DNA from: Bacteroidia bacterium
GTDB lineage: Bacteria; Bacteroidota; Bacteroidia; 2-12-FULL-35-15
Reading direction: 5' to 3'
DNA length: 64,000 bases
Assembly (NCBI GenBank): GCA_036386835.1
Contig: DASVUX010000003.1
Location: 8,552 to 72,551 of the forward strand
The notes beneath the pieces are model-generated. The model saw only the letters and a list, made by a program, of their open reading frames with translations, was not told the DNA's origin and made no database searches. The first letter of the stretch is position 1, and every line of letters begins with the position of its first letter. This document shows, one piece after another, positions 1 to 64,000 of the stretch. The translations under genes were made by a program, and so were the position numbers.

Positions 1-552
1 ATTAACTCTGTTGAAGGTAAAAAATATGTTAAAGCTTTAATGGAAATGAACGGGACCAAGAATTTCTATCCGGATGCAAACAGCACACTGCGTTTAACTT
101 ACGGAAGTGTGAAAGCATACCAGCCGAAAGATGGTGTAGAGTATAATTACTATACAACATTAAGTGGTGTGATGGAAAAGGAAAACCCGGCACTGTTCGA
201 GTTCCAGGTGCCTTCGAAATTAAAGGAGCTTTACAAAGCAAAAGATTACGGACAGTATGCTGATAAGAACGGAGATATTAATGTTGCATTTATCAGCAAT
301 AACGATATCACGGGCGGTAATTCAGGAAGTCCTGTTATCAACGGCAGCGGAGAATTGGTGGGACTTGCATTTGACGGGAACTGGGAAGCTATGAGCGGTG
401 ATATTTATTTCGATCAGAAGTACAAACGCACCATCAGTGTTGATATCCGTTATGTATTATTCCTTATTGACAAATTCGGTGGAGCAACTAACCTGATCAA
501 TGAGATGAATATTGTGAGAGGCAACAATGATGTTCTCAAAGGGACCCAATAA
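1..552 (+). CDS. S46 family dipeptidyl-peptidase (DPP7/DPP11-like), C-terminal part; gene starts upstream of the window
   Basis: Frame 1 is open from base 1 ([16 protein letters not shown]...). The motif [25 protein letters not shown] surrounds the S46 catalytic serine. Stop at 552 followed by a terminator hairpin. Confidence 0.6.
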
Positions 553-571
553 ATAAACCCTGATAAAGAAT

Positions 572-607
572 AAAAAATCCCCGCTGAATCAGCGGGGATT
601 TTTTTAT
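572..607. terminator. Bidirectional rho-independent terminator between convergent genes
   Basis: A-run, then hairpin atccccgctg-aat-cagcggggat, then a T-run. Confidence 0.6.
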
Positions 608-637
608 TCTTTCGATCTGTTCCATTCCAACAGCAAA

Positions 638-2242
638 TTATCTGCTGATAACCATTTTTTGATGGATCACTTTATTATCACGGAAAAGGGAAACTGTATA
701 AATACCAGATACAAGGTCACTCACATCGACCTCCTGCATTTCCGACCGTTCTACCTGTTTCACTAAGCGGCCTTCAATTGTGTAAACTTGTAATTGCCAT
801 TCCCCATTTGCAGAAACAATAAATGAATTTGATGCAGGATTCGGTTGACAAAATAATGGTTGTTGAGAATTAGCTTCATTAATTCCTGCTGCTATACAAC
901 TCTCATACATAGCAATAAAGTTTGAACCATAATTTAGCATTGCAGTTCCTGCGCCCGGATCGAAATCGGCAGTATCTCCTACCGTCCCTGTCACAAGGAA
1001 ATTGCCCTGACTTGTAAATACCATCGAACTCGGATAATCTGGTTGCGTGCTGCCTATGGTAGAAAGACATTCCACTGTTCCTGAGGGGCTTAATGTCAAT
1101 AATACCACATCACTCCAGCCTGGTTGGGTGCTGTTTACCGTTATTGTTCCCGCCCCGGGATCAAAATCCGTAGGACCGGAAAAATATCCTGCTGCTGTTA
1201 AGGAACCGTTGTTAAATTGCAAACTGTTTAAAGTATTATATCCTGTTCCTTCAAATTGCCATGCATCAAGCGTAGTACCCGACTGGTCGAAATGAATAAT
1301 AAATGCATCTCTCATATTTGTAGCGTTCAGCGTTTCATTACTGGCGCTTCCCCAGGAAATAGTAGATTCGAAATTACCTGACACATATATATCACCCGCA
1401 GGACCATGTGTAACATCCCCGGCAGACATATACCCCCCGTTGAACGTTTTGGACCAGAGCAGGTTTCCTGACGCATCCAGTTTATTAAGAGAAATGAAAT
1501 TCATATCGTCTCCTAACTGAAGGATAGTTCCATCTGATTCAACATCGATTGCCTGACCTGTATGGGCAATGGCGGTAACCCAAACAAAATCTCCTGATGA
1601 TGTAAGCTTGAGGAGATATCCATCGTCATTAATATTTACAACAGGTGCACCCGGATCATAATCTGTTAATGGATCTCCATAACCCGTTAACAACAAGCCG
1701 CCATCATGGGCGAACTCCATTGCGAGCACACTTTGAGAATCATCTGCCCCGATATGTTTAACCCAGACAAAATCACCTGCAGACGTGAGCCTGCAAATAA
1801 AAATATCGGAAGGACTAGTAGCGGTTAAATAGGCCGTTCCTGAACCCGGATCAAAGTCTACAGTATTGTTGAATGTTCCTCCCACATACACATCACCGGC
1901 AGGAGAAACTGCCAAGGCATTAGCATACATATAGATTGTACCGGTGAATTGCTTTGCCCAGACAAAATCACCATTAGCTGTAAGCTTTGAAATGAAAATA
2001 TTTCCACCGCCTGATCCGGTTGGAGTGTTCAGATTAAAGATGCCCGGACCCGGATCAAAGTCAACCTGCCCGGAGAATTCCCCGGTTGTATAAACATTTC
2101 CGGACGCATCAACAGCTATTTTCTTACTTGTAATTCCTGAAGAAGCCGTGGCAGGAACCATTTGTTCAGCCCAATTAAGGGTATGCTGTGCGGCTACCTG
2201 ACCTGCACTAAAAATAGAGAGAAAAAGTATCAGTTTTTTCAT
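638..2242 (-). CDS. Secreted SBBP beta-propeller repeat protein with T9SS C-terminal sorting domain
   Basis: Signal peptide MKKLILFLSIFSAGQVAAQ at the internal ATG (2242). Repeated SGDFVW / DFDPGxG motifs. C-terminal ~80 aa match the T9SS type-A CTD (YTIEGRLV...GIYTVSLF). Confidence 0.6.
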   Translation of the reverse strand: MKKLILFLSIFSAGQVAAQHTLNWAEQMVPATASSGITSKKIAVDASGNVYTTGEFSGQVDFDPGPGIFNLNTPTGSGGGNIFISKLTANGDFVWAKQFTGTIYMYANALAVSPAGDVYVGGTFNNTVDFDPGSGTAYLTATSPSDIFICRLTSAGDFVWVKHIGADDSQSVLAMEFAHDGGLLLTGYGDPLTDYDPGAPVVNINDDGYLLKLTSSGDFVWVTAIAHTGQAIDVESDGTILQLGDDMNFISLNKLDASGNLLWSKTFNGGYMSAGDVTHGPAGDIYVSGNFESTISWGSASNETLNATNMRDAFIIHFDQSGTTLDAWQFEGTGYNTLNSLQFNNGSLTAAGYFSGPTDFDPGAGTITVNSTQPGWSDVVLLTLSPSGTVECLSTIGSTQPDYPSSMVFTSQGNFLVTGTVGDTADFDPGAGTAMLNYGSNFIAMYESCIAAGINEANSQQPLFCQPNPASNSFIVSANGEWQLQVYTIEGRLVKQVERSEMQEVDVSDLVSGIYTVSLFRDNKVIHQKMVISR

Positions 2243-2304
2243 AGGACGTTTTTTTTCAAGATTTGAGAAAAAAACATGCCGCAGAATATCATAACTAGTC
2301 AAAT

Positions 2305-2345
2305 AAAAAGACCCTGCTCCATCTGAGCAGGGTCTTTATTTGTAA
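2305..2345 (-). terminator. Rho-independent terminator downstream of ettA
   Basis: agaccctgctc ... gagcagggtct hairpin followed by T-rich tract on the minus strand. Confidence 0.5.
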
Positions 2346-2366
2346 TATTTTTATTTGTGTCTCTGA

Positions 2367-2392
2367 TGTCATTCCGACCGTAGTGGAGGAAT
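2367..2392. repeat. Solitary REP-like hairpin element (tgtcattccgaccgtagtggaggaat), same family as the 17.8-18.6 kb array
   Basis: Shares the tgtcattYcgaNcgNagYNgagRaa core with elements at 17788-18645 and 47397-47481. Confidence 0.4.
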
Positions 2393-2480
2393 CTTCAATC
2401 GGTGAAATGTATTTCTTTTTGAAGCTCCATTCGCATACACAGTAATAACATATTGCAAACATCTTTGCTTCATCCCCGTA

Positions 2481-4166
2481 TTACACAGTCAGTTTCTTAT
2501 ATCTCACGCGCTTCGGCTCAACATTTCCTAATCGTTTCTTCCTGTTCTCTTCGTATTCGGAATATCCGCCTTCGAAATAGTACACGCTTGAATCCCCTTC
2601 GAATGCAAGGATATGCGTACACACGCGATCAAGGAACCACCTGTCGTGGCTGATGATCACAGCGCAGCCCGCAAAATTCTCAAGACCTTCTTCCAGTGCA
2701 CGCAATGTATTAACATCAAGATCATTTGTAGGCTCATCGAGCAGCAATACATTTCCTTCTTCTTTTAATGCCATTGCGAGGTGCAAACGGTTCCGCTCGC
2801 CACCTGATAAGATCCCGCACTTTTTACCCTGGTCGGAACCGGCAAAGTTAAAGCGTGATATATATGCCCTCGAGTTCATTGATTTTCCTCCAAGCATTAC
2901 ATTCTCTGCTCCTCCGCTTAATACATCATAAATAGATTTTTCAGGATCAATGCCCGAGTGAGACTGATCAACATAAGCGATCTTCACCGTTGGCCCCACT
3001 TTAAACTCTCCTGAGCTTGGCTTTTCCTGGCCCATGATCATGCGGAACAATGTGGTTTTACCTGCACCATTTGGCCCGATGATCCCTACAATGCCAGCAG
3101 GCGGCAGTTTGAAATTAAGGTTCTCGTATAACAGTCGGTCCCCGTACGCTTTAGAAACATTTACGGCTTCTATAACTTCATTTCCTAAACGCGGTCCGTT
3201 AGGAATATATAATTCCAGCTTGTCCTCAACTGCCCTTGCATCCTCACCAAGCATCTTCTCATAATTCTGTAAACGCGCTTTAGATTTTGCCTGGCGGCCT
3301 TTGGCTCCCTGGCGTACCCAGTCCAGCTCGCGTAATAATGTTTTCTGGCGCTTGCTTTCTGTTTTTTCTTCCTGCGCAAGACGCTTTTGCTTTTGGTCCA
3401 GCCACTCGGAGTAATTCCCTTTCCAAGGAATCCCTTCGCCCCTGTCGAGCTCAAGGATCCAGCCTGCCACATTATCAAGGAAATAACGATCATGGGTTAC
3501 CGCAATAACAGTTCCTTTGTAATGCTGCAAGTGCTGCTCCAGCCAGTCCACCGATTCTGCATCAAGGTGGTTGGTAGGCTCATCGAGCAATAGTATCTCA
3601 GGTTCCTGGATAAGCAAGCGGCACAATGCTACGCGCCTGCGTTCCCCACCGGAAAGATTAAGAATAGGTGTATCACTTTCAGGACAGCGCAGCGCTTCCA
3701 TGGCTTGTTCAAGGCGGTTATCAAGGTTCCAGAGATCCAGCGTATCGATCTGCTCCTGCAAATAAGCCTGGCGGTTGATGAGCTTATCCATCTTGTCCGG
3801 ATCATTCAGGTATTCCTCTTCCCCGAATTTATTATTTACATCATCATATTCCTTAAGGATATTCACATGTTCGGCAGCACCTTCCCGTACCACTTCAAGC
3901 ACCGTCTTGTTATTATCAAGCTGCGGCTCCTGTTCAAGGTACCCAACGCGATAGCCCGGTGAAAAATGGATCTCGCCCTGGTAATTTTTTTCAAGCCCCG
4001 CGATGATCTTCATCAGCGTAGATTTCCCGGAACCGTTCAAACCAAGGATCCCGATCTTCGCACCGTAATAAAAGGATAAATAAATGTCCTTTAAAATTGT
4101 TTTTCCTGTTGGCAACGTGCGGCTCACGTTAACCATCGAAAAGATTATTTGCCTGCCTTCTGACAT
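2481..4166 (-). CDS. ettA: Energy-dependent translational throttle protein EttA (ABC-F ATPase)
   Basis: 561 aa, two ABC cassettes (GLNGSGKST, LSGGERRRV; GPNGAGKTT, LSGGERNR), N-terminus MSEGRQIIFSMVNVSRTLP typical of EttA/YjjK. Confidence 0.9.
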   Translation of the reverse strand: MSEGRQIIFSMVNVSRTLPTGKTILKDIYLSFYYGAKIGILGLNGSGKSTLMKIIAGLEKNYQGEIHFSPGYRVGYLEQEPQLDNNKTVLEVVREGAAEHVNILKEYDDVNNKFGEEEYLNDPDKMDKLINRQAYLQEQIDTLDLWNLDNRLEQAMEALRCPESDTPILNLSGGERRRVALCRLLIQEPEILLLDEPTNHLDAESVDWLEQHLQHYKGTVIAVTHDRYFLDNVAGWILELDRGEGIPWKGNYSEWLDQKQKRLAQEEKTESKRQKTLLRELDWVRQGAKGRQAKSKARLQNYEKMLGEDARAVEDKLELYIPNGPRLGNEVIEAVNVSKAYGDRLLYENLNFKLPPAGIVGIIGPNGAGKTTLFRMIMGQEKPSSGEFKVGPTVKIAYVDQSHSGIDPEKSIYDVLSGGAENVMLGGKSMNSRAYISRFNFAGSDQGKKCGILSGGERNRLHLAMALKEEGNVLLLDEPTNDLDVNTLRALEEGLENFAGCAVIISHDRWFLDRVCTHILAFEGDSSVYYFEGGYSEYEENRKKRLGNVEPKRVRYKKLTV

Positions 4167-4320
4167 TTTAATTAGAGAATTAGTGAATTGGAGACTGGAG
4201 AATTATCCTGAAGCAGGAAAACAGGAGCACAAATTTAACTCTCAATTTTCCAACTCTTCAATTCTCCTTTTTACAAGGTGCAAATATCGTAAATTCCTGC
4301 GAGAAAAAAGGGAATAAATA

Positions 4321-4950
4321 TCAATTTAAAGGAAGGTAAAGGGGATGTTTTTCGTTATACCTACGGAGATAAATAAAGATTGAATCGGCTTTCTGGCGCT
4401 TTTTCAGCTTCATGAATTCTGTGTGCAGCTCCGGATCATCCTCCAGGATAATTTCCATATTCCGGACATTAAAATCCAACGCTTTGTTGGTGCGGGTATC
4501 CAGCACAAACTGCCTGAGCTCATCGTTAGTATTTATGCCATAGGTGTTCATTGGATCCTGGTAACCAACCGGTGTCATTACTACGGCCGCAAAAAGGCTT
4601 AAAAGCCCGATCTGGTTAATCCTGTTAAAGTCATTATTAAAATTGATGAACAAGGACCTGTTCTGGCAATATCCCCAAACTGTCATCGTTTCAACCCGCT
4701 GCTCCACTCCTTCCGAATTCCTGAAGGTGATATATTTCTGGTTGGTGATCTGCTTCATAAAATCCACCTGTGATTTGGGATAGCTGGATATAATAGCAGA
4801 CTTCAGTACAGGATCATTTCTTTTAAAATGCTCAAGTGATAAAAAAACACCCTCTTTAAAATCGTAATCACGGGAATATGCAACCGAATCAGGCCCGGCA
4901 ACAGCGGCAAATGGCAGCAAAAACAAAAATGAAAGCAGCAGTTTCATCAT
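4321..4950 (-). CDS. Secreted hypothetical protein, last gene of the dlt-like operon
   Basis: Signal peptide MMKLLLSFLFLLPFAAVAG; 8-bp gap to the upstream gene. Confidence 0.45.
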   Translation of the reverse strand: MMKLLLSFLFLLPFAAVAGPDSVAYSRDYDFKEGVFLSLEHFKRNDPVLKSAIISSYPKSQVDFMKQITNQKYITFRNSEGVEQRVETMTVWGYCQNRSLFINFNNDFNRINQIGLLSLFAAVVMTPVGYQDPMNTYGINTNDELRQFVLDTRTNKALDFNVRNMEIILEDDPELHTEFMKLKKRQKADSIFIYLRRYNEKHPLYLPLN

Positions 4951-4958
4951 TACCCGTT

Positions 4959-5906
4959 TTATTCTTTATTGAGCTTATTGATATACTTCGCCAGTGAATC
5001 GGTAAATATACGTGAACCTTCAATGTTAAGGTTCAGCGCGGATATATAATATTTCCTTGAAAAGGCTATTTCCATTTCCTCAAACCTCACATATTTAATG
5101 CCGTAATTTTCCGCTACCTGGTCGATCCTTTTTATTATTGTTTTCCTGTTTGGCTGAAAGGCAACAGCTTCTTTTAACACAGGTGATTCATAAAGTATCA
5201 CTCTTATCTTTCTACTGAGTGCCAGCTCGATCGTTTTTCGCAGATACTTTTCTCTTTTAAGATCCCACTCAAAATAATAGCCAAGAGGGTATAGCCGGAC
5301 AAATTCATCGTGATGGTTGTCCCAGACCACTTTCTGGGGAGGCTCATAACCATCAGCATAAAAAGGCTGTTTCCGGTCCTGTACATAATGTTTCAACCCC
5401 TGAAGGGCATCAAAATTAATCCTGCTGCTGTAATATGCATATTTCATAAAGGGAATATTTACGAATTTGAAATACCCCGGGTCCATTTCCTTTACCACAG
5501 AATCTACTACAGGATCGCCAATATACGGAGCGAAGCGGTAGGTATTGAATGTATTGTAGTTCCGGTCCATTGACTCAGGCGTAACATATAAAAACAGTAT
5601 TTCCGGTGCTTTGTTATTCTGAAGATAAAAATACAAGTGCAGGTAATTATCCGCAAAATCAGAATGGCTCAGGGCAAGATTGTAGGAATGTTTACTGATC
5701 TTTTTATCTATCGCTTTTGGGGAGATCATCCATAAAGGTTCGCAGGGCCCGTGAAAAAGCAGGTCGGCATTTATTTCCGCCAGCTGAACGTAGGCCGCTT
5801 TGTTATTCGCATTATGACGCAGAGCGAAATCATAAGCTTTACCTAACCCGGTGAGGACAAGCAAAACAATGATTAAAGAAATTAATATTTTTTTTATGTC
5901 ATTCAA
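4959..5906 (-). CDS. Membrane-anchored DltD/AlgJ-like accessory protein (inferred from context)
   Basis: Single N-terminal TM helix. It lies 2 bp downstream of the MBOAT gene, the position DltD/AlgJ occupies in O-acyltransferase operons. No strong motif recognised. Confidence 0.4.
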   Translation of the reverse strand: MNDIKKILISLIIVLLVLTGLGKAYDFALRHNANNKAAYVQLAEINADLLFHGPCEPLWMISPKAIDKKISKHSYNLALSHSDFADNYLHLYFYLQNNKAPEILFLYVTPESMDRNYNTFNTYRFAPYIGDPVVDSVVKEMDPGYFKFVNIPFMKYAYYSSRINFDALQGLKHYVQDRKQPFYADGYEPPQKVVWDNHHDEFVRLYPLGYYFEWDLKREKYLRKTIELALSRKIRVILYESPVLKEAVAFQPNRKTIIKRIDQVAENYGIKYVRFEEMEIAFSRKYYISALNLNIEGSRIFTDSLAKYINKLNKE

Positions 5907-5908
5907 AA

Positions 5909-7324
5909 TCAGAACTGCATATAAATAAACTGCTCACCACTGTTAAAAACACCGAAAATAAATATCAGCAGAAGCAGTATGGAAATGTAACCTATGCTTG
6001 CCATGCTGCTTAAAGCCCTGTTTGTTATACTTCTTTCAAAGATCAAAAAAACAAGCATGAGGAGGATGCTGATATAAAAATTAAATTCGTCAGCCTGGTG
6101 GCCTCCGATGGCTAATGGTGCAAGGAATTCTGCAAGCCAGTCGTTCGGCAGGAGATTACTGCCCGCATTCCTGATCAGTTCAAAAGCCCTTCCGGTGGAC
6201 TCCGACCGGAAAAAGATATTGCTGAAACATACCGCGTTAAAAACGATAAAGATCATTAATATCTTAAACACTTGGGATCCGGGCTTATGAAAGTGCTTTT
6301 CACGGAACGGCCTGGTTAAAAGCTCGATTCCAAGATAGAATATATGACAAGCCGCCCACAAAAGGAATGTTAAGCCGATGCCGTGCCAGATGCCTGAAAT
6401 AAAAAAGGTAATCGCAATCCCGCCAAATGCGGCAGCTTTTTTATACCTGCGCAGCGTATACACGAAAGGATAATAAATATAATTAGTGAACCAGCTGATC
6501 AATGAGATATGCCATCTCCTCCAGAATTCAGAAATGGATATAGACCGGAGGGGAAAATTAAAATTCTCCTTCAGGTTATACCCGAGCATCCGACCGGCTC
6601 CGAGCGCTATATCAGAATAACCTGAAAAATCGAAATACAACTGGAGCGTAAATAAATAGATTGCCGCAATAGTGGTTAGACCGTGATATGTATCTCCGAA
6701 ATCAAAAACGGAATGAACAGCCGGTGCGATCCTGTCGGCTATTACCATTTTTTTGAATAACCCCTGGAGGACCCTATTGAATCCTGAAACCAGCATTTCC
6801 CTGCTGATCTCATTCCTGTCAATCTGCGGAATGAACTCATTGGGCAGCATCACAGGTCCGCTGGCGATCCTTGGAAAGAATGAATTGTACAACAAAAAAT
6901 TTTTAACTGAATTTTCAGGCTTCAGCCGCTTGAAATAGATCTCTGTGAGATAAGAGATATTCTGAAGGGAATAGAATGATAAACCAAGCGCAATAATAAA
7001 ACTATTGATGTTAAAATGAACCTGTGAGTACGAAAAACCAATGCCCTGTTTAACCGCAAAGAAATAATTGAACATCATGATCGCGTAAGAATTTATCGCG
7101 ATCCCCGCAATATATAATAAGCGGTTTCCTGCTACTTTCCTGGCGATATAGAAATTGAAGCATGAAATAACAAGAAGTGCGGTAAGCGATTCTATGTTAT
7201 AATATGAAATGAATAATAAGCTGCACGAAAGAAGGAATACTGAACGGAATTTTAGGGGGAGCAAATAATTGATCAGCACGGTAAGCCCAAGAAAGCCAAT
7301 AAAAATAACAGAATTGAAATTCAT
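5909..7324 (-). CDS. MBOAT family membrane O-acyltransferase (DltB/AlgI-like)
   Basis: Polytopic membrane protein with the MBOAT histidine box FWRRWHISLISWF. Confidence 0.8.
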   Translation of the reverse strand: MNFNSVIFIGFLGLTVLINYLLPLKFRSVFLLSCSLLFISYYNIESLTALLVISCFNFYIARKVAGNRLLYIAGIAINSYAIMMFNYFFAVKQGIGFSYSQVHFNINSFIIALGLSFYSLQNISYLTEIYFKRLKPENSVKNFLLYNSFFPRIASGPVMLPNEFIPQIDRNEISREMLVSGFNRVLQGLFKKMVIADRIAPAVHSVFDFGDTYHGLTTIAAIYLFTLQLYFDFSGYSDIALGAGRMLGYNLKENFNFPLRSISISEFWRRWHISLISWFTNYIYYPFVYTLRRYKKAAAFGGIAITFFISGIWHGIGLTFLLWAACHIFYLGIELLTRPFREKHFHKPGSQVFKILMIFIVFNAVCFSNIFFRSESTGRAFELIRNAGSNLLPNDWLAEFLAPLAIGGHQADEFNFYISILLMLVFLIFERSITNRALSSMASIGYISILLLLIFIFGVFNSGEQFIYMQF

Positions 7325-7341
7325 TTGCTTTTATGGTTGAA

Positions 7342-7578
7342 CTATTTCCTGAGTTTATTCTCCAAAGCTGACAGCAGATCTTCCACGGAATTGAATCCCA
7401 TGACCTCATCAAAAGAAAATTGAATATGATATTCCTCTTCTATCGATGATATAAGCTCCAGGTGTGTAAGGGAATCCCAGCCCCGTATATCTTTCGCTGT
7501 TGTAGCACCGGATATTATGAGATCATCCCTCTGAAAAACTTTTCGGAATACCTGTTGTAACTGATCCTGTCTATCCAT
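7342..7578 (-). CDS. Acyl/D-alanyl carrier protein (DltC-like)
   Basis: 78 aa, phosphopantetheine attachment motif GWDSLTHLELI. Confidence 0.7.
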   Translation of the reverse strand: MDRQDQLQQVFRKVFQRDDLIISGATTAKDIRGWDSLTHLELISSIEEEYHIQFSFDEVMGFNSVEDLLSALENKLRK

Positions 7579-9070
7579 GAGTGTTCTCTTTCAAATATAA
7601 GGATTTTAAGGCTTTAAGATCTGTTTTGCCGTTTGTATTCAAAGGAAAACTTGCAACATGAAAGAAATGCCTTGGTACCATATATGCCGGCAGTGTTGCT
7701 GCGAGAGCCTCCTTCAGCCTGTTAAGATCAATTACTTCTGCTTCAATGAATGCCGCGAGCCGGTTGTTTCCATCTCCTGGCACAGTAAGAACCTTGGTGT
7801 TAAAGCCGCATAATTTCCTGAGCACATGTTCGATCTCCCCAAGCTCCACCCTGTAACCGTCTATCTTTACCTGGCTGTCGGCCCTTCCATAAAAAACGAG
7901 GTTGCCTGATCCATTCAAACCCGCCAGGTCTCCTGTTTTGTAAAAGCGTTTCCCGTCATGGTCAAAAAACCTATCATTGTGTTCATCCCTGGTATAGCTG
8001 CGGATCAGCTGGTCACCGGAAAAACACAGTTCGCCCTTTGTCACCTTTTCATTGCTCTCATTTATGATCATGAACTCCATCCCCTCAAATGGTTTTCCCA
8101 AAGGGACAATACCATTCACGCTTTCCTTTTCCGATATAGATTCATCAAAAATATAAGAGGTGCATACGATGGTGGTTTCGGCAGGTCCGTAACAATTATG
8201 GATCTTTGCAGTGCCAATGCATTGCTGCCATTTAGCGGCCAGCGCGTGCTGCAGGGCATCACCTGAAAAAAAACTGTAACGGAGGCTTTCTGCTTTTATC
8301 TCCGGGAGATATTTTTCAAGGTATTTTAAAACACCGGGAACCATGCTTACCACCGTGATCTCGAACCTGCGGATGTGCTCTATCATTTTCACGGGCTTTA
8401 TTCCTTCGTCCGGGAGGATATAACAGCATGCCCCCACCAGGAGCGGCATAAAAAAAGAGAAGACGGAAACATCGAATGTCAGCTCATATGTTTGAAGAAA
8501 GCGGTCGGAAGAATTAAAATCATAGTTCCTGAGAAAGTGGCTGAAGAATGCATTGAGGTTACTGTTGCTTACAGGAACACCCTTCGGTTCACCCGTTGAT
8601 CCGGAAGTAAATAAAATATAACAAAGGTCCTGCTGGTCAGATGACCTGTTATCTTGCATCCCCTGCCCCGTATGATCTTCTCCTGCCGTGTTTATTACTT
8701 TTAATTCTGAAGCAAGCTCCGAGGCGGACCCCATGCCCGGGCCCAGGATAAGCTCACTTTTACTTTCCTGCAGGATGAGGCGGTTCCTTTCCCTGGGATA
8801 TTTCCTGTTCAATGGAACATAAGCCGCACCATACAGGTTTATGGCAAGTATCGAAGCATACGTATAGATATCATCATTGCAAAAGACTGCAATCCGTTGA
8901 TAGGATTTATCGACTGGGATCATGCCCCTGATCTTTTCAACCAGCAGCATTAACTCAGCATAAGTATAATATTGCCCTCCGACATGAATGGCCGGATTCA
9001 AAGCATAGCCCGGTGCAAGCCTTTTTATCCTCAGGGCAAGGGGTTCATTCTGATGCAAAGGCCTCGACAT
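7571..9070 (-). CDS. AMP-binding adenylation enzyme (DltA-like carrier-protein ligase)
   Basis: AMP-binding motifs LFTSGSTGEPKGV, YGPAETT, YKTGD; 499 aa like DltA; overlaps the carrier protein gene by 8 bp. Confidence 0.8.
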   Translation of the reverse strand: MSRPLHQNEPLALRIKRLAPGYALNPAIHVGGQYYTYAELMLLVEKIRGMIPVDKSYQRIAVFCNDDIYTYASILAINLYGAAYVPLNRKYPRERNRLILQESKSELILGPGMGSASELASELKVINTAGEDHTGQGMQDNRSSDQQDLCYILFTSGSTGEPKGVPVSNSNLNAFFSHFLRNYDFNSSDRFLQTYELTFDVSVFSFFMPLLVGACCYILPDEGIKPVKMIEHIRRFEITVVSMVPGVLKYLEKYLPEIKAESLRYSFFSGDALQHALAAKWQQCIGTAKIHNCYGPAETTIVCTSYIFDESISEKESVNGIVPLGKPFEGMEFMIINESNEKVTKGELCFSGDQLIRSYTRDEHNDRFFDHDGKRFYKTGDLAGLNGSGNLVFYGRADSQVKIDGYRVELGEIEHVLRKLCGFNTKVLTVPGDGNNRLAAFIEAEVIDLNRLKEALAATLPAYMVPRHFFHVASFPLNTNGKTDLKALKSLYLKENTHG

Positions 9071-9121
9071 ATTTTAAATTATGCTTTATAATTCGTAAAT
9101 TTCGTAAATATATTCTTACTG

Positions 9122-11251
9122 ATGAAGAAAATACTACTCCTTGCATTCCTGCTGTCCGGCCTGCTGATCAGCGCACAAAGCAAAATGAATTTTGACCTTG
9201 CAAGAAAATTAAAAGAGCAGCCTCATTCAACTGACAACATCAATGTATTTATCAGTGGGAACAAGGATGTTATAAAACAACTCTGTACCGCTAACGGTGG
9301 GGTTTTCCGTTATTCCTCCGGAGATATTTCCACCGTTTCCGTACCTGTTTCTTCCCTGGGTATTTTCGCAGCGAACAGGCACATACAACGTATTGAAGCC
9401 TATACTCCACGTACAAAGCCATTAAATGACACCATGGTGATCCAGACAAATACAGCCCTGGTTCATGCCGGAGCCGCCCCCCTGGCCCAGGGTTATGATG
9501 GCAGCGGTGTGGTAATAGGTATCATCGACACCGGGATCGATTTTACCCATCCGGATTTCCGCGACAGCCTTGGAAACAGCAGGATCGACTTCCTCTGGGA
9601 CCAATCGCTGGCACAGGATACCAATACTCCGATGCCTTATAATTACGGGCAGGAATGGACGAATATCCAGATCGACAGCGGGCTCGCTTCGGCACATAAC
9701 GACCTTAATTATTCGGGACACGGTACCCACGTAGCCGGAATCGCGGTTGGGAACGGACTTGCAACAGGAACACATACAGGTGTTGCCCCCAAAGCGGATA
9801 TCATTGTAGTAGCCATCGATTTCAGCAGCAACTCTTCCACCCTGATCTCGGATGCTGTGGATTATATTTACTCACGCGCTGCTGCAATGGGGAAACCATG
9901 TGTTATTAATGCGAGCCTTGGTGACTATTATGGCTCACATGACGGCCAGGACCTGCAGGCGCAGATGATCCGCAGCATGATCGACTCGCAGGCGGGACTC
10001 GCTTTTGTTGCAGCGGCAGGCAACGGGGGAAATGTTCCTTTTCACCTTGGATATACTGTAACCACTGATACCAGTTTCACCTACGTAGAGCCTTCAGGGT
10101 CTTCTGCCTACATTCAAATGTGGTCGGATTCTGCTGATTTCAGTAATGTAAGGTTTTCAATCGGTGCCGACCAAATGAGCCCGTTTTCAAAGCGGGGACA
10201 TCTTCCTTTCTCCGGCATCAATGATCATCTCGGGATCCTCAGGGAAGATACGCTCTATAACAATGGCAACCGGATAGGCCGCGTCCTTAGCTATGGCGAC
10301 CAGATCAACGGTACTTATTCCATGGAGTTTGTTATTTATCCCGATTCAGCCTCCTACAACTGGCGGTTAATGACTACGGGCAGCGGAACTTTTGATGCAT
10401 GGACCTTTGACCTTTATTCGGGCATGCTACCTTCCGCATCCTCTATGCCCGACAGTATCTTCTATAAGCTTCCCGACAATAACAAAACCATCGTGAGCAG
10501 CTTTCTTTGCCTTGACAATGTAATTGGGGTCGGCAATTATACTAACCGCAAAACATACATCGATTACAACAATACTGTTTATGTGAACACGGCTACCAAT
10601 GCAGGTGAACGCCATGCGACTTCCAGCATCGGGCCTACCCGTGACGGCAGGATCAAACCTGAGATCTGCGCACCGGGCGACAATACGCTGGCAGCGGTTG
10701 TGCTTGCAATTGCGCCATCCATTATTGCAAACTATCCTGATGCACTGGCGCTGGGTGGATTTCATGTACGCAATGGTGGCACTTCTCATGCGAGTCCCTG
10801 CGTTGCAGGTATAGCTGCATTGTACCTGCAGAAGAACCCGAATGCAACAGCTATGGATGTAAAAAAAGCAATTGTCAACTGCCCGATCAGGGACTCATTT
10901 ACCGGCTCCGGGCTTCCTGATAACTACTGGGGTTACGGCAAAGTGGATGCAATGGGAGCGCTGACCTGCTCCCTGACAGGCACAGATGAGAATGAGCTTG
11001 CCGGATCAGCCTTTGCTGTTTATCCTAATCCTGCGATAAGCGGTACTCTTCTGAATATCAGCTTTCCATCACTGCAATCTGCAAATACCAATGAATTACG
11101 AATTTATAACACCCTCGGCAAGCTGGTGAAAATACTGGCACTGCAGGGAAAAGAGTCTTCATTCCGCACTGAATTAGGCACAGGACTTTACTTTTGCAGT
11201 CTTGTGGTGAACGGCAAGCCCGGAGCATCAAAAAAATTGATAATTTTGTAA
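9122..11251 (+). CDS. S8 family subtilisin-like serine peptidase with T9SS C-terminal sorting domain
   Basis: Catalytic D (IGIIDTGID), H (HGTHVAGIA), S (GTSHASPCVAGIAAL). Signal peptide. C-terminal FAVYPNPAISGTLLNISF...GLYFCSLVV CTD. Confidence 0.85.
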   Translation: MKKILLLAFLLSGLLISAQSKMNFDLARKLKEQPHSTDNINVFISGNKDVIKQLCTANGGVFRYSSGDISTVSVPVSSLGIFAANRHIQRIEAYTPRTKPLNDTMVIQTNTALVHAGAAPLAQGYDGSGVVIGIIDTGIDFTHPDFRDSLGNSRIDFLWDQSLAQDTNTPMPYNYGQEWTNIQIDSGLASAHNDLNYSGHGTHVAGIAVGNGLATGTHTGVAPKADIIVVAIDFSSNSSTLISDAVDYIYSRAAAMGKPCVINASLGDYYGSHDGQDLQAQMIRSMIDSQAGLAFVAAAGNGGNVPFHLGYTVTTDTSFTYVEPSGSSAYIQMWSDSADFSNVRFSIGADQMSPFSKRGHLPFSGINDHLGILREDTLYNNGNRIGRVLSYGDQINGTYSMEFVIYPDSASYNWRLMTTGSGTFDAWTFDLYSGMLPSASSMPDSIFYKLPDNNKTIVSSFLCLDNVIGVGNYTNRKTYIDYNNTVYVNTATNAGERHATSSIGPTRDGRIKPEICAPGDNTLAAVVLAIAPSIIANYPDALALGGFHVRNGGTSHASPCVAGIAALYLQKNPNATAMDVKKAIVNCPIRDSFTGSGLPDNYWGYGKVDAMGALTCSLTGTDENELAGSAFAVYPNPAISGTLLNISFPSLQSANTNELRIYNTLGKLVKILALQGKESSFRTELGTGLYFCSLVVNGKPGASKKLIIL

Positions 11252-11542
11252 TTGTTAAATCATAGGACCTTGGAAAAAAAGCTGAATATTATCGGGTATA
11301 TCTGTGTTGGATTTGGAATTCTTGCGGCATTGCTCTGCGTGATACCTGTAGCTTTCGGAGTGTTTTATGCGGTATTTGCAGGATTCCTCGGAATGGTAAG
11401 CTCTTCCGTGTATGTATTTATAGATACCAAGCATGAGATCAGCAAAAAAAGGCTTACACCCGGTGTTTACGGGATGATCCTGAGTTCGATCCCCATCCTG
11501 TTCATGCTTGCAATTGTTGTTATCGCCAAACTGAACCAATAG
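11252..11542 (+). CDS. Small integral membrane protein, hypothetical
   Basis: 96-aa ORF with three hydrophobic helices, directly upstream of the UbiA gene. Confidence 0.35.
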   Translation: MLNHRTLEKKLNIIGYICVGFGILAALLCVIPVAFGVFYAVFAGFLGMVSSSVYVFIDTKHEISKKRLTPGVYGMILSSIPILFMLAIVVIAKLNQ

Positions 11543-11546
11543 ACCT

Positions 11547-12422
11547 GTGCCTGCAAAAACCATAAACAATTATCTTTCACTTGTCAAGTTCAGCCATACG
11601 ATCTTTGCTTTACCATTCGCGATCATCGGTTATTTTCTCGCCATTACATATACAGGGAAGGCTTTTGACCTGAAGCTGTTCGGGCTTGTCCTGCTTTGCA
11701 TGGTGTTCGTGAGAAGCGCAGCAATGGCCTTCAACCGTTATATTGATCGTGAAATAGATACCGAGAACGAACGGACTTCAATAAGAGAGATCCCGGCAGG
11801 AATAGTAAAACCGACAGCAGCCCTCATATTTGTTTTCGTGAATTGCGTGCTGTTCGTTACCACCACCTTTTTTATCAATGAGCTTTGCTTTTACCTGTCA
11901 CCCGTGGCATTGATCATTGTGCTGGGATACAGCCTGACTAAACGCTTTACCGCGCTGTGCCACCTGATCCTTGGCGTTGGCCTCTCCCTTGCACCCATAG
12001 GTTCCTACCTTGCAGTGACGGGTGAGTTTGCATTGCTGCCACTGCTCTTCTCTTTTGCCGTATTATTCTGGGTAAGCGGCTTCGATATCATCTATGCATT
12101 GCAGGATGAGGAGTTCGACCGTTCAAAAGAGCTGCATTCCATCCCTGTATGGCTGGGAAAAAAAGGGGCATTAACGCTATCCATTGTATTGCATGTACTG
12201 AGCGCACTTTTCGTGATTTATGCAGGGATCTATGCCGGTTTTAACACGTGGTACTGGATAGGTGCCTGCGTTTTCTGCGGCCTTCTTATTTATCAGCATC
12301 TGCTGGTTAAACCTAATGACCTTAGTAAAGTAAACCTTGCCTTCTTCACTATGAATGGGGTTGCCAGCGTGATCTTTGCTGTGTTTGTGCTGCTGGACCT
12401 CTACATTAATTCAAACATGTAA
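11547..12422 (+). CDS. UbiA family polyprenyltransferase
   Basis: NRYIDREID Asp-rich motif and a second DxxxD region (YALQDEEFD); 8-9 TM helices. Confidence 0.75.
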   Translation: MPAKTINNYLSLVKFSHTIFALPFAIIGYFLAITYTGKAFDLKLFGLVLLCMVFVRSAAMAFNRYIDREIDTENERTSIREIPAGIVKPTAALIFVFVNCVLFVTTTFFINELCFYLSPVALIIVLGYSLTKRFTALCHLILGVGLSLAPIGSYLAVTGEFALLPLLFSFAVLFWVSGFDIIYALQDEEFDRSKELHSIPVWLGKKGALTLSIVLHVLSALFVIYAGIYAGFNTWYWIGACVFCGLLIYQHLLVKPNDLSKVNLAFFTMNGVASVIFAVFVLLDLYINSNM

Positions 12423-12480
12423 ATCTTACATGCTTAAGCGCACTCCTGGTTTTCTAGAAAGAATTCATTTAAAAAGGATC

Positions 12481-12546
12481 ATGAAGTATTCTTCAATCCT
12501 GGTATTTTTTATTCTCATCATTATGTTTTCTGCAATTACAGGGTGA
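12481..12546 (+). other. Out-of-frame N-terminal transmembrane anchor of sanA (MKYSSILVFFILIIMFSAITG*), separated from the body by a frameshift
   Basis: A 21-codon ORF encoding a TM helix ends at TGA 12544-12546. The SanA body (frame 0) begins at GTG 12543. One extra G in the GGG run would fuse them. Confidence 0.45.
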
Positions 12547-13106
12547 TCTCAACAACCAAAGCCCAGATCTTTAATGATGCATCAAAAATTGAAGGAAGAA
12601 CGGTTGGACTGGTACTCGGCACTTCGAAACTAAACCGTTACGGAAAGCCGAACCTTTTCTTTAAATACAGGATAACTGCTGCTGCTGAGCTTTTTAAGGC
12701 CGGCAAGATCAAACATATTATTGTGAGCGGTGATAATTCCCGTTCGGAGTATGATGAAAGCACCGACATGCATGATGCTCTGGTGGAAGCCGGGATTCCC
12801 GACAGCTGTATCACACTTGATTTTGCCGGGTTCAGGACGCTGGATTCCGTTGTACGCTGCCTGAAGATTTTCGGGCAAAAGGATGTCATTATCATTTCCC
12901 AGGAATTTCACAACCAGCGTGCATTATACATTGCGAATTATTACAAGATGAATGCTCTTGCGTTCTCAACGAAGGAAGTTCCGGCTAAATACAGCATCAG
13001 GACCACGCTACGGGAATATCTTGCCAAATGCAAAGCGGTGCTTGATCTTTATGTGCTTCATAAAGAGCCGCATTTTTTAGGGGAAGAAGTAAAAATAAAA
13101 ATCTGA
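12543..13106 (+). CDS. sanA: SanA/YdcF (DUF218) family protein, body domain
   Basis: GLVLGTSKL...HIIVSGDNSRSEYDESTDMHDALVEAGIP...LDFAGFRTLDSVVR aligns with E. coli SanA after its TM anchor. Confidence 0.7.
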   Translation: MISTTKAQIFNDASKIEGRTVGLVLGTSKLNRYGKPNLFFKYRITAAAELFKAGKIKHIIVSGDNSRSEYDESTDMHDALVEAGIPDSCITLDFAGFRTLDSVVRCLKIFGQKDVIIISQEFHNQRALYIANYYKMNALAFSTKEVPAKYSIRTTLREYLAKCKAVLDLYVLHKEPHFLGEEVKIKI

Positions 13107-13121
13107 GAAAACCAATTAGAA

Positions 13122-13901
13122 TTAAACAACCCTCTTCAGCAAACGCAGGCGGTGGGAATAATCCTTCTTTTCATTATTGAAAATTCCGTGATGATCGAAT
13201 CCATCGATCCGTACTTTCCCCGATGCATGAATGATCTTGTTATTGTCCATCACAATCCCAACATGGATAATCCTGCCTTCATCATTATCAAAGAATGCCA
13301 GATCACCTGCTTCTGCCTCTTCTACAAAACTTAAGGTCTCACCCTGCTCTGCCTGCTGGTAAGCATCACGTTTCAGCTTCACACCGTTGATCTTATAAAC
13401 CATCTGTGTAAAACCGCTGCAATCGATCCCAAATGGAGTTTTGCCTCCCCAGAGATATGGCGCATTGAGGTACATCATCGCGATCTCCATGATACCGCCT
13501 TTTGAAAAAGGAAGATGACCGCTGATATAAGCGCCATCATATAAATAGCTATGGTTTTCAACTGCACATTCCCCATTATCAAAATTGGGCAATGAGCTCG
13601 CAATTGTTATAGGGAAAAGCTGTTTGCTGTTGTTGTGCGTTACAACCTGGACAAGCTCGTTGGCAGAGAAGATCTCCGTTGAGTTAATAATATCAAAAGT
13701 ATGCTGCTGTATTGGCTGGAACTGCTTTTTATCGATCCAGCATTCGTAGCTGTCATAAGCATTCCTGATCCTGCACCAGTTTCCAATAATCTCCAGTATT
13801 TCAAAATGATCCCCGAATAAAAGCTGGGTGACCATCTCACTCCGGTCAGAAGGCTCTTTCCGGCAGGGAACTATACTTAGGTTGCAGATTCCAAATTGCA
13901 T
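13122..13901 (-). CDS. NlpC/P60 (C40) family peptidoglycan endopeptidase with N-terminal SH3-like domain
   Basis: Catalytic Cys (GIDCSGFTQMVY) and His (IIHVGIV) motifs. Confidence 0.8.
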   Translation of the reverse strand: MQFGICNLSIVPCRKEPSDRSEMVTQLLFGDHFEILEIIGNWCRIRNAYDSYECWIDKKQFQPIQQHTFDIINSTEIFSANELVQVVTHNNSKQLFPITIASSLPNFDNGECAVENHSYLYDGAYISGHLPFSKGGIMEIAMMYLNAPYLWGGKTPFGIDCSGFTQMVYKINGVKLKRDAYQQAEQGETLSFVEEAEAGDLAFFDNDEGRIIHVGIVMDNNKIIHASGKVRIDGFDHHGIFNNEKKDYSHRLRLLKRVV

Positions 13902-13939
13902 TTAAAGAATTTCAAATTTCAGATTCGTTTGTACTCCGA

Positions 13940-14344
13940 TCATGGATTAACTCCCGATTTAAACTTTACACCCTTGAATTCAGACGCGTTTAAGTATGAT
14001 ATAAAACCTTTTAATTGCTTACTGATGTCCTCGGATTGTAACTTTAAGTTATTAAATTCATCTGAAGTAATATGTTTGCGGTCCAGTGCCCTATAAAGCT
14101 GTGACCTCACTTCTCCACAGGATCCTTTAGCAATACTTAGAAACTGACGAAATTCCAGTTTACCATCCCGCTCATACCCTTCAGCTATATTATCCATAAT
14201 AGAGCCACTTGATCCATTAATTTGATCTCTTAACTTATAATCTTTTTCAAAGCTTCCGCTGGATGTGTGAAAATGAATCTCATGGCAAAGTTTCCGTGCT
14301 TTCTGCCACACTTCCATATCCTCAAACTTTTGTATAGTTGCCAT
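13940..14344 (-). CDS. Four-helix-bundle protein (TIGR02436, 23S rRNA intervening-sequence protein family)
   Basis: MATIQKFEDMEVWQKARKL...SIMDNIAEGYERDGKLEFRQFLSIAKGSCGEVRSQLY is diagnostic. The true start is the internal ATG; the upstream ORF extension is spurious. Confidence 0.75.
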   Translation of the reverse strand: MATIQKFEDMEVWQKARKLCHEIHFHTSSGSFEKDYKLRDQINGSSGSIMDNIAEGYERDGKLEFRQFLSIAKGSCGEVRSQLYRALDRKHITSDEFNNLKLQSEDISKQLKGFISYLNASEFKGVKFKSGVNP

Positions 14345-14376
14345 ACACAGAATTTGAAATCTGAAATCTGAAATTT

Positions 14377-15555
14377 TTATGCTAATTCCAAAACAACAGC
14401 GCTCGCACCGCCACCACCATTGCAAATTCCGGCAGCACCGAATTTTGCCTTGTTTTGCTTTAATACATGGATCAAAGTCACTATAATACGTGCACCTGAA
14501 CAACCCAAGGGATGTCCTAAAGAAACAGCACCGCCATTTACGTTTACTTTGCTTGCATCCAGCTTCATTTTCTGCATGTTCACCAGGCCAACAGTTGAAA
14601 ATGCTTCATTCAGCTCAAAGTACTCGATATCTTCCATTTTCATCCCGGCTTTGGCAACCGCTTTTGGAACTGCGACTGAAGGAGCTGTAGTGAACCATTC
14701 CGGTGCATGCTCTGCATCAGCGTACCCTCGAAGGATCGCTAAAGGCTTTAAACCCAACTTGTCGGCTTTTTCCTTGCTCATCAGGACCACTGCCGCTGCA
14801 CCATCGTTCATGGTGGATGAGTTTGCTGCCGTTGCAGTTCCTTCTTTCGTGAACGCACCTTTTAATTCAGGGATCTTATCAAAACGGACGTTCTTGTATT
14901 CTTCATCTTCTTTCATCATTACCGGATCACCTTTGCGCTGAGGGATCTCAACCGGAACAATTTCGTCTGCAAATTTACCAGCCGCCCATGCTGCCTGTGA
15001 ACGTTTATAAGACTCGATTGCGAAAGCATCCTGGTCCTCGCGGGAGATGTTGCATTCCTTCGAACAAAGGTCTGCTGCATTTCCCATTGCATAATTGTTA
15101 TACACATCGGTAAGCCCGTCTTTTGCAAGGCCATCGATCATGGAAACGTTCCCGTATTTGTTTCCCCAGCGAAGATTATCACTGTAAAACGGTACAGCGC
15201 TCATGTTTTCCATTCCTCCTGCCACCACAACATCCGCATCACCGCACATGATATTCTGAGCACCGATCATGATCGCTTTCATTCCTGAAGCGCAAACCTT
15301 GTTTACCGTAGTACACTCTACCGTATTCGGCAAGCCTGCAAACATGGCTGCCTGGCGTGCAGGGGCCTGTCCGAGGTTAGCCTGAAGAACACTTCCCATA
15401 TACACCTGCTGAACTTCTTTTGGATCAACACCTGCTTTTGCAAGTGCTCCTTTTATTGCAGCAGCGCCTAATTTTGTGGCAGGGACACCTGCAAATGCAC
15501 CACCAAAACTTCCCATTGGTGTTCTTACTGCTGAAATGATATAAACTTCTTTCAT
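14377..15555 (-). CDS. Acetyl-CoA C-acetyltransferase (thiolase II)
   Basis: MKEVYIISAVRTPMGSFGG N-terminus, active-site Cys region NKVCASGMKA, C-terminal GICNGGGGASA. Confidence 0.9.
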   Translation of the reverse strand: MKEVYIISAVRTPMGSFGGAFAGVPATKLGAAAIKGALAKAGVDPKEVQQVYMGSVLQANLGQAPARQAAMFAGLPNTVECTTVNKVCASGMKAIMIGAQNIMCGDADVVVAGGMENMSAVPFYSDNLRWGNKYGNVSMIDGLAKDGLTDVYNNYAMGNAADLCSKECNISREDQDAFAIESYKRSQAAWAAGKFADEIVPVEIPQRKGDPVMMKEDEEYKNVRFDKIPELKGAFTKEGTATAANSSTMNDGAAAVVLMSKEKADKLGLKPLAILRGYADAEHAPEWFTTAPSVAVPKAVAKAGMKMEDIEYFELNEAFSTVGLVNMQKMKLDASKVNVNGGAVSLGHPLGCSGARIIVTLIHVLKQNKAKFGAAGICNGGGGASAVVLELA

Positions 15556-15717
15556 AATATATAAAATATAGATTTTGTTTGGATAGAGATTTAACGGCAC
15601 AAATTTACGCAATATTCGTGTGTTAACCAAAGCGTCCGGGCACAATAACAGATTATGGACAGATTATGAAAAATGCACGTTATTTTGGTTATTTTCGCAT
15701 AGCAAAACTGCAGGCCC

Positions 15718-17787
15718 TTGAAAAAAGTTGTTTCCGTTATCCGCCATTCGCACCCAGAGATCTACAAGGCGATCCTGTTTCTTATTGCGCTTGCCGTTAT
15801 TGTTTATGTGTTCCCGAAACAGGGCAAGTTCAAATATGAATTCCAGAATCTCAAAGGAAAACCCTGGTACCATGAAGACCTGATAGCGCCATTCGACTTC
15901 GCGATAAAAAAAACGGCTGAAGAGCTGAACCGGGAAAAAGCAGAGGTTATAAAGAATGCAAAACCCTACCTGCGCTATGATTCCACCATCCAGAAGAAAA
16001 GATCAAAAGCCTTTGAAGATGCGCTGGCCGCCAGCTGGAGCAAAAAAAACTCCGACTATCTCCGCCAGCGGACCCTTGCTTTCGGCAAGGAACTGATCGA
16101 CAGTATTTACTCGAAAGGAATTGTCGCACCGGCAGATGAGCTTGAAAAAAAGCCGCTGGATTATTCTGTCTTCCTGCTTAAAGGGAATATCGCGGAAGAG
16201 CATGAGCTGAACGATTTTTATACCGTTAAATCCGCTTATGAGTATATTGAAGATGAACTCTTCGAATCAAAGATCACCGATGTGGACCGCATTCTCCCCC
16301 TGCTCGAAAATGCCATTGCCCATAATATATTCTTTGATAAGGAAACAACCGAAAAAGTGCTTAAGCAGTCGATAAACGACATTGCACCTTCACGCGACAT
16401 CATCCTGAAAGACCAGAGCATTGTTTCAAAAGGGGAGATCATCACCGCTGAAAAATTCCAGGTCCTTGAATCGCTCCGGATCGAATATGAAGAACAATCC
16501 AACGGTACCGGGAATTATCTTTTTATAGTCCTCGGGCAAATAATCGTGATCGTGATCTGCCTGAGCGTGCTTGCGGCTTTCCTGATGTTCTTCCGGAAGG
16601 ACATTTACCAGGACAACGGCAAAGTCACTTTCATCCTCATGCTTGTAGTGTTGCAGGTGATCATGGCGCACTTCTCCATCAACCTGAATTCATATTCATT
16701 CAATATTTACATTCTTCCTTTCTGTATCCTGCCTATCATCATCCGCGCATTCTATGATACACGTGTAGCGCTTTTTGTTCATATAGTAAATGTGCTGATC
16801 ATCTCTTTCATGGCGCCTGAACAGTTTGAGTTCGCGTTCATCCAGCTCCTTGGGGGAATGGTAGCGATCTTCAGTATTGTGAACATGCGCAACCGCTCAC
16901 AGATCTTTGTCTCTGCGGTGCTGATCTTCCTCACCTACAGCGTTTCTTTCATCGGTATAACGATCATTCAGGAAGGCAGCAATGATGTGATCGTATGGTT
17001 TGATTTTGCACGCTTTGGTGTAAGCGCTTTACTGACCCTCTTCTCCTACCCGCTTATCTTTGTCTTTGAAAAAATGTTTGGTTTCACTTCGGATGTTTCC
17101 CTTCTGGAGCTTTCAGACACCAACGGAAAGCTGCTCCGCGAACTGGCTTCCAGGGCTCCGGGAACCTTCCAGCATTCTTTGCAGGTGGCTAACCTTGCCG
17201 AAGAAGCGATCTATAATATCGGTGGAAATTCACTGCTTGTCCGCACGGGCGCCCTGTATCACGACATCGGAAAAATGGAGATGCCGATGTTCTTTATCGA
17301 GAACCAGGTGAACGGCATGAACCCTCATGAGGACCTGAGCTTTGATGAAAGTGCCGGGATCATTATCGCGCATGTGATCCGCGGGATCGAGATCGCGAAA
17401 AAGAATAATCTTCCCGAACAGATCATTGATTTTATCAGGACACATCATGGTACTACCATGACGGCTTATTTCTACCGTTCATTCAAAAAAGCTTTCCCTG
17501 AAGAAGAGATCGATGAAGCGAAATTCCATTATCCCGGGCCGATTCCTTTTTCAAAAGAAACTGCAGTTCTCATGATGGCGGACTCTGTAGAAGCTGCTTC
17601 CCGGAGCCTTAAGAAATACGACTCCGAAACCATCGATGCCCTGGTTGAAAAGATCATCAATTCACAGATCGAACAGAACCAGTTCGCCAATGCAGACATT
17701 ACTTTTAAAGACATCAACACCCTGAAGAAGATCTTTAAGAAAAAGGTAATGAACATGTATCATGTACGGGTGGAGTACCCGAGGTAG
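15718..17787 (+). CDS. 7TM-receptor / HD-GYP-like HDIG domain phosphohydrolase (YqfF-like)
   Basis: Seven TM helices in the middle and an HD domain (ALYHDIGK ... THHGT) at the C-terminus. TTG start is tentative. Confidence 0.75.
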   Translation: MKKVVSVIRHSHPEIYKAILFLIALAVIVYVFPKQGKFKYEFQNLKGKPWYHEDLIAPFDFAIKKTAEELNREKAEVIKNAKPYLRYDSTIQKKRSKAFEDALAASWSKKNSDYLRQRTLAFGKELIDSIYSKGIVAPADELEKKPLDYSVFLLKGNIAEEHELNDFYTVKSAYEYIEDELFESKITDVDRILPLLENAIAHNIFFDKETTEKVLKQSINDIAPSRDIILKDQSIVSKGEIITAEKFQVLESLRIEYEEQSNGTGNYLFIVLGQIIVIVICLSVLAAFLMFFRKDIYQDNGKVTFILMLVVLQVIMAHFSINLNSYSFNIYILPFCILPIIIRAFYDTRVALFVHIVNVLIISFMAPEQFEFAFIQLLGGMVAIFSIVNMRNRSQIFVSAVLIFLTYSVSFIGITIIQEGSNDVIVWFDFARFGVSALLTLFSYPLIFVFEKMFGFTSDVSLLELSDTNGKLLRELASRAPGTFQHSLQVANLAEEAIYNIGGNSLLVRTGALYHDIGKMEMPMFFIENQVNGMNPHEDLSFDESAGIIIAHVIRGIEIAKKNNLPEQIIDFIRTHHGTTMTAYFYRSFKKAFPEEEIDEAKFHYPGPIPFSKETAVLMMADSVEAASRSLKKYDSETIDALVEKIINSQIEQNQFANADITFKDINTLKKIFKKKVMNMYHVRVEYPR

Positions 17788-18645
17788 TACGGATAACGAA
17801 TCTTTTTTACGAATTTACGAATCTAAGCAGGTACTGTGCGCTGTCATTTCGAGCGGAGTCGAGAAAGCGCGAAGCATCGGTACGCATAACGAATTTTTTC
17901 GAATTCCGAATCTGAGTAGGCACTGTGCGCTGTCATTTCGAGCGGAGTCGAGAAAGCGCGAAGCCCCGGTACGGATAACGAACTTTACGAATTTACGAAC
18001 CCCGCACATACTTCCTGTTATCCCAAATCATCGGTCATCCCGTGCCGCGCCTGCCCCGGACCCGATCCGGGGACACGGGATCTCTCTGTATTAACACTTT
18101 TTGTCCTATAATGTGCGCTGTCAGGCGAAGAGTTAAATTGTCGTTAAATTGTCGAAGTCTATTTCTCGACTCCGCTCGAAATGACAACTATGATCCTGCA
18201 CTTCAGATGTCACTTCGAGCGAAGCCGAGAAGCGCGAAGCATCGGTACGCATAACGAATTTTTTCGAATTCCGAATCTGAGTAGGCACTGTGCGCTGTCA
18301 TTTCGAGCGGAGTCGAGAAAGCGCGAAGCATCGGTACGGATAACGAATCTTTTACGAATTTACGAACCCCGCACATACTTCCGGTGATCCCAAATCATCA
18401 GTCATCCCGTGCCGCGCCTGCCCGGACCCGATCCGGGGACACGGGATCTCTCTCCGTATTAACAGTTTTGTCCTGTAATGTGTGCGCTGCCAGGCGAAGA
18501 ATTAAATTGTCGAAGTCTATTTCTCGACTCCGCTCGAAATGACAACTATGATCCTGCACTTCAGATGTCCTTTCCTATTCCAGTGATTCCAAATCATCGG
18601 TCATCCCGTGCCACGACACGGGTTCTCTCCGTATCACCAGGTTTC
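17788..18645. repeat. Complex intergenic repeat array: ~365-bp unit tandemly duplicated (~2.3 copies), built from direct and inverted copies of a ~45-nt hairpin element
   Basis: gcatcggtacgcataacgaattttttcgaattccgaatctgag... recurs at 17874 and 18239. The core gtgcgctgtcatttcgagcggagtcgagaaagcgcgaagc is present at least 4x direct and 3x inverted. The GC hairpin cccggacccgatccgggg occurs twice. Confidence 0.85.
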
Positions 18646-18839
18646 TCCTTTTCTTTTCTCTTGATAGAGGGCAAAGATCCAGTGGACCTTTGAGCCAGCC
18701 GGTGGGTTGAAACAAAAGATCAAGAACCATCGATTGCTTCCCATAAGCTAAACGGCATCGCGATGGTTCAATCCTTGCGCGCGGCTTCGAAATTATAATT
18801 TTAGAAAACTTAGAAAATCTTTCCGGGTGATAAAAAACA

Positions 18840-20420
18840 CTACCTCATCACTTTCAGCAATGTAGTCGCGATCACATTCCCGCCATCAGCCTGTACGCGG
18901 ACAAGATAAGAGCCTGCAGCAAGCCCGTTGGTCTCAAGGTAAATGGAAGGATCCTGACCGTTGAACATTTGAGCGGTGACAGTTTTGATCACATTCCCCG
19001 TGATATCGGAAATATCAATGGTAAGAAAACGCGGTGCCCTAAGGTGCAATTGCAAAGTTGCATTTCCTGAAGTGGGATTCGGGAAGATCTTCATTTGTAC
19101 ATCCTCGTTCACCATTTCCTGCAGGCTTGTGAAATTTGTCAGCGGGGATTTATTAACGAAGATCTCTGTATTCCCGGCACGCAGGTCGCACCAGTTGCTG
19201 TACAGATAATTACCATCCAGGCACACTCCTATAAAATCATTTCCCCGCTGGATATTAATGAAAGGTGAAGCTGTGGAGCTTAGATTCTGGTCGGGGCTGA
19301 AAGTACTTCCGCCATCGGTTGAGACGCCCGCATAAATCTCGAAAGGGGATGATGAGGTACCGCCGGTATTGCGCCTGTCGCGCCATGCAACCGCATACTC
19401 ACCGGTTTCCGAAAAACCCGCCCAGCACATGTCTTGACCGGCACCGTTTGAAAGCGCATCTTTATTGACTCTTACTGGCGTAGTGTTCCATGTGCTGCCT
19501 CCGTTATTCGAATGCAGGCTGAGAATATCAGGATCACCGTTCCGCTGGTCGGTGAACGTGTAAATAAGATTATTCGCATTTACCGGGTTAGCGCTCAGGA
19601 CATAACTTCCCTGGTAAAGTGTATCCGTTAAGGGTGATCCGGCCGCAGCATACGCAATCAGCTTCGGAGTGAAGGTGTTTCCACCATCAGTGGATTTGAC
19701 ACAGATCGACCTTGGAAAAGGGTTTTGTGGAGGATTATAAGATATATAAGCAATATACAGGTTTCCATCAGCGCCAACAGTCGGAACTCCCATTGCATTC
19801 GGAATAAGGTTTATGGGAATGCTGTCGTCCACAAGCTTGATCGGGCTCCAGCTGCTGCCACCGTCAATGGAGGATTTCATCCAGATATGATGCGGCATTG
19901 CACCGATATCAATACTCTTGCTGACAACATACAGCTTGCCGTCATAAATGCCACCGCTGTTATCCACCGCGATCCAGGGGCGATCAATCGGCATGTCAGG
20001 GGTTTCGTTCATCGATGTGACTTTAACGGGCGTTGTCCAGTTCTGTCCTCCGTTCATGGACTTGGTGACCATCACATAACCGGAATCTTTGGAAGGCGCA
20101 TAATCAATGTATGTCATGTAAGCTGCACCTGATGAATGAAAAGCGATGGCAGGATCCGCCATGGTGAACTGCGGATGCAAATGCGGAATATTGGAAGGAG
20201 CGCTCCAGCTTGCACCTGCATCAGTGGAATAACTCACACCTATGCTTAAACCAAAACCGGACTGTCTCATCCATGCCGCGACCAAGTTGTTGGAATTGGT
20301 TGGATTAACGGCAATGTATGGTTCAGTATCCCAACCGGTGGCGGATGAGAGATTGATGTTGGTTTGCGCTAAAACTCCACAGCATACATTTACAAAAAAC
20401 AGTATTAAAATCTTCTTCAT
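18840..20420 (-). CDS. BNR/Asp-box repeat (sialidase-like beta-propeller) protein with T9SS C-terminal sorting domain
   Basis: At least six SxDxGxTW/F motifs (YSTDAGASW, SMNGGQNW, SIDGGSSW, STDGGNTF, SNNGGSTW, STDGGSTF). Signal peptide. C-terminal KIFPNPTSGNATLQL...GSYLVRVQ CTD. Confidence 0.75.
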   Translation of the reverse strand: MKKILILFFVNVCCGVLAQTNINLSSATGWDTEPYIAVNPTNSNNLVAAWMRQSGFGLSIGVSYSTDAGASWSAPSNIPHLHPQFTMADPAIAFHSSGAAYMTYIDYAPSKDSGYVMVTKSMNGGQNWTTPVKVTSMNETPDMPIDRPWIAVDNSGGIYDGKLYVVSKSIDIGAMPHHIWMKSSIDGGSSWSPIKLVDDSIPINLIPNAMGVPTVGADGNLYIAYISYNPPQNPFPRSICVKSTDGGNTFTPKLIAYAAAGSPLTDTLYQGSYVLSANPVNANNLIYTFTDQRNGDPDILSLHSNNGGSTWNTTPVRVNKDALSNGAGQDMCWAGFSETGEYAVAWRDRRNTGGTSSSPFEIYAGVSTDGGSTFSPDQNLSSTASPFINIQRGNDFIGVCLDGNYLYSNWCDLRAGNTEIFVNKSPLTNFTSLQEMVNEDVQMKIFPNPTSGNATLQLHLRAPRFLTIDISDITGNVIKTVTAQMFNGQDPSIYLETNGLAAGSYLVRVQADGGNVIATTLLKVMR

Positions 20421-20435
20421 CGTGAAAATTAATTT

Positions 20436-20468
20436 AATAAAACGCTTCCGCCCCTTAACGGGGCGGGA
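20436..20468 (-). terminator. Rho-independent terminator downstream of the PorP/SprF gene
   Basis: ccgcccc-ttaac-ggggcgg hairpin followed by gttttatt on the minus strand. Confidence 0.45.
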
Positions 20469-20481
20469 GTATTAGTAAAAA

Positions 20482-21855
20482 CTATTCCAGCTTCTGCAGC
20501 CAGACATCCGGATATTCATTCTTGTATTTCTGCTGTTCTGCTTCTCCTGTTTTCTGATCGTCTGTCTTCATCACATACACATAATACACTTTTGTTTTGT
20601 GGTTCTGGATCACAGAAGTGGACCTGTACCCTTTAATGATATTGGCTTCCTTGAATTTATTTGCGTTATCCTTGCTGCTGAAAGATCCGATCACAATATA
20701 ATACCCGGAATTCATGCTCATTCCGTTCTCATCCACGAAATCGTTGCTCAGGCCTGTACGCATTAAATTCTCTGTAAGATTTTCGCTGTTTCCGCTGCCC
20801 CCTCCATTTTTCATTTTCTGGAGCTCTGCTTTTAAACGCTCCATCTGTGCCTGGTTCGTATCTGCCTGCGCTTTCAGTTTTGCCAGCATCTGATCCGTCA
20901 GCGAATCTTTCGACTCTGTCCTTGTAACAACGGGAACCGGCTCTTCTGCGCGCCTGCCGCCTCCACCGAATGTATAGCTCAATAAAAATTCGGAAGATGC
21001 GCCTGTATATTTCGATACTTTACCAATGCCGAAATCATAGGCATAACCAACACTGAGGTTCTTATAGCGAACACCGATGCTTGCCGCAACAGCATAATCA
21101 CTGTGGTACGTAACCCCTACCCAGCCCATCTTTTTCCAGTCGAGCACCGCATTGATATCATACTGGAAGGGAACGCCTTTGGCACCACTCACGAAGATCA
21201 GAGGATAAGCTGTGATCTCTTTTTCCTTCACCACATCAAATACATACTTCACCGATCCCTGGAAGGTACGCGCAAGGTTGTAATAACTGTTCTCGCCAAG
21301 GTTGTTCTTGTATTTGATCTTGTTGCCCAATACCTGCGGAATTGCAAAGCCGACCTGCAGCTGCTTCCAAGTATAGCCCATGCCGAAATCAGCGCTGAAT
21401 ACTGTCCTGCTCTGGCGCTCATTTGAAAGGAAGGGATCATCAGTATCACGCACAACCGCTTTGGAGAAATCAATGCTGTTATTCAGCACCCCCAGCGCAA
21501 GCCCGAAGAATACATCCTGGTCATCGTTGATCTTCAGCTTGTAAGAATAATTTCCGGAGGCACCCATCCTGGATGTGATGTCGGTAACATCCGAATACAA
21601 CTTCAAACCAAGACCGATGTTCTTCGCTTCAATAGGGCCATCAAGCGTAAGATAGCTTGTCTGCGGACCGCCTTTTACGCCAACCCATTGTGAACGGTGG
21701 GTGATGAACGCACGTGTATGCTCATCGGTTGTTCCCGTGAAAGCGGGATTTGTAACAAACATATTGGTATAATACTGGCTGCTGAACGGTAACTGCTGTG
21801 CGAAGGCCGAAGCTGTAACAAGAAGTAAAGCTGCTGAGATATTTAGTTTCCTCAT
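20482..21855 (-). CDS. PorP/SprF family T9SS outer-membrane protein fused to a C-terminal SPOR domain
   Basis: N-terminal ~300 aa match PorP/SprF (QYYTNMFVTNPAFTG...RSQWVGVKGGPQT). A coiled-coil linker follows. The C-terminus YYIVIGSFSSKDNANKFKEANIIKGY...VYYVYV looks like a SPOR fold. Start at internal ATG (MRKLNISAALLL signal). Confidence 0.8.
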   Translation of the reverse strand: MRKLNISAALLLVTASAFAQQLPFSSQYYTNMFVTNPAFTGTTDEHTRAFITHRSQWVGVKGGPQTSYLTLDGPIEAKNIGLGLKLYSDVTDITSRMGASGNYSYKLKINDDQDVFFGLALGVLNNSIDFSKAVVRDTDDPFLSNERQSRTVFSADFGMGYTWKQLQVGFAIPQVLGNKIKYKNNLGENSYYNLARTFQGSVKYVFDVVKEKEITAYPLIFVSGAKGVPFQYDINAVLDWKKMGWVGVTYHSDYAVAASIGVRYKNLSVGYAYDFGIGKVSKYTGASSEFLLSYTFGGGGRRAEEPVPVVTRTESKDSLTDQMLAKLKAQADTNQAQMERLKAELQKMKNGGGSGNSENLTENLMRTGLSNDFVDENGMSMNSGYYIVIGSFSSKDNANKFKEANIIKGYRSTSVIQNHKTKVYYVYVMKTDDQKTGEAEQQKYKNEYPDVWLQKLE

Positions 21856-21893
21856 AGGATGTTGTTTTGCTGAATTTGTGATTGCTGCTCCCA

Positions 21894-24800
21894 TTATTTC
21901 TCCCCCTGTCTTAATACGGTGATCGCTCCCTTGTAAACCTTATCGGTGCCTTCCATCTCCACGAAATAATAATACGTTCCATCGGCTACCATATTGCCGT
22001 AGCTTTCCGATCCTGACTGCACCCTGCCGTCCCAGTTGTTATCATAGGCCTCTGATTTATAAACCACCTTTCCGCTCCTGTTCACTATGGTAAGCCGCGT
22101 ATTCGGGTAATTCTCCAGGTTCTGGATGATGAAACGGTCATTGTAGCCATCGTCATTCGGTGTCATCACATTTGATACTGTTAATTCAAAATCAACCAGC
22201 ACGGTAACCACCACTGAATCTTTGTCGGTACAGCCGTTCACATCTGTTCCAACCAGGAGATAAGTTGTAGTTGCAAGCGGGCTTGCCATCGGGTTTGGAA
22301 CAGAAACGCTGTTAAGACCGGTGTAAGGGCTCCACAGCCAGCTGATCACCCCGGCACCCATTCCGTTCAGTGTTATTGAGCTTCCCAGGCTTACGGTTGT
22401 ATCATTCCCTGCGAACACTACCGGTCCCGGAATTACCGTGATCACTTCCATGTTGTTCGTGGAGCAGCCGTTAACTGAATCTGTCACGATCACTACATAA
22501 GTTCCCGAAGTTGTTACAGTGATACTTTGTGTAGTATCGGAAGTGCTCCACATATAATCATAAGTACCTGTCGCGGCAGAAAGCACAACACTGTCACCCG
22601 AGCAGAAAGTAAGCGGTCCGCTTGCCGTGATCTCATTTGACGGCACTGCATTCACGATCACAGTGATCATGGCTGTATCCGCACAGCCCATGTTCGAAGT
22701 CGTCAAAAGGCTTGCATTATATGATCCGGCAGCAGCATAAAGATGCACGGGATTTACTGCAAGCGAATTGTTCCCGTCACCGAAATCCCACTGGTGAAAC
22801 TGGATCGATCCGGAAGGAATTGTTGAACCGTTCATGAAAGTCGTTACAGTTCCAAAACAGACAGTATCGGCAGCACCCATTGCCATTGGCTTAGGATAAA
22901 CAATTACGGTTGCCGCGGCAGAAGTATCAGCTGAGCAGATACCGCTTTGTACAATTACCCTGTACCAGGTTGTATCGGTTAAGTTAAGATAAGATTGGGT
23001 TGAAGTTGTGTTAGCAATCGCAGACCATGTTGCGCCTCCGTCAATTGATGATTCCCAGTTTTGAATTGCACCGACATATCCTGCAACAGTCAACGTCCCT
23101 GAATTAGCTCCTTCACAGCCTGCTCCAGCACCGCTGATCATTCCGGCAACGGAAACAGGTGTAACTGTAATCGTAACATTATTTGAAGTCACCGCATTAC
23201 AGATCCCGCTCTTTACAATAGCATGATACATTGTTGTAATGTTCAGGTTATTATAGATAAGTGAATCGGATGTACTTGAAAGTGGTGTCCAGTTGAATCC
23301 GCCATCCGTTGAAACTTCCCAGCCCTGGATCATCCCGGTGTATCCTGTTAAATGCAGCACACCATTATTCACGCCTGCGCAAACGGTATCGTTCATTGCA
23401 AGCGTTCCCGGGTTTGTGGGAGGATTCACATTGATTACAGCTGTTAATGATGTATCATTTCCGCAAAGGCCGCCGGAGATGATCACACGGTACCAGGTAG
23501 TATCCTGGAGATTGCTATATGAATGTGATGCTGATGTATTGCTGATCACCGACCATGTGGTCCCACCATCAGTTGAAGATTCCCATTGCATCACGGGACC
23601 GGACGAACCTGAAAGTGTCAGCATACCGCTGTTGATCGTATCACAAACCGTAGCCGAACCGTTCAGGGTCCCTCCGATGGCAACCTGATCAACCGTTATG
23701 GTCACCGCGTTTGAAGTCACTGCATTGCAGGTCCCGCTCTTTACAATAGCATGATACATTGTTGTAATGTTCAGGTTATTATAGACAAGTGAATCGGATG
23801 TACTTGAAAGTGGTGTCCAGTTGAATCCGCCATCCGTTGAAACTTCCCATCCCTGGATCATCCCGGTGTATCCTGTTAAATGCAGTACACCGTTATTTGC
23901 GCCTGCGCAAACGGTATCGTTCATTGCAAGCGTTCCTGGGTTTGTAGGAGGATTAACATTGATTACAGCTGTTGATGATGTATCATTTCCGCAAAGGCCG
24001 CTGGAGATAATCACACGGTACCAGGTGGTATCCTGGAGATTGGTATAGGAATGTGATGTTGATGTATTGCTGATCACTGACCATGTGAGGCCCCCATCCG
24101 TTGAAGATTCCCATTGCATCACGGGACCGGATGAGCCTGAAAGTGTCAACGTACCGCTGTTGATCGTGTCACAAACCGTAGTTGAGCCGTTCAGGGTCCC
24201 TCCTTCAGCGACAGGATCAACCGTGATGGTAACGATATTCGAAGTTGCTGCATTACACACCCCGCTTTTTACAAGAACCCTGTAAGAAGTAGTTTGTGAT
24301 AAATTAGAATACGGCTGTGAAGCCGTAGTGTTTGACAGGTTGATCCACGTTAAACCGCCATCGGTGGATGATTCCCAGTGCTGGATCGCCCCGGTTTGCC
24401 CGCTTAGTGTGAGTACCCCGGCATTGCTACCTGCACAAACCGTATCATCCGCTGAAAGAGTCCCGCCAGCAGTTGGAGGATCTATGGTAATTGTTGCAAC
24501 GGAAGATGTGTCCATTGCACAAACCCCGCTTTGAACGATCACGCGGAAAGCAGTGGTTACAGGGAGGTTCAGGTAATTCTCCGAAGCTGTTGTGTTTGCC
24601 GTTGCAGTCCATGTCGCACCGCCATCCGTTGATGATTCCCAGTTAAGTATTGTCCCGACATAATTGATCAGGTCCAGTGTACCGCTGTTCATTCCTCCGC
24701 AGGCTGTAGTACCTCCATTCAAAGTACCGCCTGCAGAAACCGGGTCAACGGTAAGTATGGCGGCCGCAGAATTCTGACTCGGGCATGAACCGTTTTTTAC

Positions 24801-26714
24801 CACAGCCCTGAACTGGGTAGTTAAAGTTAAGTTGGTATAGGTATAGGATGTTGCAGTGTTTGCGATGGCAACCCAGTTGATCCCACCGTCAATTGAATAT
24901 TCCCAGCGGACCACATTTCCTGTTTCTCCGGTAAGGTTCAATGTTCCCGTATTATTTCCGTAACAGATATTGCCGCTGGCGGTTACGGTCCCACCGACAG
25001 TCGGTGTGGTTACTGTAATCGTATCGATTGTGGATGTATCGGCCGGGCAAACACCGCTGGCTACTATAGCACGGTAGTAAGTTGTTGCAGCAAGATTTGT
25101 GTATGACTGTGAGGTTGTAGTATTTGTGATCGCATTCCAGGTGATGCCGTCACCCGATGATTCCCATCGCGTAATCGTACCTGTGTGACCGCTTAAAGTG
25201 ATTGTCCCGCTGTTGGCGCCACTGCAGACAGTATCATTGCTTGCGGTTGTTCCTCCGGCAGAAACCGGGCTGACAGTTATTGCTGCAACAGTAGAGTTTG
25301 AAGAAGCGCAGGTACCATTCTTCACATTTACCCTGTAAACGGTAGTCGCAGTTAAATTGAAATAACTTAATGTATCAGTTGTATTCGGGATATTGACATA
25401 AGTAGCCCCGCCATCAGTTGATGACTCCCAGTACTGTATGGTTCCGGTATAACCGCTTAGTGTCAGCACAGCCGTATTACTTCCGCTGCAAACTGCAGCG
25501 CTTGACGAGAGTGTACCGCCTGCTGAAAGCGGTGTGACTACAATTGAATCAGCGGTGGAATATGCAGCGGCACAGGCACCGCTTTTAACCAGCGCCCTGT
25601 AATAACGCGTAGCTGTTAAATTTGTATAAGTCTGTGTTGTGGTGGTATTGGTAATATTCGTCCATGTGCTTCCTCCATTCGTGGAAAACTCCCATCTTGT
25701 GATCGCACCGGTATGTCCCCCTAAAGTAAGTGTTCCGCTGTTGGTTCCGCTGCATACTGTTGTGCCCCCGGTAACATTCCCTCCAACTGTAGCCGGACTC
25801 ACTGTAATAATCCCCACGGAAGAAAACACAGGCGCACAGGCACCGCTTTGAACCTGCACACGGTAACGGGTTGTTGTGGTAAGGTTTGTATAAGACTGCG
25901 TTGCCGTAACATTGGCGATATCGGTCCATGTTGCACCGCCATCCGTTGAGAACTGCCATTTTAAAATATTCCCGGTCCTGCCGGCCGAAGTAAGGTTCCC
26001 GCTGTTTGTACCCGAACAAACTGTAGCAGCCCCGTTGATCGTCCCTCCAACCGAAACCGGATCGATGGTCATTGTGGCAATGGATGATGTTGCCGGGGCG
26101 CAGGCGCCATTCTGAACCTGTGCGCGGTACTGTGTCTGAACGGTAAGATTATTATAACTCTGGGATGTAGTGGTATTGGAAATACTGATCCATGTTGAAC
26201 CGCCATCGACCGAATATTCCCAGTTTGTAACAGAGCCTGTATGCCCGCTTAATGTAAGTGTTCCTGAATTAGTCCCGTTACATACGTTTGTACCTCCGCT
26301 TACTGTCCCCCCAGCAGACGGAGCTGTGGACGTAACCATATATCCCGTAGTTGCGTTATTGGTATTATTAATATCGGTCACTAAAGAAGAATATGCAGTG
26401 AACGTGTAATTACCGGCAGCAGAAAGGTTGGCTGGCGTGGTGAATGTATAAGAAGCCGTGGTATTGGGTGCAAATGAAGGGAAACTCACCAATGGATCGG
26501 TCACAGCGGCACCTGCATTTATAGTATAAGAAAGATCGAATGGCACACCGCTCAGATCGGTGAGCCCGACATTCTTAACTGAAATTGTCACAGCAGAAGC
26601 AGAACTTAATGAGCATCCCGAAAGGGGAGCCGTTATCGCTATAACACTGACATCCTGGGCAGCTGCAATTTTACCAATAAGAATAAGGGAAAAGAGCGTA
26701 AAGATTTTTCTCAT
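21894..26714 (-). CDS. Giant repetitive cell-surface adhesin with PKD domain and T9SS type-B (gliding-motility-associated) C-terminal domain
   Basis: 1606 aa. About 13 copies of an ~88-aa repeat (GGT..G..VC.G.NSGTLTLSG.TG....WE.STDGG.TW..I.NT....SY.NL...T.YR..V.SG.C). PKD-like segment (GDGNNSLAVNPVHLY). C-terminus TPNDDGYNDRFII...GTYYYFVE...GAITVLRQ = type-B CTD. Signal peptide at internal ATG. Confidence 0.85.
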   Translation of the reverse strand: MRKIFTLFSLILIGKIAAAQDVSVIAITAPLSGCSLSSASAVTISVKNVGLTDLSGVPFDLSYTINAGAAVTDPLVSFPSFAPNTTASYTFTTPANLSAAGNYTFTAYSSLVTDINNTNNATTGYMVTSTAPSAGGTVSGGTNVCNGTNSGTLTLSGHTGSVTNWEYSVDGGSTWISISNTTTSQSYNNLTVQTQYRAQVQNGACAPATSSIATMTIDPVSVGGTINGAATVCSGTNSGNLTSAGRTGNILKWQFSTDGGATWTDIANVTATQSYTNLTTTTRYRVQVQSGACAPVFSSVGIITVSPATVGGNVTGGTTVCSGTNSGTLTLGGHTGAITRWEFSTNGGSTWTNITNTTTTQTYTNLTATRYYRALVKSGACAAAYSTADSIVVTPLSAGGTLSSSAAVCSGSNTAVLTLSGYTGTIQYWESSTDGGATYVNIPNTTDTLSYFNLTATTVYRVNVKNGTCASSNSTVAAITVSPVSAGGTTASNDTVCSGANSGTITLSGHTGTITRWESSGDGITWNAITNTTTSQSYTNLAATTYYRAIVASGVCPADTSTIDTITVTTPTVGGTVTASGNICYGNNTGTLNLTGETGNVVRWEYSIDGGINWVAIANTATSYTYTNLTLTTQFRAVVKNGSCPSQNSAAAILTVDPVSAGGTLNGGTTACGGMNSGTLDLINYVGTILNWESSTDGGATWTATANTTASENYLNLPVTTAFRVIVQSGVCAMDTSSVATITIDPPTAGGTLSADDTVCAGSNAGVLTLSGQTGAIQHWESSTDGGLTWINLSNTTASQPYSNLSQTTSYRVLVKSGVCNAATSNIVTITVDPVAEGGTLNGSTTVCDTINSGTLTLSGSSGPVMQWESSTDGGLTWSVISNTSTSHSYTNLQDTTWYRVIISSGLCGNDTSSTAVINVNPPTNPGTLAMNDTVCAGANNGVLHLTGYTGMIQGWEVSTDGGFNWTPLSSTSDSLVYNNLNITTMYHAIVKSGTCNAVTSNAVTITVDQVAIGGTLNGSATVCDTINSGMLTLSGSSGPVMQWESSTDGGTTWSVISNTSASHSYSNLQDTTWYRVIISGGLCGNDTSLTAVINVNPPTNPGTLAMNDTVCAGVNNGVLHLTGYTGMIQGWEVSTDGGFNWTPLSSTSDSLIYNNLNITTMYHAIVKSGICNAVTSNNVTITVTPVSVAGMISGAGAGCEGANSGTLTVAGYVGAIQNWESSIDGGATWSAIANTTSTQSYLNLTDTTWYRVIVQSGICSADTSAAATVIVYPKPMAMGAADTVCFGTVTTFMNGSTIPSGSIQFHQWDFGDGNNSLAVNPVHLYAAAGSYNASLLTTSNMGCADTAMITVIVNAVPSNEITASGPLTFCSGDSVVLSAATGTYDYMWSTSDTTQSITVTTSGTYVVIVTDSVNGCSTNNMEVITVIPGPVVFAGNDTTVSLGSSITLNGMGAGVISWLWSPYTGLNSVSVPNPMASPLATTTYLLVGTDVNGCTDKDSVVVTVLVDFELTVSNVMTPNDDGYNDRFIIQNLENYPNTRLTIVNRSGKVVYKSEAYDNNWDGRVQSGSESYGNMVADGTYYYFVEMEGTDKVYKGAITVLRQGEK

Positions 26715-26815
26715 AAAATAGATTTTAGTTTGAGTAGTGTTCTGTGAAAACACCCCGACCTTATACGAAGGCCTGTTAATTAAGTTACGTATTTAAAACA
26801 CTCATATCCACCCGA

Positions 26816-27526
26816 TTATGGCGTGCTCATAGAAACCGGGATGATCTTTCCATTCATGAAGCGCTGGCCATTAAGCCCGAATTCTGCTATAAATTCGGCC
26901 ATCGCAGCGGCAGACAAGGGTGCTTTATATCCCGGGAAGGCTTCTTCAAGCATTTCCGTTTGAGCGGCCCCCAAAGCAAGGCAGTTGAATGCTGTATTTC
27001 TTTCTTTGAATTCTTCCGCAAGGCATTCCGTTAAGCAGGCGAGCGCTGCTTTAGAAGAACTGTAAGCCGAGAGCCCGGCAAACTTTGCACTTCCCTGGTA
27101 ACCACCCATGCTTGAAATATTTACAATATGCGAACGCTCTGCTGTGTTCATGAGCGGGAGAAGGCCCTGGATCAAACCGATAACCGCAAACACATTGGTA
27201 TTGTAAACATAACTAAGGTCTTCCAGGCTTATTTCAGAAAACGGCTTGTTTACAATTGCACCTGCATTATTTATAAGCAGATCAGCAACCCCGAACCTGG
27301 CTTTTACTTCTTTCAGAAGGTTTAAAACTGCGGTCTTGTCGTTCAGGTCCAAAGCGAACGTATGTACTTCGGCCGATGGGTTCTTCATCAGGCACTGCTT
27401 TTCCAGCTCATCAAGTTTTGATGCGTTTCTTGCTGTTGCAATGATCCTGTGCCCTCCTTTTCCCGAGAAGTATTTAACGAGCTCATAGCCGATCCCCCTG
27501 CTTGCCCCGGTAACGATAATGTTCAT
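26816..27526 (-). CDS. SDR family NAD(P)-dependent oxidoreductase
   Basis: MNIIVTGASRGIGYEL Rossmann motif, NNAG, catalytic YSSSK. Confidence 0.85.
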   Translation of the reverse strand: MNIIVTGASRGIGYELVKYFSGKGGHRIIATARNASKLDELEKQCLMKNPSAEVHTFALDLNDKTAVLNLLKEVKARFGVADLLINNAGAIVNKPFSEISLEDLSYVYNTNVFAVIGLIQGLLPLMNTAERSHIVNISSMGGYQGSAKFAGLSAYSSSKAALACLTECLAEEFKERNTAFNCLALGAAQTEMLEEAFPGYKAPLSAAAMAEFIAEFGLNGQRFMNGKIIPVSMSTP

Positions 27527-27585
27527 ACCTGATATCTTAATTTTATCATTCAAAGAAAGGGATTTTTTTGTTAATTTTACAAGCA

Positions 27586-28131
27586 ATGAGAGCAAATTCA
27601 ATCATAACAATTGTTTTGACCGCATGCATGAATATATGCAGCCTATATGCGCAGGACAGTACTATGATCCGGAAGCACCCTCCCAAAGAACGCATTATCG
27701 ACCGGATGTTTACAGGCGGAAACCTTGGCGCACAATTCGGTACAGTCACATTTATCGAGGTTTCACCTTTACTCGGATACAGGATAACAGATAAGATCTC
27801 AGCGGGGATCGGAGCTACCTACCAGTACTATCGTTACAGGGACAAGCTTTATAATTTTGAAACGAATGTCTATGGAGGAAGGGTATTCGGCAGGTACCTG
27901 TTCACCGATTATCTGTTCGGCCATGCCGAATATGAGTACCTTAACCTTGAAGCTTTTGATTTCCGGAGACGCAGGGTTGATGTGGGAAGCCTGCTCGCAG
28001 GAGGTGGGTATTTTCAGAGGATTGGAAACAACTCGGGGATTATGGCAATGATCTTATACAATTTTACCGAATCTGTATACACTCCATATACCAACCCGAT
28101 CATCAGGGTCGGATTTAATATCGGCTTCTAG
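27586..28131 (+). CDS. Small outer-membrane beta-barrel protein (porin-family/OmpW-like), hypothetical
   Basis: Signal peptide, alternating amphipathic beta-strand pattern, C-terminal ...RVGFNIGF aromatic terminus. Confidence 0.5.
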   Translation: MRANSIITIVLTACMNICSLYAQDSTMIRKHPPKERIIDRMFTGGNLGAQFGTVTFIEVSPLLGYRITDKISAGIGATYQYYRYRDKLYNFETNVYGGRVFGRYLFTDYLFGHAEYEYLNLEAFDFRRRRVDVGSLLAGGGYFQRIGNNSGIMAMILYNFTESVYTPYTNPIIRVGFNIGF

Positions 28132-28132
28132 A

Positions 28133-29668
28133 TTATTCGAACAAGGGCAATGTCCGTTGATTGATATCATTATTAAAACTTCCTATTGCCAGCATTCGCC
28201 ATCTTTTTGCGGCTTCAGCATTCAGGATATCCAGGACAGGATATTCATCTTTCAGCACCACGGCATCTTCCAGGTCAATGTTCTCCCTCTTTATAAAGCC
28301 TTCGTTCGGTTTTACGCTCTCCAGCGAAGCATAAAAAAGAAGGTTCCTCTGGTTCGGATCAGGGTCGGTGGGAAGTACTTCCACCTTAAAACCCGAAGCG
28401 AGAAAAGTCTTGTATATCGACCGCATCGACTTCCCGATCTTTCCGTCAATATATCCCAGGCTGTTTACAAATACGACTGCTCCGGGGTTCATGATCTGTT
28501 TTGTTTCTTCCAGTGATTCGGAAGTGAATACGTGGTTCGGAGGATCCTCTCCCTTGAATGTATCAAATACGATCAGGTCGTATTTTTTTTTGCAGGTCTT
28601 GATATAATGACGAGCATCATCAACCGTAACATTCACCTTATCACTCAGGAAAAAATACTTCTTCGCCACTTCCGCGATGCGCTTGTCAAGCTCGCAGACA
28701 TCAACGGAAAAACCTCTTTCCGTCAGCCGTTTTGCAACACTGCCCCCGCCTAAGCCAAGGAGGAGGATCTTTGAATTTTTGGGAATCGAGTCTGCGAAAT
28801 CAGAGATCCGGTAAACATACGTGAAGTATTTCTCTTCCTGGTTCCCTTCGTCAGCAAGTGAATCATACATCGTCTGGGAAATGCGGTTTACAAAAAGCCA
28901 ACGGCTGTGGCCATCGATCTTTTTTTCCTTGTTATAACGTGGGTAATCCAATACCATGAGCTGGCCGAGCAACCCTTCAGAACTATATACAACCTTTATA
29001 TTGGAAGCGGTTGATTTATAAGATGAAGCTGAAAAAGCCCATGCACAAAGCAAAAAAAACCCAAGGGCTTTACCGAATTGTTTCTGCTTTAAGAGGACGA
29101 GAAGCGGAAGAAAACCCAACACGACCCCGGTTATAATGGAGGGCAGTGTTAAACCGAAAGCAGGGATCACATAAAAACCGAAACCGAATGTAGCAATGAT
29201 CCCACCTGCCGTTGACACCGCGTAAATTGCACCTGCTGCTTTTCCGGCCTGTTCAATATCAGTGGTGATCACCCGGATGATGAGCGGTGAAACCATGCCC
29301 ATCATGAATACCGGCGGGAATAAAATAAACAGTGAGGAAACAATAACGGATGGGATAAGGCTGTGCATCCCGATTATCCAAAGGATGAAACGCGATGAAA
29401 AAGGCATAAGGACAGTAAAAACAGCTGCAGCCAGGAGAACATAGAACAGTGTGAAGGGGTTCCTGCTTTTATAGGAAAGAATCCCTCCGGCAAAATATCC
29501 TGCTGCCAGTCCGCCCAATGTAATGGCAAGAACACTTGCCCAAACATATAAAGAGGAACCGAAATACGGGGAAAGCATTTTAGCGCCAAGGAGCTCTGCT
29601 GCCATTACCGAGCCGCCTTCAATAAAGGAAAGCAGAAAATAAAAATTCCGGTTCTTTAATAATTGCAT
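28133..29668 (-). CDS. Fused polytopic membrane domain / spermidine-synthase-like methyltransferase
   Basis: N-terminal ~200 aa form 6-7 TM helices. The C-terminal domain carries ILLLGLGGGSVAKRL and DLIVFDTF SAM-dependent aminopropyltransferase motifs. Confidence 0.65.
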   Translation of the reverse strand: MQLLKNRNFYFLLSFIEGGSVMAAELLGAKMLSPYFGSSLYVWASVLAITLGGLAAGYFAGGILSYKSRNPFTLFYVLLAAAVFTVLMPFSSRFILWIIGMHSLIPSVIVSSLFILFPPVFMMGMVSPLIIRVITTDIEQAGKAAGAIYAVSTAGGIIATFGFGFYVIPAFGLTLPSIITGVVLGFLPLLVLLKQKQFGKALGFFLLCAWAFSASSYKSTASNIKVVYSSEGLLGQLMVLDYPRYNKEKKIDGHSRWLFVNRISQTMYDSLADEGNQEEKYFTYVYRISDFADSIPKNSKILLLGLGGGSVAKRLTERGFSVDVCELDKRIAEVAKKYFFLSDKVNVTVDDARHYIKTCKKKYDLIVFDTFKGEDPPNHVFTSESLEETKQIMNPGAVVFVNSLGYIDGKIGKSMRSIYKTFLASGFKVEVLPTDPDPNQRNLLFYASLESVKPNEGFIKRENIDLEDAVVLKDEYPVLDILNAEAAKRWRMLAIGSFNNDINQRTLPLFE

Positions 29669-29731
29669 AACTATCTTGAGCTGATAAAGATAGTTTTTTT
29701 TTGACCGCCGGATACAGGCTTCCTAAAAGAG

Positions 29732-30271
29732 TTAATCAAATGGTTCGTCAGAAAACACGATAGTGATTACGCCTGTGGCTTCTTTTTCTGTTTTAACGGG
29801 CTTGATTACACGCTCTCCCTTATATCTTGAATTCTGAGGGTCTATATCGTAGGCAGGGAACCATTTATGGATCTCCTCAAGAAAATTAAAACAATACAAA
29901 TTCAACGGGGGAAGCTGGGCGATCCTTACTTCAGGATATGTAACATCTTTCATGGTTACCCTGCCTTTCCGCGAAACCGTTATATTAATCCTGACCACCT
30001 GGGTGCTTTTACCCCGCATGTCGACTTTTATATTACGGAACTTTTCCCGGAAATAAGCAGAATAGTTAAACGGAAAACCATAGCCTTCCACAATTGGGAA
30101 AGGTTGAAAACTATTCGGCCCTTTTGTATTGAAATCGGCTGATGCCATGATATAGACACGCGGATCCTTTGCCCGTTCGATCCTGATGGTTCCCTGGTGT
30201 TCAAGCGAATCCGTCTGTGAAAAGAGCGGGACAAAGAAAAACGACAAAACAATTAAATAAACGTATCTCAT
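29732..30271 (-). CDS. Secreted hypothetical protein
   Basis: Signal peptide MRYVYLIVLSFFFVPLFSQ; no recognised domain. Confidence 0.4.
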   Translation of the reverse strand: MRYVYLIVLSFFFVPLFSQTDSLEHQGTIRIERAKDPRVYIMASADFNTKGPNSFQPFPIVEGYGFPFNYSAYFREKFRNIKVDMRGKSTQVVRINITVSRKGRVTMKDVTYPEVRIAQLPPLNLYCFNFLEEIHKWFPAYDIDPQNSRYKGERVIKPVKTEKEATGVITIVFSDEPFD

Positions 30272-30370
30272 GATGATTCTGCGAAAAGCTGATTTTTCGC
30301 ATCTTTTTCAAAGGTTTCTTTCCAGGTTGTTGTATAAACTTTAGTCCTCACATTCCTTTAAATCCCTAAC

Positions 30371-30811
30371 TTAATAAGTATGAATTTTGAAGCGGATGTT
30401 CATCCTGGTTGGTACAGGCTCCTGCGTGCATGTAGCCGGCATATAGAGTGGCATCAAACTTACAATTCGCTTAGCCTCGTTTTCAACTTCTTTGTCATTA
30501 ATCGGATCCAGTACTTTCAGAAAGGTTGATTTTCCATCTTTTTCAATCATATAGGAAAATTTCACCCATTCGTTGTCTTTGTGATTTTTAGCCGGGACCT
30601 TAAATTTAAAATCCTCGGTAATCAAAATCAATTCAGTAATAGTTGTGTCGGCAAATACAGGTTGAGTTTCCACATCCGTATAATTGTCCCTGCCAATTTC
30701 TTTATCAAAGACCGGTTTACATTTTTTGATCCGTCCTTTTACATTTTGCTGGCAAAACAGGGTATTGACAATAAAAACCGTGAAACAAAGCGTTACGAGT
30801 TTATTCTTCAT
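30371..30811 (-). CDS. Secreted TonB-C-terminal-like domain protein (weak)
   Basis: Signal peptide. Pattern VETQPVF...FSYMIEKDGK...DKEVENEAKRIVSLMPLYMPA resembles the TonB C-terminal fold. Confidence 0.35.
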   Translation of the reverse strand: MKNKLVTLCFTVFIVNTLFCQQNVKGRIKKCKPVFDKEIGRDNYTDVETQPVFADTTITELILITEDFKFKVPAKNHKDNEWVKFSYMIEKDGKSTFLKVLDPINDKEVENEAKRIVSLMPLYMPATCTQEPVPTRMNIRFKIHTY

Positions 30812-30847
30812 AATTACTTTAGATTAACTTCTTTTGCATGTACCTGA

Positions 30848-32560
30848 TCAGATATTAAAAAAGGCCTTCATATCCTCCATCGTTTTGAACTCCTGGTCTA
30901 CCCTTTTCATTAAAATTTCTTTATCGCCATTTTTTATACCTGCAAAATCTTCAGCACGCAGGTAATGAAGCACGCCATCTTCAACCGTCCATAAGACATT
31001 ACTCGACTTTGGATCAAATGTAAAGCGCTGAACAGGATTCTTCACATAAGTATATATTCCGTTGCGTTTCTTGTCGGCAAGAAAAATCTCATAACATTTA
31101 ATTTTCTGTTCGTCCTGCTTAACAAAAACTGCATTGCTGCAGATCACTCCCTGCGGATAAACACTTGGGTGATCACAATTATAAATCCCGAAGCTGCTGA
31201 TCATAAAAACCCTCTTTACTTTCTGCTCTGCGCCCATAGCAGCAAGTTCGCGGTCACGATCCCTTTTCCATTTTGCAAGTGCTTCTTCCTGCTTTTTCTT
31301 TGCAGCCAGGATCTTTGCCTGGTATTCTTCCTCTATTTTCTTTTCCTCCTGCTTCCGTTTTTCAAGACTTGCAGAATACTTGTCGAATTTTTCCTGGAAA
31401 CCTTTCATTGCAGCTTCATAATTCTTGCCTTCAAACACCGGGTAGACCACCAGCTCTACCTTCCGGGAACCTTTGAGAAGGTGAAGCACATAACTCTCTT
31501 CGCTTTTGTTTAAAGTGGCATCCTCCCACAAGGTTTTGTTCAGGTCCGCCCAGACAGCTTTATTTATGCCTTTATTCTCCGGGCTTAATTCCCACTGAAC
31601 ATTCTTATAAACACTGAATTCAGGGAATTCTTTAAGATCGAGCTCAAGATTGAATGTGTATTTCTCTTTATTAAGCTTTGCAGGCTTAACAGGCTCTGGC
31701 GGAGAATCCGGAAGCGCAGCCAGCTGTGTTGTCATCTCCGTTTTTGCTTCGGCTTTCTCTTTCTCTATCTGCCTGTATTCCTGCAATTGTTCAAATTCCT
31801 GTTCCGGAGCTACATTAAGACTTGTCCCCGGTTTGTCCGCAGACACAACCACCTTTTCCTTGCCGAGACATGACCAGTTATTTTTCACTGTATCCAGCTT
31901 GTATAAATTATAATGTGTTCCCTGCTGTTCTGATGCAAGCTCAACATTTATAGTCTTACCGGCAGCCATTTCCACCTGCTTTCCGTCTTTATAGGCCAGC
32001 ATTTCCATCATTCCTGCAGATTCGAAATGATACCTTCGACCTGCGCTGTCATACGTCATCGGGATGCCGCTTACGAAAAAATCAGCTACATCATGAAACT
32101 CACGGTATCTCAATTCAATCTCCCCTTTCAGTGGTTTTCCGTCTGCACCGGCAAATGCATTTTCAGGCACTGTCAGCCTGGAGCCTGTCCCGAACTCAAA
32201 AGAGCCGCCCTTCTCTGCATTGACTTTATACACAACGTAGGGAACATTCAGGCCTTTAAGAGGCGGGGCGATGCATGGTTTTGCTTCTTCCGTTTTATAG
32301 AATTCCGACAAGCCGCTGTCTTCCTGTCCCTGGACTACCGGTGCAGTACTTTTAACGACTTCTTTTTTATCACCCAGGAGCAGGATAGTGGTCACCACTA
32401 CCGCAGTGAGAGCAACTACACCTGAAAGGAACCAGGGCTTTTTAAACAATGGTTTCTGAACCAGGGTTGATGAATTTTTCAAAACCGAATTAAAGTCTTT
32501 GCGCTGGCTGATCTCATCTGCACTTACTTCCTGGCGGTTAATGTTAATTTTTCGTTTCAT
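30848..32560 (-). CDS. Putative anti-sigma factor (single-pass membrane protein) cognate to the upstream ECF sigma factor
   Basis: Sits immediately downstream of the ECF sigma gene on the same strand. Short cytoplasmic N-terminus, one TM (WFLSGVVALTAVVVTTILLL), large periplasmic domain with coiled-coil. Not a FecR-type domain. Confidence 0.45.
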   Translation of the reverse strand: MKRKININRQEVSADEISQRKDFNSVLKNSSTLVQKPLFKKPWFLSGVVALTAVVVTTILLLGDKKEVVKSTAPVVQGQEDSGLSEFYKTEEAKPCIAPPLKGLNVPYVVYKVNAEKGGSFEFGTGSRLTVPENAFAGADGKPLKGEIELRYREFHDVADFFVSGIPMTYDSAGRRYHFESAGMMEMLAYKDGKQVEMAAGKTINVELASEQQGTHYNLYKLDTVKNNWSCLGKEKVVVSADKPGTSLNVAPEQEFEQLQEYRQIEKEKAEAKTEMTTQLAALPDSPPEPVKPAKLNKEKYTFNLELDLKEFPEFSVYKNVQWELSPENKGINKAVWADLNKTLWEDATLNKSEESYVLHLLKGSRKVELVVYPVFEGKNYEAAMKGFQEKFDKYSASLEKRKQEEKKIEEEYQAKILAAKKKQEEALAKWKRDRDRELAAMGAEQKVKRVFMISSFGIYNCDHPSVYPQGVICSNAVFVKQDEQKIKCYEIFLADKKRNGIYTYVKNPVQRFTFDPKSSNVLWTVEDGVLHYLRAEDFAGIKNGDKEILMKRVDQEFKTMEDMKAFFNI

Positions 32561-32649
32561 TTGAGTAATTATATATTCAATTTTGTTTTTTAATAATCAG
32601 TTCTGATGCCTGGTATAAACGTTAATCATCCTGCCAGCTTATACTGAAC

Positions 32650-33213
32650 CTATTTTATCATTTTCTTTAATTTTTCAAGAACCCGGTAAGTCTTCACCTT
32701 TGCATTATTTTCAGTGATCTCCAGGATCTCCGCTATTTCTTTGAATGCCCGTTTTTCAAAGAACCTCATTTCTATAAGCTGCAGCTCATCTTCCGGCAGT
32801 CCGGAAATTATCTCAACTATCTTATCATGATATTCTTCGATCTTACTTTCCTGGATCTCTTCTATAATATGATAAACACTTACGGATTCAATATTAACAG
32901 TTCTCTGCGCTTTTTCTGCCCGGTAAAGATTATTAACCTCGCTTGATGCGATCCGGTAAAGCCATGAAGCAAATGGCACACCGCGGAATTCATATTTATG
33001 AAGGTTACCCAGGGCTTTTAAAAAAGTTTGCTGTGCCGCATCAAAAGCCTGCTCCTTATCATCAAGGCGCTGGTAAATGAAGCGAAAGATCTGCTCATAG
33101 TATTTATCATAGATCGCAGCGAACCGTTCAGGGTTCTTCTTCGCAGCCTCAATAACCGTCTGCTCATGGGCAAGGTCGGCCGGTGTTGCATGATATTTTG
33201 ACGTTTGTAGCAT
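32650..33213 (-). CDS. RNA polymerase ECF-type sigma-70 factor
   Basis: Region 2 (FRFIYQRL...AFDAAQQTFLKAL) and region 4 HTH (AFKEIAEILEITENNAKVKTYRVLEKLK). Confidence 0.85.
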   Translation of the reverse strand: MLQTSKYHATPADLAHEQTVIEAAKKNPERFAAIYDKYYEQIFRFIYQRLDDKEQAFDAAQQTFLKALGNLHKYEFRGVPFASWLYRIASSEVNNLYRAEKAQRTVNIESVSVYHIIEEIQESKIEEYHDKIVEIISGLPEDELQLIEMRFFEKRAFKEIAEILEITENNAKVKTYRVLEKLKKMIK

Positions 33214-33291
33214 ATATTAATTTAAGCGTGATTCAATAACGATTTCCCTGCAAATCTCCTTTATAACGGAAACGCCCCGAAAAGATACAGA

Positions 33292-33711
33292 TTATCTTAA
33301 CCGGAACCTGATCGGGAGGTTGAACTGTACTTTTACCGGGGTGCCCGCCTTTTTTCCCGGGATGAACCCGGGCATCATGCCGATGACCCTGAGAGCCTCG
33401 GAATCACATTCGGGGCAACCCGGAATCCCCTTTATTACCCTTAATCCGCTTAGACTTCCATTTTCTGCCACTACAAATGTAATGTAAACAGTTCCTGAAA
33501 TCCCCTTTTCCAGGGCTGTACGCGGATAAACGAAATTCGAACTGATGAACGCCATTAATGCTTCTGTCCCACCCGGAAATTCGGGCATTTGTTCAACAAC
33601 GCTATAAACAGTGTCGGCCGGAAGCTTTTTTACTTTAATCGTACCAATTCCGTTTGTTTGTGCATAAGAGCTGAATGCAAGAGGAAGAAGACAAATGAAT
33701 AATGCCCGCAT
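33292..33711 (-). CDS. Secreted TonB C-terminal domain protein (no TM or proline-rich region)
   Basis: Signal peptide. EFPGGTEALMAFISSNFVYP...GISGTVYITFVVAENGSL...CDSEALRVIGMMPGFIPGKKAGTPVKVQFNLPIRF is the TonB_C signature. Confidence 0.65.
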   Translation of the reverse strand: MRALFICLLPLAFSSYAQTNGIGTIKVKKLPADTVYSVVEQMPEFPGGTEALMAFISSNFVYPRTALEKGISGTVYITFVVAENGSLSGLRVIKGIPGCPECDSEALRVIGMMPGFIPGKKAGTPVKVQFNLPIRFRLR

Positions 33712-33741
33712 AATTATATATTTGATAAAGGGGATGATATA

Positions 33742-34188
33742 TTACCTGAACTCTATTGGTAAGCGGATACTTGTGGCTGCGACCTTCCCATTCCGGGTAC
33801 CGGGGTTCCATGGCCCCATCAGCCTGATCAGCCTTAATGCTTCTGTATCACATTCACCGCAGCCGGGTACTCCCTGGCTGATTGCTATGCTCCCGATTTT
33901 TCCGTCAGGGAAAACAGTAAAAGAAGTATTACAGGTCCCGCTGATTTTTTTATTTTTCACTTTACCGGGAACCCTGATATTTTCCGCAATAAATTTCTTT
34001 AAAGCCGCATCGCCACCTTTATACTGAGCCGGGACAATTATCCATTCTGAACTCTGTTCAGTCCGTATATAAGCAGTATCAACTGATCCCGTTATTTTCC
34101 CCGGCTTTTTCACCCTCACTGTCCCGTGCTTCTCCTGCCCGGAGAGCGTTGCGCTCATCAGCAAAAAGATAATAAGGAGTGTTCTCAT
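33742..34188 (-). CDS. Secreted TonB C-terminal domain protein, tandem paralog
   Basis: Signal peptide. QYKGGDAALKKFIAENIRVP...ISGTCNTSFTVFPDGKIG...CDTEALRLIRLMGPWNPGTRNGKVAATSIRLPIEF. Confidence 0.65.
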   Translation of the reverse strand: MRTLLIIFLLMSATLSGQEKHGTVRVKKPGKITGSVDTAYIRTEQSSEWIIVPAQYKGGDAALKKFIAENIRVPGKVKNKKISGTCNTSFTVFPDGKIGSIAISQGVPGCGECDTEALRLIRLMGPWNPGTRNGKVAATSIRLPIEFR

Positions 34189-34269
34189 TTTGTTTTTTTA
34201 TAATAACGGAGAAGAGTTCAAAAGATACAGTTTAGGGGAAGTTCCAGGAGAACGCTGAAACCCGGTGAT

Positions 34270-37200
34270 TTATTTTACAGCAACTATTTCCAGGTCTTCG
34301 ATATACACCAGCAGTTTCTCTGTGACCAGGTAACCCATCTGCGACAGAAGATCACCATAATGAATGATCTGCTCCAGGTGCTTTGTTTTTTTACCACCCG
34401 TTTTATAATCTATTATAACGGCATTCTTATTATCAATAACAACACGGTCGGGTCGGAAAAAATCACCGGCCAGTGAAATCACTTCTGCTTCATTCTTTAC
34501 TATCAGCCCTTTGCGGAAGCAGCCTTTCAAAGCGGGCAGCTCAATGATCTTTCCTATCGTAAGCTGCAAATGCGTTTTTTCTTCCCGGTCAATGAGCCCT
34601 TCCGCGAGCATGCTTTGCAGCGCGGCTTCAACATCTTCCGAATATTTTATTCTTGATAAGGCAGTATGGACCATGACACCATAATCTTTTTTTGTCTCCG
34701 CCATCGCTGTGTTCCAGATGCTCGGGGCGGCTGTCCGCATTTTAATGCTCTCGCGCCACTGGTTAGAGTTAAAGGATTCCAGTTTGAAATTCAGAACAGG
34801 AACTTCTGCTTTATGACCAACATGCAACTGCTCCTTCCCGAACGTATAAATGTTAACCGCATCCTGCCATTGGCCTGTGGACTGGTAGTAAAAAGCAAGC
34901 ATATCGCTGGTCTTGCCAATATTGGAGGGGTTCCGTGAAGGTTTGTCGGCAAGGATATACATCCTTTCTTCCGGGCGCGTGAATGCAACATACATCACAT
35001 TCATGCTATCGAGCAAGGATTTGCTTTTCTCTTCCTCATACAGGTCAGCGTAAGGTGTTTCCTTCAGGCTTTCACTCACAGGGACAAGCGCGGAGGAAAG
35101 GTTCGGAAGCTTTTCATTTTCTAAGCTGATCCAGAGATTATCTTTCCCGTTCTTTACCTTACCATTGGAGAATGGCAGGATCACTACAGGAAATTCAAGT
35201 CCTTTGGAACGATGGATGGTCATGATGCTCACCGCATTCATTCCCTGCGGGATCACTAACGAAGCCTTTTCTTTTTTGTCTTCCCAATAAAGGATAAAAT
35301 CGTTAAGGTTATTGTTTTTTTTAATGCTGTAGTTCAACACTTCATCAAGGTAAAACTGGATATAAGCATTAGGTTCTGCATTCAGCCTGAACAGCCCTAC
35401 AAGCTCTTCCACCAGCTCATACAGCGCCATCTTTGAAAGAATACTGTCATTGAATTGTGGCGCTGCCATCCGGATAACAGGCAGAAGGCCTTTTTCATTC
35501 TTCAGCGAGATCAGTTCATCAATACCCGATGTTATGTTCCCGGAAAAAATAAGGTATTCCAGGATCTCGGTGTGCACAATATTATCATTGGTGCTTGCCA
35601 GGAATTTAAGTACCGAATGCAGGAAATTGACATCTCGTGAATTACTAAGTAACAGGGAGTCCGAAGATATAACCGGGATGTTCTTCTCTGTAAGGTAATT
35701 TGCGATCTCGCTTCCGTCAGTGTTCTTGCGGACAAGAATAGCAACATCCTTGAGTTGATAATTATCTTCCAGGAGCCGTAGAATAATTGCGTATGTCCTT
35801 TCAAAATTCTTCTCACGCCATTCCTCCTGCTCTTCTTCCAGGAACTCCACCTGTACAAAACCTCCCGTATTCGCGGGATTGAATTCCTGCTCGAGATCAT
35901 CGTAGATTCCACGGTACTTTTCATTCAGCTGCCCGGATAAGACCCGGAAAACTGAATTGTTAAATTCGATGATCTCTTTTTTACTCCTGAAATTCCTGTT
36001 CAGTACTTTTGGATCATGGTTGCGCTTAAGGGACGCTTCCCTCTCAAGTACCAGTGGATTATCATTATGGGAGAAGATCTCCGGGAGCTTTGCAAACTGC
36101 TCCACTTCGCCTCCCCTCCAGCGGTAGATCGCCTGCTTGCCGTCACCTACAAGCATCGTGAAGTATCCGCTTGCCAGTGAATTGTCAATCAGCGGAAGCA
36201 GGTTCTGAAACTGCAGCACGGAAGTATCCTGGAATTCATCAATCAGGTAGTTGTTATACCTTTCTCCCAATCGTTCATAAATAAAAGGGATCGGCTCATT
36301 AAGAACGATCTTTGCGATCATTTTATTAAACTCAGAAATATGTACAATGCTGTTCTGCGATTTATATTCACTGAGAAGTTTTTCTATTTCATTCAGAACG
36401 GCAAGGGAATAAATGTTCCTGTTGATCAGCTGAAATAAGGTGTAATCCGAAAACCGTTCTTCCTTTATTACCTGGATGTTTTGAAATGCATCCAGTAATC
36501 CTGGTTTGAGCGCATCTATAGTCGCCTGGTCTTCGCGTGAAATTTTCCCTGCATACCATTTATCTTCACCTGTAGTTGCCCTGCAATAAGTATTTGGGGC
36601 TATTGCATCTACTCTTCCTTTTGCAAGTTTCTCAAAATATCCTGCTATACCGCGATCACCCTGAAAAAAATGTTTCGCTGTCAGCCCGCTGTTAACGATC
36701 AGGCCGTGGGCCTTTACAGCCTGGCCTTTTACATCTCCCTCGAAGCTTTTGATCTCGGTATAAAGTGTTTCCCTGATCTTAAAGAAGTCATCAACCGTGA
36801 GATCTTTCAGCCTTTCAATATACACAGCGCCTTCCTCATTCAGGAGGTTCTTTGCAAAACGCATCAGGTCAGTTTCAATGTGCCAGCTTTTCTCATCATC
36901 TGTTTTGCTTTCCGTAAACTCTATCAGCGCCCTTGTCAGCTTCTCATCATTCCCGATCCGGGCAATAAGAAGATCGATCGCCTGCGAGAGCAGCTTTTCA
37001 TCATCCATCTCAATTTCAAATGTCATCGGGATCTTGAGGTCGAAGGCAAATGTCCTCACCACTTTATGCACAAATGCATCGATCGTACCTATTGCAAAAT
37101 CAGAATAATTATGAAGTATTGATGTGAGGATCCGTTTTGCACGCTGCCGGATCAAAGCTTCTGTCATATTTCCCGAAGCATTCAGCTTCGGATGCTGCAG

Positions 37201-37458
37201 CAGGATCCCCAGCAGCGTTTTCGATCCGCCCGAAATATTTTTATAATCATCTTCAGCAAGCTCTTTCAATGCTTTTACAATCCGCTCCTTCATTTCAGCA
37301 GCGGCCTTATTTGTGAAAGTTATAGCAAGAATATGTTTGTACGCTTTCGGAGGATTAGATTCATCATTCAGTGCCAGGGCAAGGTATTCCTTAACCAGCG
37401 TGAATGTTTTACCGGAGCCGGCAGAGGATTTGTAGATCGTGAAATTCTTATCAGGCAT
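34270..37458 (-). CDS. UvrD/AddA-type superfamily-1 helicase fused to a C-terminal PD-(D/E)xK (RecB-family) nuclease
   Basis: Walker A SAGSGKTFTL at the N-terminus, UvrD helicase motifs throughout, C-terminal nuclease motif VIIDYKTGGKK...HYGDLL. 1062 aa. No AddB-like partner adjacent. Confidence 0.8.
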   Translation of the reverse strand: MPDKNFTIYKSSAGSGKTFTLVKEYLALALNDESNPPKAYKHILAITFTNKAAAEMKERIVKALKELAEDDYKNISGGSKTLLGILLQHPKLNASGNMTEALIRQRAKRILTSILHNYSDFAIGTIDAFVHKVVRTFAFDLKIPMTFEIEMDDEKLLSQAIDLLIARIGNDEKLTRALIEFTESKTDDEKSWHIETDLMRFAKNLLNEEGAVYIERLKDLTVDDFFKIRETLYTEIKSFEGDVKGQAVKAHGLIVNSGLTAKHFFQGDRGIAGYFEKLAKGRVDAIAPNTYCRATTGEDKWYAGKISREDQATIDALKPGLLDAFQNIQVIKEERFSDYTLFQLINRNIYSLAVLNEIEKLLSEYKSQNSIVHISEFNKMIAKIVLNEPIPFIYERLGERYNNYLIDEFQDTSVLQFQNLLPLIDNSLASGYFTMLVGDGKQAIYRWRGGEVEQFAKLPEIFSHNDNPLVLEREASLKRNHDPKVLNRNFRSKKEIIEFNNSVFRVLSGQLNEKYRGIYDDLEQEFNPANTGGFVQVEFLEEEQEEWREKNFERTYAIILRLLEDNYQLKDVAILVRKNTDGSEIANYLTEKNIPVISSDSLLLSNSRDVNFLHSVLKFLASTNDNIVHTEILEYLIFSGNITSGIDELISLKNEKGLLPVIRMAAPQFNDSILSKMALYELVEELVGLFRLNAEPNAYIQFYLDEVLNYSIKKNNNLNDFILYWEDKKEKASLVIPQGMNAVSIMTIHRSKGLEFPVVILPFSNGKVKNGKDNLWISLENEKLPNLSSALVPVSESLKETPYADLYEEEKSKSLLDSMNVMYVAFTRPEERMYILADKPSRNPSNIGKTSDMLAFYYQSTGQWQDAVNIYTFGKEQLHVGHKAEVPVLNFKLESFNSNQWRESIKMRTAAPSIWNTAMAETKKDYGVMVHTALSRIKYSEDVEAALQSMLAEGLIDREEKTHLQLTIGKIIELPALKGCFRKGLIVKNEAEVISLAGDFFRPDRVVIDNKNAVIIDYKTGGKKTKHLEQIIHYGDLLSQMGYLVTEKLLVYIEDLEIVAVK

Positions 37459-37565
37459 TTTAGTGGAAATGTAATTGCAAATTACACATTAAATCGCTAA
37501 TATTGTTATAGAGGAAACTTAAGTTTTCCCCTCAGAACGCACAACGATCCGCAATTTAAACACCG

Positions 37566-39254
37566 ATGAAAAAACATTTACTATTTTTCCTGCTCATCCT
37601 GCTCAACCTGCATCCTGTTAAGTCCCAGGATAAAAACAATGTCCCTGGCGAATTACTGGTGATGCTTAATCCTGCAGCAAGTCCTTATAAGATGCAGTCG
37701 GATCTCTCCGTTTTAAAGGATAAAAATACGCGTCTGAACATTACACGCACGCTGTCTGCAAGCATGCACATCTACTTGATGACATTTGACCACCTCAGCA
37801 TTCACGAAGATCTGATGCTGAATGCCGTGAGAAGCTATCCCGGTGTTCAGATCGCACAGTTCAATCATTATGTGAATGAACGGAATACCGTTCCAAACGA
37901 TCCGCAATTCGGTGTAATGTGGGGTATGGAGAACACAGGTACCAATGGTGGTGCCGGAGCTGTAGCTGATGCAGATATTGATGCGACAACTGCATGGGAT
38001 GTAACCACGGGAGGCCTGACCTCTGCGGGTGATACAATAGTGGTTGCCGTGATTGACGGAGGTTTTTCCTTAACCCATCCCGATCTTATTGATAATTACT
38101 GGAGAAATTATGACGAGATCCCGGACAACGGGGTTGATGATGATCTCAATGGCTATATTGATGATTTTAACGGATGGCATTCTTCCTCCAACAGCGATAA
38201 TTTTCCCTCACAAAGCCATGGTACCCATGTGGCCGGGACCATTGGTGCCAAAGGGAATAATGGCATCGGGGTTACAGGCGTGAACTGGAATGTAAAAATA
38301 ATGCCGATCAGCTACGGATCAGGCTCAGGGTCGTTTGAGTCGAACGTAGTGGAAGCTTACGCTTTTGCGAGAGACCAGCGCAGGGAATATGATCTCAGCA
38401 ATGGAACCAAAGGTGCTTTTGTAGTAGCTACCAACTCTTCTTTCGGGGTGGACCTAGCTTCACCTTCTTCTTATCCTTTATGGTGCGCCATGTATGATTC
38501 CCTTGGTGTGCTTGGGATTCTCAGCGCAGGCGCCACTGCAAATGCCAACTATGATGTGGATGCACAGGGTGATATCCCCACTGCATGTCCAAGCGATTGG
38601 CTTATCACTGTAACTAACTTAAAAAGCAATGATACAAAAGCAAATGCAGGTTTCGGAGCTTCGATGATCGACCTGGGCGCACCGGGAACCAATATTACAT
38701 CCACCTATTACAGTACGAGCAGCGGGTCAAACAATTATAATTCCAGTTCAGGAACATCGATGGCAACCCCGCATGTTGCCGGTACAATCGGATTACTCTT
38801 CTCTGTGCCCTGCCCTCATTTCATCCTGAATTACAAAGCGGATCCGGCAGGCATGGCTTTGATCATAAAAGATTCAATCCTGGGTTCCACCGACCCGGTA
38901 GCAGCGCTTGATGGAATAACCCTTACAGGCGGACGCCTTAACCTCAACAAGGCAGTTAAATCTATTCAGAATTATTGTGCCGCAACATCTGTGTCTGAAA
39001 TCAGCCACAATTCAAATCAATCAGGAATCTCCAGGGTGTATCCCAATCCCGCTGATCAAAGTGTGTTTGTCGAGCTAAATGCTGATCAGAACAGCAACTT
39101 AATCATCACAAATGTTTTGGGACAGGAAATCAAAAAAATTGAAGTAAAGGCTGCGGATAAAATGATTATTAATATCAGCGAACTTGAAAAAGGTGTTTAC
39201 TTGTTCAGTCTTGAAAATAGCCCTGGGCGCGCTGTTAAATTAATTGTTCACTAG
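37566..39254 (+). CDS. S8 family subtilisin-like serine peptidase with T9SS C-terminal sorting domain
   Basis: D (VAVIDGG), H (HGTHVAGTIGA), S (GTSMATPHVAGTIGLL). Signal peptide. C-terminal RVYPNPADQSVFVELN...GVYLFSLE CTD. Confidence 0.85.
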   Translation: MKKHLLFFLLILLNLHPVKSQDKNNVPGELLVMLNPAASPYKMQSDLSVLKDKNTRLNITRTLSASMHIYLMTFDHLSIHEDLMLNAVRSYPGVQIAQFNHYVNERNTVPNDPQFGVMWGMENTGTNGGAGAVADADIDATTAWDVTTGGLTSAGDTIVVAVIDGGFSLTHPDLIDNYWRNYDEIPDNGVDDDLNGYIDDFNGWHSSSNSDNFPSQSHGTHVAGTIGAKGNNGIGVTGVNWNVKIMPISYGSGSGSFESNVVEAYAFARDQRREYDLSNGTKGAFVVATNSSFGVDLASPSSYPLWCAMYDSLGVLGILSAGATANANYDVDAQGDIPTACPSDWLITVTNLKSNDTKANAGFGASMIDLGAPGTNITSTYYSTSSGSNNYNSSSGTSMATPHVAGTIGLLFSVPCPHFILNYKADPAGMALIIKDSILGSTDPVAALDGITLTGGRLNLNKAVKSIQNYCAATSVSEISHNSNQSGISRVYPNPADQSVFVELNADQNSNLIITNVLGQEIKKIEVKAADKMIINISELEKGVYLFSLENSPGRAVKLIVH

Positions 39255-39269
39255 TTCCAATTTGAGAGA

Positions 39270-39312
39270 AAAAAAACGCCTTACTCATCCGGAGTAAGGC
39301 GTTTTCGTTTTT
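39270..39312. terminator. Bidirectional rho-independent terminator
   Basis: A-run, cgccttactc-atccg-gagtaaggcg hairpin, T-run. Lies between convergent genes. Confidence 0.6.
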
Positions 39313-39324
39313 CCCAGTTAAAAA

Positions 39325-39837
39325 TTACATCGGCATGCTGCTTACTGCCTGCAAGTTAAGAACTGCATCTCTCTCATTGTTCTGGTGACCTGCATACACT
39401 GCTTTTGCACTGTAGTCAGAAATTGTCCAGTGTGAGTTAAGTCGCACAAACGGCTTAAATCCAAAGCTCATCACCAGTCTTTTACGGCCGTCAACAGTAA
39501 TTGTATTCCATTTACCGGTAACACTTCTTTTGCTGCCGCGCGCAATCACCACATCATTTGGTGTGAATTCGAAAACATAATCTCTGAACATATCAGTGTT
39601 ATTTGTTTTCATCGCTACTTCTCCATCCTCAAAATTTGAGATCACCCATTTTGAGTTACAAAGTGTACGTTCAAAATTGTTCTGGTCAGGCGCATTTTTA
39701 CGCTCGGCCGGTTGAGCTGTTTCCGCCTGGTCTGCGATGTTGATCGGACGCGGGCGGATATCTTGTTTTTCACATGCGGCAAAAATAGTTGCCATACTTA
39801 ATACTGCAATTGCTAAGTGTTTTGAGTTCGTTTTCAT
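39325..39837 (-). CDS. Small secreted lipoprotein, paralog 1 of a tandem family of three
   Basis: Lipobox SMATIFAAC. About 40% identity to the two upstream paralogs. Start at internal ATG (MKTNSKHLAI). Confidence 0.55.
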   Translation of the reverse strand: MKTNSKHLAIAVLSMATIFAACEKQDIRPRPINIADQAETAQPAERKNAPDQNNFERTLCNSKWVISNFEDGEVAMKTNNTDMFRDYVFEFTPNDVVIARGSKRSVTGKWNTITVDGRKRLVMSFGFKPFVRLNSHWTISDYSAKAVYAGHQNNERDAVLNLQAVSSMPM

Positions 39838-39873
39838 TTGGTTCTCCTTTCTAATTAAATTAATATCTTGAAT

Positions 39874-39881
39874 CAAAATTA
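39874..39881 (-). promoter_or_regulatory. Bacteroidota sigma-A -7 element TAATTTTG for lipoprotein paralog 1
   Basis: Minus strand reads TAATTTTGattcaagatattaatttaattagaaaggagaaccaaATG. Same block repeated upstream of paralog 3. Confidence 0.4.
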
Positions 39882-39983
39882 CATCGGCAAATGGCCTTTA
39901 TTGTGCTAAAATCGATAAGCATACTTTTCTTGTCGCTAATATATGATTAGAAAAAGCCAGCATAATTTTTGGGAAATTAAGCG

Positions 39984-40025
39984 CAAAAAAAACGCTTATG
40001 CATAGGCATAAGCGTTTTTATAAAT
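39984..40025. terminator. Bidirectional terminator (perfect palindrome)
   Basis: aaaaaaaa-cgcttatgc-atag-gcataagcg-ttttta. Confidence 0.55.
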
Positions 40026-40036
40026 CATAATATATA

Positions 40037-40516
40037 TTACTTGTTTTTCACTTCGAACATAAGGCTACCGGTCATCCCATCGCTTGCGTTCTTATCTTCC
40101 AGAATTTTTACTGACGGTGAATGTCTTACAACTGTCCATGAATTATTTAGTTCATTGAAAGGAACAACATCACCAAAACTTAAACGTAGTTCATTACGTT
40201 CCCCTCTGTACCATTTACCGTTTACACGTTTCGTACCATTGGTTGCATAAAGCATTCCGCCATTTTCAAAAACAAATGTCCATCCGGTAAACTTACCTGC
40301 CTTGTTTTCGGTGTCTTTTACTCCACCTGTCTTTTGCGAATAAAGTGAGCTGATGACCCAGTTTGCAGGTTTGGTTTCCTTGTCATCATCAAGGTTATGC
40401 GGTGTAGCCACAGCGGTTGATTCCTGCATAGGTCTTATTTTCTCTTTTGTACAGCTCATAAAAGCTGTTGCCAGTGTAATCAAAACTATACTTAGTTTTT
40501 TTGCGTTCGTTTCCAT
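40037..40516 (-). CDS. Small secreted lipoprotein, paralog 2
   Basis: METNAKKLSIVLITLATAFMSC lipoprotein signal. Homologous to the flanking paralogs (NGKWY..R..LRLSFG...PFNELN.SWTV motif). The display shows a 9-nt block near 40521, so coordinates may be off by 1. Confidence 0.5.
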   Translation of the reverse strand: METNAKKLSIVLITLATAFMSCTKEKIRPMQESTAVATPHNLDDDKETKPANWVISSLYSQKTGGVKDTENKAGKFTGWTFVFENGGMLYATNGTKRVNGKWYRGERNELRLSFGDVVPFNELNNSWTVVRHSPSVKILEDKNASDGMTGSLMFEVKNK

Positions 40517-40541
40517 TTTTCTATTTTTTAAAATTAATATC

Positions 40542-41018
40542 TTATTTAATTCTTTCGAAGATGAGTGAACCTTTTCTTCCATCGTCACCTAAATCATCTT
40601 CCAATACTTTATAGTCATCCGTTTGTTTTACAATCAGCCATGTTTCATTCAATTCCATGAATGGTTCCTGTCCACCGAAGTCAATGAACATACGGCCGGT
40701 CCCATCACTGTATTTGGAAGACCATCTTCCCTTAACTTTTCCTGATTTACCGCTCGCGATCACAGTTCCATCTGCATGAAATGCAAAAGCCCAATCCCTG
40801 AATTTTTCAGTTTCATCACTTTCCATTTCTCCAGTTACATATAGCTTGGTTACTTTCCATGTGCTGGTTTCCTGCGGAGGGTTTACTTTTGAGAGGGAGG
40901 TTTGAGTAGGTTTTGGCCTTGGCCCATTCATCGGGTTAAGGTCTTCTTTTTTACAGCTTGTTACAAAGCCGGCAACAGCCAGCATAAAGATTGCTAAAGT
41001 TTTTGCGTTCGTTTTCAT
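40542..41018 (-). CDS. Small secreted lipoprotein, paralog 3
   Basis: MKTNAKTLAIFMLAVAGFVTSC lipoprotein signal. Same 5' leader peptide and upstream DNA as paralog 1. Confidence 0.55.
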   Translation of the reverse strand: MKTNAKTLAIFMLAVAGFVTSCKKEDLNPMNGPRPKPTQTSLSKVNPPQETSTWKVTKLYVTGEMESDETEKFRDWAFAFHADGTVIASGKSGKVKGRWSSKYSDGTGRMFIDFGGQEPFMELNETWLIVKQTDDYKVLEDDLGDDGRKGSLIFERIK

Positions 41019-41054
41019 TTGGTTCTCCTTTCTAATTAAATTAATATCTTGAAT

Positions 41055-41062
41055 CAAAATTA
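41055..41062 (-). promoter_or_regulatory. TAATTTTG -7 element for lipoprotein paralog 3
   Basis: Identical ~45-bp block to that upstream of paralog 1 (ttggttctcctttctaattaaattaatatcttgaatcaaaatta). Confidence 0.4.
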
Positions 41063-41149
41063 GGTCAGGAAAAAGGCTTCAGGGGCGGATATTCGGCAGG
41101 AAGTTTTTTTTGTTGTTTATATGGCGAAAATTATAGTTTAAACAATACA

Positions 41150-41190
41150 ATAAAAAAAAGCCCCGCGTTTGCGGGGCTTTTTTTTATATA
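41150..41190. terminator. Bidirectional rho-independent terminator downstream of hppA
   Basis: aaaaaaaa-gccccgc-gttt-gcggggc-ttttttttt. Confidence 0.65.
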
Positions 41191-41200
41191 AAAATTTCTA

Positions 41201-43645
41201 TTAATGCTTTTCTGCACATGCGTCACCACATTTCTTTGCGCATTCTTCCTTTGTAGTGCAACCATGCGTACATCCATCATTGCAGGCTTTGTCACCATGA
41301 TGATCGCATGTTTTCCCTGCTTCACCTTTACAACAATCTTTTCCTTCGCCTTTACCTGCATGTTCAACACACATTGCTTTTTGTTCAGGAGTACATCCAA
41401 CTGAATCACAATAAGCAGCACACTCCTCCTTGGTCATGCTCATGCATTTCTGCATATCACAAGCCGGGTTCATTGCTTTCATTTTACAGCATTCCGATGT
41501 TGCAGCCGGGGCGCAGGCACCATGAGCGCTGTCGCTGTTTACCGCGATGTATGGAGCGATAACCAGGGAAACAATGGACATTAATTTAATAAGGATATTC
41601 ATTGAAGGACCGGAAGTATCTTTAAACGGATCACCTACAGTATCTCCTGTTACGGAAGCTTTGTGCGGCTCTGACTTTTTATAGAACATTTCCCCGTTGA
41701 TCAATACTCCTTTTTCAAAAGATTTTTTTGCGTTGTCCCATGCCCCACCGGCATTCGACTGGAATATACCCATAAGAACACCTGAAACAGTAACACCTGC
41801 TAAAAGGCCTCCGAGAACTTCCGGGCCAAAAATAAAACCAACCAGTACGGGTGTGATAAGAGCAATAGCGCCCGGCATCATCATTTCGCGGATAGATGCT
41901 TTTGTTGATATAGCTACGCATTTTTCATATTCCGGCTTTGCTTTATATTCCATGATCCCCGGAATTTCGCGGAACTGGCGTCTAACTTCCTGCACCATAT
42001 CCATTGCCGCTTTACCTACCGCCTGGATACATAAAGCAGAGAAAATAAAAGGAATCATACCGCCTACAAATAAACCTGCTAAAACCGGGGCCTTGTAAAT
42101 ATCAATAGCATCGATTCCTGCAATACCTACAAATGCCGCGAATAAAGCAAGGGATGTTAAAGCTGCCGAAGCGATGGCAAAACCTTTACCTGTTGCAGCT
42201 GTAGTATTACCAACAGCATCAAGGTTATCTGTACGTTCACGCACTTCAGGGGGAAGCTGGCTCATTTCTGCAATCCCTCCTGCGTTATCAGCAATAGGAC
42301 CGAAAGCATCGATCGCTAACTGCATGGCGGTTGTTGCCATCATACCTGCTGCTGCAATTGCAACACCATAAAGGCCTGCAAAATAATAAGATGCCATGAT
42401 CCCGGCAGCAAGCGTAAGAATTGGAATAACAGTGGATTTCATACCTACTGACAAACCGCCAATAATGTTTGTGGCGTGACCGGTTGAAGACTGCTGAATG
42501 ATAGACAGAACAGGAGCTTTCCCCATTGCGGTATAATATTCGGTAACGATACTCATGATCGCCCCTACCACTGTTCCCACAACAATAGCAAGAAACACAT
42601 TCAATCTTGAGAACTCATATCCGCGAAGGCTTAATGTTTCCGGAAGCATCCACATTACAATAAAGTAAGAAGCTGCAACAGTAAGAAGCATCGAAGCCCA
42701 GTTACCCATGTTAAGGGCGTTCTGAACATTTGATTTTTCGTCTTTAATAGTAACGAACCAGGTACCTACAATTGAAAATACGATACCTAAACCGCAGATT
42801 ACCATTGGTAATAATATCGGGGACATTCCGCCAAAATTATCAAGCACAACGATCTCTTGTCCTAATACCATCGTAGCAAGGATTGTTGCAACATATGAAC
42901 CGAAAAGATCGGCTCCCATACCTGCAACGTCACCTACGTTATCTCCCACGTTGTCTGCAATAGTAGCAGGATTACGGACATCATCTTCCGGGATACCTGC
43001 CTCTACCTTACCTACAAGATCGGCCCCTACGTCAGCAGCCTTTGTATAGATACCGCCACCAACACGGGCAAATAAAGCGATTGACTCCGCGCCCAATGAA
43101 AAGCCGGTTAATACTTCAATTGAAGTTTTTACCGTATCCGGACCAAGGTCGCTGAATATATTTAAAAAAATAATGAACAGACCGCCTAAACCAAGTACTG
43201 CAAGACCTGCAACTCCAAGCCCCATCACGGTTCCACCGGTAAATGATACTTTTAAAGCTTTTGCAAGGCTTGTACGGGCTGCCTGGGTGGTACGCACATT
43301 TGCTTTGGTTGCAACTTTCATCCCGATATATCCCGCAGTAGCGGAAAATACTGCTCCTATTATAAAAGAAATAGAGATAATCCAGCTGGAGTGGATCGGT
43401 TTCCCGTTCACTTCATGGATTGTTCCCGAATACGCCAATAAAATAGCAGCGAAAAGAACAAAAATGCTCAGAACCTTCCATTCTGCTTTCAAAAAAGCCA
43501 TTGCACCATCAGCAATGTAACCTGCAAGTTCCTGCATGTTCTTATCGCCTGCATCCTGCTTGCTAACCCAAGCGCTCTTAATTGCCATTACCAGCAATCC
43601 CAGGACCCCTAAAGCGGGCACCAAATAAATCACGTATTCGTTCAT
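41201..43645 (-). CDS. hppA: Membrane-bound proton-translocating pyrophosphatase (H+-PPase) with a ~109-aa cysteine-rich C-terminal extension
   Basis: Residues 1-705 are a canonical H+-PPase ([27 protein letters not shown], 15-16 TM). The ORF continues in frame through [32 protein letters not shown]...[27 protein letters not shown] (about 18 Cys, 5 His). Confidence 0.85.
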
Positions 43646-43710
43646 AGTCTCTTAATAATTTGTTGTTTGTTTATTTATCCCCTTACTGAAATATTCCATT
43701 AAAAGGGCTG

Positions 43711-43718
43711 CAAACTTA
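43711..43718 (-). promoter_or_regulatory. Candidate -7 element TAAGTTTG for hppA
   Basis: Minus strand has TTG(20 nt)TAAGTTTG about 65 nt upstream of the ATG. Confidence 0.3.
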
Positions 43719-43804
43719 GGCAATTTTATCTTAAATATCAAAATTTAACATAGAACTGATTATCAATAATTTAGATCAGATTGTTTTATTAAAACAGGGT
43801 GGTT

Positions 43805-46105
43805 TTATTCTAGCGCACGTTTGTTAAAGAGGATGTATCCAAAGTGGAACAGGACAGAAAACGGTTCCTTCAGCTGGTCATAATAATTCACGCTTAAACA
43901 CATTGGCCCCACCGGTGTATGCCATACCACAGCTGCCGTACTGATATAATGCTGCAGGGCAAAAGGTTGTCCATAATCTACTTTCAGATCGGGGCGCTTT
44001 AAAAGCACCTGGTAAGGCTGGTAAAGATATCCTTCGAGCCGTAGCTCAATATTTTTCCTGAAATTAACTACGAATTTCAAACCTCCTGCCAGGTATTTAT
44101 GGGTCCTGTAGTTCTCCTGGAAAATAGTTTTGCTGTCAGGTGTCGGTTGAAAGGCAGGAGCGGTAAGCATACTGGAAGTGTAATTATTAAAAAGTGTCTG
44201 CGTGGAATAGACACCTTCACCAAATATCCCGATCTTTAGGGTCCCGCGCCTGTTAAAATATCTTTCACCAGTCATTTTCAATGTAACCCATTCATGGTTA
44301 TTGTGATAGCTTGTAAGCGTATCGAGAACGGTAGTTGAGCCCGGCTTATTCACCTCAAGTCCATTCACATACCTTAATTTTATATTGATGAACTCACCTT
44401 TATTTGCATATTGCTTCCTGTTGAGTGAATTTATTTCATAATAAGCGTGTCCGCCCCCAAAGCTGAATGTAGTCCTGTCTGCCGTATCCTGCTGGGAAAA
44501 ATTGCTGGTCTGGTAATAATTGTCGGTAATCTCAGCCAGCATGGCACCAGTAACCACTCGGCCTTTCTTTCCCGTAGGAAAACCTGTGTTCACTTCACCA
44601 TAAACCTCCCGCTGTATAAGATAAGCAGGCTTAATATCCTCCCGGAATGCGTTGCTGCTTTTGTAATAATCGAATTTATTCCAGACGAAATTCGGTTCCA
44701 CATATAAAGGTGTGTGGAAAGGAAAATCCAGCCTGGTCTTTAATTGGATCGAACTGTAAAGTTTCCCGAAGTAAGCATTTGCCATAAGGCCGGCTGCAAA
44801 CCTTCCGAGGTAATTATATTGAACCGCAAGAAACCCCTCGCTGATTGGTTTATTGGAAAAATTACCCCCGAAATTGGTGACGATATTCCTTTCCTTTTTG
44901 ATTCTTAAATAGAGATCATAAAAGCCTGTTTTGGGATTATACCGCGCCTTTGGATAAATGCTTTTTATCCTGTTGTCGGAAGCAAGGCGGAAATAACCTT
45001 CCTTGATATCCTCCAGGCTGACAAGCTTATTTTTATGACGCAGGATCTTTTGGGCGTATTCCGACTGCTTCTTGTTCAGCCCTTCGATATAGATCTGGTC
45101 GAACACGATCTTAGGCTGCTTTTCCCTGAACTTGATCCTTCTTGCGGCAATTTCGATGGGCTCAACCCTTCTTTCCACATAAAGCTTAATAAGGTCGATC
45201 TTCCGGATGGCTGCTGCATAACCGCTGTCGATGATCGGCTCCACATCATTAAAATTAAAAAGCCCGACATTCGTTATAGGTTCAATTATAACTCCTGCCT
45301 GGCACTGGATCGTATAATCAGACTTGCTTTGCAGCATGCTCTTTAACTGTGAAAAAATATCATCCTCACTTGGTGGGGGATTGTTCCCGGTTACATTGCT
45401 GCCGATGATTACATCCGGGTAAAATTCATCATACATTATATTGGAAGGAAAGTTATTATAAAGCCCTCCGTCATACAGCAGCTTGCCGTTTACCATAATC
45501 GGCTTGATATAAAAGGGATATGACATGGAGGCGCGAACCGCTTCGGCAAGATCACCTGTTCCAAAGACAACTGATTTTTTTAATTCAATGTCAGAAGCCA
45601 CGCAGCGAAAGGGAATAAAGAGGCTGTCGAAATTATAGTTAGCTGCTGCTGCTGCACCGCCTGCAAGCTCCATGGTCCCGAAATCCATCGCAATAGGCGA
45701 AATTAAATTCGTAGGGAGGAGTGAGGTCAAGCTGGAGTCGGAAAGCTTAAAAGTGATCCATGAGGCGTTATTATCATCACGCTTGAAGTAATATGCAAAT
45801 TTCTGATCAATGACCCCTTCCGACCAGTTCCTGAATTGCTCGCTTTTCACCATTCGCTCAATATCATCGGCTGAATAACCCATGGCATATAAAGCGCCTA
45901 TCAGCGCTCCCATTGAAGTGCCCGTAATATAGTCGATCGGGATCCTGTTCTCCTCCAATGCCTTTAACACCCCGATATGGGCTACCCCGCTGGCTGCACC
46001 TCCGCTTAATACCAATCCTACCTTTTGCGATTTCGCAGAGGCTGGAAATAATAAAAGCAGGGCCAAAACCGGGAAGAAAAGAATGGTGTTCCTGAGAAAA
46101 TTCAT
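43805..46105 (-). CDS. Patatin-like phospholipase fused to an Omp85/BamA-type outer-membrane beta-barrel (PlpD-like)
   Basis: Signal peptide. Patatin motifs GLVLSGGAASG and GTSMGAL (GxSxG), catalytic DGG. C-terminal ~350 aa are beta-strand rich and end in an aromatic-rich terminus. Confidence 0.7.
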   Translation of the reverse strand: MNFLRNTILFFPVLALLLLFPASAKSQKVGLVLSGGAASGVAHIGVLKALEENRIPIDYITGTSMGALIGALYAMGYSADDIERMVKSEQFRNWSEGVIDQKFAYYFKRDDNNASWITFKLSDSSLTSLLPTNLISPIAMDFGTMELAGGAAAAANYNFDSLFIPFRCVASDIELKKSVVFGTGDLAEAVRASMSYPFYIKPIMVNGKLLYDGGLYNNFPSNIMYDEFYPDVIIGSNVTGNNPPPSEDDIFSQLKSMLQSKSDYTIQCQAGVIIEPITNVGLFNFNDVEPIIDSGYAAAIRKIDLIKLYVERRVEPIEIAARRIKFREKQPKIVFDQIYIEGLNKKQSEYAQKILRHKNKLVSLEDIKEGYFRLASDNRIKSIYPKARYNPKTGFYDLYLRIKKERNIVTNFGGNFSNKPISEGFLAVQYNYLGRFAAGLMANAYFGKLYSSIQLKTRLDFPFHTPLYVEPNFVWNKFDYYKSSNAFREDIKPAYLIQREVYGEVNTGFPTGKKGRVVTGAMLAEITDNYYQTSNFSQQDTADRTTFSFGGGHAYYEINSLNRKQYANKGEFINIKLRYVNGLEVNKPGSTTVLDTLTSYHNNHEWVTLKMTGERYFNRRGTLKIGIFGEGVYSTQTLFNNYTSSMLTAPAFQPTPDSKTIFQENYRTHKYLAGGLKFVVNFRKNIELRLEGYLYQPYQVLLKRPDLKVDYGQPFALQHYISTAAVVWHTPVGPMCLSVNYYDQLKEPFSVLFHFGYILFNKRALE

Positions 46106-46175
46106 AATGCTGTCTGGCTAAACAAAACTACTAAGAATTAGCCGGGGAAAAAAACTTTAGTAAGAATGGGCTTTT

Positions 46176-47066
46176 TTATAGTCCGGAACGAATCTCTCTT
46201 CGCAACGCGTCCAAATATCCCGGTGTTTTCAGCAGCCTGGATCCATACCAGGAAAAGATCTCACCATCAACCACTTTAATTTTAGCCCCGGGAAGCATTT
46301 CACGGAATTCCCGGATATGTGCTTCTTTAAAAGGATAGGGCTCCGAAGAAAGCAGGACCAGTTCCGGTTTGGCTGCAATGATCTCTTCTGCAGAAACTTC
46401 AGGGTACCTGGAGGTCCGATCGAGAAATACATTCTCAAATCTGCATAATTCCATCATCTCATTGATGAATGTATCGTGGCCTGCTGTCATGTAAGGGTTG
46501 CGCCAGATGAAATAAGCAGTTTTTAAGCGGGGCGCCCGGACTCCGGACTCCGGGGAAGAAGTATTGTGTGTTAACCGGTGGAACCCCGCCTCTATTTCCA
46601 GCTTCAGGTTTGTGGCAGTTCTGTTCTTCCCCAGTAAAGCACCGAGGGCCGCAATCATCCACAATGCATCTTTAAGGGTATAGATATCGCTCATCCAAAC
46701 AGGGAATTCCCGCATTAATTCTTCAATGCCTTCTTTTTCATTCTCTTCTTTATTCCCGATGATGAGATCCGGTTTCAGGGCCCGGATTTTATCAAAGTCG
46801 TATTTCTTCGTCCCTCCAATCCTCGTTTTTGAACGAAACCATTCTTCGGGATGAATGCAGAATTTTGTAATCCCCACCACTTCCTCACGCAAGCCCAGGT
46901 CATATAAGAGCTCAGTTTGAGAAGGCACCAGTGAAATGATCCTTTGAGGTGTTGAAGGAAGTTCTATTCTGCGGTTCAACTGATCGGTAAATACAGCCAT
47001 CATTTTTCTTATTCTCTGCGAAGATACAATTCTGACAGGAACATTTTTTAGTGAATCTACGGGCAT
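46176..47066 (-). CDS. BtuF-like periplasmic ABC substrate-binding protein (helical-backbone metal/cobalamin receptor)
   Basis: RIISLVPSQTELLYDLGL..VVGITKFC and DLIIGNKEENEK motifs of cluster-A/BtuF-type binding proteins. Exact start uncertain. Confidence 0.6.
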   Translation of the reverse strand: MPVDSLKNVPVRIVSSQRIRKMMAVFTDQLNRRIELPSTPQRIISLVPSQTELLYDLGLREEVVGITKFCIHPEEWFRSKTRIGGTKKYDFDKIRALKPDLIIGNKEENEKEGIEELMREFPVWMSDIYTLKDALWMIAALGALLGKNRTATNLKLEIEAGFHRLTHNTSSPESGVRAPRLKTAYFIWRNPYMTAGHDTFINEMMELCRFENVFLDRTSRYPEVSAEEIIAAKPELVLLSSEPYPFKEAHIREFREMLPGAKIKVVDGEIFSWYGSRLLKTPGYLDALRREIRSGL

Positions 47067-47117
47067 AAAATTTTAGCCTCTAAAGAAAAAATACTTACAC
47101 TTTAAAACTTCACAAAA

Positions 47118-47345
47118 ATGGATCAGCTTATTAAAATGGTTACAGAGAAGGCCGGCATCTCGGAAGCACAGGCAAAAACTGCAGTGGAATCAGTAGTATC
47201 ATTCTTAAAAGACAAGATGCCTGCCGGCATCGGTTCCCAGGTGGAAACATTTGTAAAAGGCTCGGGGTCGGGTGGCAGCTCCAACTCACTTGGAAGTGCC
47301 GTGAGCGGGATTGCAGGAAAACTAAAAGGAACAAGCGGATTGTAA
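47118..47345 (+). CDS. Small hypothetical protein (helical N-terminus, Gly/Ser-rich tail)
   Basis: 75-aa ORF with plausible start; no recognised domain. Confidence 0.3.
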   Translation: MDQLIKMVTEKAGISEAQAKTAVESVVSFLKDKMPAGIGSQVETFVKGSGSGGSSNSLGSAVSGIAGKLKGTSGL

Positions 47346-47396
47346 TTGGGTTCCCTAATTAATTCTGATGATTGATCCTATCATGACAGTGCTGAA

Positions 47397-47481
47397 TGTC
47401 ATTTGACCGCAGCGGAGAAACCTTTTATTTATGCCGCAATCAGCGACAAAAAAAGAGCTCTCCGCTGCGGTTGGGATGACA
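47397..47481. repeat. Inverted pair of REP-like elements forming a 13-bp perfect stem; likely bidirectional terminator between convergent genes
   Basis: tgtcatttgaccgcagcggagaaa ... ctctccgctgcggttgggatgaca. Stem accgcagcggaga / tctccgctgcggt. Same family as 2367-2392 and the 17.8-kb array. Confidence 0.5.
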
Positions 47482-47483
47482 GC

Positions 47484-48854
47484 TTACTTCGTCAACGCAT
47501 TGATCACATCATGACGCGTTATGATGTAAGTTTTATCAAGTTTAAAATCCTTTACAAGCACTGCGGGATTACTATCCGTAATCATTGCGGATAATGAATC
47601 AACCGGTGATGAAATGTCAACAAACGGGAATGCCGGCTGCATAATCGACTCCACCATATGGCTCTTTATATCGGGATTGGCAACTACTTTGGAATACATC
47701 AGGCTTTCATTCAATGAACCTATGAAGCGTCCGCCATTGGTGACAGGCACTTGTGAAATGTTCATTTTATTCATCAGCTTCACTGCATTCTCGATCGTAT
47801 CATTGCTTTCAACTGTGATCAGCTTGCCGTTTGTATTGTTATTCACAAGGTCTTTGGCAACAAGTCCTTTCTTGTCAAAATAACCTTTCTCGAGCATCCA
47901 CTCATCGTTGAACATCTTTCCTAAATAACGGGTTCCGTGATCATGAAAGATCACAACAACCACATCACTTTCTTTCAGCTCATCTTTTAGCTGAAGTAGT
48001 CCTGCAATTGCAGAACCAGCGGAGTTCCCTGCAAAGATCCCTTCGCGCTTTGTGATCTCGCGGGTCATCATGGCAGCATCTTTATCTGTTACCTTTTCAA
48101 AACGATCGATCACGTTGAAATCAACGTTTGCCGGTAAAAAATCCTCACCAATTCCTTCCGTAACATACGGATAGATCTCATTCTTATCAAAGATCCCGGT
48201 TTCTTTGTATTTTTTAAAAACCGAACCGTAGGTATCAATTCCCCATACTTTAATATCAGGATTTTTTTCCTTTAGAAATTTCCCTGTTCCGCAGATCGTT
48301 CCGCCTGTTCCGACACCAACAACAAGATGCGTGATTTTACCGTCTGTCTGGTCCCAGATCTCCGGGCCTGTCTGTTCGTAATGTGCCTGTGAATTGCTAA
48401 GGTTATCATACTGGTTTGGCTTCCATGCATTCGGAACTTCTTTAACCAGGCGGGATGAAACAGAATAATATGAACGCGGATCTTCAGGATCCACATCGGT
48501 AGGACAAACAATTACATCTGCCCCGAAGGCGCGCAATGCATCCACTTTTTCTTTTGACTGCTTATCAGTTGTAGTGAAGATACATTTGTATCCTTTGATG
48601 ATCGCTGCGATCGCAAGGCCCATCCCGGTATTCCCGCTGGTACCTTCAATAATGGTTCCGCCCGGTTTCAGCCGCCCGTCTTTTTCTGCATCCTCAACCA
48701 TTTTCAAAGCCATGCGGTCTTTAATGGAATTACCGGGATTGAAGGTTTCCACCTTAGCGTAAACGGTAGCTTTTACATCTTTGGTAATGTTATTTAAACG
48801 GACCATTGGAGTATTACCAATAGTTTCAAGGATATTATTGCAAATCTTTTTCAT
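47484..48854 (-). CDS. Cystathionine beta-synthase (PLP-dependent cysteine-synthase fold plus C-terminal CBS pair)
   Basis: N-terminal PLP fold (NPGNSIKDRMA, GTSGNTGMGLA, GVGTGGT), C-terminal tandem CBS domains. 456 aa. Confidence 0.85.
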   Translation of the reverse strand: MKKICNNILETIGNTPMVRLNNITKDVKATVYAKVETFNPGNSIKDRMALKMVEDAEKDGRLKPGGTIIEGTSGNTGMGLAIAAIIKGYKCIFTTTDKQSKEKVDALRAFGADVIVCPTDVDPEDPRSYYSVSSRLVKEVPNAWKPNQYDNLSNSQAHYEQTGPEIWDQTDGKITHLVVGVGTGGTICGTGKFLKEKNPDIKVWGIDTYGSVFKKYKETGIFDKNEIYPYVTEGIGEDFLPANVDFNVIDRFEKVTDKDAAMMTREITKREGIFAGNSAGSAIAGLLQLKDELKESDVVVVIFHDHGTRYLGKMFNDEWMLEKGYFDKKGLVAKDLVNNNTNGKLITVESNDTIENAVKLMNKMNISQVPVTNGGRFIGSLNESLMYSKVVANPDIKSHMVESIMQPAFPFVDISSPVDSLSAMITDSNPAVLVKDFKLDKTYIITRHDVINALTK

Positions 48855-49026
48855 AGGATACTAATACTAATTTTTACTATAATTACTAAGTCTGTGTATT
48901 TTATCTGTGCTGTTATTTCAAGCTGACCGGAAAACGTTTATCAGTATGAACCTGTGAAATGGGAAAATACCAATCTGTGTGTTTAGCGAGGCGTAAAAGT
49001 AAGGAAATTAAGGAAGAGTTCTATAA

Positions 49027-49034
49027 TAAATTTG
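49027..49034 (+). promoter_or_regulatory. Candidate -7 element TAAATTTG upstream of the RCC1-repeat gene
   Basis: ctataaTAAATTTGcc about 95 nt upstream of ATG 49129. Confidence 0.3.
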
Positions 49035-49128
49035 CCTGTAACAGGATATCTCTTTACATTCGTTTAAACTCAATCTTCCTTTATAAGAAATCTTAATACT
49101 TTTTGCGGAAGTACATTAAAATAAAACA

Positions 49129-52100
49129 ATGAAAAAAATATTTGCCTTACTCCTGTTTTCGGCATTGATCCTTAACTGTTTTAAAGCGGCTGCACAATTC
49201 AACCGCAGGGATACAAAAAAGAATTCCCCCTATAAAACGAACTATCAAAGAGTTTCTGCAGGATGCTTTTCAGCCTATACACTTGAAATACGGCAAGGAA
49301 CGCTTTGGTCCTGGGGATTTAATTATTGGGGCCAATTAGGAGATGGCACTACAACTGAAAGACACAGTCCTGTTCAGATTGGCACTGACAATAAATGGGT
49401 AAATATCTCGATGGGCCAGGCATTTAGTTTTGGATTAAAGTCCGATGGAACTCTTTGGGCATGGGGCCGGAATGAATACGGACATTTGGGGGACGGGACA
49501 GTTATTAACCGGCATAGCCCGGTTCAGGTGGGCAGCGATAATAAGTGGATAAGTATTTCTTCCGGTACCAGTCACTGTCTTGGTATAAAATCAGATGGTA
49601 CATTATGGTCCTGGGGATTAAATCTGAGCGGACAGGTTGGTGATGGTTCTACTACCGAACGCCATAACCCGGTGCAAATAGGGACCGCAAACAACTGGAC
49701 ATCTGTTTTTGGTGGCGGGGACCGGTCGTTTGCACTGAAATCTGACGGCACACTCTGGGCATGGGGAGAGAACTATTGGGGCCAGCTGGGAGACGGCACG
49801 AATGCGGATAAAACAAGCCCTGTACAAATTGGAACCGACACGAAATGGACAAGAATTTCCAATGGTAACACACACACATTAGGATTAAAATCTGATGGTA
49901 CCCTTTGGGCATGGGGATATAATATTACCGGAGCCCTGGGTGACGGCACAACTACAAATAGAAATAATCCGGTACAAATCGGAACTGCTAACAATTGGGT
50001 AGATGTTTCTGCCGGCTGGGGACATAGCCTCGCTTTAAAATCGGATGGCAGTCTTTGGTCATGGGGATATAATGCCAGCGGGGAATTGGGAAATGGAACC
50101 GGACCCGGAATCAATGCACCTGCCAGGGTGGGCACTGATAATAATTGGGTAACTATAACAACCGGCCATAGCTATAGTCTGGGTTCAAAATCAAATGGCA
50201 CACTCTGGGCATGGGGGGATAACAGCAATGGTCAACTGGGTGATGGGACAATCATTAACAGGTCTACCCCTGTGCAAATAAGTATTGTTCCAAATGCATG
50301 GGTAACTGTTGATGGAGGCGGTTCCCATACGCTGGGAGTAAAATCCAATGGCAGCTTATGGTCCTGGGGAAATAATAATTCCTGGCAATCAGGAGATGCA
50401 ATATATACTCAAAGAAGTTTTCTTATTCAAATAGGAACTGATCTGAATTGGGTCGGAATAAAAGGTGGCAAAAATCATAGTCTCGGTCTACAATCAGATG
50501 GTAGTCTTTGGGCATGGGGAAATAATTCATATGGTCAGTTAGGAGTCGGAGATACATTATCCAGGACTAACCCGGTTCAAGTCGGAACTGAACAAAGCTG
50601 GAGCAGTATTGCTGCCGGAGAAAATCATTCGCTTGGCTTAAAAGCTAATGGCACTCTCTGGTCCTGGGGGGATAATACTTATGGTCAATTAGGGGATGCT
50701 ACCACAACGACCAGAACAAGTCCCGTACAAGTAGGAACTGATAATAAATGGATAAGTATAGCCACCGGATCGTATCATAGTTTGGGTTTAAAAGCAAACG
50801 GAACCCTTTGGGCATGGGGAAATAATTCAGGCGGACAATTAGGGAATGGAACTGTGATAAATGAACTCACGCCTGTCCAGGTGGGTATTGAAAATAAATG
50901 GATAAGTATTGCTTCAGATTCTGTGCATACCCTGGGAATGAAATCAGATGGTACAATATGGGCATGGGGAAATAATAATCTCGGGCAATTAGGGGACGGT
51001 ACTACACTAATGAGAACAAGCCCTCTGCAAATCGGAACAGATACAAAATGGCTGCTTATCGAAACAGGTAATTTTCATTCTTTAGGCCTGCAATCCGATG
51101 GTAACTTATGGACATGGGGAGGCAATGGAAAAGGAGAATTAGGGGATGGTACCTACATTTTCAAGACCAGCCCTGCACAAATAGGAACAAACAATGATTG
51201 GGTCGCACTAGCCGGAGGCGGACACCATACTATTGCCCTGAAATCGGAGAGGAATCAATTTTGTTCAACGGGATTTAATTCAAACGGTCAATTAGGTGAT
51301 GGCACCCTTGTAAACAAAAACACCTTGGTATGCAATACAAATTGTTATCCACCACCCCCGCCATTAAATACAACCCCGGCAGCCAGTTTAACTATTTGCA
51401 GCGGAAACAGCATAACGTTAACTGCCACCGGATCAGGCACCCTGCGTTGGTATAACTCCGCTGTGGCCGGAACCCCTGTTGGAACAGGAGGATCTTATAC
51501 GACACCGGTGTTAACAGCAAGTACCACTTATTACGTGGAAGATAGTACAGGGGTACCGAGCTTGGTCAGAACAGCAATAGCAGTTACTGTTAATCCGGCT
51601 CCGCCAATACCCACTATAAGTTTAAGCGGACCCGCTGTTTTCTGTGATGGAAATTCGGTAATACTTACTTCAAGTAGTTCTGCTGCTTATTTATGGAGTA
51701 ATGGAGCAACTACCCAAAGCATTACTATAACCTCCTCAACAAATGATTCCGTCAGAATCACTGATGCAAACGGCTGCTCTTCAACTTCAGCCCCTGTAGC
51801 CATAACCGTTAATCCCAACCCAAATGTCATTATTACTCCTGATGGGCCAACTGCTTTCTGCATCGGAGGAAACGTAACGCTTGATGCAGGGAGTGGATTT
51901 GTAACCTATCAATGGGCAAGCGGTCCCACTTCGCAAATGATCACCTTGTCCTATACAACCCATGATTCGGTTACTGTTACTGATATAAATGGCTGTTCTT
52001 CCTCTGCATCCATTAATGTTATATCAAGCCCGGTGCCTGTGCTCATCATTAATGATCCTGCTGAAATTTGTTCTTCCGGTTTTATAAACATCTCTTCTCC

Positions 52101-53283
52101 GGCCATCACTGCAGGAAGCTCGGGTGGAACTTTGAGCTATTGGCAGGACCAGGGTGCAACAATTCCCCTAAACCCTTCTTTTTACACTGCTGCAGACACC
52201 AGTGGAACCTACTATATTCAATTGAGTAATCCGGGGTGTTCAGTAATCCAACCGGTAAATATCCTGATCAATAACAATTGTGTCTGGCCCGGAGACGCTA
52301 ACCACGACTCCATCGTAAACAATTCTGATCTTCTGCCGATAGGTCTCCATTATTCCCAGGCGGGAGCTCCACGGGCAAGCGTAAGCAACTTATGGCAGGA
52401 TTATATTTCTGCAAACTGGGGCACATCACAAATTAACGGTTCAGATATTAAACATGCAGACTGTAATGGAGATGGCCTTATTGACAACAGTGATACGCTG
52501 GCCGTCAATCTTAATTTCAGCTCTACGCATGCAATTGTAGTTAACAATCATGATATTGAGCGACTGACTGATCCTGAGATCCATTTTGTTACAAACAGCA
52601 ATATCTATAATGCAGGCGATTGGATAGACATCGAAGTTCATACAGGAAGATCCGCAATCCCGGTTACTGAATTGTATGGACTTGCATTCAATATTTATTA
52701 TGATGCTTCATTAGTAGAACCCGGAACTGAAAGCCTCACATATCCTGCGGGCTGGTTGGGAACTCCTGCAACAAACTTGATCACAATTTCCAGGATCGAA
52801 CCTTTTGCTTCGACTGCTTTCGGTGGCATCACACGCATTGATCACCTGAACCAAAGCGGCTATGGAGAGATCGCAAACTTAAGGTTCCAGGCGGCTAGCT
52901 CAATCACTTCCCCGGTAGTGCTGCATTTTGCAATTTCAGGCTATACAGCCAATGATTCTGCAGGATCCCCACTGGTATTCAATACGGCTGATGATTCAAT
53001 TACTATCACTCCCCTAGCAACGGATATTACAGAAAAAGCAAATAGCCCTTCCGTTTTAGTTCATCCTAACCCTTTTAGTGAAGAAACAACAATTTCATTT
53101 ACTGAAGAACAAAAGAACTGTATTGTAAGAATAATGGATGTGCTCGGGAAAGAAACAAGAACCATCAGATTTTCAGGTAAGAAATTAGTAATTCAAAAAG
53201 AGGAAATGCTGAGGGGAATCTATTTTGTGGAGATCACATGCGGGAATGAGAATGTGATCAATAAGAAGATTGTCGTACAGTAA
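49129..53283 (+). CDS. RCC1-repeat beta-propeller protein with Ig-like, dockerin-like and cohesin-like modules and a T9SS C-terminal sorting domain
   Basis: About 20 copies of a ~53-aa RCC1 repeat (GDGT...R..PVQIG....W..I..G..HSLGLKSDGTLWAWG.N..GQLGDGT). Ig-like domains. Dockerin-like Ca-binding repeats (GDANHDSIVNNSDL, DCNGDGLIDNSD). Cohesin-like segment. C-terminal VHPNPFSEETTISF...GIYFVEI CTD. Confidence 0.85.
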   Translation: MKKIFALLLFSALILNCFKAAAQFNRRDTKKNSPYKTNYQRVSAGCFSAYTLEIRQGTLWSWGFNYWGQLGDGTTTERHSPVQIGTDNKWVNISMGQAFSFGLKSDGTLWAWGRNEYGHLGDGTVINRHSPVQVGSDNKWISISSGTSHCLGIKSDGTLWSWGLNLSGQVGDGSTTERHNPVQIGTANNWTSVFGGGDRSFALKSDGTLWAWGENYWGQLGDGTNADKTSPVQIGTDTKWTRISNGNTHTLGLKSDGTLWAWGYNITGALGDGTTTNRNNPVQIGTANNWVDVSAGWGHSLALKSDGSLWSWGYNASGELGNGTGPGINAPARVGTDNNWVTITTGHSYSLGSKSNGTLWAWGDNSNGQLGDGTIINRSTPVQISIVPNAWVTVDGGGSHTLGVKSNGSLWSWGNNNSWQSGDAIYTQRSFLIQIGTDLNWVGIKGGKNHSLGLQSDGSLWAWGNNSYGQLGVGDTLSRTNPVQVGTEQSWSSIAAGENHSLGLKANGTLWSWGDNTYGQLGDATTTTRTSPVQVGTDNKWISIATGSYHSLGLKANGTLWAWGNNSGGQLGNGTVINELTPVQVGIENKWISIASDSVHTLGMKSDGTIWAWGNNNLGQLGDGTTLMRTSPLQIGTDTKWLLIETGNFHSLGLQSDGNLWTWGGNGKGELGDGTYIFKTSPAQIGTNNDWVALAGGGHHTIALKSERNQFCSTGFNSNGQLGDGTLVNKNTLVCNTNCYPPPPPLNTTPAASLTICSGNSITLTATGSGTLRWYNSAVAGTPVGTGGSYTTPVLTASTTYYVEDSTGVPSLVRTAIAVTVNPAPPIPTISLSGPAVFCDGNSVILTSSSSAAYLWSNGATTQSITITSSTNDSVRITDANGCSSTSAPVAITVNPNPNVIITPDGPTAFCIGGNVTLDAGSGFVTYQWASGPTSQMITLSYTTHDSVTVTDINGCSSSASINVISSPVPVLIINDPAEICSSGFINISSPAITAGSSGGTLSYWQDQGATIPLNPSFYTAADTSGTYYIQLSNPGCSVIQPVNILINNNCVWPGDANHDSIVNNSDLLPIGLHYSQAGAPRASVSNLWQDYISANWGTSQINGSDIKHADCNGDGLIDNSDTLAVNLNFSSTHAIVVNNHDIERLTDPEIHFVTNSNIYNAGDWIDIEVHTGRSAIPVTELYGLAFNIYYDASLVEPGTESLTYPAGWLGTPATNLITISRIEPFASTAFGGITRIDHLNQSGYGEIANLRFQAASSITSPVVLHFAISGYTANDSAGSPLVFNTADDSITITPLATDITEKANSPSVLVHPNPFSEETTISFTEEQKNCIVRIMDVLGKETRTIRFSGKKLVIQKEEMLRGIYFVEITCGNENVINKKIVVQ

Positions 53284-53313
53284 ACACAAACCCTGATTAA
53301 TAAATGATTCGTG

Positions 53314-54567
53314 TTAACTGAACCGTATCGCCTTTACCGGGGTGATCTTTGAAACGATAAAGCTTGGGATCAGCAGCATAAGCACACACGATATAACTGT
53401 TCCGGCATTCAATAAAATAATATTTACCGGGTCAAGTTCCACAGGGACTACCGATACATAATAAGTTTTGGGATCAAGTGTAAACAAACCGAATTGATGC
53501 TGCAGAAGCGCAATCCCGATCCCAAGCAGGTTCCCCCAGAACAGTCCTTTGCCGACAAGATACATTGCGTTGTAAAGGAAAATCTTCTGAATGCTCTGGT
53601 TAGCAGCTCCCAGGGCTTTTAAAATCCCGATCATATTGGTACGTTCCAGAATAAGGATCAGCAGGGCAGAGATCATGTTGATTCCTCCCACCAGCAACAT
53701 CAGGGTGATGACGATCATCGCGTTCACATCCTGCAGATCAAGCCATGAGAATACCGTTGGGTTAGTTTCTTTAATAGTTTGTGCAATATAACCCTGCCCG
53801 GTTAACGCATTCACCTCAGCTCCGAGCTCATCAATGTTATCATAATCATTCAACGCGATCTCAAATCCCCCTACCTGGTCTTCTGTCCAGTAGTTGAGTT
53901 TCCGGATCTGCCGGATATCTACAAGAACAAGCTTTTTATCAATGTCTTCATAACCTGTATCATAGATCCCTGAGACAAAAAATGTTTTTACCCTCTGCTC
54001 ATAACTTACAATTTCAGCACTATCCGTTTTTTTGATCAGGAAATAAATGACCATTTTGTCATTCACTTTCAATTCCAGCTTATCGGCCAGCAGCTGTGAA
54101 ATGACAATACTTTTGGATAAGCCTGTATCGCTCACTGCGAAAGCCTTACCAGTCTTTATACTCTTATTGATAAACTCCCAGTCGAAATCTGCACCAATGC
54201 CTTTCAGCATCACCCCCTCATTATCCGTCCGGGTTTTTATGATCCCGCTTTTGGTAGCGTACGACTGGATATGCTTTACCTGGGGAATCTCTTTAAGGTC
54301 TTTTATAAAATCCGCTTTGCCATCAATAGGCTGGGGCTCATCGCTTATATTATTATCATAATTCGTGATCTGTATGTGCGAACCGAAACCGATCAGCTTG
54401 TTACGGATCTCTTTCTGAAAACCGGTAACCACGCAAACAGTAAGTATCATCAGCGCTATCCCCAATGCAATCCCCAGGACCGAAACCTTCATAATAGGGC
54501 GCGATAATTGATTGCTGCCGGCCGTGCCGAAAATAATGCGTTTCGCTATGAAGCTTTCTATGCTCAA
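53314..54567 (-). CDS. FtsX-like ABC transporter permease (LolE/MacB-type)
   Basis: 417 aa. N-terminal TM, large periplasmic domain, three C-terminal TM helices. N-terminus MSIESFIAKRII typical of LolC/E. Confidence 0.8.
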   Translation of the reverse strand: MSIESFIAKRIIFGTAGSNQLSRPIMKVSVLGIALGIALMILTVCVVTGFQKEIRNKLIGFGSHIQITNYDNNISDEPQPIDGKADFIKDLKEIPQVKHIQSYATKSGIIKTRTDNEGVMLKGIGADFDWEFINKSIKTGKAFAVSDTGLSKSIVISQLLADKLELKVNDKMVIYFLIKKTDSAEIVSYEQRVKTFFVSGIYDTGYEDIDKKLVLVDIRQIRKLNYWTEDQVGGFEIALNDYDNIDELGAEVNALTGQGYIAQTIKETNPTVFSWLDLQDVNAMIVITLMLLVGGINMISALLILILERTNMIGILKALGAANQSIQKIFLYNAMYLVGKGLFWGNLLGIGIALLQHQFGLFTLDPKTYYVSVVPVELDPVNIILLNAGTVISCVLMLLIPSFIVSKITPVKAIRFS

Positions 54568-54619
54568 ATTTTACGTAGCTTTGATGCTATAATTTATACC
54601 GACAAAAGTACTATTTTAA

Positions 54620-55831
54620 ATGAAGATGAATAAACTATATACCTTCCTGCTTTTAACATTGCTCGGCTCAGCTGCAAGTTCACAAGGACTTGTGCCTGTA
54701 GGGAACACAAGCAAAACAGGCAGGGATATTAAAATGGGGGCTGACCGCACAGCGGAATATCTTCCTTTATTAAAAGGCAGGGCAGTAGCTGTTGTTGCGA
54801 ATCAATCTTCAAACATAAAGGAAACACACCTGGTGGATACTCTTTTAAAACTCGGTGTGAATATTAAAAAAGTCTTTTGCCCGGAACATGGCTTCCGCGG
54901 CCTTGTTGACGCTGGTGAAAAGGTGAAGACGGAAAAAGACGGAAAAACCGGGTTACCGATTATCTCTCTTTACGGAAAAAACAAGAAGCCCGCCCCTGAA
55001 CAGCTGAAAGATATTGATGTTGTTATTTTCGATATACAGGATGTTGGCGTTCGTTTCTATACTTACCTCTCCACATTGCATTATGTTATGGAAGCCTGTG
55101 CAGAAAATAAGAAAAAAGTGATTGTGCTTGACCGCCCGAACCCGAATGGATACTACGTGGACGGCCCGATACTTGAAGATGCATGGAAATCGTTTCTTGG
55201 CCTTCATCCGGTTCCCATTGTTTACGGCCTCACCATTGGTGAATATGCTCAGATGATCAATGGCGAGGGCTGGCTCAAAGGAAAGATCAAATGCGATTTA
55301 CAGGTGATAACACTGGAAGGTTATGATCATGATGATCTTTATGAGCTGCCTGTAAAACCTTCGCCAAACCTCCCGAACATGTCAGCCGTTTATTTATACC
55401 CAAGCCTGGGGCTTTTTGAAGGATCTGTGGTTTCGGTTGGAAGGGGAACTGATCATCCTTTCCAGGTAATCGGACATCCTGAACTGCAAAAAGGCACGTA
55501 CACATTCACCCCTGAACCACGTCCGGGAGCTGCAGAGCCAAAATACAAAGGGCAGGAATGCAAAGGTTATGACCTGAGGGATTTTGGCAATGAGTACATG
55601 AAAGACCTGAAAAAGATCTACCTGTTCTGGCTCATTGGAACGTATGAAAACACTCCTGATAAGACTGTTTTCTTTGATGAGAATTTTAATTATCATGCGG
55701 GGAATGCAACACTCCAAAAGCAGATCAAAGAAGGAAAAAGCGAAGCGGAAATCAGGGAAAGCTGGAAGGAAGGATTGAATAAATTTAAACCGGTAAGGAA
55801 GAAGTATTTGTTATATAAAGATTTCGAATAA
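54620..55831 (+). CDS. DUF1343 family protein (exo-beta-N-acetylmuramidase NamZ-like)
   Basis: Signal peptide; conserved DUF1343 blocks (VFDIQDVGVRFYTY, LTIGEYAQMINGEGWL). Confidence 0.65.
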   Translation: MKMNKLYTFLLLTLLGSAASSQGLVPVGNTSKTGRDIKMGADRTAEYLPLLKGRAVAVVANQSSNIKETHLVDTLLKLGVNIKKVFCPEHGFRGLVDAGEKVKTEKDGKTGLPIISLYGKNKKPAPEQLKDIDVVIFDIQDVGVRFYTYLSTLHYVMEACAENKKKVIVLDRPNPNGYYVDGPILEDAWKSFLGLHPVPIVYGLTIGEYAQMINGEGWLKGKIKCDLQVITLEGYDHDDLYELPVKPSPNLPNMSAVYLYPSLGLFEGSVVSVGRGTDHPFQVIGHPELQKGTYTFTPEPRPGAAEPKYKGQECKGYDLRDFGNEYMKDLKKIYLFWLIGTYENTPDKTVFFDENFNYHAGNATLQKQIKEGKSEAEIRESWKEGLNKFKPVRKKYLLYKDFE

Positions 55832-55931
55832 ACTCCCCGCTCTTTTTCTCTCACCTGCTTCAGGCAATATTCCTGATAACACCCTCAAGATCCACGGTTT
55901 GATAATTCTACGAGTTGGGCTAATTAATAAA

Positions 55932-55966
55932 AAGCAAAAGAGAGACATAAATGCCTCTCTCTTGTT
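55932..55966. terminator. Possible bidirectional terminator hairpin
   Basis: agagaga-cataaatgcc-tctctct; weak T tract. Confidence 0.3.
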
Positions 55967-56024
55967 ATGGCCGTGAGAATTTTCCAATTAACCCGGCTAT
56001 GTTGTTCAAGCAATACTCAAATGT

Positions 56025-56444
56025 TTAGCAGCGTGACGGGATCAGGCACTTTTCAACTGCAGCACGGATGTGCGAAAATGCAAACCGGTCTTTCATTACG
56101 TAATCATAAGCACCATATCTTAATGCTTTAACGGCTGAAGCCATATCTTTTTCATCGGACATCATGATGACGATAGTTTCAGGGCTGATCTCCTTGATTT
56201 TATCTACAGTATAGGTATTTTGTCCTTCGTTAGTCCTTTTATTCAGCTTATAATCAAGCACTACAATTCCCGGTTTGTTCTCTTTCCTGATCTTATTGAT
56301 GCATTCTTCTTTTGAAACAAAGGCTTCCACTTTTACATTCTTATCAAATGAGCTTTCAAGGGAATTCTTAAGTGATTCAGCATATAGCTGGTTATCTGCT
56401 GCCACGAATAGGTTATAATAATTGTCTATATTTTGCATGATCAT
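56025..56444 (-). CDS. Single-domain response regulator (receiver domain)
   Basis: CheY-like fold with phospho-acceptor Asp in IVVLDYKL and conserved Lys in YVMKD. Confidence 0.65.
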   Translation of the reverse strand: MIMQNIDNYYNLFVAADNQLYAESLKNSLESSFDKNVKVEAFVSKEECINKIRKENKPGIVVLDYKLNKRTNEGQNTYTVDKIKEISPETIVIMMSDEKDMASAVKALRYGAYDYVMKDRFAFSHIRAAVEKCLIPSRC

Positions 56445-56582
56445 GTCTTAGTTTGTTTGTTTAGGTCATTTTCACAATTAAAATTTAATGCCTGCACATT
56501 TTTCCAGCCGATTGCGGAAATAATTCCCCAAACGACCTGTGTAATTTTTATTTAAATTGCTGCACATAAACTTAAGATCCCT

Positions 56583-57089
56583 ATGAAAAAATTGTTCCTG
56601 ATTTGCGGCTTAGCATGTTCCTTTGTCCTTGGATTTGCCCTGAACAGCTATATAAAACCAGCCAAGGATGAAGAATCCAGGAAAGTGACCGGCATTGGCG
56701 GGATCTTTTTCAAATGCAAAGATCCCAAACAAATCAAGGAATGGTACCAGTTGCACCTGGGGCTGAAAATGGATGCTTACGGCACCAGCTTCGAGTGGCG
56801 CGAGGGAACGGACAGTTCAAAATACGGCTTTACCCAATGGGGTGCTTTTAATGAAAAAACAAAATACTTCCTGCCCTCCACTAAAGAATTCATGATCAAT
56901 TACCGCGTTACCGATCTTAAGCGTCTCGCAGAAATGCTGAAGGCAGAAGGTGTAACCATTACTGACACTATTGAAACCGTTGAATACGGGAAATTCCTTC
57001 ATATAATGGATCCGGAAGGGAACAAAATTGAATTATGGGAACCCGTTGATGCAGAATACAATAAGATTGTAAAAGGAAGGACTAAATAA
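56583..57089 (+). CDS. VOC (glyoxalase/bleomycin-resistance fold) family protein with N-terminal signal/anchor
   Basis: GIGGIFFKCKD ... HIMDPEGNKIELWEP typical of the VOC beta-alpha-beta-beta-beta module. Confidence 0.6.
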   Translation: MKKLFLICGLACSFVLGFALNSYIKPAKDEESRKVTGIGGIFFKCKDPKQIKEWYQLHLGLKMDAYGTSFEWREGTDSSKYGFTQWGAFNEKTKYFLPSTKEFMINYRVTDLKRLAEMLKAEGVTITDTIETVEYGKFLHIMDPEGNKIELWEPVDAEYNKIVKGRTK

Positions 57090-57491
57090 TCAGCCGCCTG
57101 TCACTTACTGCCTCATAAACGCCCCGGTGCCCCGGAAATTTTCCCTTATTTTCTCGAACTGGAAAAATTCGGGGAACTTCACCTCTCATGACAAATGTGA
57201 ATAAAACCGGGACCGATGCTTATTTCATACAGGAGAAGGTCAGGCTTTACAAAAGGCTTCAGGATATCTATTAATAAAGGAAACTTAAAAAGGCAGTAAT
57301 TTTTGACCCTCTCCTTTAATGTCCTGGCAAGGCGTTCAATGTTATTAACAGTATTAACAATTACAATTCTACCACCTATCAAGCCCCACAGCTGATATTA
57401 ACACCACACTGTTAATTAAATAACTCTTTCAGGGTTGGAGGCTTTTTTATCCGCTCTACTTTTGCTGTGTTATAACAAACCTATAACTCAC

Positions 57492-58136
57492 ATGAAAAGA
57501 GCGCTTTACGCATTCTCACTTTCAGCTATTATTTTTTTAGCCTCTTTTATTCCGGCTGAAGGAGGAGGAAATGATACAAAGTCTGAAAAGATCATTTCAA
57601 CATTCGTGGTTCAGTCATTCAGGGTCAGCAAAGACGGCATGGTGAGCTGGACGGCAACAAATGAACACGGTTCTCTTCCATATCTCGTGGAACAGTACAT
57701 TTTCGATAAATGGGTTAAAGTTGGGGAAGTAAATGGAATTGGGAGCCCAACTCCTAATTCATATTCAGTTCCGGTGATCCTCAGCAGCGGAGAAAATAAA
57801 TTCCGCGTCAGGCAAAAAGGATATGATAAAATCAGCCGTTTTTCTGATGCGGTGACCTATTATTCAAAAAAAGAACCTGTTTCTTATTCTGTTACCGACC
57901 ATAACCAGACCATTACTTTCACTGCTGATACTTACTTCATTATCTATAATCCTTATGGGGCTATCACCAAGCAAGGCTATGGAAATTATGTGGATATTTC
58001 TGATTACGCCAAAGGATACTATTGCCTGATCTATGACAATAAGCTAGGCGGATTTGAAAAGAAGAAAGTGCTCTTCAAAGAGAGCTTTATGCCTGTGGTT
58101 GTGAATCCTCCTGACTGGCTGAAAAAAAGGGATTAA
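57492..58136 (+). CDS. Secreted hypothetical protein
   Basis: Signal peptide MKRALYAFSLSAIIFLASFIPAEG at an internal ATG; no recognised domain. Confidence 0.4.
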   Translation: MKRALYAFSLSAIIFLASFIPAEGGGNDTKSEKIISTFVVQSFRVSKDGMVSWTATNEHGSLPYLVEQYIFDKWVKVGEVNGIGSPTPNSYSVPVILSSGENKFRVRQKGYDKISRFSDAVTYYSKKEPVSYSVTDHNQTITFTADTYFIIYNPYGAITKQGYGNYVDISDYAKGYYCLIYDNKLGGFEKKKVLFKESFMPVVVNPPDWLKKRD

Positions 58137-58170
58137 TTGTAGTTTTTGTTCACAAAAGCGGTCCTGCTTG

Positions 58171-59910
58171 CTATCGTTCCCCGATCTGCTGGCGCCACAT
58201 AGCATAATACAGCCCCTTTTGCAGAAGAAGGTCCTCATGCCTGCCATTCTCAATAATATTCCCTTTTTCCAGGACGAAGATCTTATCTGCATGCATAATT
58301 GTACTTAAGCGATGCGCAATTATTATTGTAATATGATTCTCATTCCGTGACAGGTCGCGGATAGTCCTTCCGATTTCTTCTTCAGTCAGCGAGTCGAGTG
58401 CAGACGTGGCTTCATCGAAAACCAACAGTGATGGCTTCCTGAGAAGAGCCCTTGCAATTGAAAGTCGTTGCTTCTCACCTCCAGAAACCTTTACGCCCCC
58501 TTCACCTATCATTGTATCCAGTCCATTGTCAGCACGGGCAAGCAATGTCTGGCATGCCGCTTTATTTAGAACATCCAAACATTCAGCCTCGGAGGCACCC
58601 GGTGCAACAAACAAAAGGTTTTCTTTAATGGTTCCTGCAAACAATTGTGTATCCTGGGTTACAAAGCCGATCTGCGAACGGAGCTGATCAAGATCGACCA
58701 CTTTACTGCTGTTATTATTATAAAGGATCTCACCTTCATGCGGCTGGTACAAACCTACGAGGAGTTTTACCAGCGTGGTTTTGCCTGAGCCTGACGGTCC
58801 TACGAATGCAATCGTTTCACCTTTATTTGCGTGGAAATATATTTTTTCAAGTGCATTGTTGGCGGCAGTCTGATGCCTGAATGTAACACCTTCGAATTTC
58901 AGCGTTTCCATTCCGTGGATGCTCACGGGATTCTTAGGCTTTACTTCTTTCGGGGTATTAAGGATAGACTGAAAATTATCAAGCGAAACTTCCGCTTCAC
59001 GGTAAATATTAATAATATTGCCCAGTTCCTGAAGCGGCCCGAAAATAAAGAATGAATAGATCTGCAGTGAGAACAGGTCACCAATTGTAAGTGTATCGCG
59101 AAAGATGAGGAACAGGAGAAGGAACAGGATGCAGCTCCTCAAAAAGTTTACGAATGTTCCCTGGATAAAACTGATGCTCCGGATGTATCTTACCTTTTTC
59201 AGTTCCAGCCCCAAAATCTTTAAGGTAGTGCCATTCAGACGTTTGATCTCCTGATCAGCCAGCCCAAGGCTTTTTACGAGCTCAATATTCCTGAGCGATT
59301 CTGTGGTAGAACCGGCCAGTGCGGTTGTTTCTCCAACGATTTTCTTCTGGATCTTCTTTATTCTTTTACTTAAAACAGATGTAATAAAGCCCAGGATAGG
59401 CACAGACGCAAAATAGACCGCGGCAATGACCCAATGAATATTGATTGCATAGATCATTACGAATACAACACCTACGAGTGAGGTAAAAAGGATATTTACA
59501 AATGAATTGATCAGTCGTTCAACATCCGTCCGTACCTTTTGAAGCTTACCGAGTGTTTCACCGCTCCGCTGGTCCTCAAACACCTGGTAAGGCAATTCCA
59601 GTGAGTGCTGCAGCCCGTCAGAATAAATCTGCGCGCCAAGCTTTTGTGTTATAACGTTTACATAATAATCCTGGAAGTTTTTTGCAATCCGCGAAACCAT
59701 TGCAAAGCCCATGGATAATAAAATAAGCCCTCCGACCCCCTTCAGGAATTCTTCTTTTGTATAATCATGCGGGTTACCGGCATATTCATCCACTATCCTC
59801 TTGAAAATAAGCGGATCAAGAAGTGAGAACACCTGGTTTATTGAGGCGAGCACAAGTGCCAACAGCACAAGTCCCTTGTATTTTTTCAGATAATTGAAAA
59901 GTAATTTCAT
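58171..59910 (-). CDS. ABC transporter permease/ATP-binding protein (type I exporter, MsbA-like)
   Basis: Six N-terminal TM helices plus C-terminal NBD (GPSGSGKTT, LSGGEKQRLSIARAL, LVFDEATSALD). Confidence 0.85.
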   Translation of the reverse strand: MKLLFNYLKKYKGLVLLALVLASINQVFSLLDPLIFKRIVDEYAGNPHDYTKEEFLKGVGGLILLSMGFAMVSRIAKNFQDYYVNVITQKLGAQIYSDGLQHSLELPYQVFEDQRSGETLGKLQKVRTDVERLINSFVNILFTSLVGVVFVMIYAINIHWVIAAVYFASVPILGFITSVLSKRIKKIQKKIVGETTALAGSTTESLRNIELVKSLGLADQEIKRLNGTTLKILGLELKKVRYIRSISFIQGTFVNFLRSCILFLLLFLIFRDTLTIGDLFSLQIYSFFIFGPLQELGNIINIYREAEVSLDNFQSILNTPKEVKPKNPVSIHGMETLKFEGVTFRHQTAANNALEKIYFHANKGETIAFVGPSGSGKTTLVKLLVGLYQPHEGEILYNNNSSKVVDLDQLRSQIGFVTQDTQLFAGTIKENLLFVAPGASEAECLDVLNKAACQTLLARADNGLDTMIGEGGVKVSGGEKQRLSIARALLRKPSLLVFDEATSALDSLTEEEIGRTIRDLSRNENHITIIIAHRLSTIMHADKIFVLEKGNIIENGRHEDLLLQKGLYYAMWRQQIGER

Positions 59911-60053
59911 AGGAAAAGTAAATTTTGCGCAAAGGTAAATAAAGGCATCCATTCCGGTACATTAAAAGAATGAGCACGCCTTTCAAATAAATAGTACATT
60001 TATCACAACTAATTAAAAAAGCTTACCGATAGAACCCCGGTTTACTCCGCCAG

Positions 60054-60440
60054 ATGAGAACTATCAGCAAAGTGGAATTACGTGCAAGCACTGTTATTCT
60101 AAGAGAAGATGGCATTATGCACTTTGATATCAAGCCTGTGGATGAGTTCACCAGGGAAGATGTGAATGATGTCCTGGATGTTGTTGCTGAAATTGGTGAA
60201 GGCCGGTCCTTTCCGAACCTTGTTACTATTGAAACGTTTGTTGAGATCAGCAAGGAAGCCAAGATCCTCTCCGCTTCCGATGAAGGCAACCGATACACCC
60301 TTGCAGATGCCTTTGTCCTGAAATCCATTTCGCTTAAGCTCTTCGGCAACTTTTACCTGACAATAAATAAACCTGTGAAGCCTACGCGACTTTTCACAGA
60401 TCCTGATTCAGCGATAAAATGGCTGAAAACATTCATGTGA
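60054..60440 (+). CDS. Hypothetical protein (possible STAS/SpoIIAA-like fold)
   Basis: 128-aa ORF; no strong motif. Confidence 0.3.
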   Translation: MRTISKVELRASTVILREDGIMHFDIKPVDEFTREDVNDVLDVVAEIGEGRSFPNLVTIETFVEISKEAKILSASDEGNRYTLADAFVLKSISLKLFGNFYLTINKPVKPTRLFTDPDSAIKWLKTFM

Positions 60441-60515
60441 AGAATACGCTTCATACTTAAAAATTCCGTTATTTTGCCTTACTAATCACAAACTAAATTA
60501 AACAAATAAAATCTT

Positions 60516-61517
60516 ATGAGAATCTTAAAAAAGATCCTGCTGGTACTAGCCGTGATATTCGGGCTTTTTATCCTTATTTCCTTATTCCTGCCTTCAAAGG
60601 TAAAGGTTGAACGTTCTGCAATGATCAATGCCCCTACTGCTGTGGTCTTTGGACAGGTAAATAATTTTCATCACTGGCCGAAATGGTCATACTGGGATAA
60701 TATAGATCCTGCAATGACCAATAAATATGAAGGTCCTGAGAGCGGTAAAGGTGCAAGGCACTTCTGGGAAAGCTCCCATAAAGATGTTGGTCATGGTAAC
60801 ATCACCATTGTTGAAAGCACACCTAATTCCATCATCTTAACTGATCTTGAATTTGAAGGCATGGGTACCAGTCATGGTGGATGGTTATTTAAAGATACCA
60901 CTGGCGGATGTGTAGCCACAACATATATGGAAATTGAAATGGGTTTCTTCCAAAGGGTGTTCGGACTGATGATGGATGGAATGCTTGGAGCTGACTTTGA
61001 AAAGAGCCTTGCAGGCCTTAAAAAGCATTGTGAGTCCCTTCCTGCTGTGGCTGCACAGCCTATAGTGGTTGAAAACACTACCACCAAAGAGCAGATAGTT
61101 GCCACATACAAGTGTACAACAAGCTTAAAGAATATTACCAATGACATTGGTACCAGCTACCAGAAGATCGGGGAGTTCATGCAAAAAAACAAGCTGGAAT
61201 TTGCAGGACCTGTATTTGCGATCTATCACAGTTTTTCACCTGAGAAGATCGAGATGGAGTGTGCTATTCCTGTTAACAAGGAAGTAAAAGGCTCAAAGGA
61301 TATTTCTGTGAAAAAGATGCCTGCCGGGAATGCAGTGGTCGCACATTATTACGGCCCTTATATGGGAACTGAGCTGGCACATGCTGAAATTGAAAAGTTT
61401 CTGAAAGCCAACGATAAAAAAGTAACAGGTTCGCCATACGAAGTATATGTAACTGATCCGGGTGTTGAAAAAGACACAGCCAAATGGTTGACTGAAGTTT
61501 ACTATCCTGTAGAATAG
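60516..61517 (+). CDS. Membrane-anchored SRPBCC-like domain fused to a GyrI-like small-molecule-binding domain
   Basis: N-terminal TM. The C-terminal half (GPVFAIYHSF...GPYMGTELAHAEIEKFLKANDKKVTGSPYEVYVTDP) matches the GyrI-like/AraC-effector-binding fold. Confidence 0.55.
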   Translation: MRILKKILLVLAVIFGLFILISLFLPSKVKVERSAMINAPTAVVFGQVNNFHHWPKWSYWDNIDPAMTNKYEGPESGKGARHFWESSHKDVGHGNITIVESTPNSIILTDLEFEGMGTSHGGWLFKDTTGGCVATTYMEIEMGFFQRVFGLMMDGMLGADFEKSLAGLKKHCESLPAVAAQPIVVENTTTKEQIVATYKCTTSLKNITNDIGTSYQKIGEFMQKNKLEFAGPVFAIYHSFSPEKIEMECAIPVNKEVKGSKDISVKKMPAGNAVVAHYYGPYMGTELAHAEIEKFLKANDKKVTGSPYEVYVTDPGVEKDTAKWLTEVYYPVE

Positions 61518-61536
61518 GATCAGATTACCATAAACT

Positions 61537-61570
61537 AAAAATGCTCGCTTAACGGTGAGCATTTTTTTTA
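61537..61570. terminator. Bidirectional rho-independent terminator
   Basis: atgctcgc-ttaacggt-gagcat followed by T8. Confidence 0.55.
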
Positions 61571-62218
61571 AACACTCCGGAGTTTTGCAGCTAAAACCTG
61601 CAAGGCTTCCGGATCAATTTCATGCTTTCCCCCGAACCGGATAAGATCATATTCCAATTCTTTTTCATGGAGTAAACTCAATTCGCGCTGCAAGGCGTCT
61701 TCAGTGATGAACGGGTCATTATCACCGGCCACCAGGTACAGCTTCACACCTTTCAGCTTCTCAACATCTTCTTTTGTTTGATCTGCCGGTAAAGCACCTG
61801 CCCACAGAACAAGATTTTCTGCCTTTGCCTGGCCTTGGCAGAACCAACGGCTTACTGTTGCCGTTCCCTGTGAGAAGAAACTGATTTTAAGGTCCTTATT
61901 ATGCAATTGTGAAATCACTTCAGTGTAAACATCATCCAGGAACTGCACATAATCGTTTATCTCATCCAGCCGGTCTTCTTTGGTCATCCACGAAGCAGCC
62001 ACCCTCCCCGAAAAACCATTAAGGTAAAAGCGGTTCAGCCCTTCAGGCGCCACTACTAAAACATTCTCCTTTTGCAATCCCTGGAAATTCCGGATAAAAT
62101 ATTCGGCAAGCTGCCCATAGCCATGACAAACAAACCATACTTCATCAATGTGTGAAGAAGGGGCTGCGGAAAGATAATACCGGCCGGTCCGGGAAACCCG
62201 GATCTTACTTTTGATCAT
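61568..62218 (-). CDS. Alpha/beta hydrolase (carboxylesterase/phospholipase-like)
   Basis: 216 aa; VCHGYGQ and FFSQGTA (GxSxG-like nucleophile elbow). Confidence 0.55.
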   Translation of the reverse strand: MIKSKIRVSRTGRYYLSAAPSSHIDEVWFVCHGYGQLAEYFIRNFQGLQKENVLVVAPEGLNRFYLNGFSGRVAASWMTKEDRLDEINDYVQFLDDVYTEVISQLHNKDLKISFFSQGTATVSRWFCQGQAKAENLVLWAGALPADQTKEDVEKLKGVKLYLVAGDNDPFITEDALQRELSLLHEKELEYDLIRFGGKHEIDPEALQVLAAKLRSV

Positions 62219-62232
62219 GATTAAAATTAAAT

Positions 62233-62268
62233 AAAAAAACCCTTCCGGAGGCCGGAAGGGTTTTAATT
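62233..62268. terminator. Rho-independent terminator
   Basis: aaaaaaa-cccttccgg-agg-ccggaaggg-tttt. Confidence 0.55.
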
Positions 62269-62281
62269 TATTTCTATTGAA

Positions 62282-63136
62282 CTATTGTTCTATAACAACA
62301 ACAAGGTATTTGGAAGCTCCCCAGAACTCCTCGGCATTCAGGATCGTTAACTTCTCAGCGCGCTCATTTGCACCTTCTATTTTATAAGAACCTGCAGGGT
62401 GAGTTGTAACCAGCTTCGCCTTCTTTGCCCCTAAAGGAATTACATTCATTGACGTGATATCCACTTTGGTAAAGTATTCTTTATTAAAATCAGATTTTAT
62501 TTTCTGGGATTTACCCAAACCGATGAATCCGCCTTCTTTTGTAAGCACACCATTTTTGATAAGCTCTTTTGCAGTTCCGAAAGCGTAATAAGCTGTATTC
62601 AGCTTTTCTGTTTTCACCTGCCCTGACTGGATCTCTTCCTGGTAAGTTGTGTTAAGGTTTGTCATTTCAATATTTAAACGCTCCAGCTCACCTTTCAGGT
62701 TATTGATCTGGGCATCTTTCTCTTCCAGGTCGGCAGTTAAACGGGTAATGAATTTTTCAAGCTCTTCATTCTTTTTATTTGATTGCTTCAGTTTAGAACG
62801 CATTGTTTCCAGGCGCTGCTTGTTTTGGTTCATTACGTCATAAATAGCCTGGATGTCAGCCACGATCTGATCTTCTTTTGATTTACGGGTTTCTGCATCT
62901 TTACTGTTTGCAGATACTATCTTTTCTTTTTCTTTGATCACATCCAGGTTATCCTGGATCTCATTGAACCCGCGGATAAATTCCTGGATACTGGAATCCT
63001 GGCGTTCGATGCGGACTTTTTGACCGCCACTTATAGCGGTTAGACTGTCTTCTGCAGACAATGCGCCTTCTTTATTACCGTTTTCACAACTGAATGCAAA
63101 TGGTAAAAATGCGATCAAATAAATTAATTTTTTCAT
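62282..63136 (-). CDS. Coiled-coil lipoprotein, hypothetical
   Basis: Lipobox LPFAFSC at an internal ATG. Central ~120 aa are strongly coiled-coil (KQRLETMRSKLKQSNKKNEELEKFITRLTADLEEKDAQINNLKGELERLNIEM). Confidence 0.5.
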   Translation of the reverse strand: MKKLIYLIAFLPFAFSCENGNKEGALSAEDSLTAISGGQKVRIERQDSSIQEFIRGFNEIQDNLDVIKEKEKIVSANSKDAETRKSKEDQIVADIQAIYDVMNQNKQRLETMRSKLKQSNKKNEELEKFITRLTADLEEKDAQINNLKGELERLNIEMTNLNTTYQEEIQSGQVKTEKLNTAYYAFGTAKELIKNGVLTKEGGFIGLGKSQKIKSDFNKEYFTKVDITSMNVIPLGAKKAKLVTTHPAGSYKIEGANERAEKLTILNAEEFWGASKYLVVVIEQ

Positions 63137-63291
63137 AGTTAGGGTGAATTGGTTGGTTTTATTGATTAAATTTTCAATGCAAAGGTTCGTAATAAAATTA
63201 CATGCCAACCGGAAATTCGATACATGGTTGTTTATTACCGATAGTTGGAGCGCAAATATATAATTTCCTGTCGGACCTTGTCGAATTTATC

Positions 63292-64000
63292 TTATTCTCC
63301 TTCTATATCGATATTCCTGTTGCTTTCATCAAGGATCCTGAGAACACCTTCAACACGATATGCGGTTTTATTGAATTTATTGGAAAGCACAATGATCGTT
63401 GTTCCATCGGAGGGCCGTCTTAAGAACAAACTGTTATACCCATGCCACCAGCCATTATGGTAAATTATTTTAGGATTTTTTCCATCATCCACAGTCCGCC
63501 ATCCATATCCGTAATTACGCTTTCCTTTATGTTCATTGCTGTAACCCTTGTAAGCCTCCTCAATTGTGCTCTTTTTCAAAAGGACTTCCGAATACAAAGC
63601 ACGGTCCCATTTAAAAAGGTCCTCAACAGTAGAATACACCCCTTTGTCGCCTGTCACATCATCTGCATATGTATCATCCTCCGGCTTTCCGAGCCCGTTA
63701 TAACCCCGCGTTACTTTTTTACCCTCTGCCTTCCTGTTCACATCATGCACCCACGTATCATTCATCCCTAAAGGTTTGAAGATATTTGTTTCCATAAATT
63801 CCGAGAATGGTTCACCCGACACCTTTTCCACGATAAGGGCTAAAAGTGCATAATTCGTATTGCAGTATTCGAATTTTCTACCTGGTTTTGCATAAACAGC
63901 CGGTTTGTGCACCTTCATAATTTCCAGCATGGCCTTATTGTTAAAGCAGCTTCCATTATATGCATTAGACTTATCACAGAAAGGCTCACAGAAATAAACA
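63292..64000 (-). CDS. Beta-lactamase-family serine hydrolase (class C/PBP4-like), C-terminal part; gene continues past the window end
   Basis: YxN-region motif (YCNTNYALLALIVEKVSG) and HNGWWHGY. The frame stays open to position 64000 with no SxxK seen yet. Confidence 0.65.
   Translation of the reverse strand, partial: VYFCEPFCDKSNAYNGSCFNNKAMLEIMKVHKPAVYAKPGRKFEYCNTNYALLALIVEKVSGEPFSEFMETNIFKPLGMNDTWVHDVNRKAEGKKVTRGYNGLGKPEDDTYADDVTGDKGVYSTVEDLFKWDRALYSEVLLKKSTIEEAYKGYSNEHKGKRNYGYGWRTVDDGKNPKIIYHNGWWHGYNSLFLRRPSDGTTIIVLSNKFNKTAYRVEGVLRILDESNRNIDIEGE

Follow-up and report, generated by a model that had tools for sequence, protein, structure and literature searches.

In the Dlt system of Firmicutes, which is responsible for the D-alanylation of lipoteichoic acid, the amino acid is activated by an adenylating enzyme (DltA), held as a thioester on a carrier protein (DltC) and passed by an MBOAT (DltB), via the tyrosine of an FxYxxF motif, to a membrane-anchored SGNH protein (DltD) and on to the acceptor. 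A second group, represented by PatA/PatB, AlgI/AlgJ and WssH/WssI, consists of an MBOAT of about 470-480 aa, in which an FIYxxF motif is fused to the enzyme on two extra transmembrane helices, and an SGNH partner that is encoded immediately downstream. The FxYxxF motif was defined in PMC12148441, where its tyrosine is described, on experimental grounds in both PatA and DltX, as an acyl shuttle, and where the MBOATs with a fused shuttle are described as users of acyl-CoA that work without a carrier protein. Beyond the Firmicutes, homologues of dltBAC and dltD occur in Dickeya, Pectobacterium and Photorhabdus, in which they contribute to polymyxin resistance (PMC3544676). How, then, should a locus be read in which the fused shuttle of the second group is found together with the adenylating enzyme and the carrier protein of the first?

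Such a locus lies in a 64,000-nucleotide stretch of DNA (the window) from an uncultured, T9SS-bearing Bacteroidota bacterium, where five genes on the minus strand form a compact operon (Table 1). Most likely, though with real room for doubt, they encode a carrier-protein-fed MBOAT-SGNH acyl relay, one that attaches an amino acid to some component of the envelope at the periplasmic face of the inner membrane and that would thus represent an independently assembled analogue of Dlt. A preliminary description had placed the five open reading frames exactly where they are found and had given gaps or overlaps of 2-18 bp, which agrees with an 8-bp overlap between the genes for the adenylating enzyme and the carrier protein followed by gaps of 17, 2 and 8 bp; its domain calls and its gene logic, running from adenylating enzyme through carrier protein and MBOAT to a DltD-like protein, were likewise correct. 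The neighbouring genes encode a T9SS S8 peptidase, UbiA, ABC-F and NlpC/P60 proteins, and no polysaccharide cluster surrounds the operon.

Table 1. Genes, motifs and candidate functional residues of the operon (positions counted from the first nucleotide of the window).
Feature	Position	Strand	Basis
Amino-acid adenylating enzyme, 499 aa, loader	7571-9070	minus	ORF and domain call
Asp200 of the adenylating enzyme	8471-8473	minus	
Lys482 of the adenylating enzyme	7625-7627	minus	
Carrier protein, 78 aa	7342-7578	minus	ORF and Pfam PP-binding
Ser36, predicted phosphopantetheine attachment site	7471-7473	minus	
MBOAT, 471 aa	5909-7324	minus	ORF and Pfam MBOAT
His272 of the MBOAT	6509-6511	minus	
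FIYMQF hexapeptide, MBOAT C-terminus	5912-5929	minus	sequence read directly
Tyr468 of FIYMQF	5921-5923	minus	
Membrane-anchored DltD-like SGNH-fold protein, 315 aa, TTG start	4959-5906	minus	AlphaFold2 model and Foldseek
Cys55, candidate catalytic residue	5742-5744	minus	
His81, candidate catalytic residue	5664-5666	minus	
Asn292, in place of the block V His	5031-5033	minus	
Secreted accessory protein, 209 aa, weak DUF6563 match	4321-4950	minus	signal-peptide-like N-terminus

The 499-aa enzyme matches Pfam AMP-binding with 189 bits. Among the NCBIfam models it reaches 309.1 bits with the amino acid adenylation domain TIGR01733 (cutoff 317.4), and 255 and 245 bits with the DltA models NF003417 (cutoff 476) and TIGR01734 (cutoff 559.85), as against 147 bits for the best fatty-acyl ligase model. 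Its matches among PDB sequences are with NRPS A domains (8k4r with 242 bits, GrsA with 209, 4oxi with 207) and with DltA (168 bits). Judged from these scores it is an enzyme of the amino-acid adenylating type and not a fatty-acyl ligase. The residues equivalent to Asp235 and Lys517, namely the predicted alpha-amino-binding Asp200 and Lys482, are kept in 27/27 orthologues, most of which have the specificity code DVFSFS[F/C]IVK; the ten-residue code of the enzyme itself, DVFSFSCIVK, matched none of the codes that could be verified here. The 78-aa carrier protein matches Pfam PP-binding with 32 bits, and the serine to which phosphopantetheine is predicted to be attached, within WDSLTH, is invariant in 36/36 orthologues. 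Against NCBIfam it gave weak matches to generic ACP models and none to a DltC model.

Within the MBOAT (Pfam MBOAT, 80 bits) residues 1-373 form a DltB-like core, in which His272 aligns with His289 of DltB and His314 with His336, the universally conserved MBOAT histidine. The WHISL sequence that had earlier been singled out as the histidine box is present and contains His272, but the universal histidine is instead that of a WHG motif, all three residues of which are invariant in an alignment of 13 sequences. The core is followed by some 98 extra residues with two transmembrane helices, predicted from hydropathy at 411-429 and 442-460, and these lead into FIYMQF, a sequence of the FxYxxF type that makes up the last six residues of the protein. 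Such an ending is the rule among its relatives: 48 of 49 MBOATs adjoining homologues of the 315-aa protein end exactly in FIYxxF, the remaining one ending in FIYAQF plus a single residue, and a motif of the same type forms the C-terminus in 77/80 MBOATs from a broad metagenome sample. The fused FIYMQF shuttle is predicted from the sequence to take the place of DltX, and no DltX-like micro-ORF ending in the motif, other than the MBOAT itself, occurs among the stop-to-stop frames between positions 3000 and 11000. One out-of-frame copy of the motif, inside the carrier protein gene, is an artefact.

The 315-aa protein, which has one N-terminal transmembrane helix (residues 4-22), found no match in sequence searches of Pfam (DUF1574 and the DltD family PF04914 included), NCBIfam or the PDB. 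Its AlphaFold2 model (pLDDT 92, pTM 0.91) is more informative, since the top eight Foldseek matches in the PDB are all DltD (E 2.5e-7 to 2e-5, TMq 0.50-0.54), with SGNH esterases and PatB next in rank; as modelled, the protein has a DltD-like SGNH fold. The canonical serine position in block I is occupied by the cysteine of GPCE, Cys55, while His81 lies at the block II glycine position and the canonical block V histidine is replaced by Asn292, a position that holds Asn, Val or Ile across the subfamily. The fifth gene encodes a 209-aa protein whose beta-rich core is followed by three helices at the C-terminus. It scores 21.9 bits against DUF6563, below the cutoff of 27.1 that some of its homologues exceed. 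Its model (pLDDT 82.7) found no matching fold in the PDB (best E 0.6). The family comprises 130 proteins, all from Bacteroidota MAGs, and the gene follows that for the SGNH protein in 15/47 loci with a linked MBOAT, as against 0/24 orphans; the product is a lineage-specific accessory, perhaps with a part in the presentation or handling of the acceptor.

In the mechanism that we propose, the 499-aa enzyme would adenylate a small alpha-amino acid and load it as a thioester onto the phosphopantetheine of Ser36, as its family membership and conserved residues suggest. The carrier protein would then dock on the MBOAT from the cytoplasmic side, a step for which we know of no precedent with a PatA/AlgI-type enzyme, and, if DltB/DltX and PatA are a guide, His314 together with His272 would act as catalysts in moving the aminoacyl group onto Tyr468. 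From here the aminoacyl-tyrosine ester may swing to the SGNH protein, where fold and covariation point to Cys55 as the residue that takes up the group as a thioester and to His81 as the likely base. The weakest step is the last, in which the SGNH protein would hand the group to the acceptor.

What might this acceptor be? The host belongs to a group that is not known to make teichoic acids, and teichoic acid is therefore not the expected acceptor, as the preliminary description had argued. The closest relatives of the MBOAT are the MBOATs of pairs whose SGNH partner is of the Ser type, pairs that are encoded in Wzx/Wzy/glycosyltransferase clusters without genes for an adenylating enzyme or a carrier protein. 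These relatives thus indicate both the evolutionary origin of the pair and, by descent, an acceptor of the glycan type, most likely a periplasm-exposed glycan such as LPS/O-antigen, a capsule or EPS precursor, or peptidoglycan, although the position of the operon outside a polysaccharide cluster makes this a weak inference. That position would also suit a relay with the same donor chemistry and a different target, whether lipid (the head group of a phospholipid, or else lipid A) or protein (secreted, or of the T9SS), a reading that we regard as unlikely but worth keeping in mind. Amines would be the favoured acceptors of a group held on Cys55 as a thioester, and there are eukaryotic MBOATs whose substrates are secreted proteins. 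The T9SS S8 peptidase gene lies only 51 bp from the operon, divergently transcribed, in a synteny kept in 20/35 related loci, and in one locus (L025) a membrane protein of the LtaS/EptA-type sulfatase family is encoded directly upstream. The synteny could, however, merely be conserved gene order in one lineage, and besides the glycan clusters in which the closest Ser-type relatives reside, the precedents speak against a lipid or protein, since glycopolymers are the substrates of every bacterial MBOAT-SGNH pair so far characterised (PMC12148441, PMC9487903).

The nature of the donor is best approached through related loci, which were counted from homologues of the 315-aa gene, all from uncultured MAGs, in those genomes with enough flanking sequence. 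The MBOAT gene directly precedes this homologue in 42/67 loci, a carrier protein gene directly precedes that of the MBOAT in 35/40 (the two genes overlapping or lying 0-30 bp apart), and an adenylating enzyme is present in 25/38, a recurrence that argues against chance juxtaposition. The co-conservation that the earlier account had named as a check is thus real with respect to gene order, but it is partial, given the limited spread of the fifth gene and the 25/67 homologues of the SGNH gene that are orphans with no adjacent MBOAT. Moreover, 8/33 carrier-protein-bearing loci have no adjacent adenylating enzyme gene, and four loci (L051, L053, L054 and L074) have the MBOAT-SGNH pair with neither a carrier protein nor an adenylating enzyme, so the four genes are not an obligate unit. 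In two loci, L061 (at the orthologous position) and L155, FkbH stands in for the adenylating enzyme, which means that the loader can be exchanged between loci, and in such cases the carrier protein remains beside the MBOAT.

Could the MBOAT and SGNH protein nevertheless form a conventional O-acetyltransferase of the PatAB/AlgIJ type that draws on acetyl-CoA, with the adenylating enzyme and carrier protein belonging to an unrelated pathway? The fused-shuttle architecture is typical of acyl-CoA users, and both the closest MBOAT relatives and the four loci just mentioned do without the two upstream genes. This explanation is nonetheless improbable. A carrier protein of the same family is found near the MBOAT in only 2/80 cases in the broad metagenome sample as against the 35/40 here, so the association is specific; the coupling of carrier protein and MBOAT survives a change of loader, which argues that the donor is the carrier protein and not CoA; and the operon has no condensation domain, KS or other acyltransferase that might serve as an alternative partner of the carrier protein.

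A further question is whether an SGNH protein that has lost the canonical Ser-His pair still transfers anything. It might be an inactive scaffold, or an esterase or thioesterase with an editing or removing function, the MBOAT delivering the acyl group directly, and the orphan copies might suit a free-standing hydrolase. We consider this doubtful to a high degree. Cys55 is found in 74/74 Bacteroidota copies of the subfamily and His81 in 71/74, and some 50 other positions vary little or not at all; an active site in decay does not look like this. Cys55, His81 and the absence of a histidine at position 292 co-vary almost without exception, and intermediates with both histidines exist, which indicates that the catalytic base has moved rather than been lost. 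The membrane anchor and the place of the gene directly after that for the MBOAT also mirror DltD and PatB. By comparison, a catalytic serine occupies this position in every characterised relative, and the SGNH partners in the general metagenome sample have Ser in 44/44 cases and Cys in 0/44. Members of the wider family match DUF1574, Lipase_GDSL_2 and DltD weakly; DUF1574 (PF07611) is matched in this manner by 14/32 members and several distant representatives, and appears among the precomputed Pfam matches of some homologues. DUF1574, a family of the SGNH clan that is listed as uncharacterised (PMC9487903), thereby gains a context, as a companion of MBOATs within glycan clusters, and an offshoot of the Cys type.

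In the sense of descent the label dlt-like does not hold, as every protein of the operon stays below the thresholds of the DltA, DltB and DltD families and the pair comes from the polysaccharide O-acyltransferases. The sole NCBIfam match of the MBOAT is LTA_dltB (TIGR04091), with 152 bits (cutoff 375), and DltB is its only match in the PDB, with 71 bits over residues 95-373, whereas it aligns end to end with the MBOATs of Bacteroidota polysaccharide clusters with 200-220 bits and 32-34% identity, making these roughly three times closer in bit score. A true dlt operon, orthologous to DltABCD, acquired from Firmicutes and serving to D-alanylate an anionic polymer of the envelope, the role proposed in Dickeya and Bordetella, is hence very improbable: although DltA and DltB are the best-named equivalog matches, DltD is the best fold match and dlt genes are known from some Gram-negative bacteria, the scores fall far below the cutoffs with no DltC or DltD model matched, the adenylating enzyme scores higher with NRPS A domains than with DltA, the shuttle is fused with no DltX, the SGNH protein belongs to a DUF1574-like family with Cys in place of the DltD Ser, and the GC content of the operon matches that of its flanks. 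The operon appears from its sequence to have a Dlt-like function that was assembled independently from a polysaccharide O-acyltransferase pair, and not to be a dlt orthologue.

The initial reading of a dlt-like gene logic accordingly stands, and two findings that it had named as fatal to itself, a 315-aa protein with no SGNH or DltD-like fold and an adenylating enzyme closer to fatty-acyl-AMP ligases than to DltA-type enzymes, were looked for and turned out the other way. It did not include the fused FIYMQF shuttle, the rewiring of the SGNH protein from Ser to Cys/His or the variable loader. Taken together these features allow a more tentative proposal, possible rather than likely, that the operon belongs to an unrecognised class of carrier-protein-fed, fused-shuttle MBOAT-SGNH systems. 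The loader in such a class would be swappable, an adenylating enzyme in this case and, in L061 and L155, FkbH, which would supply glycerate-derived units. In a Bacteroidota lineage the SGNH protein would have exchanged Ser/His for a Cys55/His81 dyad, making a thioester the last intermediate. With such an intermediate the acceptor could possibly be amine-bearing and undergo N-acylation, and amide-linked aminoacylation in the periplasm or outer membrane could become feasible; we know of no MBOAT-SGNH system that performs N-acylation.

Set against the known systems, the proposed relay shares with Dlt the whole sequence of carriers from adenylating enzyme to acceptor, including both key histidines of DltB. 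It differs in that the tyrosine is presented not by a DltX microprotein but by the MBOAT itself, which has 471 aa as against about 400 aa for the DltB equivalog without a fused shuttle; in that the Ser-His-Asp triad of DltD is replaced by a predicted Cys nucleophile with its base His elsewhere and no block V His; and in having a host with an outer membrane and an MBOAT-SGNH pair of another evolutionary origin. With AlmEFG of Vibrio cholerae, which places glycine on lipid A, the operon has in common a Gram-negative host and a stand-alone adenylating enzyme with a carrier protein, and 4oxi, which we take to be AlmE (the file is titled 'Enterobactin synthetase component F-related protein'), outscores DltA against the 499-aa enzyme. 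AlmG is an enzyme of the lipid A acyltransferase family at the cytoplasmic face, and is not known to involve an MBOAT-SGNH relay, a tyrosine shuttle or trans-membrane transfer. The genes of Dickeya, Pectobacterium and Photorhabdus are also dlt-like in bacteria with an outer membrane; compared by description, they are homologues of the Gram-positive dlt genes (PMC3544676), whereas the present operon would be convergent and of another MBOAT-SGNH lineage. The likeness is strongest with the PatA/PatB-, AlgI/AlgJ- and WssH/WssI-type pairs in polysaccharide clusters, the closest sequence relatives of both the MBOAT and the SGNH protein. The catalytic histidine, the FxYxxF end and the membrane-anchored SGNH partner that mark this class (PMC12148441) are all present; the Ser with its block V His and the carrier-protein-free state are not. 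PatA/PatB-type pairs have neither a carrier protein nor an adenylating enzyme (PMC12148441; 78/80 sampled loci) and rely on Ser-His(-Asp) catalysis, while here a fused-shuttle MBOAT, outside any glycan cluster, has both genes immediately upstream and a Cys55/His81 SGNH partner.

The preliminary description claimed an array of five minus-strand genes, and open reading frames are indeed found at exactly the coordinates it gave (see the table). Read 5' to 3', the genes are joined by an 8-bp overlap and then by gaps of 17, 2 and 8 bp. The host is an uncultured Bacteroidota bacterium, with the identical 209-aa protein on record from a 'Bacteroidia bacterium' MAG, and is T9SS-bearing, as the window codes for several T9SS C-terminal-domain proteins together with a PorP/SprF homolog. 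The latter carries a C-terminal SPOR (peptidoglycan-binding) fusion and lies directly 3' of a gene for a CHU_C-type T9SS cargo protein. The operon neighbours are genes for an S8 peptidase, UbiA, DUF218, NlpC/P60 and ABC-F proteins, which do not make up a glycan cluster. The S8 subtilase gene is divergent from the operon, with the two start codons 51 bp apart, and is kept in 20/35 related loci along with the small membrane protein and the UbiA prenyltransferase. The NlpC/P60 and DUF218 genes are envelope-related and lie 3.5-5 kb from the operon. A promoter and terminator scan, made with a tool that does not cover Bacteroidota promoters, gave counts no better than those in shuffled sequence.

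Genes of the operon and of its surroundings, with their coordinates in the window
Feature	Length (aa)	Coordinates	Strand	Matches and remarks
Adenylating enzyme (A)	499	7571-9070	minus	Pfam AMP-binding, 189 bits
Carrier protein (CP)	78	7342-7578	minus	Pfam PP-binding, 32 bits
MBOAT	471	5909-7324	minus	Pfam MBOAT, 80 bits
SGNH protein	315	4959-5906	minus	no Pfam match
209-aa protein	209	4321-4950	minus	Pfam DUF6563, below threshold
S8 subtilase		9122-11251	plus	T9SS C-terminal sorting domain
Small membrane protein and UbiA prenyltransferase		11252-12422
DUF218 protein		12543-13106	plus
NlpC/P60 peptidoglycan endopeptidase		13122-13901	minus	SH3 domains
PorP/SprF T9SS membrane protein and CHU_C-type cargo	cargo 1619	20482-26753	minus

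The first two genes form a donor module. The 499-aa enzyme matches an amino-acid adenylation domain model at 309 bits and two DltA models at 255 and 245 bits, and its matches in the PDB are led by adenylation domains of non-ribosomal peptide synthetases (8k4r, 242 bits; GrsA, 209; 4oxi, 207), with DltA lower at 168. A grouping with the fatty-acyl ligases, which would have spoken against the dlt-like reading, is not borne out, the best such model reaching at most 147 bits against 309. The ten-residue specificity code, with positions mapped via the A4 and A5 core motifs, is DVFSFSCIVK; the Asp that binds the alpha-amino group and the Lys that binds the carboxylate are retained in all 27 of 27 orthologs, among which DVFSFSFIVK is the most frequent code. 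From these features the enzyme is predicted to activate an alpha-amino acid and is judged not to be a DltA equivalog, and its aromatic-rich pocket suggests a small amino acid as the substrate. Glycine specificity, as might be read from the top-ranked match, LgrA, was rejected, for that match's 362 bits add up from a Val and a Gly adenylation domain, which score about 180 bits apiece. As a carrier protein the 78-aa protein is generic, and Ser36 of its W(D/N)S(L/F)xH motif is invariant (36/36 orthologs). The attachment site reads WNS instead of WDS in the carrier proteins of five related loci, namely four from Flavobacteriales with no A gene next to the CP gene (L056, L058, L059 and L069) and L061, which has an FkbH gene; this variant may be the sign of another loader or of another preference of the phosphopantetheinyl transferase.

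For the MBOAT, the sole NCBIfam relative is the DltB model (152 bits, with a cutoff of 375) and the sole sequence relative in the PDB is DltB (71 bits). At residue level His272 (WHISL) aligns with DltB His289 and His314 (WHG) with DltB His336, which are the two residues named as key in DltB (PMC11035591). The homology with DltB ends at residue 373, and the remaining 98 residues comprise two more hydrophobic helices (411-429 and 442-460) and finish with FIYMQF. This is an instance of FxYxxF, the 'acyl shuttle', whose Tyr accepts the MBOAT's acyl group and delivers it to the SGNH protein; in Dlt the motif resides on the DltX microprotein with a carrier protein as donor, while in bacterial MBOAT-SGNH systems other than Dlt the shuttle is fused and acyl-CoA is the donor, without a carrier protein (PMC12148441). 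A DltX-like micro-ORF was looked for at positions 3000-11000 of the window and none was found. With the shuttle fused to the MBOAT, a carrier protein present and no DltX, the operon therefore pairs a fused shuttle with a carrier protein as the donor. The exact FIYxxF end is shared by 48 of the 49 MBOATs that adjoin homologs of the 315-aa protein, the 49th having the motif plus one extra residue.

Sequence searches of Pfam, NCBIfam and the PDB, the last also by profile, gave no match for the 315-aa protein, which has 325 homologs by word index and 2262 cluster representatives at 50% identity; members of the family match DUF1574, Lipase_GDSL_2, DUF459 and DltD weakly. The preliminary description had set this protein in the DltD/AlgJ position, a reading that the lack of an SGNH or DltD-like fold would have spoken against. 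Such a fold is present in a confident AlphaFold2 model from an alignment of 32 sequences (pLDDT 92, pTM 0.91): in a Foldseek search of the PDB its best eight matches are DltD throughout (6o93, 7dxm, 3bma; E 2.5e-7 to 2e-5, TMq 0.50-0.54), and SGNH esterases and PatB come next. The sequence and profile searches of the PDB were blank, and the tie to DltD is made through the fold comparison only. A transmembrane helix at residues 4-22 is preceded by two N-terminal lysines, from which the positive-inside rule puts the catalytic domain on the periplasmic side.

The active site was compared by aligning 74 genome homologs of the protein with 126 distant representatives. The canonical SGNH form has GSSR in block I, NLGxxG in block II and (N/D)xxH in block V, corresponding to Ser55, Gly81 and His292 in the numbering of the window protein. 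In the window's subfamily these blocks are replaced by G(P/S/A)CE, NLALSH and SxLN, with Cys55 in 74/74, His81 in 71/74 and His292 kept in 3/74, and among the representatives the states at the three positions co-vary with almost no exceptions. We propose that Cys55 and His81 form a dyad and that the intermediate is a thioester. A small group carries both histidines together with Ser55 (GSSN...H81...SxFH292), and from its sequences looks like an evolutionary intermediate between the Ser55/His292 and Cys55/His81 active sites; the representatives of this kind are P0160, P0165, P0168, P0172, P0174, P0176 and P0220. In an independent set, the SGNH partners of metagenomic MBOATs, the residue is Ser in 44/44 and Cys in 0/44. 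In a review of SGNH enzymes every triad or dyad described is Ser-based, and DUF1574 is entered as a family without known activity or structure (PMC9487903).

How far the five genes belong together was judged from 75 related genome loci, each feature being counted only in loci with enough flanking sequence. The MBOAT gene is immediately 5' of the SGNH gene in 42/67 loci, a CP gene is 5' of the MBOAT in 35/40, and an A gene is found in 25/38, or in 25/33 of the CP-bearing loci. The 209-aa gene lies 3' of the SGNH gene in 15/47 MBOAT-linked loci and in 0/24 orphan loci, and the fold of its product found no match in the PDB (best E 0.6, TM scores below 0.2). Co-conservation of the five genes is partial: CP, MBOAT and SGNH form the core, usually with A, and the 209-aa gene is an accessory limited to a lineage. 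Orphan Cys-type SGNH homologs, with no MBOAT within several kb, account for about 25 of 67 loci (L019-L043, L047, L064, L067 and L073, with the gene at about 8001-8930 in each), and in L021, L031 and L039 they come after two small genes that are lipoprotein- or outer-membrane-like. All related loci come from Bacteroidota MAGs except two orphan-bearing contigs labelled Candidatus Saccharibacteria (L036 and L043), which are probably mis-binned, since every other locus is from Bacteroidota.

The loader appears to be exchangeable. L061 has an FkbH-like loader (FkbH_N, 210 bits) instead of the A gene, at the orthologous position with UbiA and S8 neighbours as in the window. Of 80 related MBOATs sampled broadly from metagenomes with the MBOAT alignment, two have a CP of the operon's family nearby. 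Their loci are L080, a close relative with A-CP-MBOAT, and L155, with genes for FkbH, a methyltransferase, CP, a glyoxalase-family protein, an MBOAT with a FIYFKF end and a Ser-type SGNH protein. Carrier-protein-fed, fused-shuttle MBOATs are on these counts rare but recurrent, with differing loaders. FkbH takes the place of A 5' of the CP, fused-shuttle MBOAT and SGNH genes at L061:4174-8963 and L155:3423-9262, and where this glyceryl-carrier-protein loader is present the same CP-MBOAT-SGNH chassis is suggested to deliver glycerate-derived acyl groups. A metagenome scan with a single FkbH protein gave no match, and the carrier-protein alignment is too variable for a pattern-based scan.

What, then, is the origin of this combination? 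Ser-type SGNH relatives retrieved with the representative P0196, one of them from the cultured Chitinophaga alhagiae, directly follow MBOATs of about 480 aa with a FIYFQF end, in Wzx/Wzy/glycosyltransferase clusters without A or CP. The window MBOAT matches these MBOATs over the full length with 200-220 bits and 32-34% identity, about three times its DltB score, and this greater nearness indicates that the MBOAT-SGNH pair descends from acyl-CoA-type polysaccharide O-acyltransferases. The A and CP donor module would, from these sequence relationships, have joined the pair later, in a convergence on Dlt logic and not by orthology. Horizontal transfer from Firmicutes is rejected by the GC content of the operon, which is the same as that of its flanks, and by the MBOAT affinities.

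In the proposed mechanism the A enzyme would activate a small amino acid and load the carrier protein, and His314 and His272 of the MBOAT would move the aminoacyl group to the MBOAT's own Tyr468. Cys55 of the SGNH protein would then take the group from Tyr468, and the SGNH protein would hand it to an acceptor exposed in the periplasm. The steps as far as Cys55 draw on homology, conserved residues, gene linkage and the published biochemistry of DltB/DltX/DltD and PatA/PatB. The acceptor step is the weakest: a glycan is favoured because of the descent of the pair, but the operon lies outside glycan clusters, and a lipid or a protein could also serve. At L025 (4716-9667) a sulfatase-family membrane protein of 621 aa with LtaS/EptA-like architecture is encoded directly 5' of the MBOAT, SGNH and 209-aa homologs, with neither CP nor A genes detected at that locus; it may hint at the acceptor, for instance through a phosphoglycerol- or phosphoethanolamine-type modification.

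The locus points to an uncharacterised aminoacyl modification on the Bacteroidota cell envelope. Elsewhere, charge modifications of envelopes control resistance to cationic peptides and host interactions. The natural SGNH variant, with its Ser-to-Cys change, relocated His and intermediates, offers a way to study how transfer is favoured over hydrolysis, and DUF1574-like proteins gain a first functional context. Of the dlt-like logic first proposed for this Gram-negative host, the presence of A, CP, MBOAT and DltD-fold genes stands; the genes are not dlt orthologs, and dlt-like genes in Gram-negative bacteria were already known (PMC3544676). The searchable literature, outside which most subscription journals lie, gave neither dlt genes in Bacteroidota nor A, CP, MBOAT and SGNH together outside Dlt, and no description of the hybrid of CP donor and fused shuttle, of the Cys/His81 SGNH variant or of exchangeable loaders. 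The operon and its relatives mix features of the two types of MBOAT-SGNH system (PMC12148441), such that a carrier protein can apparently serve as donor to a fused-shuttle MBOAT, and a swap of loader would change the acyl group. With Dlt the operon shares a carrier protein as donor, whereas the shuttle is fused here and is the separate DltX in Dlt; with the acyl-CoA MBOAT-SGNH systems it shares the fused shuttle, whereas the carrier protein and A enzyme are present here only.

Follow-up and report, generated by a model that had tools for sequence, protein, structure and literature searches.

The question raised by this locus is what kind of element fills the spacer between two convergent genes in a 64-kb stretch of DNA from an uncultured Bacteroidia lineage (64,000 nucleotides, hereafter the window), and how it reached its present size. 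The spacer (17788-18839, 1052 bp) separates the 3' ends of a 7TM-HD gene and a BNR gene with a type IX secretion (T9SS) sorting tail, so that the repeat-filled gap of about 1.05 kb described in the initial annotation was found where expected. None of the ORFs called inside the array matched any protein family, and the suggestion that they are artefacts of the repetition was thus supported. The hairpin class which that annotation called the core is named here SRM1, and a second hairpin class is named SRM2. Their arrangement is as follows.

2367-2392, plus strand: solo SRM1-family hairpin, TGTC-ATTCC-GACCGTAGTGGA-GGAAT-CTTC.
15718-17787, plus strand: 7TM-HD (PgpH-like) gene, upstream flank of the repeat gap.
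17787..17841, plus strand: ACGAAT-rich leader of the first 89-nt unit, overlapping the 7TM-HD stop codon by its final base.
17842..18207, plus strand: composite unit 1 of about 362 nt (SRM1, leader, SRM1, leader fragment, SRM2, truncated head, inverted SRM1).
17842..17867, plus strand: SRM1 copy 1, TGTC-ATTTC-GAGCGGAGTCGA-GAAAG, then C.
17931..17956, plus strand: SRM1 copy 2, within the second 89-nt unit.
18033..18085, plus strand: SRM2 long copy 1, with GGTC tag, stem ATCCCGTG/CACGGGAT and tail CTCT.
18113..18123, plus strand: truncated SRM1 head GTGCGCTGTCA, without hairpin body.
18161..18186, minus strand: SRM1 inverted copy 1, with canonical stem ATTTC/GAAAT, then A rather than C.
18208..18569, plus strand: composite unit 2 of about 362 nt, 91% identical to unit 1.
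18208..18233, plus strand: diverged SRM1, TGTC-ACTTC-GAGCGAAGCCGA-GAAG, the first feature of the second unit of about 362 nt.
18296..18321, plus strand: SRM1 copy 3, in a 118-nt context sharing 98% identity with that of copy 2.
18400..18451, plus strand: SRM2 long copy 2, with AGTC tag.
18482..18492, plus strand: second truncated SRM1 head, GTGCGCTGCCA.
18519..18544, minus strand: SRM1 inverted copy 2, a match to the core.
18599..18628, plus strand: SRM2 short copy, GGTC-ATCCCGTG-CCACGA-CACGGGTT-CTCT.
18840-20420, minus strand: BNR-repeat gene with T9SS sorting tail, the other flank.

The 25-mer TGTCATTTCGAGCGGAGTCGAGAAA, for which no matches are expected in shuffled sequence, is present in three exact copies on the plus strand (17842, 17931, 18296) and in two exact copies on the minus strand (18162, 18520). 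At least four direct copies and three reverse complements had been counted before: the first number holds when the diverged copy at 18208-18233 is added to the three exact ones, whereas only two inverted copies were registered. The change in the stem of the diverged copy is compensated (T to C paired with A to G), and the GTC tag is present in all copies of the window. SRM2, three copies of which are located among the SRM1 units, has the form (A/G)GTC-ATCCCGTG...CACGGGAT-CTCT; its stem is a clean 8 bp beginning with AT, and its tag, A-T start and tail are like those of the tagged-hairpin architecture. GC-clamped hairpins do recur, as the initial annotation had it (CCCGGACCCGATCCGGGG twice and TCCCGTGCC...CACGGGA three times); the GC-rich hairpin TCATCCCGTGCC…CACGGGAT was found three times, and in two of the three, including SRM2 long copy 1, its apex contains a nested CCCCGGA/TCCGGGG hairpin. 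At the next level of organization an 89-nt unit is repeated 2.3 times (17787-17999), and the presumed tandem duplication of about 365 bp is real, since 17842-18211 and 18208-18569 are 91% identical over 376 columns. The tags of SRM1 inverted copy 1 and of the SRM1 at 17931 point outward, and head-to-head pairs in the array are 199-206 nt apart. The junction TGTCA[86 nt]TGTCA (18119-18212) may represent a nested insertion or a lost hairpin body, which are not distinguishable. The ACGAAT-rich leader was tried as a dispersed motif and rejected, being locus-specific. Beyond this locus, neither the rest of the window nor 200 other loci contained the non-core parts of the 89-nt and 362-nt units, and BLAST within the 64-kb window gave no match for the array repeats outside this locus. 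The remaining 63 kb of the window holds only one solo hairpin (2367-2392, with the apex pair swapped from G-C to C-G), so the genome may not be REP-rich.

The copy number and the order of repeats might have been created by the assembly itself. Contigs of five assemblies (ENA, JGI, Logan) code for the BNR protein, and three of these five independent contigs terminate inside the array, which is a typical effect of repeats. One of the three (L004) lacks an 89-nt unit, owing either to real copy-number variation or to a collapsed repeat, and three contigs are devoid of an 11-bp duplicate. However, the full gap is covered in two assemblies that differ in centre and sample: the JGI contig is 100% identical across the whole gap with its array, and the ENA contig is 99% identical, differing by a single 11-bp indel. 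Moreover, the units are 86-98% identical rather than exact, so that short-read assemblers can resolve them. Distortion of copy number and order by assembly is therefore extremely improbable, and the array is real. The initial annotation had associated an assembly artefact with absence of repeats in close relatives, but the relatives turned out not to be repeat-free.

Three syntenic relatives (L126-L128), with 7TM-HD proteins 92, 87 and 88% identical to that of the window, have gaps of 348, 229 and 94 bp, respectively, versus 1052 bp here. In each of them one SRM1-like hairpin is situated directly 3' of the 7TM-HD stop codon, and in two (L126 and L127) it is preceded by the ACGAAT-rich leader, whose orthologous position (17787..17841 here) is thus conserved; SRM1 copy 1 (17842..17867) is the positional orthologue of these single copies. 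In the closest relative a single degenerate SRM2 is present as well, ahead of the conserved stretch adjoining the BNR gene, and the short SRM2 copy at 18599..18628 is probably the ancestral SRM2, as judged by its position compared with L126. Based on these single-unit loci one can deduce the ancestral order as leader, SRM1, spacer and SRM2, and the presence of one copy in the relatives means that about 700 extra bases here arose by lineage-specific expansion; by comparison of sequences, the part roughly between 17876 and 18577 appears to be new in this lineage. Since sub-units of the array are 86-98% identical to each other, successive tandem duplications together with the gain of an inverted SRM1 block explain them better than transposition of a defined element. 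These ~700 bp could have been added by unequal recombination or by replication slippage between repeat copies, and the likely order of events is tandem duplication of the 89-nt unit, then gain of the inverted SRM1 block and, last, a doubling of the entire ~362-nt unit. Though modest, this finding presents a REP-type mosaic cluster caught in the course of expansion between close relatives, from a single unit to about ten hairpins. It is also an instructive example for annotation, as ORFs predicted within it are spurious and assemblies are interrupted at it. A hint that gene content changes at this point comes from L126.

The conserved part of the core, about 28 nt, can be written as (C/T)GTC-A-NNNN-GAGCGNAG(Y)CGA-N'N'N'N'-T-C, that is an unpaired (C/T)GTC tag, a 5-bp stem beginning with A-T, the apex GAGCGNAG(Y)CGA and a C after the stem. 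The base 3' of GTCA covaries with the base 3' of GAA (T with A, C with G), and a looser search revealed many 5-bp stem variants that stay complementary (ATTCC/GGAAT, ACCTC/GAGGT, AGGTC/GACCT and ATGTC/GACAT, for instance), tag and apex GAGCGNAG(Y)CGA being fixed across them. For the covariation test 50 distinct 28-mers were picked by tag and apex anchors only, while their stems were left free. Paired cells made up 98.3%, six of seven pairs varied on both sides and 63 cells had double changes, the score being reached in 0 of 500 shuffles; in slid controls only 27-53% of cells were paired. The apex covaries as well: GAGCGNAGYCGA alternates with GACCGNAGYGGA, where a G-C pair is swapped for C-G, and the 11-nt form GAGCGAAGCGA alternates with GAACGAAGTGA. 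In our reading this apex combines two sheared G.A pairs with one G-C pair, a bulged Y and a GNA triloop closed by C-G. The oligonucleotide d(GCGNAGC) is a classically very stable DNA mini-hairpin, and such stability would favour structure formation at the level of DNA. Nearest-neighbour DNA folding of SRM1 alone gave -1.5 to -2.6 kcal/mol, which is no better than shuffles; by the same approach Neisseria NTS reached -8.9 kcal/mol (z = -4.3), and the SRM2 class -6.4 and -14.6 kcal/mol (z = -2.2). Thermodynamic support for SRM1 was thus not obtained and its pairing rests on covariation. In plus-strand copies of the window there is an A.G mismatch at the base of the stem, and the base after the palindrome is C in plus copies (GAAAG-C) and A in minus copies (GAAAT-A). 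The mismatch of the former and the absent 3' C of the latter suggest that some or all of the copies may be decayed.

The possibility that the core is unique to this locus, allowed for by the initial annotation, disagrees with its distribution. A genome scan with GTCAYTTCGAGCGNAGYCGAGAA, taking one genome per species, gave matches in at least 120 genome stretches from at least 7 phyla, and the core is therefore not specific to this locus. Among the matches listed are Bacteroidota, Clostridia, Negativicutes, Chloroflexi, Planctomycetota, Verrucomicrobiota and Spirochaetes, including Christensenellaceae, Dialister, Roseburia, Treponema, Dehalococcoidia, Thermomicrobiales and Ignavibacteriota; only about 28 nt are common to the listed stretches and their flanks are unrelated. 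According to crude longest-ORF calls, which should be taken as indicative, about 70% of 137 motif occurrences are intergenic. By the same indicative calls the 137 occurrences showed no clear bias in orientation relative to flanking genes (upstream, 47 in the same direction versus 35 opposite; downstream, 40 versus 43). Mostly intergenic location without orientation bias is rather to be expected of a DNA-level element than of an RNA signal read from the sense strand. Copies in frame within genes also occur (in L014, for instance), and in Flavobacterium tibetense a motif pair interrupts the inter-domain linker of a glycosyltransferase, which echoes the reports for CGTC REPs and RPEs. When metagenomes were scanned with the 33-nt form of the core taken from the window, 0 matches were obtained, and a full-text literature search for the core sequence string found no paper. 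Three chosen degenerate positions are synonymous in one frame (CAY, CGN, AGY), but a peptide-coding reading of the motif was rejected, as variants differ by 1 nt in length, the stems show covariation and the motif is met in every context and orientation. A hammerhead-like reading (GTC...GAAA flanked by GCGC) leaves, on inspection, no room for stems I and II or for a CUGAUGA box and was also discarded.

Tagged hairpins of comparable design have been described as CGTC-tagged REPs, which include dRS3 of Neisseria and RPE-4/6 of Rickettsia (Di Nocera, De Gregorio, Rocco 2013, PMC3733652). Their tag is sometimes TGTC (also CCTC), stems of 8-9 bp start with A-T, the first two pairs being A-T/T-A, the loop has 4-5 nt and the unpaired 3-nt tail is mostly CCA-like (PMC3733652). 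They form head-to-head pairs, typically 20-100 nt apart, have intragenic copies, rarely cluster, are not associated with a transposase or linked to RAYT genes, and occur in Proteobacteria, Chlorobi, Bacteroidetes, Spirochaetes and Thermotogae (PMC3733652). All six SRM1 copies of the array and the solo hairpin at 2367 share the TGTC tag, while the tags of SRM2 are GGTC or AGTC; head-to-head pairs, occasional in-frame copies in genes, absence of an adjacent transposase and occurrence in Bacteroidetes and other phyla are also common features. The stem of SRM1 consists of 9 positions, a loop of 3-4 nt and another 9 positions, where 7 pairs are backed by covariation and 2 positions are G.A, the first A facing G in plus copies. 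The tail is different, being CGC in plus copies and AGA in minus copies, with CTN or CCN in the wider family. Unlike CGTC REPs, the array is clustered and its head-to-head spacing (199-206 nt) is wider than 20-100 nt, and the range of hosts is extended here to Clostridia, Negativicutes, Chloroflexi, Planctomycetota and Verrucomicrobiota.

A further parallel is offered by Neisseria, where SsnA, a 94-aa single-domain GIY-YIG protein, binds NTS (extended dRS3, CGTCATTCCCGCGMAVGCGGGAATCYRG) as ssDNA and cuts a few nt upstream of the tag, being inactive on dsDNA and RNA and devoid of RNA binding (Chenal et al. 2025, PMC11893778). GTC before the palindrome of NTS matters for cutting, and C after it is the base most critical for binding (PMC11893778). 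In N. meningitidis the Ssn system lowers transformation by NTS-bearing DNA, and SRMs ("Ssn-related motifs") flank the homologues of ssnA in different phyla (PMC11893778). The motif considered here, TGTCATTTCGAGCGNAGTCGAGAAATCT, aligns with the architecture of NTS position by position: both have an unpaired (C/T)GTC tag, a stem start of A-T type (with A facing G in plus copies of the window), a short apex and a C after the palindrome (in the window, in plus copies but not in minus copies), both are directional and mostly intergenic, and both form clusters adjoining surface-protein genes. They differ in the middle of the stem, which is non-Watson-Crick in our case (tandem G.A and a bulged pyrimidine), as well as in the host, which is here an uncultured Bacteroidia bacterium with no ssn gene in the window.

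BIMEs of enterobacteria and NIMEs of Neisseria are mosaic clusters in which REP or dRS3 are combined with other repeats. The region studied is likewise an intergenic mosaic, where short palindromic units of alternating orientation are mixed with other repeated segments; it sits between gene 3' ends and varies in length among close relatives. REPs of BIMEs, by contrast, have a GTAG tag and are linked to RAYT transposases, and growth of the present array clearly proceeded by local tandem duplication of composite units. NIMEs as mosaic dRS3 clusters are also mentioned by the authors of the Ssn study (PMC11893778). We thus consider the region to be a BIME/NIME-like mosaic of two GTC-tagged REP hairpin classes of SRM type, amplified locally, and estimate the probability of this reading as roughly 0.78. 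The array is a fairly ordinary member of a known repeat class.

Mobility driven by a transposase would be another explanation, either in the form of IS-derived MITEs with terminal inverted repeats, or in the form of REPINs composed of GTAG REPs and moved by an IS200/IS605-like tyrosine transposase of RAYT type. Both orientations with outward-facing tags are indeed the same as in REPINs, the TGTCA[86 nt]TGTCA junction resembles a duplicated target site, and Y1 transposases with atypical hairpins at their flanks are known in Bacteroidetes (PMC6006769). However, the tag is TGTC but not GT[AG]G, and CGTC-tagged REPs are not RAYT-linked in the literature (PMC3733652). No transposase families were found among annotated genes within ~10 kb of the array, the sole inverted repeats are the 25-nt cores, and neither terminal inverted repeats nor target-site duplications bound any unit. 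The 89-nt and 362-nt units are tandem and locus-specific instead of dispersed, their non-core parts being absent elsewhere in the window and in the 200 other loci. Spreading by transposase is, consequently, very unlikely, and from the earlier formula "amplifying MITE/REP cluster" only the REP-like cluster amplified by tandem duplication stood, whereas the MITE component did not. Short repeats in a non-coding stretch are also typical for CRISPR and for type III toxin-antitoxin RNA repeats (ToxI-like), but here unique spacers, a constant period and any cas or toxN-like neighbour are lacking, and both strands are used. Core spacings are 89, 365 and 109-653 nt, the "spacers" are themselves repeated, and no cas families were found among annotated genes within ~10 kb of the array, in line with the opinion already expressed that this is not a CRISPR array. 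Type III antitoxin-like tandem RNA repeats, considered because of a 45-nt array in L019, were rejected, as solo copies dominate and no toxN-like gene was seen.

It can also be proposed that the array acts mainly at the RNA level, serving as a 3'-UTR element, as terminators or mRNA stabilisers, or as a small-RNA locus, with transcripts originating at the end of either the 7TM-HD or the BNR gene. Its location between convergent 3' ends, where SRM1 in either orientation is "sense" for the gene transcribed toward it, the single unit kept at the post-stop position in relatives and the known effects of REPs of other bacteria on transcription termination and mRNA stability (PMC3733652) are in line with this proposal. 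On both strands the whole region also folds better than shuffles (z -3.4 and -6.7), but such strong z-scores are a trivial consequence of 25-nt perfect inverted copies. Rfam at gathering thresholds gave nothing relevant over the whole window, and even at E<=10 no family matched the repeat region. A canonical terminator with a T-run is missing in the array, orientation of the motif is unbiased across the 137 occurrences as far as crude ORF calls can tell, and SsnA, the enzyme of the related motif, acts on ssDNA and does not bind RNA (PMC11893778). The small-RNA alternative put forward in the initial annotation is thereby disfavoured, and a role exerted mainly through RNA looks quite unlikely.

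In a Dehalococcoidia genome (L052) a 98-aa ORF has motif copies on both sides, and in a Flavobacteriales MAG (L017) a 96-aa ORF starts 160 nt after a canonical copy accompanied by partial inverted copies; in both genomes the exact motif adjoins the ORF. The main Pfam match of both proteins is GIY-YIG, one of them also weakly matching T5orf172, and their closest solved structure is the UPF0213 protein 1ZG2. Hairpins with an HGTC tag and a perfect 5-bp basal stem were then counted in 80 metagenome loci containing homologues of these proteins (41-56% identity). Their density fell with distance from the gene, from 2.46 per kb in the nearest 300 nt through 0.40 per kb between 300 and 1000 nt to 0.24 per kb farther than 1 kb away, which means an approximately 10-fold enrichment of the nearest zone over the most distant one. 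At least one tagged hairpin was registered in 47 of the 80 loci and, as read from the listing, in about 24 of them on both sides. The apices belong to the classes GAGCGAAGCGAA, GAGGAGCGAAGCGACGAA, GAGCGTAGCGA and others, and GA-apex hairpins, i.e. those of the window's type, were found 11 times within 300 nt of the genes and once elsewhere. In L171 the homologue is flanked by TGTCATTCCCGCGCAAGCGGGAATCCAG, which deviates from the published Neisseria NTS consensus only in the first base (T for C), and this near-identity ties the homologue set to the published family. The hairpin class of the window, like NTS, is thus located beside genes for small GIY-YIG proteins of a single domain.

A search with an HMM made from 81 sequences detected no Ssn-like GIY-YIG ORF at E<=1 either in the 64-kb window or in the 22-kb loci of relatives L126-L128, so the cognate enzyme in this organism is only hypothetical. 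What the array does in this genome we infer: most likely, judging by family resemblance and gene association, its hairpins would extrude in single-stranded DNA, where an Ssn-type GIY-YIG nuclease encoded elsewhere in the genome may recognise them by analogy with Neisseria. Should such a nuclease be encoded, the array would be a hot spot of strand-specific ssDNA cleavage, and in Neisseria cleavage of this kind lowers recombination of incoming DNA (PMC11893778). It would then indicate a recombination boundary next to genes for surface proteins, a role that NTS clusters play in Neisseria. If there is no cognate nuclease, the array would be inert selfish or relic DNA, and even as a relic it might stall or end transcripts of the two convergent genes. 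A much bolder assumption is that this uncultured Bacteroidia lineage uses an Ssn-type GIY-YIG nuclease with hairpins containing tandem G.A and a GNA triloop, that the array serves as an active boundary of ssDNA cleavage and recombination on the margin of a variable block of T9SS surface-protein genes, and that nuclease-induced breaks drive its tandem amplification; taken together, we regard this as unlikely. If correct, it would extend the NTS/SsnA mechanism of Neisseria to Bacteroidota and assign to GIY-YIG nucleases a RAYT-like role in the propagation of REPs.

The hairpin GTCA-NNNN-GAGCGNAG(Y)CGA-NNNN-TC with its GA-apex is widespread, occurs beside Ssn-like GIY-YIG genes and falls outside the published SRM pattern. 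This pattern, HGTCWYN(0-2)YYVSBRHN(0-5)WNVSBRGN(0-2)RNCYNB (Chenal 2025), had 0 matches in the window, each copy being off by 2-3 positions, and it misses SRM1 because of the tandem G.A and the bulged pyrimidine. Surveys of Ssn targets based on it therefore probably undercount Bacteroidota, Clostridia and Chloroflexi. A solo SRM2 situated at a different locus of relative L128 matches the published SRM pattern exactly and has an inverted partner with compensated changes, ATGCCGTG/CACGGCAT.

Gene content changes right beside the hairpin-repeat array, since in the closest of the three syntenic relatives (L126) the BNR gene is broken into three ORFs, which are followed by other genes with T9SS tails, whereas the window carries a PorP/SprF gene and a 1600-aa CHU_C protein there (L126 12419-22070 versus window 18840-26753). 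Two further structures were registered on this side:

Window 18722-18768: long stem GAACCATCG…CGATGGTTC, followed on the minus strand by a T-rich run, immediately past the stop codon of the BNR gene.
L128 (another syntenic relative) 13811-13880: two hairpins of a different class, AGTC/CGTC-ATTGC-GAGCGGTAGCGAA-GCAAT-CT, placed head to head between the BNR and PorP genes.

The long stem is likely to be the terminator of the BNR gene and likely also marks the right-hand limit of the array; it is kept in L126. At the position of the L128 hairpin pair the window has a spacer of 61 bp only.

Upstream of the array, the thiolase and NlpC/P60 genes of the window flank one additional gene:

Window ~13951-14355 (16066-16470 in L001, an independent assembly of the locus), minus strand: 134-aa gene that belongs to the 23S_rRNA_IVP family (four-helix bundle).

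Because all three syntenic relatives (L126-L128) hold only a spacer of 80-150 bp at the same position, this gene looks like a recent single-gene insertion.

Independent assemblies of the locus differ in copy number of short units within the array:

Window 18132-18142: 11-bp unit GTTAAATTGTC, duplicated.

Two copies of this unit are present only in the window and L002, while L001, L003 and L004 have one; L004 is also one 89-nt unit short (near 12411-12512). Both differences may mean that copy number varies between samples, or that the assemblies collapsed repeats.

The family is also represented outside the array, in the window and in other genomes:

Window 2367-2392, plus strand: solo hairpin TGTCATTCCGACCGTAGTGGAGGAATCTTC with the apex pair swapped; ~30 nt away, at ~2308-2336, is a terminator-like stem, AAAGACCCTGCTC…GAGCAGGGTCTTT.
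L014 (Flavobacterium tibetense) 3200-3440: motif pair GTCACTTCGAGCGGAGTCGAGAA … TCTCGACTCCGCTCGACTTGAC and one further related copy, in frame within a 438-aa glycosyltransferase ORF.
L019 (Flavobacterium profundi) 6890-7174 and 4390-5550, contig end: at least five copies of the motif arranged in tandem, the period being 45-46 nt, GTCACTTCGAGCGCAGTCGAGAAGCCTTATTTAAAAAA(A)CNACCT, with more copies nearby.

The solo hairpin lies in an intergenic spacer. In-frame copies of F. tibetense seem to add a linker segment to the glycosyltransferase, resembling Rickettsia RPEs, which are reported to do likewise. The F. profundi cluster is far more regular than the array of the window. In a Flavobacteriales MAG (L017 206-1414) a thiolase gene is followed directly by a motif cluster and a GIY-YIG gene; in the window, a thiolase gene likewise sits next to the 7TM-HD gene, on its upstream side, and this common neighbour is probably a coincidence.

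Follow-up and report, generated by a model that had tools for sequence, protein, structure and literature searches.

What retains type-B T9SS (type IX secretion) cargo at the cell surface, and why does SprB move while other such cargo is static? On the present view, PorE-like proteins bridge PorP-like shuttles to the cell wall: PorP links PG1035 to peptidoglycan via PorE, and static Flavobacterium johnsoniae cargo proteins share operons with PorE homologues (PMC9143113, PMC12618676). This view derives from a single Porphyromonas gingivalis pull-down and from F. johnsoniae gene neighbourhoods. The locus described here, from a 64-kb window of Bacteroidia DNA (the whole stretch analysed), bears on the same question through two neighbouring genes, gene A for a large repeat protein and gene B for a PorP/SprF barrel with a SPOR tail. 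We consider it probable, at roughly 0.6, that gene B is a cognate shuttle and anchor in one, fixing its cargo in cis to peptidoglycan, the job proposed for PorE in trans.

The two minus-strand ORFs that the initial annotation placed between 20482 and 26714 are both present there. Gene A (21894..26714, minus strand, from the ORF list and its translation) encodes a 1606-aa secreted repeat protein, a putative adhesin, with an ATG start at 26714 and a stop codon at 21894-21896. A longer, GTG-started ORF extends to 26753; in public gene calls on identical contigs the protein is likewise 1606 aa long. The signal peptide is MRKIFTLFSLILIGKIAAA, followed by QD, and the Pfam domains are Ig_7 (twelve), PKD_4 and CHU_C. 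A tandem array of thirteen 88-aa Ig-like repeats, recognised by Ig_7 (PF19081; 12 stretches, 84.8 bits) and by repeat anchors, occupies residues ~120-1263 (22926..26357, minus strand). Twelve of the repeats contain the motif W-[EQ]-x-S-x-[DN]-G-G, with anchors every 88 aa, and the thirteenth is placed by this spacing in the one anchor gap, near residue 517. The repeats whose sequences were printed carry an Asp-box-like motif, S-x-D-G-G-x-T-W, and a Cys pair. A repeat search and a script gave periodicities of 88 aa and 528 nt; Tandem Repeats Finder, with its period limit of 500 nt, reported no repeats in gene A. A PKD domain follows (residues 1275-1353; 22656..22892, minus strand; PF18911, 51.1 bits, cut-off 27), and residues 1512-1606, at the extreme C-terminus, form the T9SS sorting domain (21897..22181, minus strand). 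This domain is of type B, as first proposed: it scores 50.8 bits with TIGR04131 (cut-off 35; residues 1513-1602 of 1606) and 82 bits with CHU_C (PF13585), whereas the type-A model reaches only 15.7 bits (cut-off 23). Secretion of type-B cargo depends on five conserved CTD motifs, A-E (PMC12618676).

Gene B is encoded downstream. Its longest ORF (20482..21894, 470 aa) runs from an alternative upstream ATG at 21894 that overlaps the gene A stop as TAATG. The true start is likely the ATG at 21855, since it is used by public gene calls and most homologues and yields a normal signal peptide (MRKLNISAALLLVTASAFA, followed by QQ). From this start, ORF and HMM evidence delimit a 457-aa PorP/SprF-SPOR fusion (20482..21855, minus strand; stop codon 20482-20484), separated from gene A by 38 nt. 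A 457-aa protein with 100% identity (P0001, 'PorP/SprF family T9SS membrane protein') belongs to a MAG named Bacteroidia bacterium. Residues 20-296 of the 457-aa form (20968..21798, minus strand) are the PorP/SprF outer-membrane beta-barrel, scoring 224.7 bits with TIGR03519 (cut-off 90.55; model positions 6-292 of 292) and 213.9 bits with PorP_SprF PF11751 (cut-off 22.3); the family assignment made in the initial annotation thus stands. The last barrel strand reads ...SSEFLLSYTF. AlphaFold2 models the barrel with a pLDDT of roughly 65-92 and predicts a FadL/PorV-like fold: the best Foldseek matches in the PDB are FadL, and PorV, from the T9SS translocon, ranks 4th and 33rd (8gl6_F, 6h3i_F, TM 0.53). 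No OmpA, CarboxypepD_reg, TPR or PD40 match was found in gene B with Pfam at E up to 1. With OmpA_C, CRD, TPR and propeller all missing, gene B does not count as a PorE homologue, although it may act in the place of one. The hairpin 3' of gene B (20436..20466, minus strand; CCGCCCC-GTTAA-GGGGCGG, then AAGCG and TTTTATT), identified by eye, is a putative terminator. It is absent from the list of a promoter and terminator consensus scan, whose counts were at shuffle level, because its T-run begins 5 nt past the stem. Rfam gave no match within the 64-kb window.

Past the barrel, gene B continues for ~160 aa. This tail begins with a low-complexity linker (residues 297-363; 20767..20967, minus strand) holding one conserved helix motif, LAKLKAQADTNQAQMERLKAELQKMK (residues ~322-350; nt 20806-20892, minus strand). 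The motif is 26 aa in length, is conserved across 44 homologues and occurs in gene B as a single copy of four heptads. The initial annotation's coiled-coil linker survives as this one motif; the helix itself is modelled by AlphaFold2 (318-349) only at low confidence, with a block-mean pLDDT < 50. In paralogue tails the motif is present in 1-18 copies, and it occurs too in stand-alone SPOR proteins of related loci. Pfam matches to DnaI_N, DUF3616 and TraF_2 in the linker were all below cut-offs and were dismissed.

The remainder of the tail is the SPOR module (residues 364-457; 20485..20766, minus strand), delimited by PF05036 and a tail-only AlphaFold2 model, in which an extra N-terminal strand (LTENLMRT...DFVDENG) precedes a beta-alpha-beta-beta-alpha-beta core. 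Such a fold had been suspected from YYIVIGSFSSKDNANKFKEANIIKGY and VYYVYV, both of which are present in gene B, and the tail scores as SPOR, with 32.1 bits to PF05036 against a cut-off of 21 (residues 396-466 of the 470-aa form, model positions 3-74 of 76). A phmmer search of the tail against PDB sequences gave one marginal match, to CwlC at the beta1-alpha1 motif (E 0.012), so that a fold search was needed to settle the SPOR identity. As all 50 of the 50 matches listed for the full-length gene B model were barrel proteins, a separate model of the tail alone was built. It has a pLDDT of 90.4, a pTM of 0.81 and the RNP-like beta-alpha-beta-beta-alpha-beta element order, and four of its five best Foldseek matches in the PDB are SPOR domains (CwlC 1x60, DedD 6ztg, RlpA 6i05/6i09). 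Their E-values are weak (7e-3 to 0.4), in line with expectation for a 75-aa ferredoxin-like fold. We conclude that the gene B tail is, as modelled, a SPOR fold. Its invariant residues are G384, G390, N397, G409, Y410, N418, D450 and W452. The SPOR tails of several paralogues score just under the Pfam cut-off, at 18-19 bits.

Across the SPOR structures solved, one side chain alone is highly conserved, a Gln in beta1; it contacts denuded glycan in RlpA, FtsN and DamX, touching the NAM lactyl group in RlpA (Q270) and FtsN (Q251), and the main chain of the conserved fold makes most SPOR-glycan contacts (PMC6895207). The Cytophaga domain CHU2221, a Bacteroidota SPOR domain, binds denuded glycan with a Kd of about 0.8 uM (bioRxiv 10.1101/2022.07.01.498525). 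In the phmmer alignment to CwlC, the canonical Gln aligns with Val388 of gene B, and this position is Val in 34 and Ile in 10 of the 44 aligned family members. Binding of the tail to peptidoglycan, and to septal peptidoglycan above all, as the initial annotation supposed, is putative.

The fusion is conserved well beyond this locus. Homologues of gene B comprise 228 matches, more than 200 of them full-length, and the 120 listed span 100% to 45% identity, nearly all with PF11751 and PF05036. Among the nearest PorP representatives, drawn from the best 150 of 9191 PorP matches and required to have a complete barrel end, 126 of 142 carry 100 aa or more beyond the barrel, as a tail of the SPOR or OmpA type, both, or rarely GldN-like. 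A tailed PorP is thus the norm in gene B's own clade. Canonical SprF/PorP proteins are ~320 aa long, and it is only against these that the tail is 'extra', so that the description of gene B as about 160 aa longer than usual holds for that comparison and not within the clade. All source-named members are from MAGs or metagenomes of uncultured organisms; tailed PorP proteins are a large, unstudied group in environmental, uncultured Bacteroidota. Literature searches, which covered few subscription journals, gave no description of PorP/SprF fusions to SPOR or OmpA. We reject the idea that the fusion stems from misassembly, faulty gene calling or gene decay. The PorP gene is indeed split over two ORFs in two related loci (L011, L045), but the architecture is uninterrupted in >200 clusters of independent sampling origin, a recurrence far beyond chance, as well as in the majority of ~68 loci from species-representative genomes, and the invariant residues of the tail also make such an origin exceedingly improbable.

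The gene pairing is conserved as well. Wherever a related locus includes enough upstream DNA, the PorP-like gene is directly preceded by one that encodes a type-B CTD protein, whatever genes surround the pair; the sole exception, a very distant homologue (L074), has its cargo gene downstream on the other strand. The cargo-then-PorP order recognised in the initial annotation is thus general among these loci, and genes A and B probably form a two-gene T9SS cargo/partner module. The related loci form a Rosetta-stone series. At one end, L059 and L062 encode cargo, a plain 320-aa PorP and a separate PorE-like protein with Pfam-confirmed TPR, PD40, CarboxypepD_reg and OmpA domains; L072 has the same order, on the basis of our own OmpA profile only. 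In L042-44 and L047 the cargo is followed by PorP-CRD-OmpA (x2) and a separate protein with a signal peptide, helix repeats and SPOR, and in L035 and L055 by PorP-(CRD)-OmpA-repeats-SPOR in a single chain; L041 has PorP-repeats-SPOR. The window locus is the minimal form, with PorP, one helix motif and SPOR. The presence of OmpA_C and SPOR together in the L035 and L055 tails suggests that SPOR is no simple substitute for OmpA_C, and in the L049 paralogue a GldN-like domain (PF19841, 38.5 bits) replaces SPOR. A search for separate ORFs of the OmpA or PorE type gave nothing in the window or in most of the orthologous loci; only L028 and L039 among the latter have matches, neither of which adjoins the PorP gene.

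Several known systems offer a comparison. OmpA-type proteins have an N-terminal barrel and a C-terminal periplasmic peptidoglycan-binding domain. Gene B resembles them in its outer-membrane barrel, flexible linker and presumably periplasmic domain of a wall-binding type, and in that the terminal aromatic barrel strand is internal; it differs in having a larger FadL/PorV-like barrel and SPOR rather than 8 strands and OmpA_C. SprF has been drawn as 14-stranded (PMC9143113). RlpA likewise has a SPOR domain that reaches peptidoglycan from the outer-membrane side (PMC6895207), but it is a lipid-anchored lytic transglycosylase that keeps the canonical Gln, whereas gene B has a barrel anchor, no enzyme domain and Val. 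At the operon level, a close parallel is Fjoh_3952/Fjoh_3951/Fjoh_3950 of F. johnsoniae, which encodes type-B cargo, a SprF-like shuttle and a PorE-like protein (PMC12618676). As in our locus, the gene for a type-B CTD repeat protein precedes a PorP/SprF-like gene of its own, a peptidoglycan-binding element (putative in gene B) is co-encoded, and the surface protein is proposed to be static and wall-anchored. There, however, the wall element is a separate PorE-like protein with OmpA_C, while in gene B SPOR is fused to the barrel C-terminus and TPR, propeller, CRD and OmpA domains are absent. In PG1035-PorP-PorE of P. gingivalis, too, type-B cargo on a PorP barrel is bridged to peptidoglycan (PMC9143113); the single PorP is also a core T9SS component and PorE bridges in trans, whereas gene B, one of many cargo-specific paralogues, would carry its own bridge. 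SprF, the partner of the mobile gliding adhesin SprB in F. johnsoniae, has no porE-like gene beside it, and SprB travels along the cell (PMC9143113, PMC12618676). Gene B, unlike SprF, has a wall-binding-type tail, which predicts immobility.

On the favoured reading, gene A would be exported by Sec and then recognised by the T9SS via its type-B CTD. By analogy with SprF, Fjoh_3951 and PorP, the gene B barrel would take the cargo from the translocon and retain it at the cell surface. Beyond its final barrel strand the chain would enter the periplasm as a flexible linker, a short helix motif and a SPOR fold, and this tail would tie the barrel, and hence the surface protein, non-covalently to peptidoglycan, making the cargo immobile. 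A single polypeptide would thereby take on the role proposed for a separate PorE-like protein (TPR, propeller, CRD, OmpA_C) with 'static' type-B cargo. The initial annotation had the T9SS 'export site' coupled to the wall; as PorP/SprF-like proteins have been described as shuttles and anchors for cargo and not as the export pore (PMC12618676, PMC9143113), what is tethered would instead be the final anchor of the cargo.

The cis-anchor reading draws on domain scores above curated cut-offs, the SPOR-fold tail and FadL/PorV-like barrel, the conserved fusion and gene pairing, the Rosetta-stone series, the lack of a separate OmpA/PorE-like ORF in the window, the published PorE-bridge model and the CHU2221 precedent. 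Counted against it are the absent Gln, the weak Foldseek E-values, the paralogue SPOR tails at 18-19 bits and the tails with both OmpA_C and SPOR; moreover, a wall-tethered barrel must still meet the SprA translocon to receive cargo, for which these data offer no explanation. A SPOR fold that passes the Pfam model could also serve a narrower end, binding denuded (amidase-processed) glycan so that cargo is displayed at septa and new poles rather than anchored generally. All characterised SPOR domains, the Cytophaga one included, bind denuded glycan and are septal (PMC6895207; bioRxiv 10.1101/2022.07.01.498525), and the coexistence of OmpA_C and SPOR in some paralogue tails suggests that they recognise different peptidoglycan features. 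The family-wide absence of the key Gln speaks against such targeting, and denuded glycan is transient, a poor fit for a stable anchor; we regard this as unlikely.

Somewhat less likely still is that the tail binds no peptidoglycan and is a protein-protein scaffold, joining PorP barrels to one another or to T9SS components in the periplasm, for instance the PorK/N (GldK/N) ring. The missing glycan-contact residue would be accounted for, as would a helix motif that reaches 18 copies in paralogues and recurs in a stand-alone secreted protein encoded beside a PorP-OmpA gene, and the GldN-like domain of L049 points the same way. PorP reportedly contacts PorK, and PorK/N are recovered together with PorE-PorP-PG1035 on purification (PMC9143113). 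Nevertheless, both sequence and fold point to SPOR in particular, whose glycan contacts are mostly through main-chain atoms (PMC6895207), and in the same clade the tail alternates with or joins OmpA_C, a bona fide peptidoglycan-binding domain. More speculatively, tailed PorP barrels might carry interchangeable modules (Gln-less SPOR, PorE-like CRD-OmpA, GldN-like, 1-18 helix motifs), with SPOR doing more than stand in for PorE: it would read a peptidoglycan feature of its own, be it denuded glycan at the septum or a new ligand of the Gln-less variant, and so fixing the display site of each type-B protein, with the helix repeats linking anchors into a periplasmic scaffold; we regard this as doubtful.

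Read as a shuttle with its own wall anchor, gene B belongs to a large set of natural fusions, with SPOR, OmpA_C or both on a PorP barrel, that provide independent genomic support for the PorE-bridge model of cargo retention. The finding also flags a Gln-less SPOR variant and a repeated helix motif without a described function, and the fusion is a single-gene construct suited to testing the effect of the tail on cargo mobility.

The minus-strand ORF pair spanning 20482-26714 of the window consists of a type-B cargo gene and a downstream PorP/SprF-like gene. The cargo, a putative adhesin (gene A; 21894-26714, minus strand; 1606 aa from the ORF list and its translation), begins with a signal peptide and contains thirteen Ig-like repeats of 88 aa each, twelve of which were placed by motif and one inferred from the 88-aa spacing. 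Pfam detects Ig_7 in 12 stretches as well as a PKD domain, and the printed repeats carry an S-x-D-G-G-x-T-W motif and a Cys pair. The C-terminal sorting domain (CTD) scores above both the CHU_C model (82 bits) and the type-B model TIGR04131 (50.8 bits, cut-off 35), and the type-A sorting-domain model scores below its cut-off. A unit of 528 nt, the length of two Ig-like repeats, has been duplicated within the gene, the copies sharing ~89% DNA identity (23146-23718 against itself shifted by 528 nt). This points to recent growth of the repeat array, and the products of orthologous cargo genes vary in length from about 530 to at least 2600 aa.

The partner gene (gene B; 20482-21855, minus strand) has a longest ORF of 470 aa. 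Its most likely start is the ATG at 21855, yielding 457 aa, because public gene calls and most homologues begin there and a signal peptide results (MRKLNISAALLLVTASAFA followed by QQ). This leaves a gap of 38 nt to gene A, while use of the upstream ATG instead would create a TAATG overlap. A GC-rich hairpin with a T-run lies 3' of the gene, seen by eye and absent from the list of the consensus scan. Gene B matches TIGR03519 (PorP/SprF) at 224.7 bits (cut-off 90.55), and its last ~70 residues match Pfam SPOR at 32.1 bits (cut-off 21). Together with the type-B CTD of gene A, these scores bear out the initial annotation, which had proposed a type-B adhesin followed by a PorP/SprF-like gene with a SPOR tail; its interpretation is right at the level of domains and plausible at the level of mechanism.

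The full-length AlphaFold2 model, computed from a 44-sequence alignment, comprises a barrel (residues 47-296, pLDDT roughly 65-92), a low-confidence stretch that includes a predicted helix (residues 299-363, helix 318-349) and a confident C-terminal domain (pLDDT about 90). In a fold search of the PDB the best matches to the whole model were FadL structures, with PorV of the T9SS translocon also ranking high (8gl6_F, 6h3i_F; TM 0.53); this modelled likeness fits the published view of PorP/SprF as a PorV-like shuttle barrel. The tail modelled alone (residues 355-457; pLDDT 90.4, pTM 0.81) has an extra N-terminal strand followed by a beta-alpha-beta-beta-alpha-beta topology, and the PDB entries ranked highest for it are SPOR domains, from CwlC (E 7e-3, probability 1.0), DedD and RlpA, the last including the glycan complex 6i09. 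Their weak E-values are what one would expect of a ferredoxin-like fold of 75 residues, and sequence and predicted fold still agree that the tail is a SPOR domain.

Type-B cargo proteins use cognate, usually adjacent, PorP/SprF-like shuttles, a rule with experimental support (PMC12618676), and the pairing observed here matches it. Across loci with differing flanking genes, the gene directly upstream combines Ig_7, PKD and CHU_C domains wherever it was scanned with Pfam, which was in all of these loci but L005. According to a jackhmmer search seeded with the window CTD, the ORF immediately preceding the PorP-like gene encodes a homologous CTD in all but one of the fetched loci that include upstream DNA; in the exception, the very distant L074, the CTD gene is on the opposite strand and downstream. 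Some MAGs and Pontibacter carry two tandem cargo-PorP pairs. In one locus (L050:3-3449; protein P0130, 1149 aa) a single ORF encodes both a type-B CTD (residues about 770-858) and, from about residue 905, a PorP barrel. Either cargo and partner are fused here, or a stop codon has been lost or the short contig (3.4 kb) misassembled.

Gene A and gene B form the only type-B pair in the 64-kb window, and the T9SS is heavily used by this organism. Five other window genes, at 638-2302(-), 9122-11251(+), 18840-20420(-), 37566-39254(+) and 49129-53283(+), end in a type-A sorting domain (Por_Secre_tail); they encode two S8 subtilases, a BNR/sialidase-like protein whose gene is the next one after gene B, a beta-propeller protein and a 1384-aa RCC1-repeat protein with Ig_7. 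The window ORFs at 30848-32560(-) (570 aa) and 29732-30271(-) (179 aa) had no Pfam match at E up to 0.01; both adjoin a small TonB_C-like ORF (30371-30811).

A word-indexed protein search with gene B matched 228 proteins. Among the best 120, with identities from 100% to 45%, nearly all are about 455-510 aa long and carry PF11751 and PF05036, and source annotations read only 'PorP/SprF family'. With only the barrel as query, an exhaustive phmmer search gave 9191 matches among 1.84 billion representatives, and we examined the nearest 148 (31-69% identity). The barrel end is complete in 142 of these, and at least 100 aa follow it in 126 (89%). The tail had been described as 'extra', which holds against the textbook SprF/PorP but not within its own clade, where a tail is the rule. 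Our SPOR-tail profile matched 90 of the 148, and a Pfam scan of the first 98 gave SPOR in 22, OmpA in 18, TPR in 3, CarboxypepD_reg in 2 and GldN in 1. On a neighbour-joining tree built from the barrel domain, members with SPOR tails and members with OmpA tails are intermingled, which suggests that tails have been exchanged repeatedly among PorP barrels. All source-named members of the tailed clade are MAG or metagenome sequences, and the only cultured matches in a scan of species-representative genomes were plain 320-aa PorP proteins of Pontibacter (26-29% identity). In two MAG loci a pair of overlapping ORFs takes the place of an intact PorP-SPOR gene (L011, 161-376 and 342-1535; L045, 6938-7624 and 7450-8364); a frameshift, pseudogene formation or an error in sequencing could account for this. 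The PorP and SPOR domain pair is visible in precomputed annotations; our literature searches found no description of PorP-SPOR or PorP-OmpA fusions.

The related loci from other genomes form a graded series of architectures. At one end (L059, L062, L072), the gene for a plain 320-aa PorP precedes another that encodes an OmpA-domain protein, an arrangement already known from F. johnsoniae. In L059 this second gene has the PorE architecture (TPR, PD40, CarboxypepD_reg and OmpA by Pfam), in L062 it has the same domains without CarboxypepD_reg, and in L072 it was recognised solely by a home-made OmpA profile. In L042-44 and L047 CarboxypepD_reg and two OmpA domains extend the barrel, and the next gene (L042:9588-11486, and likewise in the other three) encodes a signal-peptide protein of repeated helix motifs ending in a SPOR domain homologous to that of the window (Pfam 25.3 bits). 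The helix-plus-SPOR unit is thus found both as its own gene and as a fusion. Single chains combine PorP, a weak CarboxypepD_reg match, OmpA, 18 helix motifs (a minimum, as a run of N falls within the repeat region) and SPOR in L035:6881-11599 (1573 aa), and PorP, OmpA, seven motifs and SPOR in L055:5930-9679 (1250 aa). Their tandem unit of roughly 40 aa, in which a Pro/Thr-rich spacer accompanies the 26-aa helix motif, belongs to no Pfam family. L041 has PorP, five motifs and SPOR, and the window and its orthologues have the minimal form of PorP, one motif (LAKLKAQADTNQAQMERLKAELQKMK) and SPOR. Neither the window nor most orthologous loci showed a separate OmpA-type ORF; the two matches, in L028 and L039, do not adjoin the PorP gene. 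In L049:6935-8311, from the MAG 'uncultured Bacteroidetes bacterium' Kiruna_bin-09443, a barrel ~56% identical to that of the window carries a 150-aa GldN-family tail in place of SPOR (PF19841, 38.5 bits, cut-off 23), also downstream of a type-B cargo gene; this fusion may record the reported contact of PorP with the PorK/N ring.

Since both termini of outer-membrane barrels are generally periplasmic, the tail of gene B would lie in the periplasm, much as the OmpA barrel is followed by a periplasmic domain. The linker of about 65 residues, including a helix of ~4 nm in the model, is probably long enough to reach the wall. Gorasia et al. demonstrated a PG1035-PorP-PorE complex and proposed that PorP-PorE-like pairs anchor non-mobile type-B proteins to the wall, with mobile ones such as SprB having a PorP-like partner only (PMC9143113). 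A 2025 study of F. johnsoniae observed static behaviour of Fjoh_3952 and pointed to the PorE-like protein Fjoh_3950 encoded beside it (PMC12618676). Based on this background, we propose that gene B would serve as both cognate shuttle and anchor of gene A, its tail tethering the barrel to peptidoglycan in cis.

The chief caveat to this reading lies in the SPOR domain. Among SPOR domains of solved structure, the beta1 Gln stands out as the only side chain with high conservation; on denuded glycan it forms a hydrogen bond to the exposed lactyl group of NAM (PMC6895207). Val388 of gene B aligns with this Gln, and the column holds Val or Ile in 44 of 44 aligned family members. Glycan binding is still plausible because SPOR-glycan contacts are mostly main-chain (PMC6895207) and other sheet residues of the tail are invariant in the family (Q417/N418, W452). 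Classical septal targeting is less certain still. The co-occurrence of OmpA_C and SPOR in some paralogue tails hints that the two are not redundant, which leaves room for a targeting or protein-protein scaffold role of the tail.

The SPOR domains lacking this Gln, together with the helix repeats, raise a side question of their own. As to anchoring, gene B plausibly embodies the PorP/PorE wall-anchoring idea as a fusion with a SPOR domain, by a mechanism that is predicted. The PorP-SPOR fusions offer genomic support for the model of static versus mobile type-B cargo, and a clean experimental handle on it.

What the first reader, a model, noticed from the sequence alone, without database searches (positions are those of the whole stretch)
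41201..41530. H+-translocating pyrophosphatase carrying a ~109-aa cysteine-rich, Csp/metallothionein-like C-terminal tail
A canonical ~705-aa membrane PPase continues in frame, with no stop, into a soluble tail with about 18 Cys and 5 His. The cysteines are arranged in CxxxC/CxxxCxxxC spacings ([25 protein letters not shown] pairs). This resembles four-helix-bundle copper-storage (Csp/DUF326) or metallothionein-type metal-binding modules. Depending on membrane topology the tail is at the cytoplasmic or periplasmic face. Fusion of an ion pump to a thiolate metal-binding domain is not an architecture I know for H+/Na+-PPases. It could indicate metal or redox regulation of the pump, or a metal-buffering function.
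Basis: partly seen in the sequence, partly recalled or inferred. Interest (0 to 1): 0.7.

Follow-up and report, generated by a model that had tools for sequence, protein, structure and literature searches.

The report
Proton-pumping pyrophosphatase with periplasmic cysteine-rich tail
A membrane pyrophosphatase ion pump from an uncultured Bacteroidia bacterium really does end in a 112-residue cysteine-, methionine- and lysine-rich tail that faces the periplasm; hundreds of related Bacteroidota species share this tail, it matches no described protein family, and it most likely binds metal ions, although that is not shown.

Summary
One 814-aa ORF (41201-43645, minus strand) holds a complete membrane pyrophosphatase (aa 1-702) and a 112-aa tail with 18 Cys, 6 His and no hydrophobic segment. 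A TAA stop and a strong terminator follow.

It is not a sequencing error. The identical protein occurs on 7 independently assembled contigs. All 120 best homologues carry comparable tails. A conserved six-cysteine module (C-x4-C-x7-C-x3-C-x4-C-x7-C) is encoded in at least 509 species-level genomes, including cultured Flavobacterium, and always at a PPase C-terminus in the 80 loci examined. It is under purifying selection (dN/dS about 0.15).

The pump has the gate signature of the Flavobacterium johnsoniae-type K+-dependent H+-PPase (E5.43, no Glu at 6.53/6.57).

The tail follows TM16 directly, so it lies in the periplasm next to the ion exit. A YceI fusion and lipoprotein-anchored stand-alone copies support this.

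It is not a Csp/DUF326 or metallothionein homologue: there are no Pfam, NCBIfam or PDB matches, and the prediction gives two small helical modules joined by disordered linkers.

Composition suggests soft-metal binding, which is inferred, not shown: Cys 14%, Met 10%, near-universal CC pairs, His-rich ends in some lineages, and odd Cys counts as common as even. It is a new variant of a known pump with an undescribed domain.

The parts
41201..43645 (-). Whole gene: 814-aa membrane pyrophosphatase with C-terminal tail (NCBI HEX8514622.1, uncultured Bacteroidia bacterium)
41540..43645 (-). Pump core, aa 1-702: a complete 16-helix membrane PPase
   Evidence: Pfam PF03030 aa 14-696, 897 bits. Aligns to VrPPase 4A01 residues 75-758 and TmPPase 4AV3.
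43085..43087 (-). Glu187 at gate position 5.43, which is Ser in V. radiata. Together with Gly249 (6.53) and Ala253 (6.57) this is the F. johnsoniae-type H+-PPase signature.
   Evidence: PMC6882861 Table 1; PMC10897367
42194..42211 (-). GNTTAA motif (aa 479-484). The Ala rather than Lys marks a K+-dependent enzyme.
   Evidence: the A/K rule is discussed in PMC10897367
41540..41602 (-). TM16 (aa 682-702, [21 protein letters not shown]). It starts just after the cytoplasmic catalytic motif [10 protein letters not shown] (aa 667-676), contains gate Lys16.50, and ends at the periplasmic face.
   Evidence: PMC5150537 gives the order hydrolytic centre, gate, exit channel
41204..41539 (-). Tail, aa 703-814: 18 Cys, 6 His, 6 Met, 14 Lys. 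The highest 15-residue hydropathy is 0.37, so there is no further membrane helix.
41483..41497 (-). First CC doublet (SECCK, aa 717-721). An E/D-CC motif upstream of module A is found in most relatives.
   Evidence: CC in 156 of 158 unique tails; [ED]CC in 103
41369..41461 (-). Module A, aa 729-759: [31 protein letters not shown], with spacing C-x4-C-x7-C-x3-C-x4-C-x7-C. It is predicted as a three-helix mini-domain and is the conserved hallmark of the tail.
   Evidence: (mean pLDDT 83.9)
41285..41368 (-). Gly/Lys/Glu/His-rich linker, aa 760-787, with the second CC doublet (DCCKG, 770-774). It is predicted disordered and varies in length and repeat number among relatives.
41204..41284 (-). Module B, aa 788-814: [27 protein letters not shown], with spacing C-x3-C-x3-C-x5-C-x3-C-x3-C. 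Two short helices are predicted. It is present in about 60% of the close relatives.
41150..41187 (-). Intrinsic terminator (17-bp stem with 7 G-C pairs, followed by a T run) starting 14 nt after the stop codon

Best explanation
The finding is the periplasm-facing C-terminal extension of a K+-dependent, Flavobacterium johnsoniae-type H+-pumping membrane pyrophosphatase.

Shown:
- The tail is translated, conserved and under purifying selection.
- It is a lineage-wide feature of this PPase subfamily in Bacteroidota.
- It consists of a short N-terminal linker carrying a CC pair, then a six-Cys three-helix module A (aa 729-759), a flexible Gly/Lys/Glu/His linker with a second CC pair, and a six-Cys two-helix module B (aa 788-814).
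- It belongs to no described family.

Inferred from established pump structure and from fusion partners:
- It sits in the periplasm, tethered beside the ion exit channel.

Inferred from composition only (the proposed mechanism):
- The tail acts as a membrane-anchored binder of soft metal ions, with Cu(I) and/or Zn(II)/Cd(II) the most likely.
- Ligands would be Cys thiolates, the CC pairs, Met thioethers and, in some lineages, His-rich ends.
- It would serve as a periplasmic metal buffer or as a metal-sensing appendage of the pump.
- The two small modules would be held in shape by the same cysteines, through metal-thiolate clusters and/or a few disulfides.
For: Reality and conservation:
- The identical protein is on 7 independent contigs.
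- All 120 best homologues (81-91% identical) have tails of 84-193 aa.
- Module A is encoded in at least 509 species-level genomes. In all 80 loci fetched it sits at the end of a PPase reading frame, including five Flavobacterium genome assemblies not labelled as MAGs.
- dN/dS is 0.15-0.17.
- A terminator lies directly after the stop codon.

Pump type:
- E5.43/G6.53/A6.57/A12.46 is found in the window protein and in all but one of the 189 other tail-bearing full-length PPases examined; the exception has Asp at 5.43 (PMC6882861; PMC10897367).

Periplasmic side:
- The tail begins right after TM16, which runs from the cytoplasmic catalytic motif through the gate Lys to the exit (PMC5150537).
- There is no further hydrophobic segment.
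- One relative continues into a YceI domain, a periplasmic family (PF04264, 2e-38).
- Stand-alone copies of module A sit behind a lipoprotein signal peptide or two TM helices.
- A review reports OmpA-like domains at the same position in other mPPases (PMC11210485).

Metal binding:
- Across 158 unique tails the composition is Cys 13.6%, Met 9.8%, Lys 13.3%, His 3.7%, with almost no Leu, Ile, Phe, Trp or Arg.
- CC doublets occur in 156 of 158 tails.
- Cys counts are odd in 88 tails and even in 70, so the cysteines cannot all be paired within one chain.
- Linkers vary by gain and loss of CCK-type repeats and Met-rich stretches. In some lineages the Cys-rich end is replaced by His/Asp/Glu-rich ends such as HADGHEHGEDGHDHGDHQH. 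What is kept is ligand chemistry rather than sequence.
- The only Cys of module A ever lost singly is replaced by Met in 5 of 10 cases.
Against: - No metal-binding family matches by sequence or fold.
- No metal-homeostasis gene lies near the PPase or near the stand-alone copies.
- In the oxidising periplasm of aerobes, twelve cysteines at fixed spacings could simply form six structural disulfides. Modules A and B each have an even number (six).
- The conserved Met residues of module A could be core residues rather than ligands.
- There is no obvious reason why a PPi-driven proton pump should carry a metal binder.
- The coordinates of the predicted models were not available, so S-S distances could not be inspected.
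Confidence: 0.42

Rival explanations
1. The tail is a disulfide-knotted structural or interaction domain. Modules A and B would be small helical domains, each locked by three disulfides made by the periplasmic oxidation machinery. They would stabilise the pump dimer or dock a periplasmic partner or the further domains fused behind them (YceI; the Flavobacterium beta/alpha domain). No metal would be involved.
For: Each module has six cysteines at fixed spacings. Module A is predicted with confidence as a compact three-helix unit. The only PDB sequence match, which is not significant, is a three-disulfide three-helix pheromone, Er-10 (E = 0.11). Module A serves as a connector to other periplasmic domains. 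The hosts include aerobes such as Flavobacterium.
Against: Total Cys counts are odd in 88 of 158 tails. Cys2 of module A is lost on its own in 10 of 244 copies, which would leave a partnerless Cys. This reading does not explain the 10% Met, the near-universal CC pairs, the expanding CCK repeats, or the replacement of Cys-rich ends by His-rich ends.
Confidence: 0.3
2. The tail is a redox switch. Reversible oxidation of its thiols next to the exit channel, possibly including disulfides between the two chains of the dimer, would tune proton pumping to periplasmic redox state or oxygen.
For: The tail starts at the periplasmic end of TM16, beside the exit channel (PMC5150537). An odd number of Cys per chain would become even in the homodimer. 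Proximity of the two C-termini in the dimer is the subject of a study cited (Liu et al. 2009), which I did not read.
Against: There is no direct evidence. The long disordered linkers and variable length (84-243 aa in complete tails) fit a precise gating device poorly. Stand-alone copies without a pump exist.
Confidence: 0.13
3. The tail is a true homologue of Csp/DUF326 copper-storage proteins or of bacterial metallothionein.
For: There are CxxxC spacings and a high Cys content. Some relatives carry an extra insert rich in CxxxCxxxC.
Confidence: 0.03
4. The tail is an artefact: a lost or mis-sequenced stop codon, a frameshift, or a separate small Cys-rich gene.
For: None, apart from a 722-aa database entry (P0038).
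Against: P0038 ends where its contigs end. The 814-aa product is identical on 7 contigs from different samples. The tail is present in all relatives examined and is under purifying selection. A terminator follows the real stop.
Confidence: 0.01

Closest known systems
Flavobacterium johnsoniae K+-dependent H+-PPase (membrane PPase subfamily with the gate glutamate at 5.43)
   Same: The pump core has Glu at 5.43, no Glu at 6.53 or 6.57, and Ala at 12.46 (PMC6882861 Table 1; PMC10897367). Other Flavobacterium species' PPases carry module A.
   Different: I could not retrieve the F. johnsoniae sequence itself, so I do not know whether the enzyme that was characterised carries the tail. None of the papers I could read mentions one.
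Membrane PPases with other C-terminal periplasmic extensions (OmpA-like domain in Paucibacter and other Burkholderiales; review PMC11210485)
   Same: An extra soluble domain is appended directly after TM16 of a complete pump, on the periplasmic side.
   Different: The domain is unrelated (a peptidoglycan-binding fold versus Cys-rich helical mini-modules), and the PPase subfamily (K+-independent) and phylum differ.
Csp1/Csp3 copper storage proteins (DUF326) and bacterial metallothioneins
   Same: High Cys content with CxxxC spacings, and possibly thiolate-based binding of soft metals.
   Different: There is no sequence or fold relationship. The tail is not a four-helix bundle, it is tethered to a pump, and it is also rich in Met and Lys.
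Cys/His-rich tails of metal transporters (di-Cys C-terminal extension of plant HMA4, PMC6255694; Met/His-rich extracellular N-terminus of Ctr1, from general knowledge)
   Same: A flexible, ligand-rich terminal extension of a membrane transporter with repeated CC or Met motifs. This is an analogy of design only.
   Different: Those transporters move the metal that their tails bind, and the HMA4 tail is cytosolic. A PPase pumps H+ or Na+ and has no known link to periplasmic metals.
Small disulfide-rich helical domains of oxidising compartments (Cox17/CHCH twin-Cx9C proteins; Euplotes pheromone Er-10)
   Same: A short helical domain with conserved Cys in an extracytoplasmic compartment. As in Cox17, a CC pair lies upstream of the folded module. 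There is a weak, non-significant profile hit to Er-10 (E = 0.11).
   Different: The Cys spacing is C-x4-C-x7-C-x3-C-x4-C-x7-C, not twin Cx9C or Cx3C, and there is no detectable homology.

Membership tests
Membrane-integral pyrophosphatase (Pfam PF03030, H_PPase) | Full-length match above the curated threshold | tested here: met
   897 bits against a cut-off of 29.7; profile positions 1-645 of 645
Membrane-integral pyrophosphatase (Pfam PF03030, H_PPase) | 16-helix core with catalytic Asp/Lys motifs that can be aligned to solved structures | tested here: met
   Aligns to 4A01 (residues 75-758) and 4AV3 (residues 17-725). [29 protein letters not shown] and [10 protein letters not shown] are all present.
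K+-dependent H+-PPase of the F. johnsoniae type | Ala (not Lys) at 12.46 in GNTT(A/K)A | tested here: met
   GNTTAA at aa 479-484
K+-dependent H+-PPase of the F. johnsoniae type | Semi-conserved gate Glu at 5.43 and absent from 6.53 and 6.57 | tested here: met
   E187 aligns with S5.43 of VrPPase; G249 is at 6.53 and A253 at 6.57 (PMC6882861 Table 1)
K+-dependent H+-PPase of the F. johnsoniae type | PPi-driven H+ (not Na+) transport | not testable with these tools
   Needs a vesicle transport assay
Na+-translocating PPase (the database name; NCBIfam NF001955) | Score above the model's cut-off | tested here: met
   1268 bits against a cut-off of 1059. The match ends at profile position 705 of 736.
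Na+-translocating PPase (the database name; NCBIfam NF001955) | Gate Glu at 6.53, which forms the Na+ site | tested here: not met
   Gly at 6.53 (PMC6882861, PMC5150537)
Csp / DUF326 copper storage protein | Sequence match to the family model | tested here: not met
   No Pfam or NCBIfam hit for the window tail at E <= 10, and none matching the Cys-rich region for six other tails or stand-alone module-A proteins at E <= 1
Csp / DUF326 copper storage protein | Four-helix bundle with Cys lining the core | tested here: not met
Csp / DUF326 copper storage protein | Binds many Cu(I) ions | not testable with these tools
   Needs metal titration
Metallothionein | Match to a metallothionein family model | tested here: not met
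Metallothionein | Small protein, very Cys-rich, few aromatic residues, with Cys-Cys and Cys-x-Cys motifs | tested here: inconclusive
   Cys 16%, one Tyr, and two CC pairs, but no CxC motif. The tail is also part of an 814-aa membrane protein and contains predicted helices.
Metallothionein | Metal-thiolate clusters | not testable with these tools
   Needs spectroscopy or metal analysis
CHCH / Cox17-like (twin Cx9C) or small-Tim-like (twin Cx3C) | Two Cx9C or two Cx3C motifs on an antiparallel helical hairpin | tested here: not met
   The spacing is C-x4-C-x7-C-x3-C-x4-C-x7-C

The most novel reading that the evidence does not exclude
A whole subfamily of Bacteroidota proton-pumping pyrophosphatases carries a previously undescribed periplasmic domain family. 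This domain would act as a membrane-tethered, metallothionein-like Cu(I)/Zn(II) binder placed at the ion exit of the pump. Periplasmic metal load (or thiol redox state) would then directly gate or protect a primary ion pump. That would be a new link between PPi energetics and metal homeostasis, and a new type of bacterial periplasmic metal-binding module.
Probability: 0.3. Interest if true: 0.7.

Novelty: new variant of a known kind. Interest (0 to 1): 0.5.

Why it matters
Membrane pyrophosphatases are treated as single-domain 16-helix pumps, and no regulatory or accessory domain on the periplasmic face has been studied. Here one subfamily, the one with the unusual gate glutamate at 5.43, consistently carries a conserved Cys/Met-rich periplasmic appendage. 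That appendage has no Pfam, NCBIfam or PDB counterpart.

If it binds metals, it would be a new bacterial periplasmic metal-binding module and an unexpected link between metal or redox status and PPi-driven membrane energisation in abundant freshwater and soil Bacteroidota. If it is only a disulfide-locked connector, it is still an uncatalogued domain family worth a database entry. It would also matter to anyone who expresses these pumps heterologously, because 12-27 periplasmic cysteines will affect folding.

The finding also shows that the database name 'sodium-translocating' is probably wrong for this clade.

Tried and rejected
- The word-indexed protein search, with the tail alone and with the module A alignment, returned only 8 and 33 short fragments. 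It seems to favour short entries and was of little use for counting contexts. The exhaustive profile search and the genome scan were informative instead.
- The PDB profile search gave only a non-significant hit to pheromone Er-10.
- Genomic context around four stand-alone module A genes and around the PPase in the window showed no metal, redox or Dsb genes, so context gives no functional lead.
- Literature searches found no description of the tail. The primary paper on the F. johnsoniae enzyme (Luoto et al. 2011) is not held, so I could not check whether the characterised enzyme has the tail.
- A haem c attachment motif (CxxCH) is absent from all 158 tails, so I rejected a cytochrome-like reading.
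- An extra transmembrane helix in the tail, which would flip it to the cytoplasm, is rejected on hydropathy.
- Model coordinates are not exposed by the tools, so Cys-Cys distances could not be used to separate disulfides from metal sites.
Full report
**Observation.** The minus strand carries a single 814-codon ORF (41201-43645) with an ATG start and a TAA stop. Pfam H_PPase covers residues 14-696 (E = 1e-269). The alignment to the solved Vigna radiata pump (4A01) runs from query residue 38 to 703, which is residue 758 of that 766-residue chain. A canonical enzyme would therefore end within about ten residues; this one continues for 112 more (aa 703-814, nt 41204-41539). The tail has 18 Cys, 6 His, 6 Met and 14 Lys, a single aromatic residue, and no Leu, Ile, Phe or Trp. 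The 702-residue body has only 3 Cys. The only numerical slip is 6 His rather than 5.

**Not an artefact.**
- An intrinsic terminator (17-bp stem, T run) starts 14 nt after the stop codon.
- Exactly the same 814-aa product is called on 7 independently assembled contigs from different samples. It is deposited as HEX8514622.1 from an uncultured Bacteroidia bacterium.
- The one shorter database version (P0038, 722 aa, 100% identical) ends where its two contigs end.
- All 120 best homologues (81-91% identical; P0038 is 100% identical) are 786-891 aa long, apart from the truncated P0038, and their complete tails are 84-193 residues with the same character.
- For the conserved core of the tail, median dN/dS is 0.15-0.17 at dS of about 1.3. 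Cys codons alternate between TGT and TGC at every conserved position.

**The pump.** NCBIfam places the protein in NF001955, named 'sodium-translocating pyrophosphatase' (1268 bits, cut-off 1059). The residues that decide ion specificity say otherwise.
- In the alignment to VrPPase, Glu187 occupies position 5.43 (Ser in V. radiata). Position 6.53 is Gly and 6.57 is Ala.
- This is the arrangement listed for the Flavobacterium johnsoniae K+-dependent H+-PPase (PMC6882861 Table 1). It has been rationalised structurally as compatible with H+ pumping but not Na+ pumping (PMC10897367).
- GNTTAA (Ala at 12.46) marks K+ dependence.
- The window protein and 188 of the 189 other tail-bearing full-length PPases I collected share this signature; the exception has Asp at 5.43.
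The tail appears to be a trait of this particular subfamily.

**Anatomy of the tail.** Alignment of relatives and pattern counts show the following parts.
- A short variable segment that nearly always holds an (E/D)CC doublet.
- Module A, [23 protein letters not shown](T/S)PE(Q/E)KAMC, with spacing C-x4-C-x7-C-x3-C-x4-C-x7-C. It occurs once or twice per tail.
- A variable Gly/Lys/Glu/Met/His linker with further CC pairs and expandable 'K-A-C-C-K' repeats.
- In about 60% of close relatives, module B, CMEGCxHGCKTKEECxKxCGxxCAKKH (C-x3-C-x3-C-x5-C-x3-C-x3-C).

The window protein has one A (aa 729-759) and one B (aa 788-814). Of 244 unique complete copies of module A, 233 keep all six Cys. The only Cys ever lost singly is the second, replaced by Met five times, Val four times and Ser once. 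AlphaFold2 predicts module A as three short helices with mean pLDDT 83.9 (82-86 within the longer construct). Module B is predicted as two helices with pLDDT 67-76, and everything between has pLDDT below 50 and is presumably disordered.

**Distribution.** In each of the 80 best loci it lies at the 3' end of a PPase reading frame. Most of these are uncultured Bacteroidia/Bacteroidota, but five Flavobacterium genome assemblies that are not labelled as MAGs are included: F. cellulosilyticum, F. buctense, F. adhaerens, and strains CYK-55 and J49. In these Flavobacterium genomes module A is followed by '(S/M)HYGADGKF', a CC pair and a small beta/alpha domain with no Pfam match.

An exhaustive profile search of 1.84 billion representative proteins gave only 72 hits, all short. 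Many visibly begin with PPase C-terminal sequence, and most of the rest look like partial tails. A few are genuine stand-alone proteins in which module A follows a lipoprotein signal peptide (P0194) or two TM helices plus CCK repeats (P0151, P0160, P0184, P0191). At least P0184 lies inside a 50-kb contig.

**Which side of the membrane.**
- The tail begins immediately after TM16.
- TM16 starts at the cytoplasmic catalytic motif [10 protein letters not shown] (aa 667-676), carries the gate Lys16.50 in 'NILIKLM', and ends at '...APYIAV'.
- In the solved pumps the order from cytoplasm to periplasm or lumen is hydrolytic centre, coupling funnel, gate, exit channel (PMC5150537).
- No segment of the tail is hydrophobic enough to cross the membrane again (maximum 15-residue hydropathy 0.37).
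- From the published crystal structures (Lin et al. 2012; Kellosalo et al. 2012; my knowledge, not re-read here) both termini of mPPases face the lumen or periplasm.
- Independent support comes from three sources: one relative (L029) continues from module A into a YceI domain, a periplasmic family (PF04264, E = 2e-38); the stand-alone forms are lipoprotein- or membrane-anchored; and a review describes OmpA-like domains at the same position in Burkholderiales mPPases (PMC11210485).
- The tail is therefore periplasmic and tethered next to the ion exit.

**Comparison with known families.**
- The window tail gives no Pfam or NCBIfam hit even at E <= 10. Of six other tails or stand-alone proteins scanned at E <= 1, three gave no hit, one matched only YceI behind module A, and two gave only hits far below threshold.
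- A module A profile finds no PDB chain except a non-significant match to the three-disulfide pheromone Er-10 (E = 0.11).
- Fold searches find nothing meaningful.
- It is therefore not a member of Csp/DUF326 or of any metallothionein family, and its predicted shape is not a four-helix bundle. The Cys spacing also rules out twin-Cx9C or twin-Cx3C folds.
- Seven literature searches returned only one paper that discusses C-terminal extensions of mPPases, and it does not mention a Cys-rich one (the paper is read).

**How it most likely works.** What varies and what stays constant across 158 unique tails is informative.
- Composition is held at Cys 13.6%, Met 9.8%, Lys 13.3%, Glu 11.3% and His 3.7%, with almost no aliphatic or aromatic residues or Arg.
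- CC pairs are nearly universal (156 of 158).
- Met-rich and CCK-repeat stretches expand and contract.
- In several lineages the Cys-rich end is replaced by His/Asp/Glu-rich ends.
- Cys totals are odd as often as even (88 versus 70), so the cysteines cannot all be paired within a chain. The one dispensable Cys of module A is often replaced by Met.

This is the pattern expected if ligand chemistry for soft metal ions is what selection maintains. I therefore favour a membrane-tethered periplasmic Cu(I)/Zn(II)-type binder that acts as a buffer or sensor, with confidence of about 0.4. The main rival, at about 0.3, is a purely disulfide-locked structural or connector domain. This is credible because each module has six Cys at fixed spacings and because module A links other periplasmic domains to the pump. 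A thiol redox switch acting on the nearby exit channel is a weaker third option. Gene neighbourhoods give no help. None of these functions can be decided computationally with the tools at hand.

**Verdict.**
- The specific Csp/metallothionein label is not supported as kinship, but the underlying idea of thiolate-based metal or redox chemistry remains the best guess.
- It is a new variant of a known pump that carries an uncatalogued domain family. It is already present, unremarked, in hundreds of public genomes.
- Interest is moderate, at 0.5.

Noticed in passing
window 39325-41057 (-): Three tandem paralogous genes (171-183 aa) lie directly downstream of the PPase terminator. They have lipoprotein-like N-termini (…SCKKE, …SCTKE, …ACEKQ) and no Pfam match. 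The same three genes follow the PPase on the other contigs of this organism.
   Followed up: partly
window 37566-39254 (+): A subtilisin-like protease (Peptidase_S8) with a Por_Secre_tail, that is, a type IX secretion cargo. This confirms a Bacteroidota host.
   Followed up: partly
window 49129-53283 (+): A 1384-aa protein made of many 'GxLWxWGxNxxGQLGDG'-type repeats (RCC1-like by eye), with a C-terminus that looks like a type IX secretion sorting domain. It was not scanned against Pfam.
   Followed up: no
window 30371-34188 (-): Three small genes that each encode a TonB_C domain (146, 139 and 148 aa) flank an ECF-type sigma factor (32650-33213) and an unannotated 570-aa ORF.
   Followed up: partly
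L029:862-3738 (+), tail at the 3' end: In this relative, module A is followed by a complete YceI-like domain (PF04264, E = 2e-38). This makes a three-part fusion of pump, Cys module and periplasmic lipid-binding domain.
   Followed up: partly
L052, L061, L070, L072, L075 (Flavobacterium genome assemblies), PPase 3' ends: Flavobacterium PPases have module A, then 'SHYGADGKF', a CC pair, and a roughly 45-aa domain '…VRVEITNNNGKAKATVTT…FEGTEAEVKAKVDALK' with no Pfam match. This is a second uncatalogued periplasmic add-on.
   Followed up: partly
L027, L031, L046, L060, L080 and P0122, tails: Some tails carry an extra insert of about 45 aa between modules A and B, 'CSQACMDKCKEMGIKCEKGCMGKCHEECESKGCKEC'. 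It is built of CxxxC repeats and also has no Pfam hit.
   Followed up: partly
P0194, P0184 (L082:6001-6576), P0151, P0160, P0191: Stand-alone module A proteins exist without a pump. They are anchored by a lipoprotein signal peptide or by two TM helices, and preceded by 'KKCCKSDST'-type repeats. Their neighbours (a thiol-activated cytolysin homologue, ComEC, RND efflux parts) suggest no common function.
   Followed up: partly
window 41369-41461 (-), module A: Module A looks like an internal duplication of a 14-residue unit C-D-x3-C-x7-C ([14 protein letters not shown] / [14 protein letters not shown]). Modules A and B share the 'TKEEC-x3-C' helix start. This was noted by eye only.
   Followed up: no
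window 41201-43645 (-): The public annotation 'sodium-translocating' or 'K(+)-stimulated pyrophosphate-energized sodium pump' conflicts with the gate residues (E5.43, G6.53). NCBIfam model NF001955 is 736 positions long, but the match stops at position 705.
   Followed up: yes
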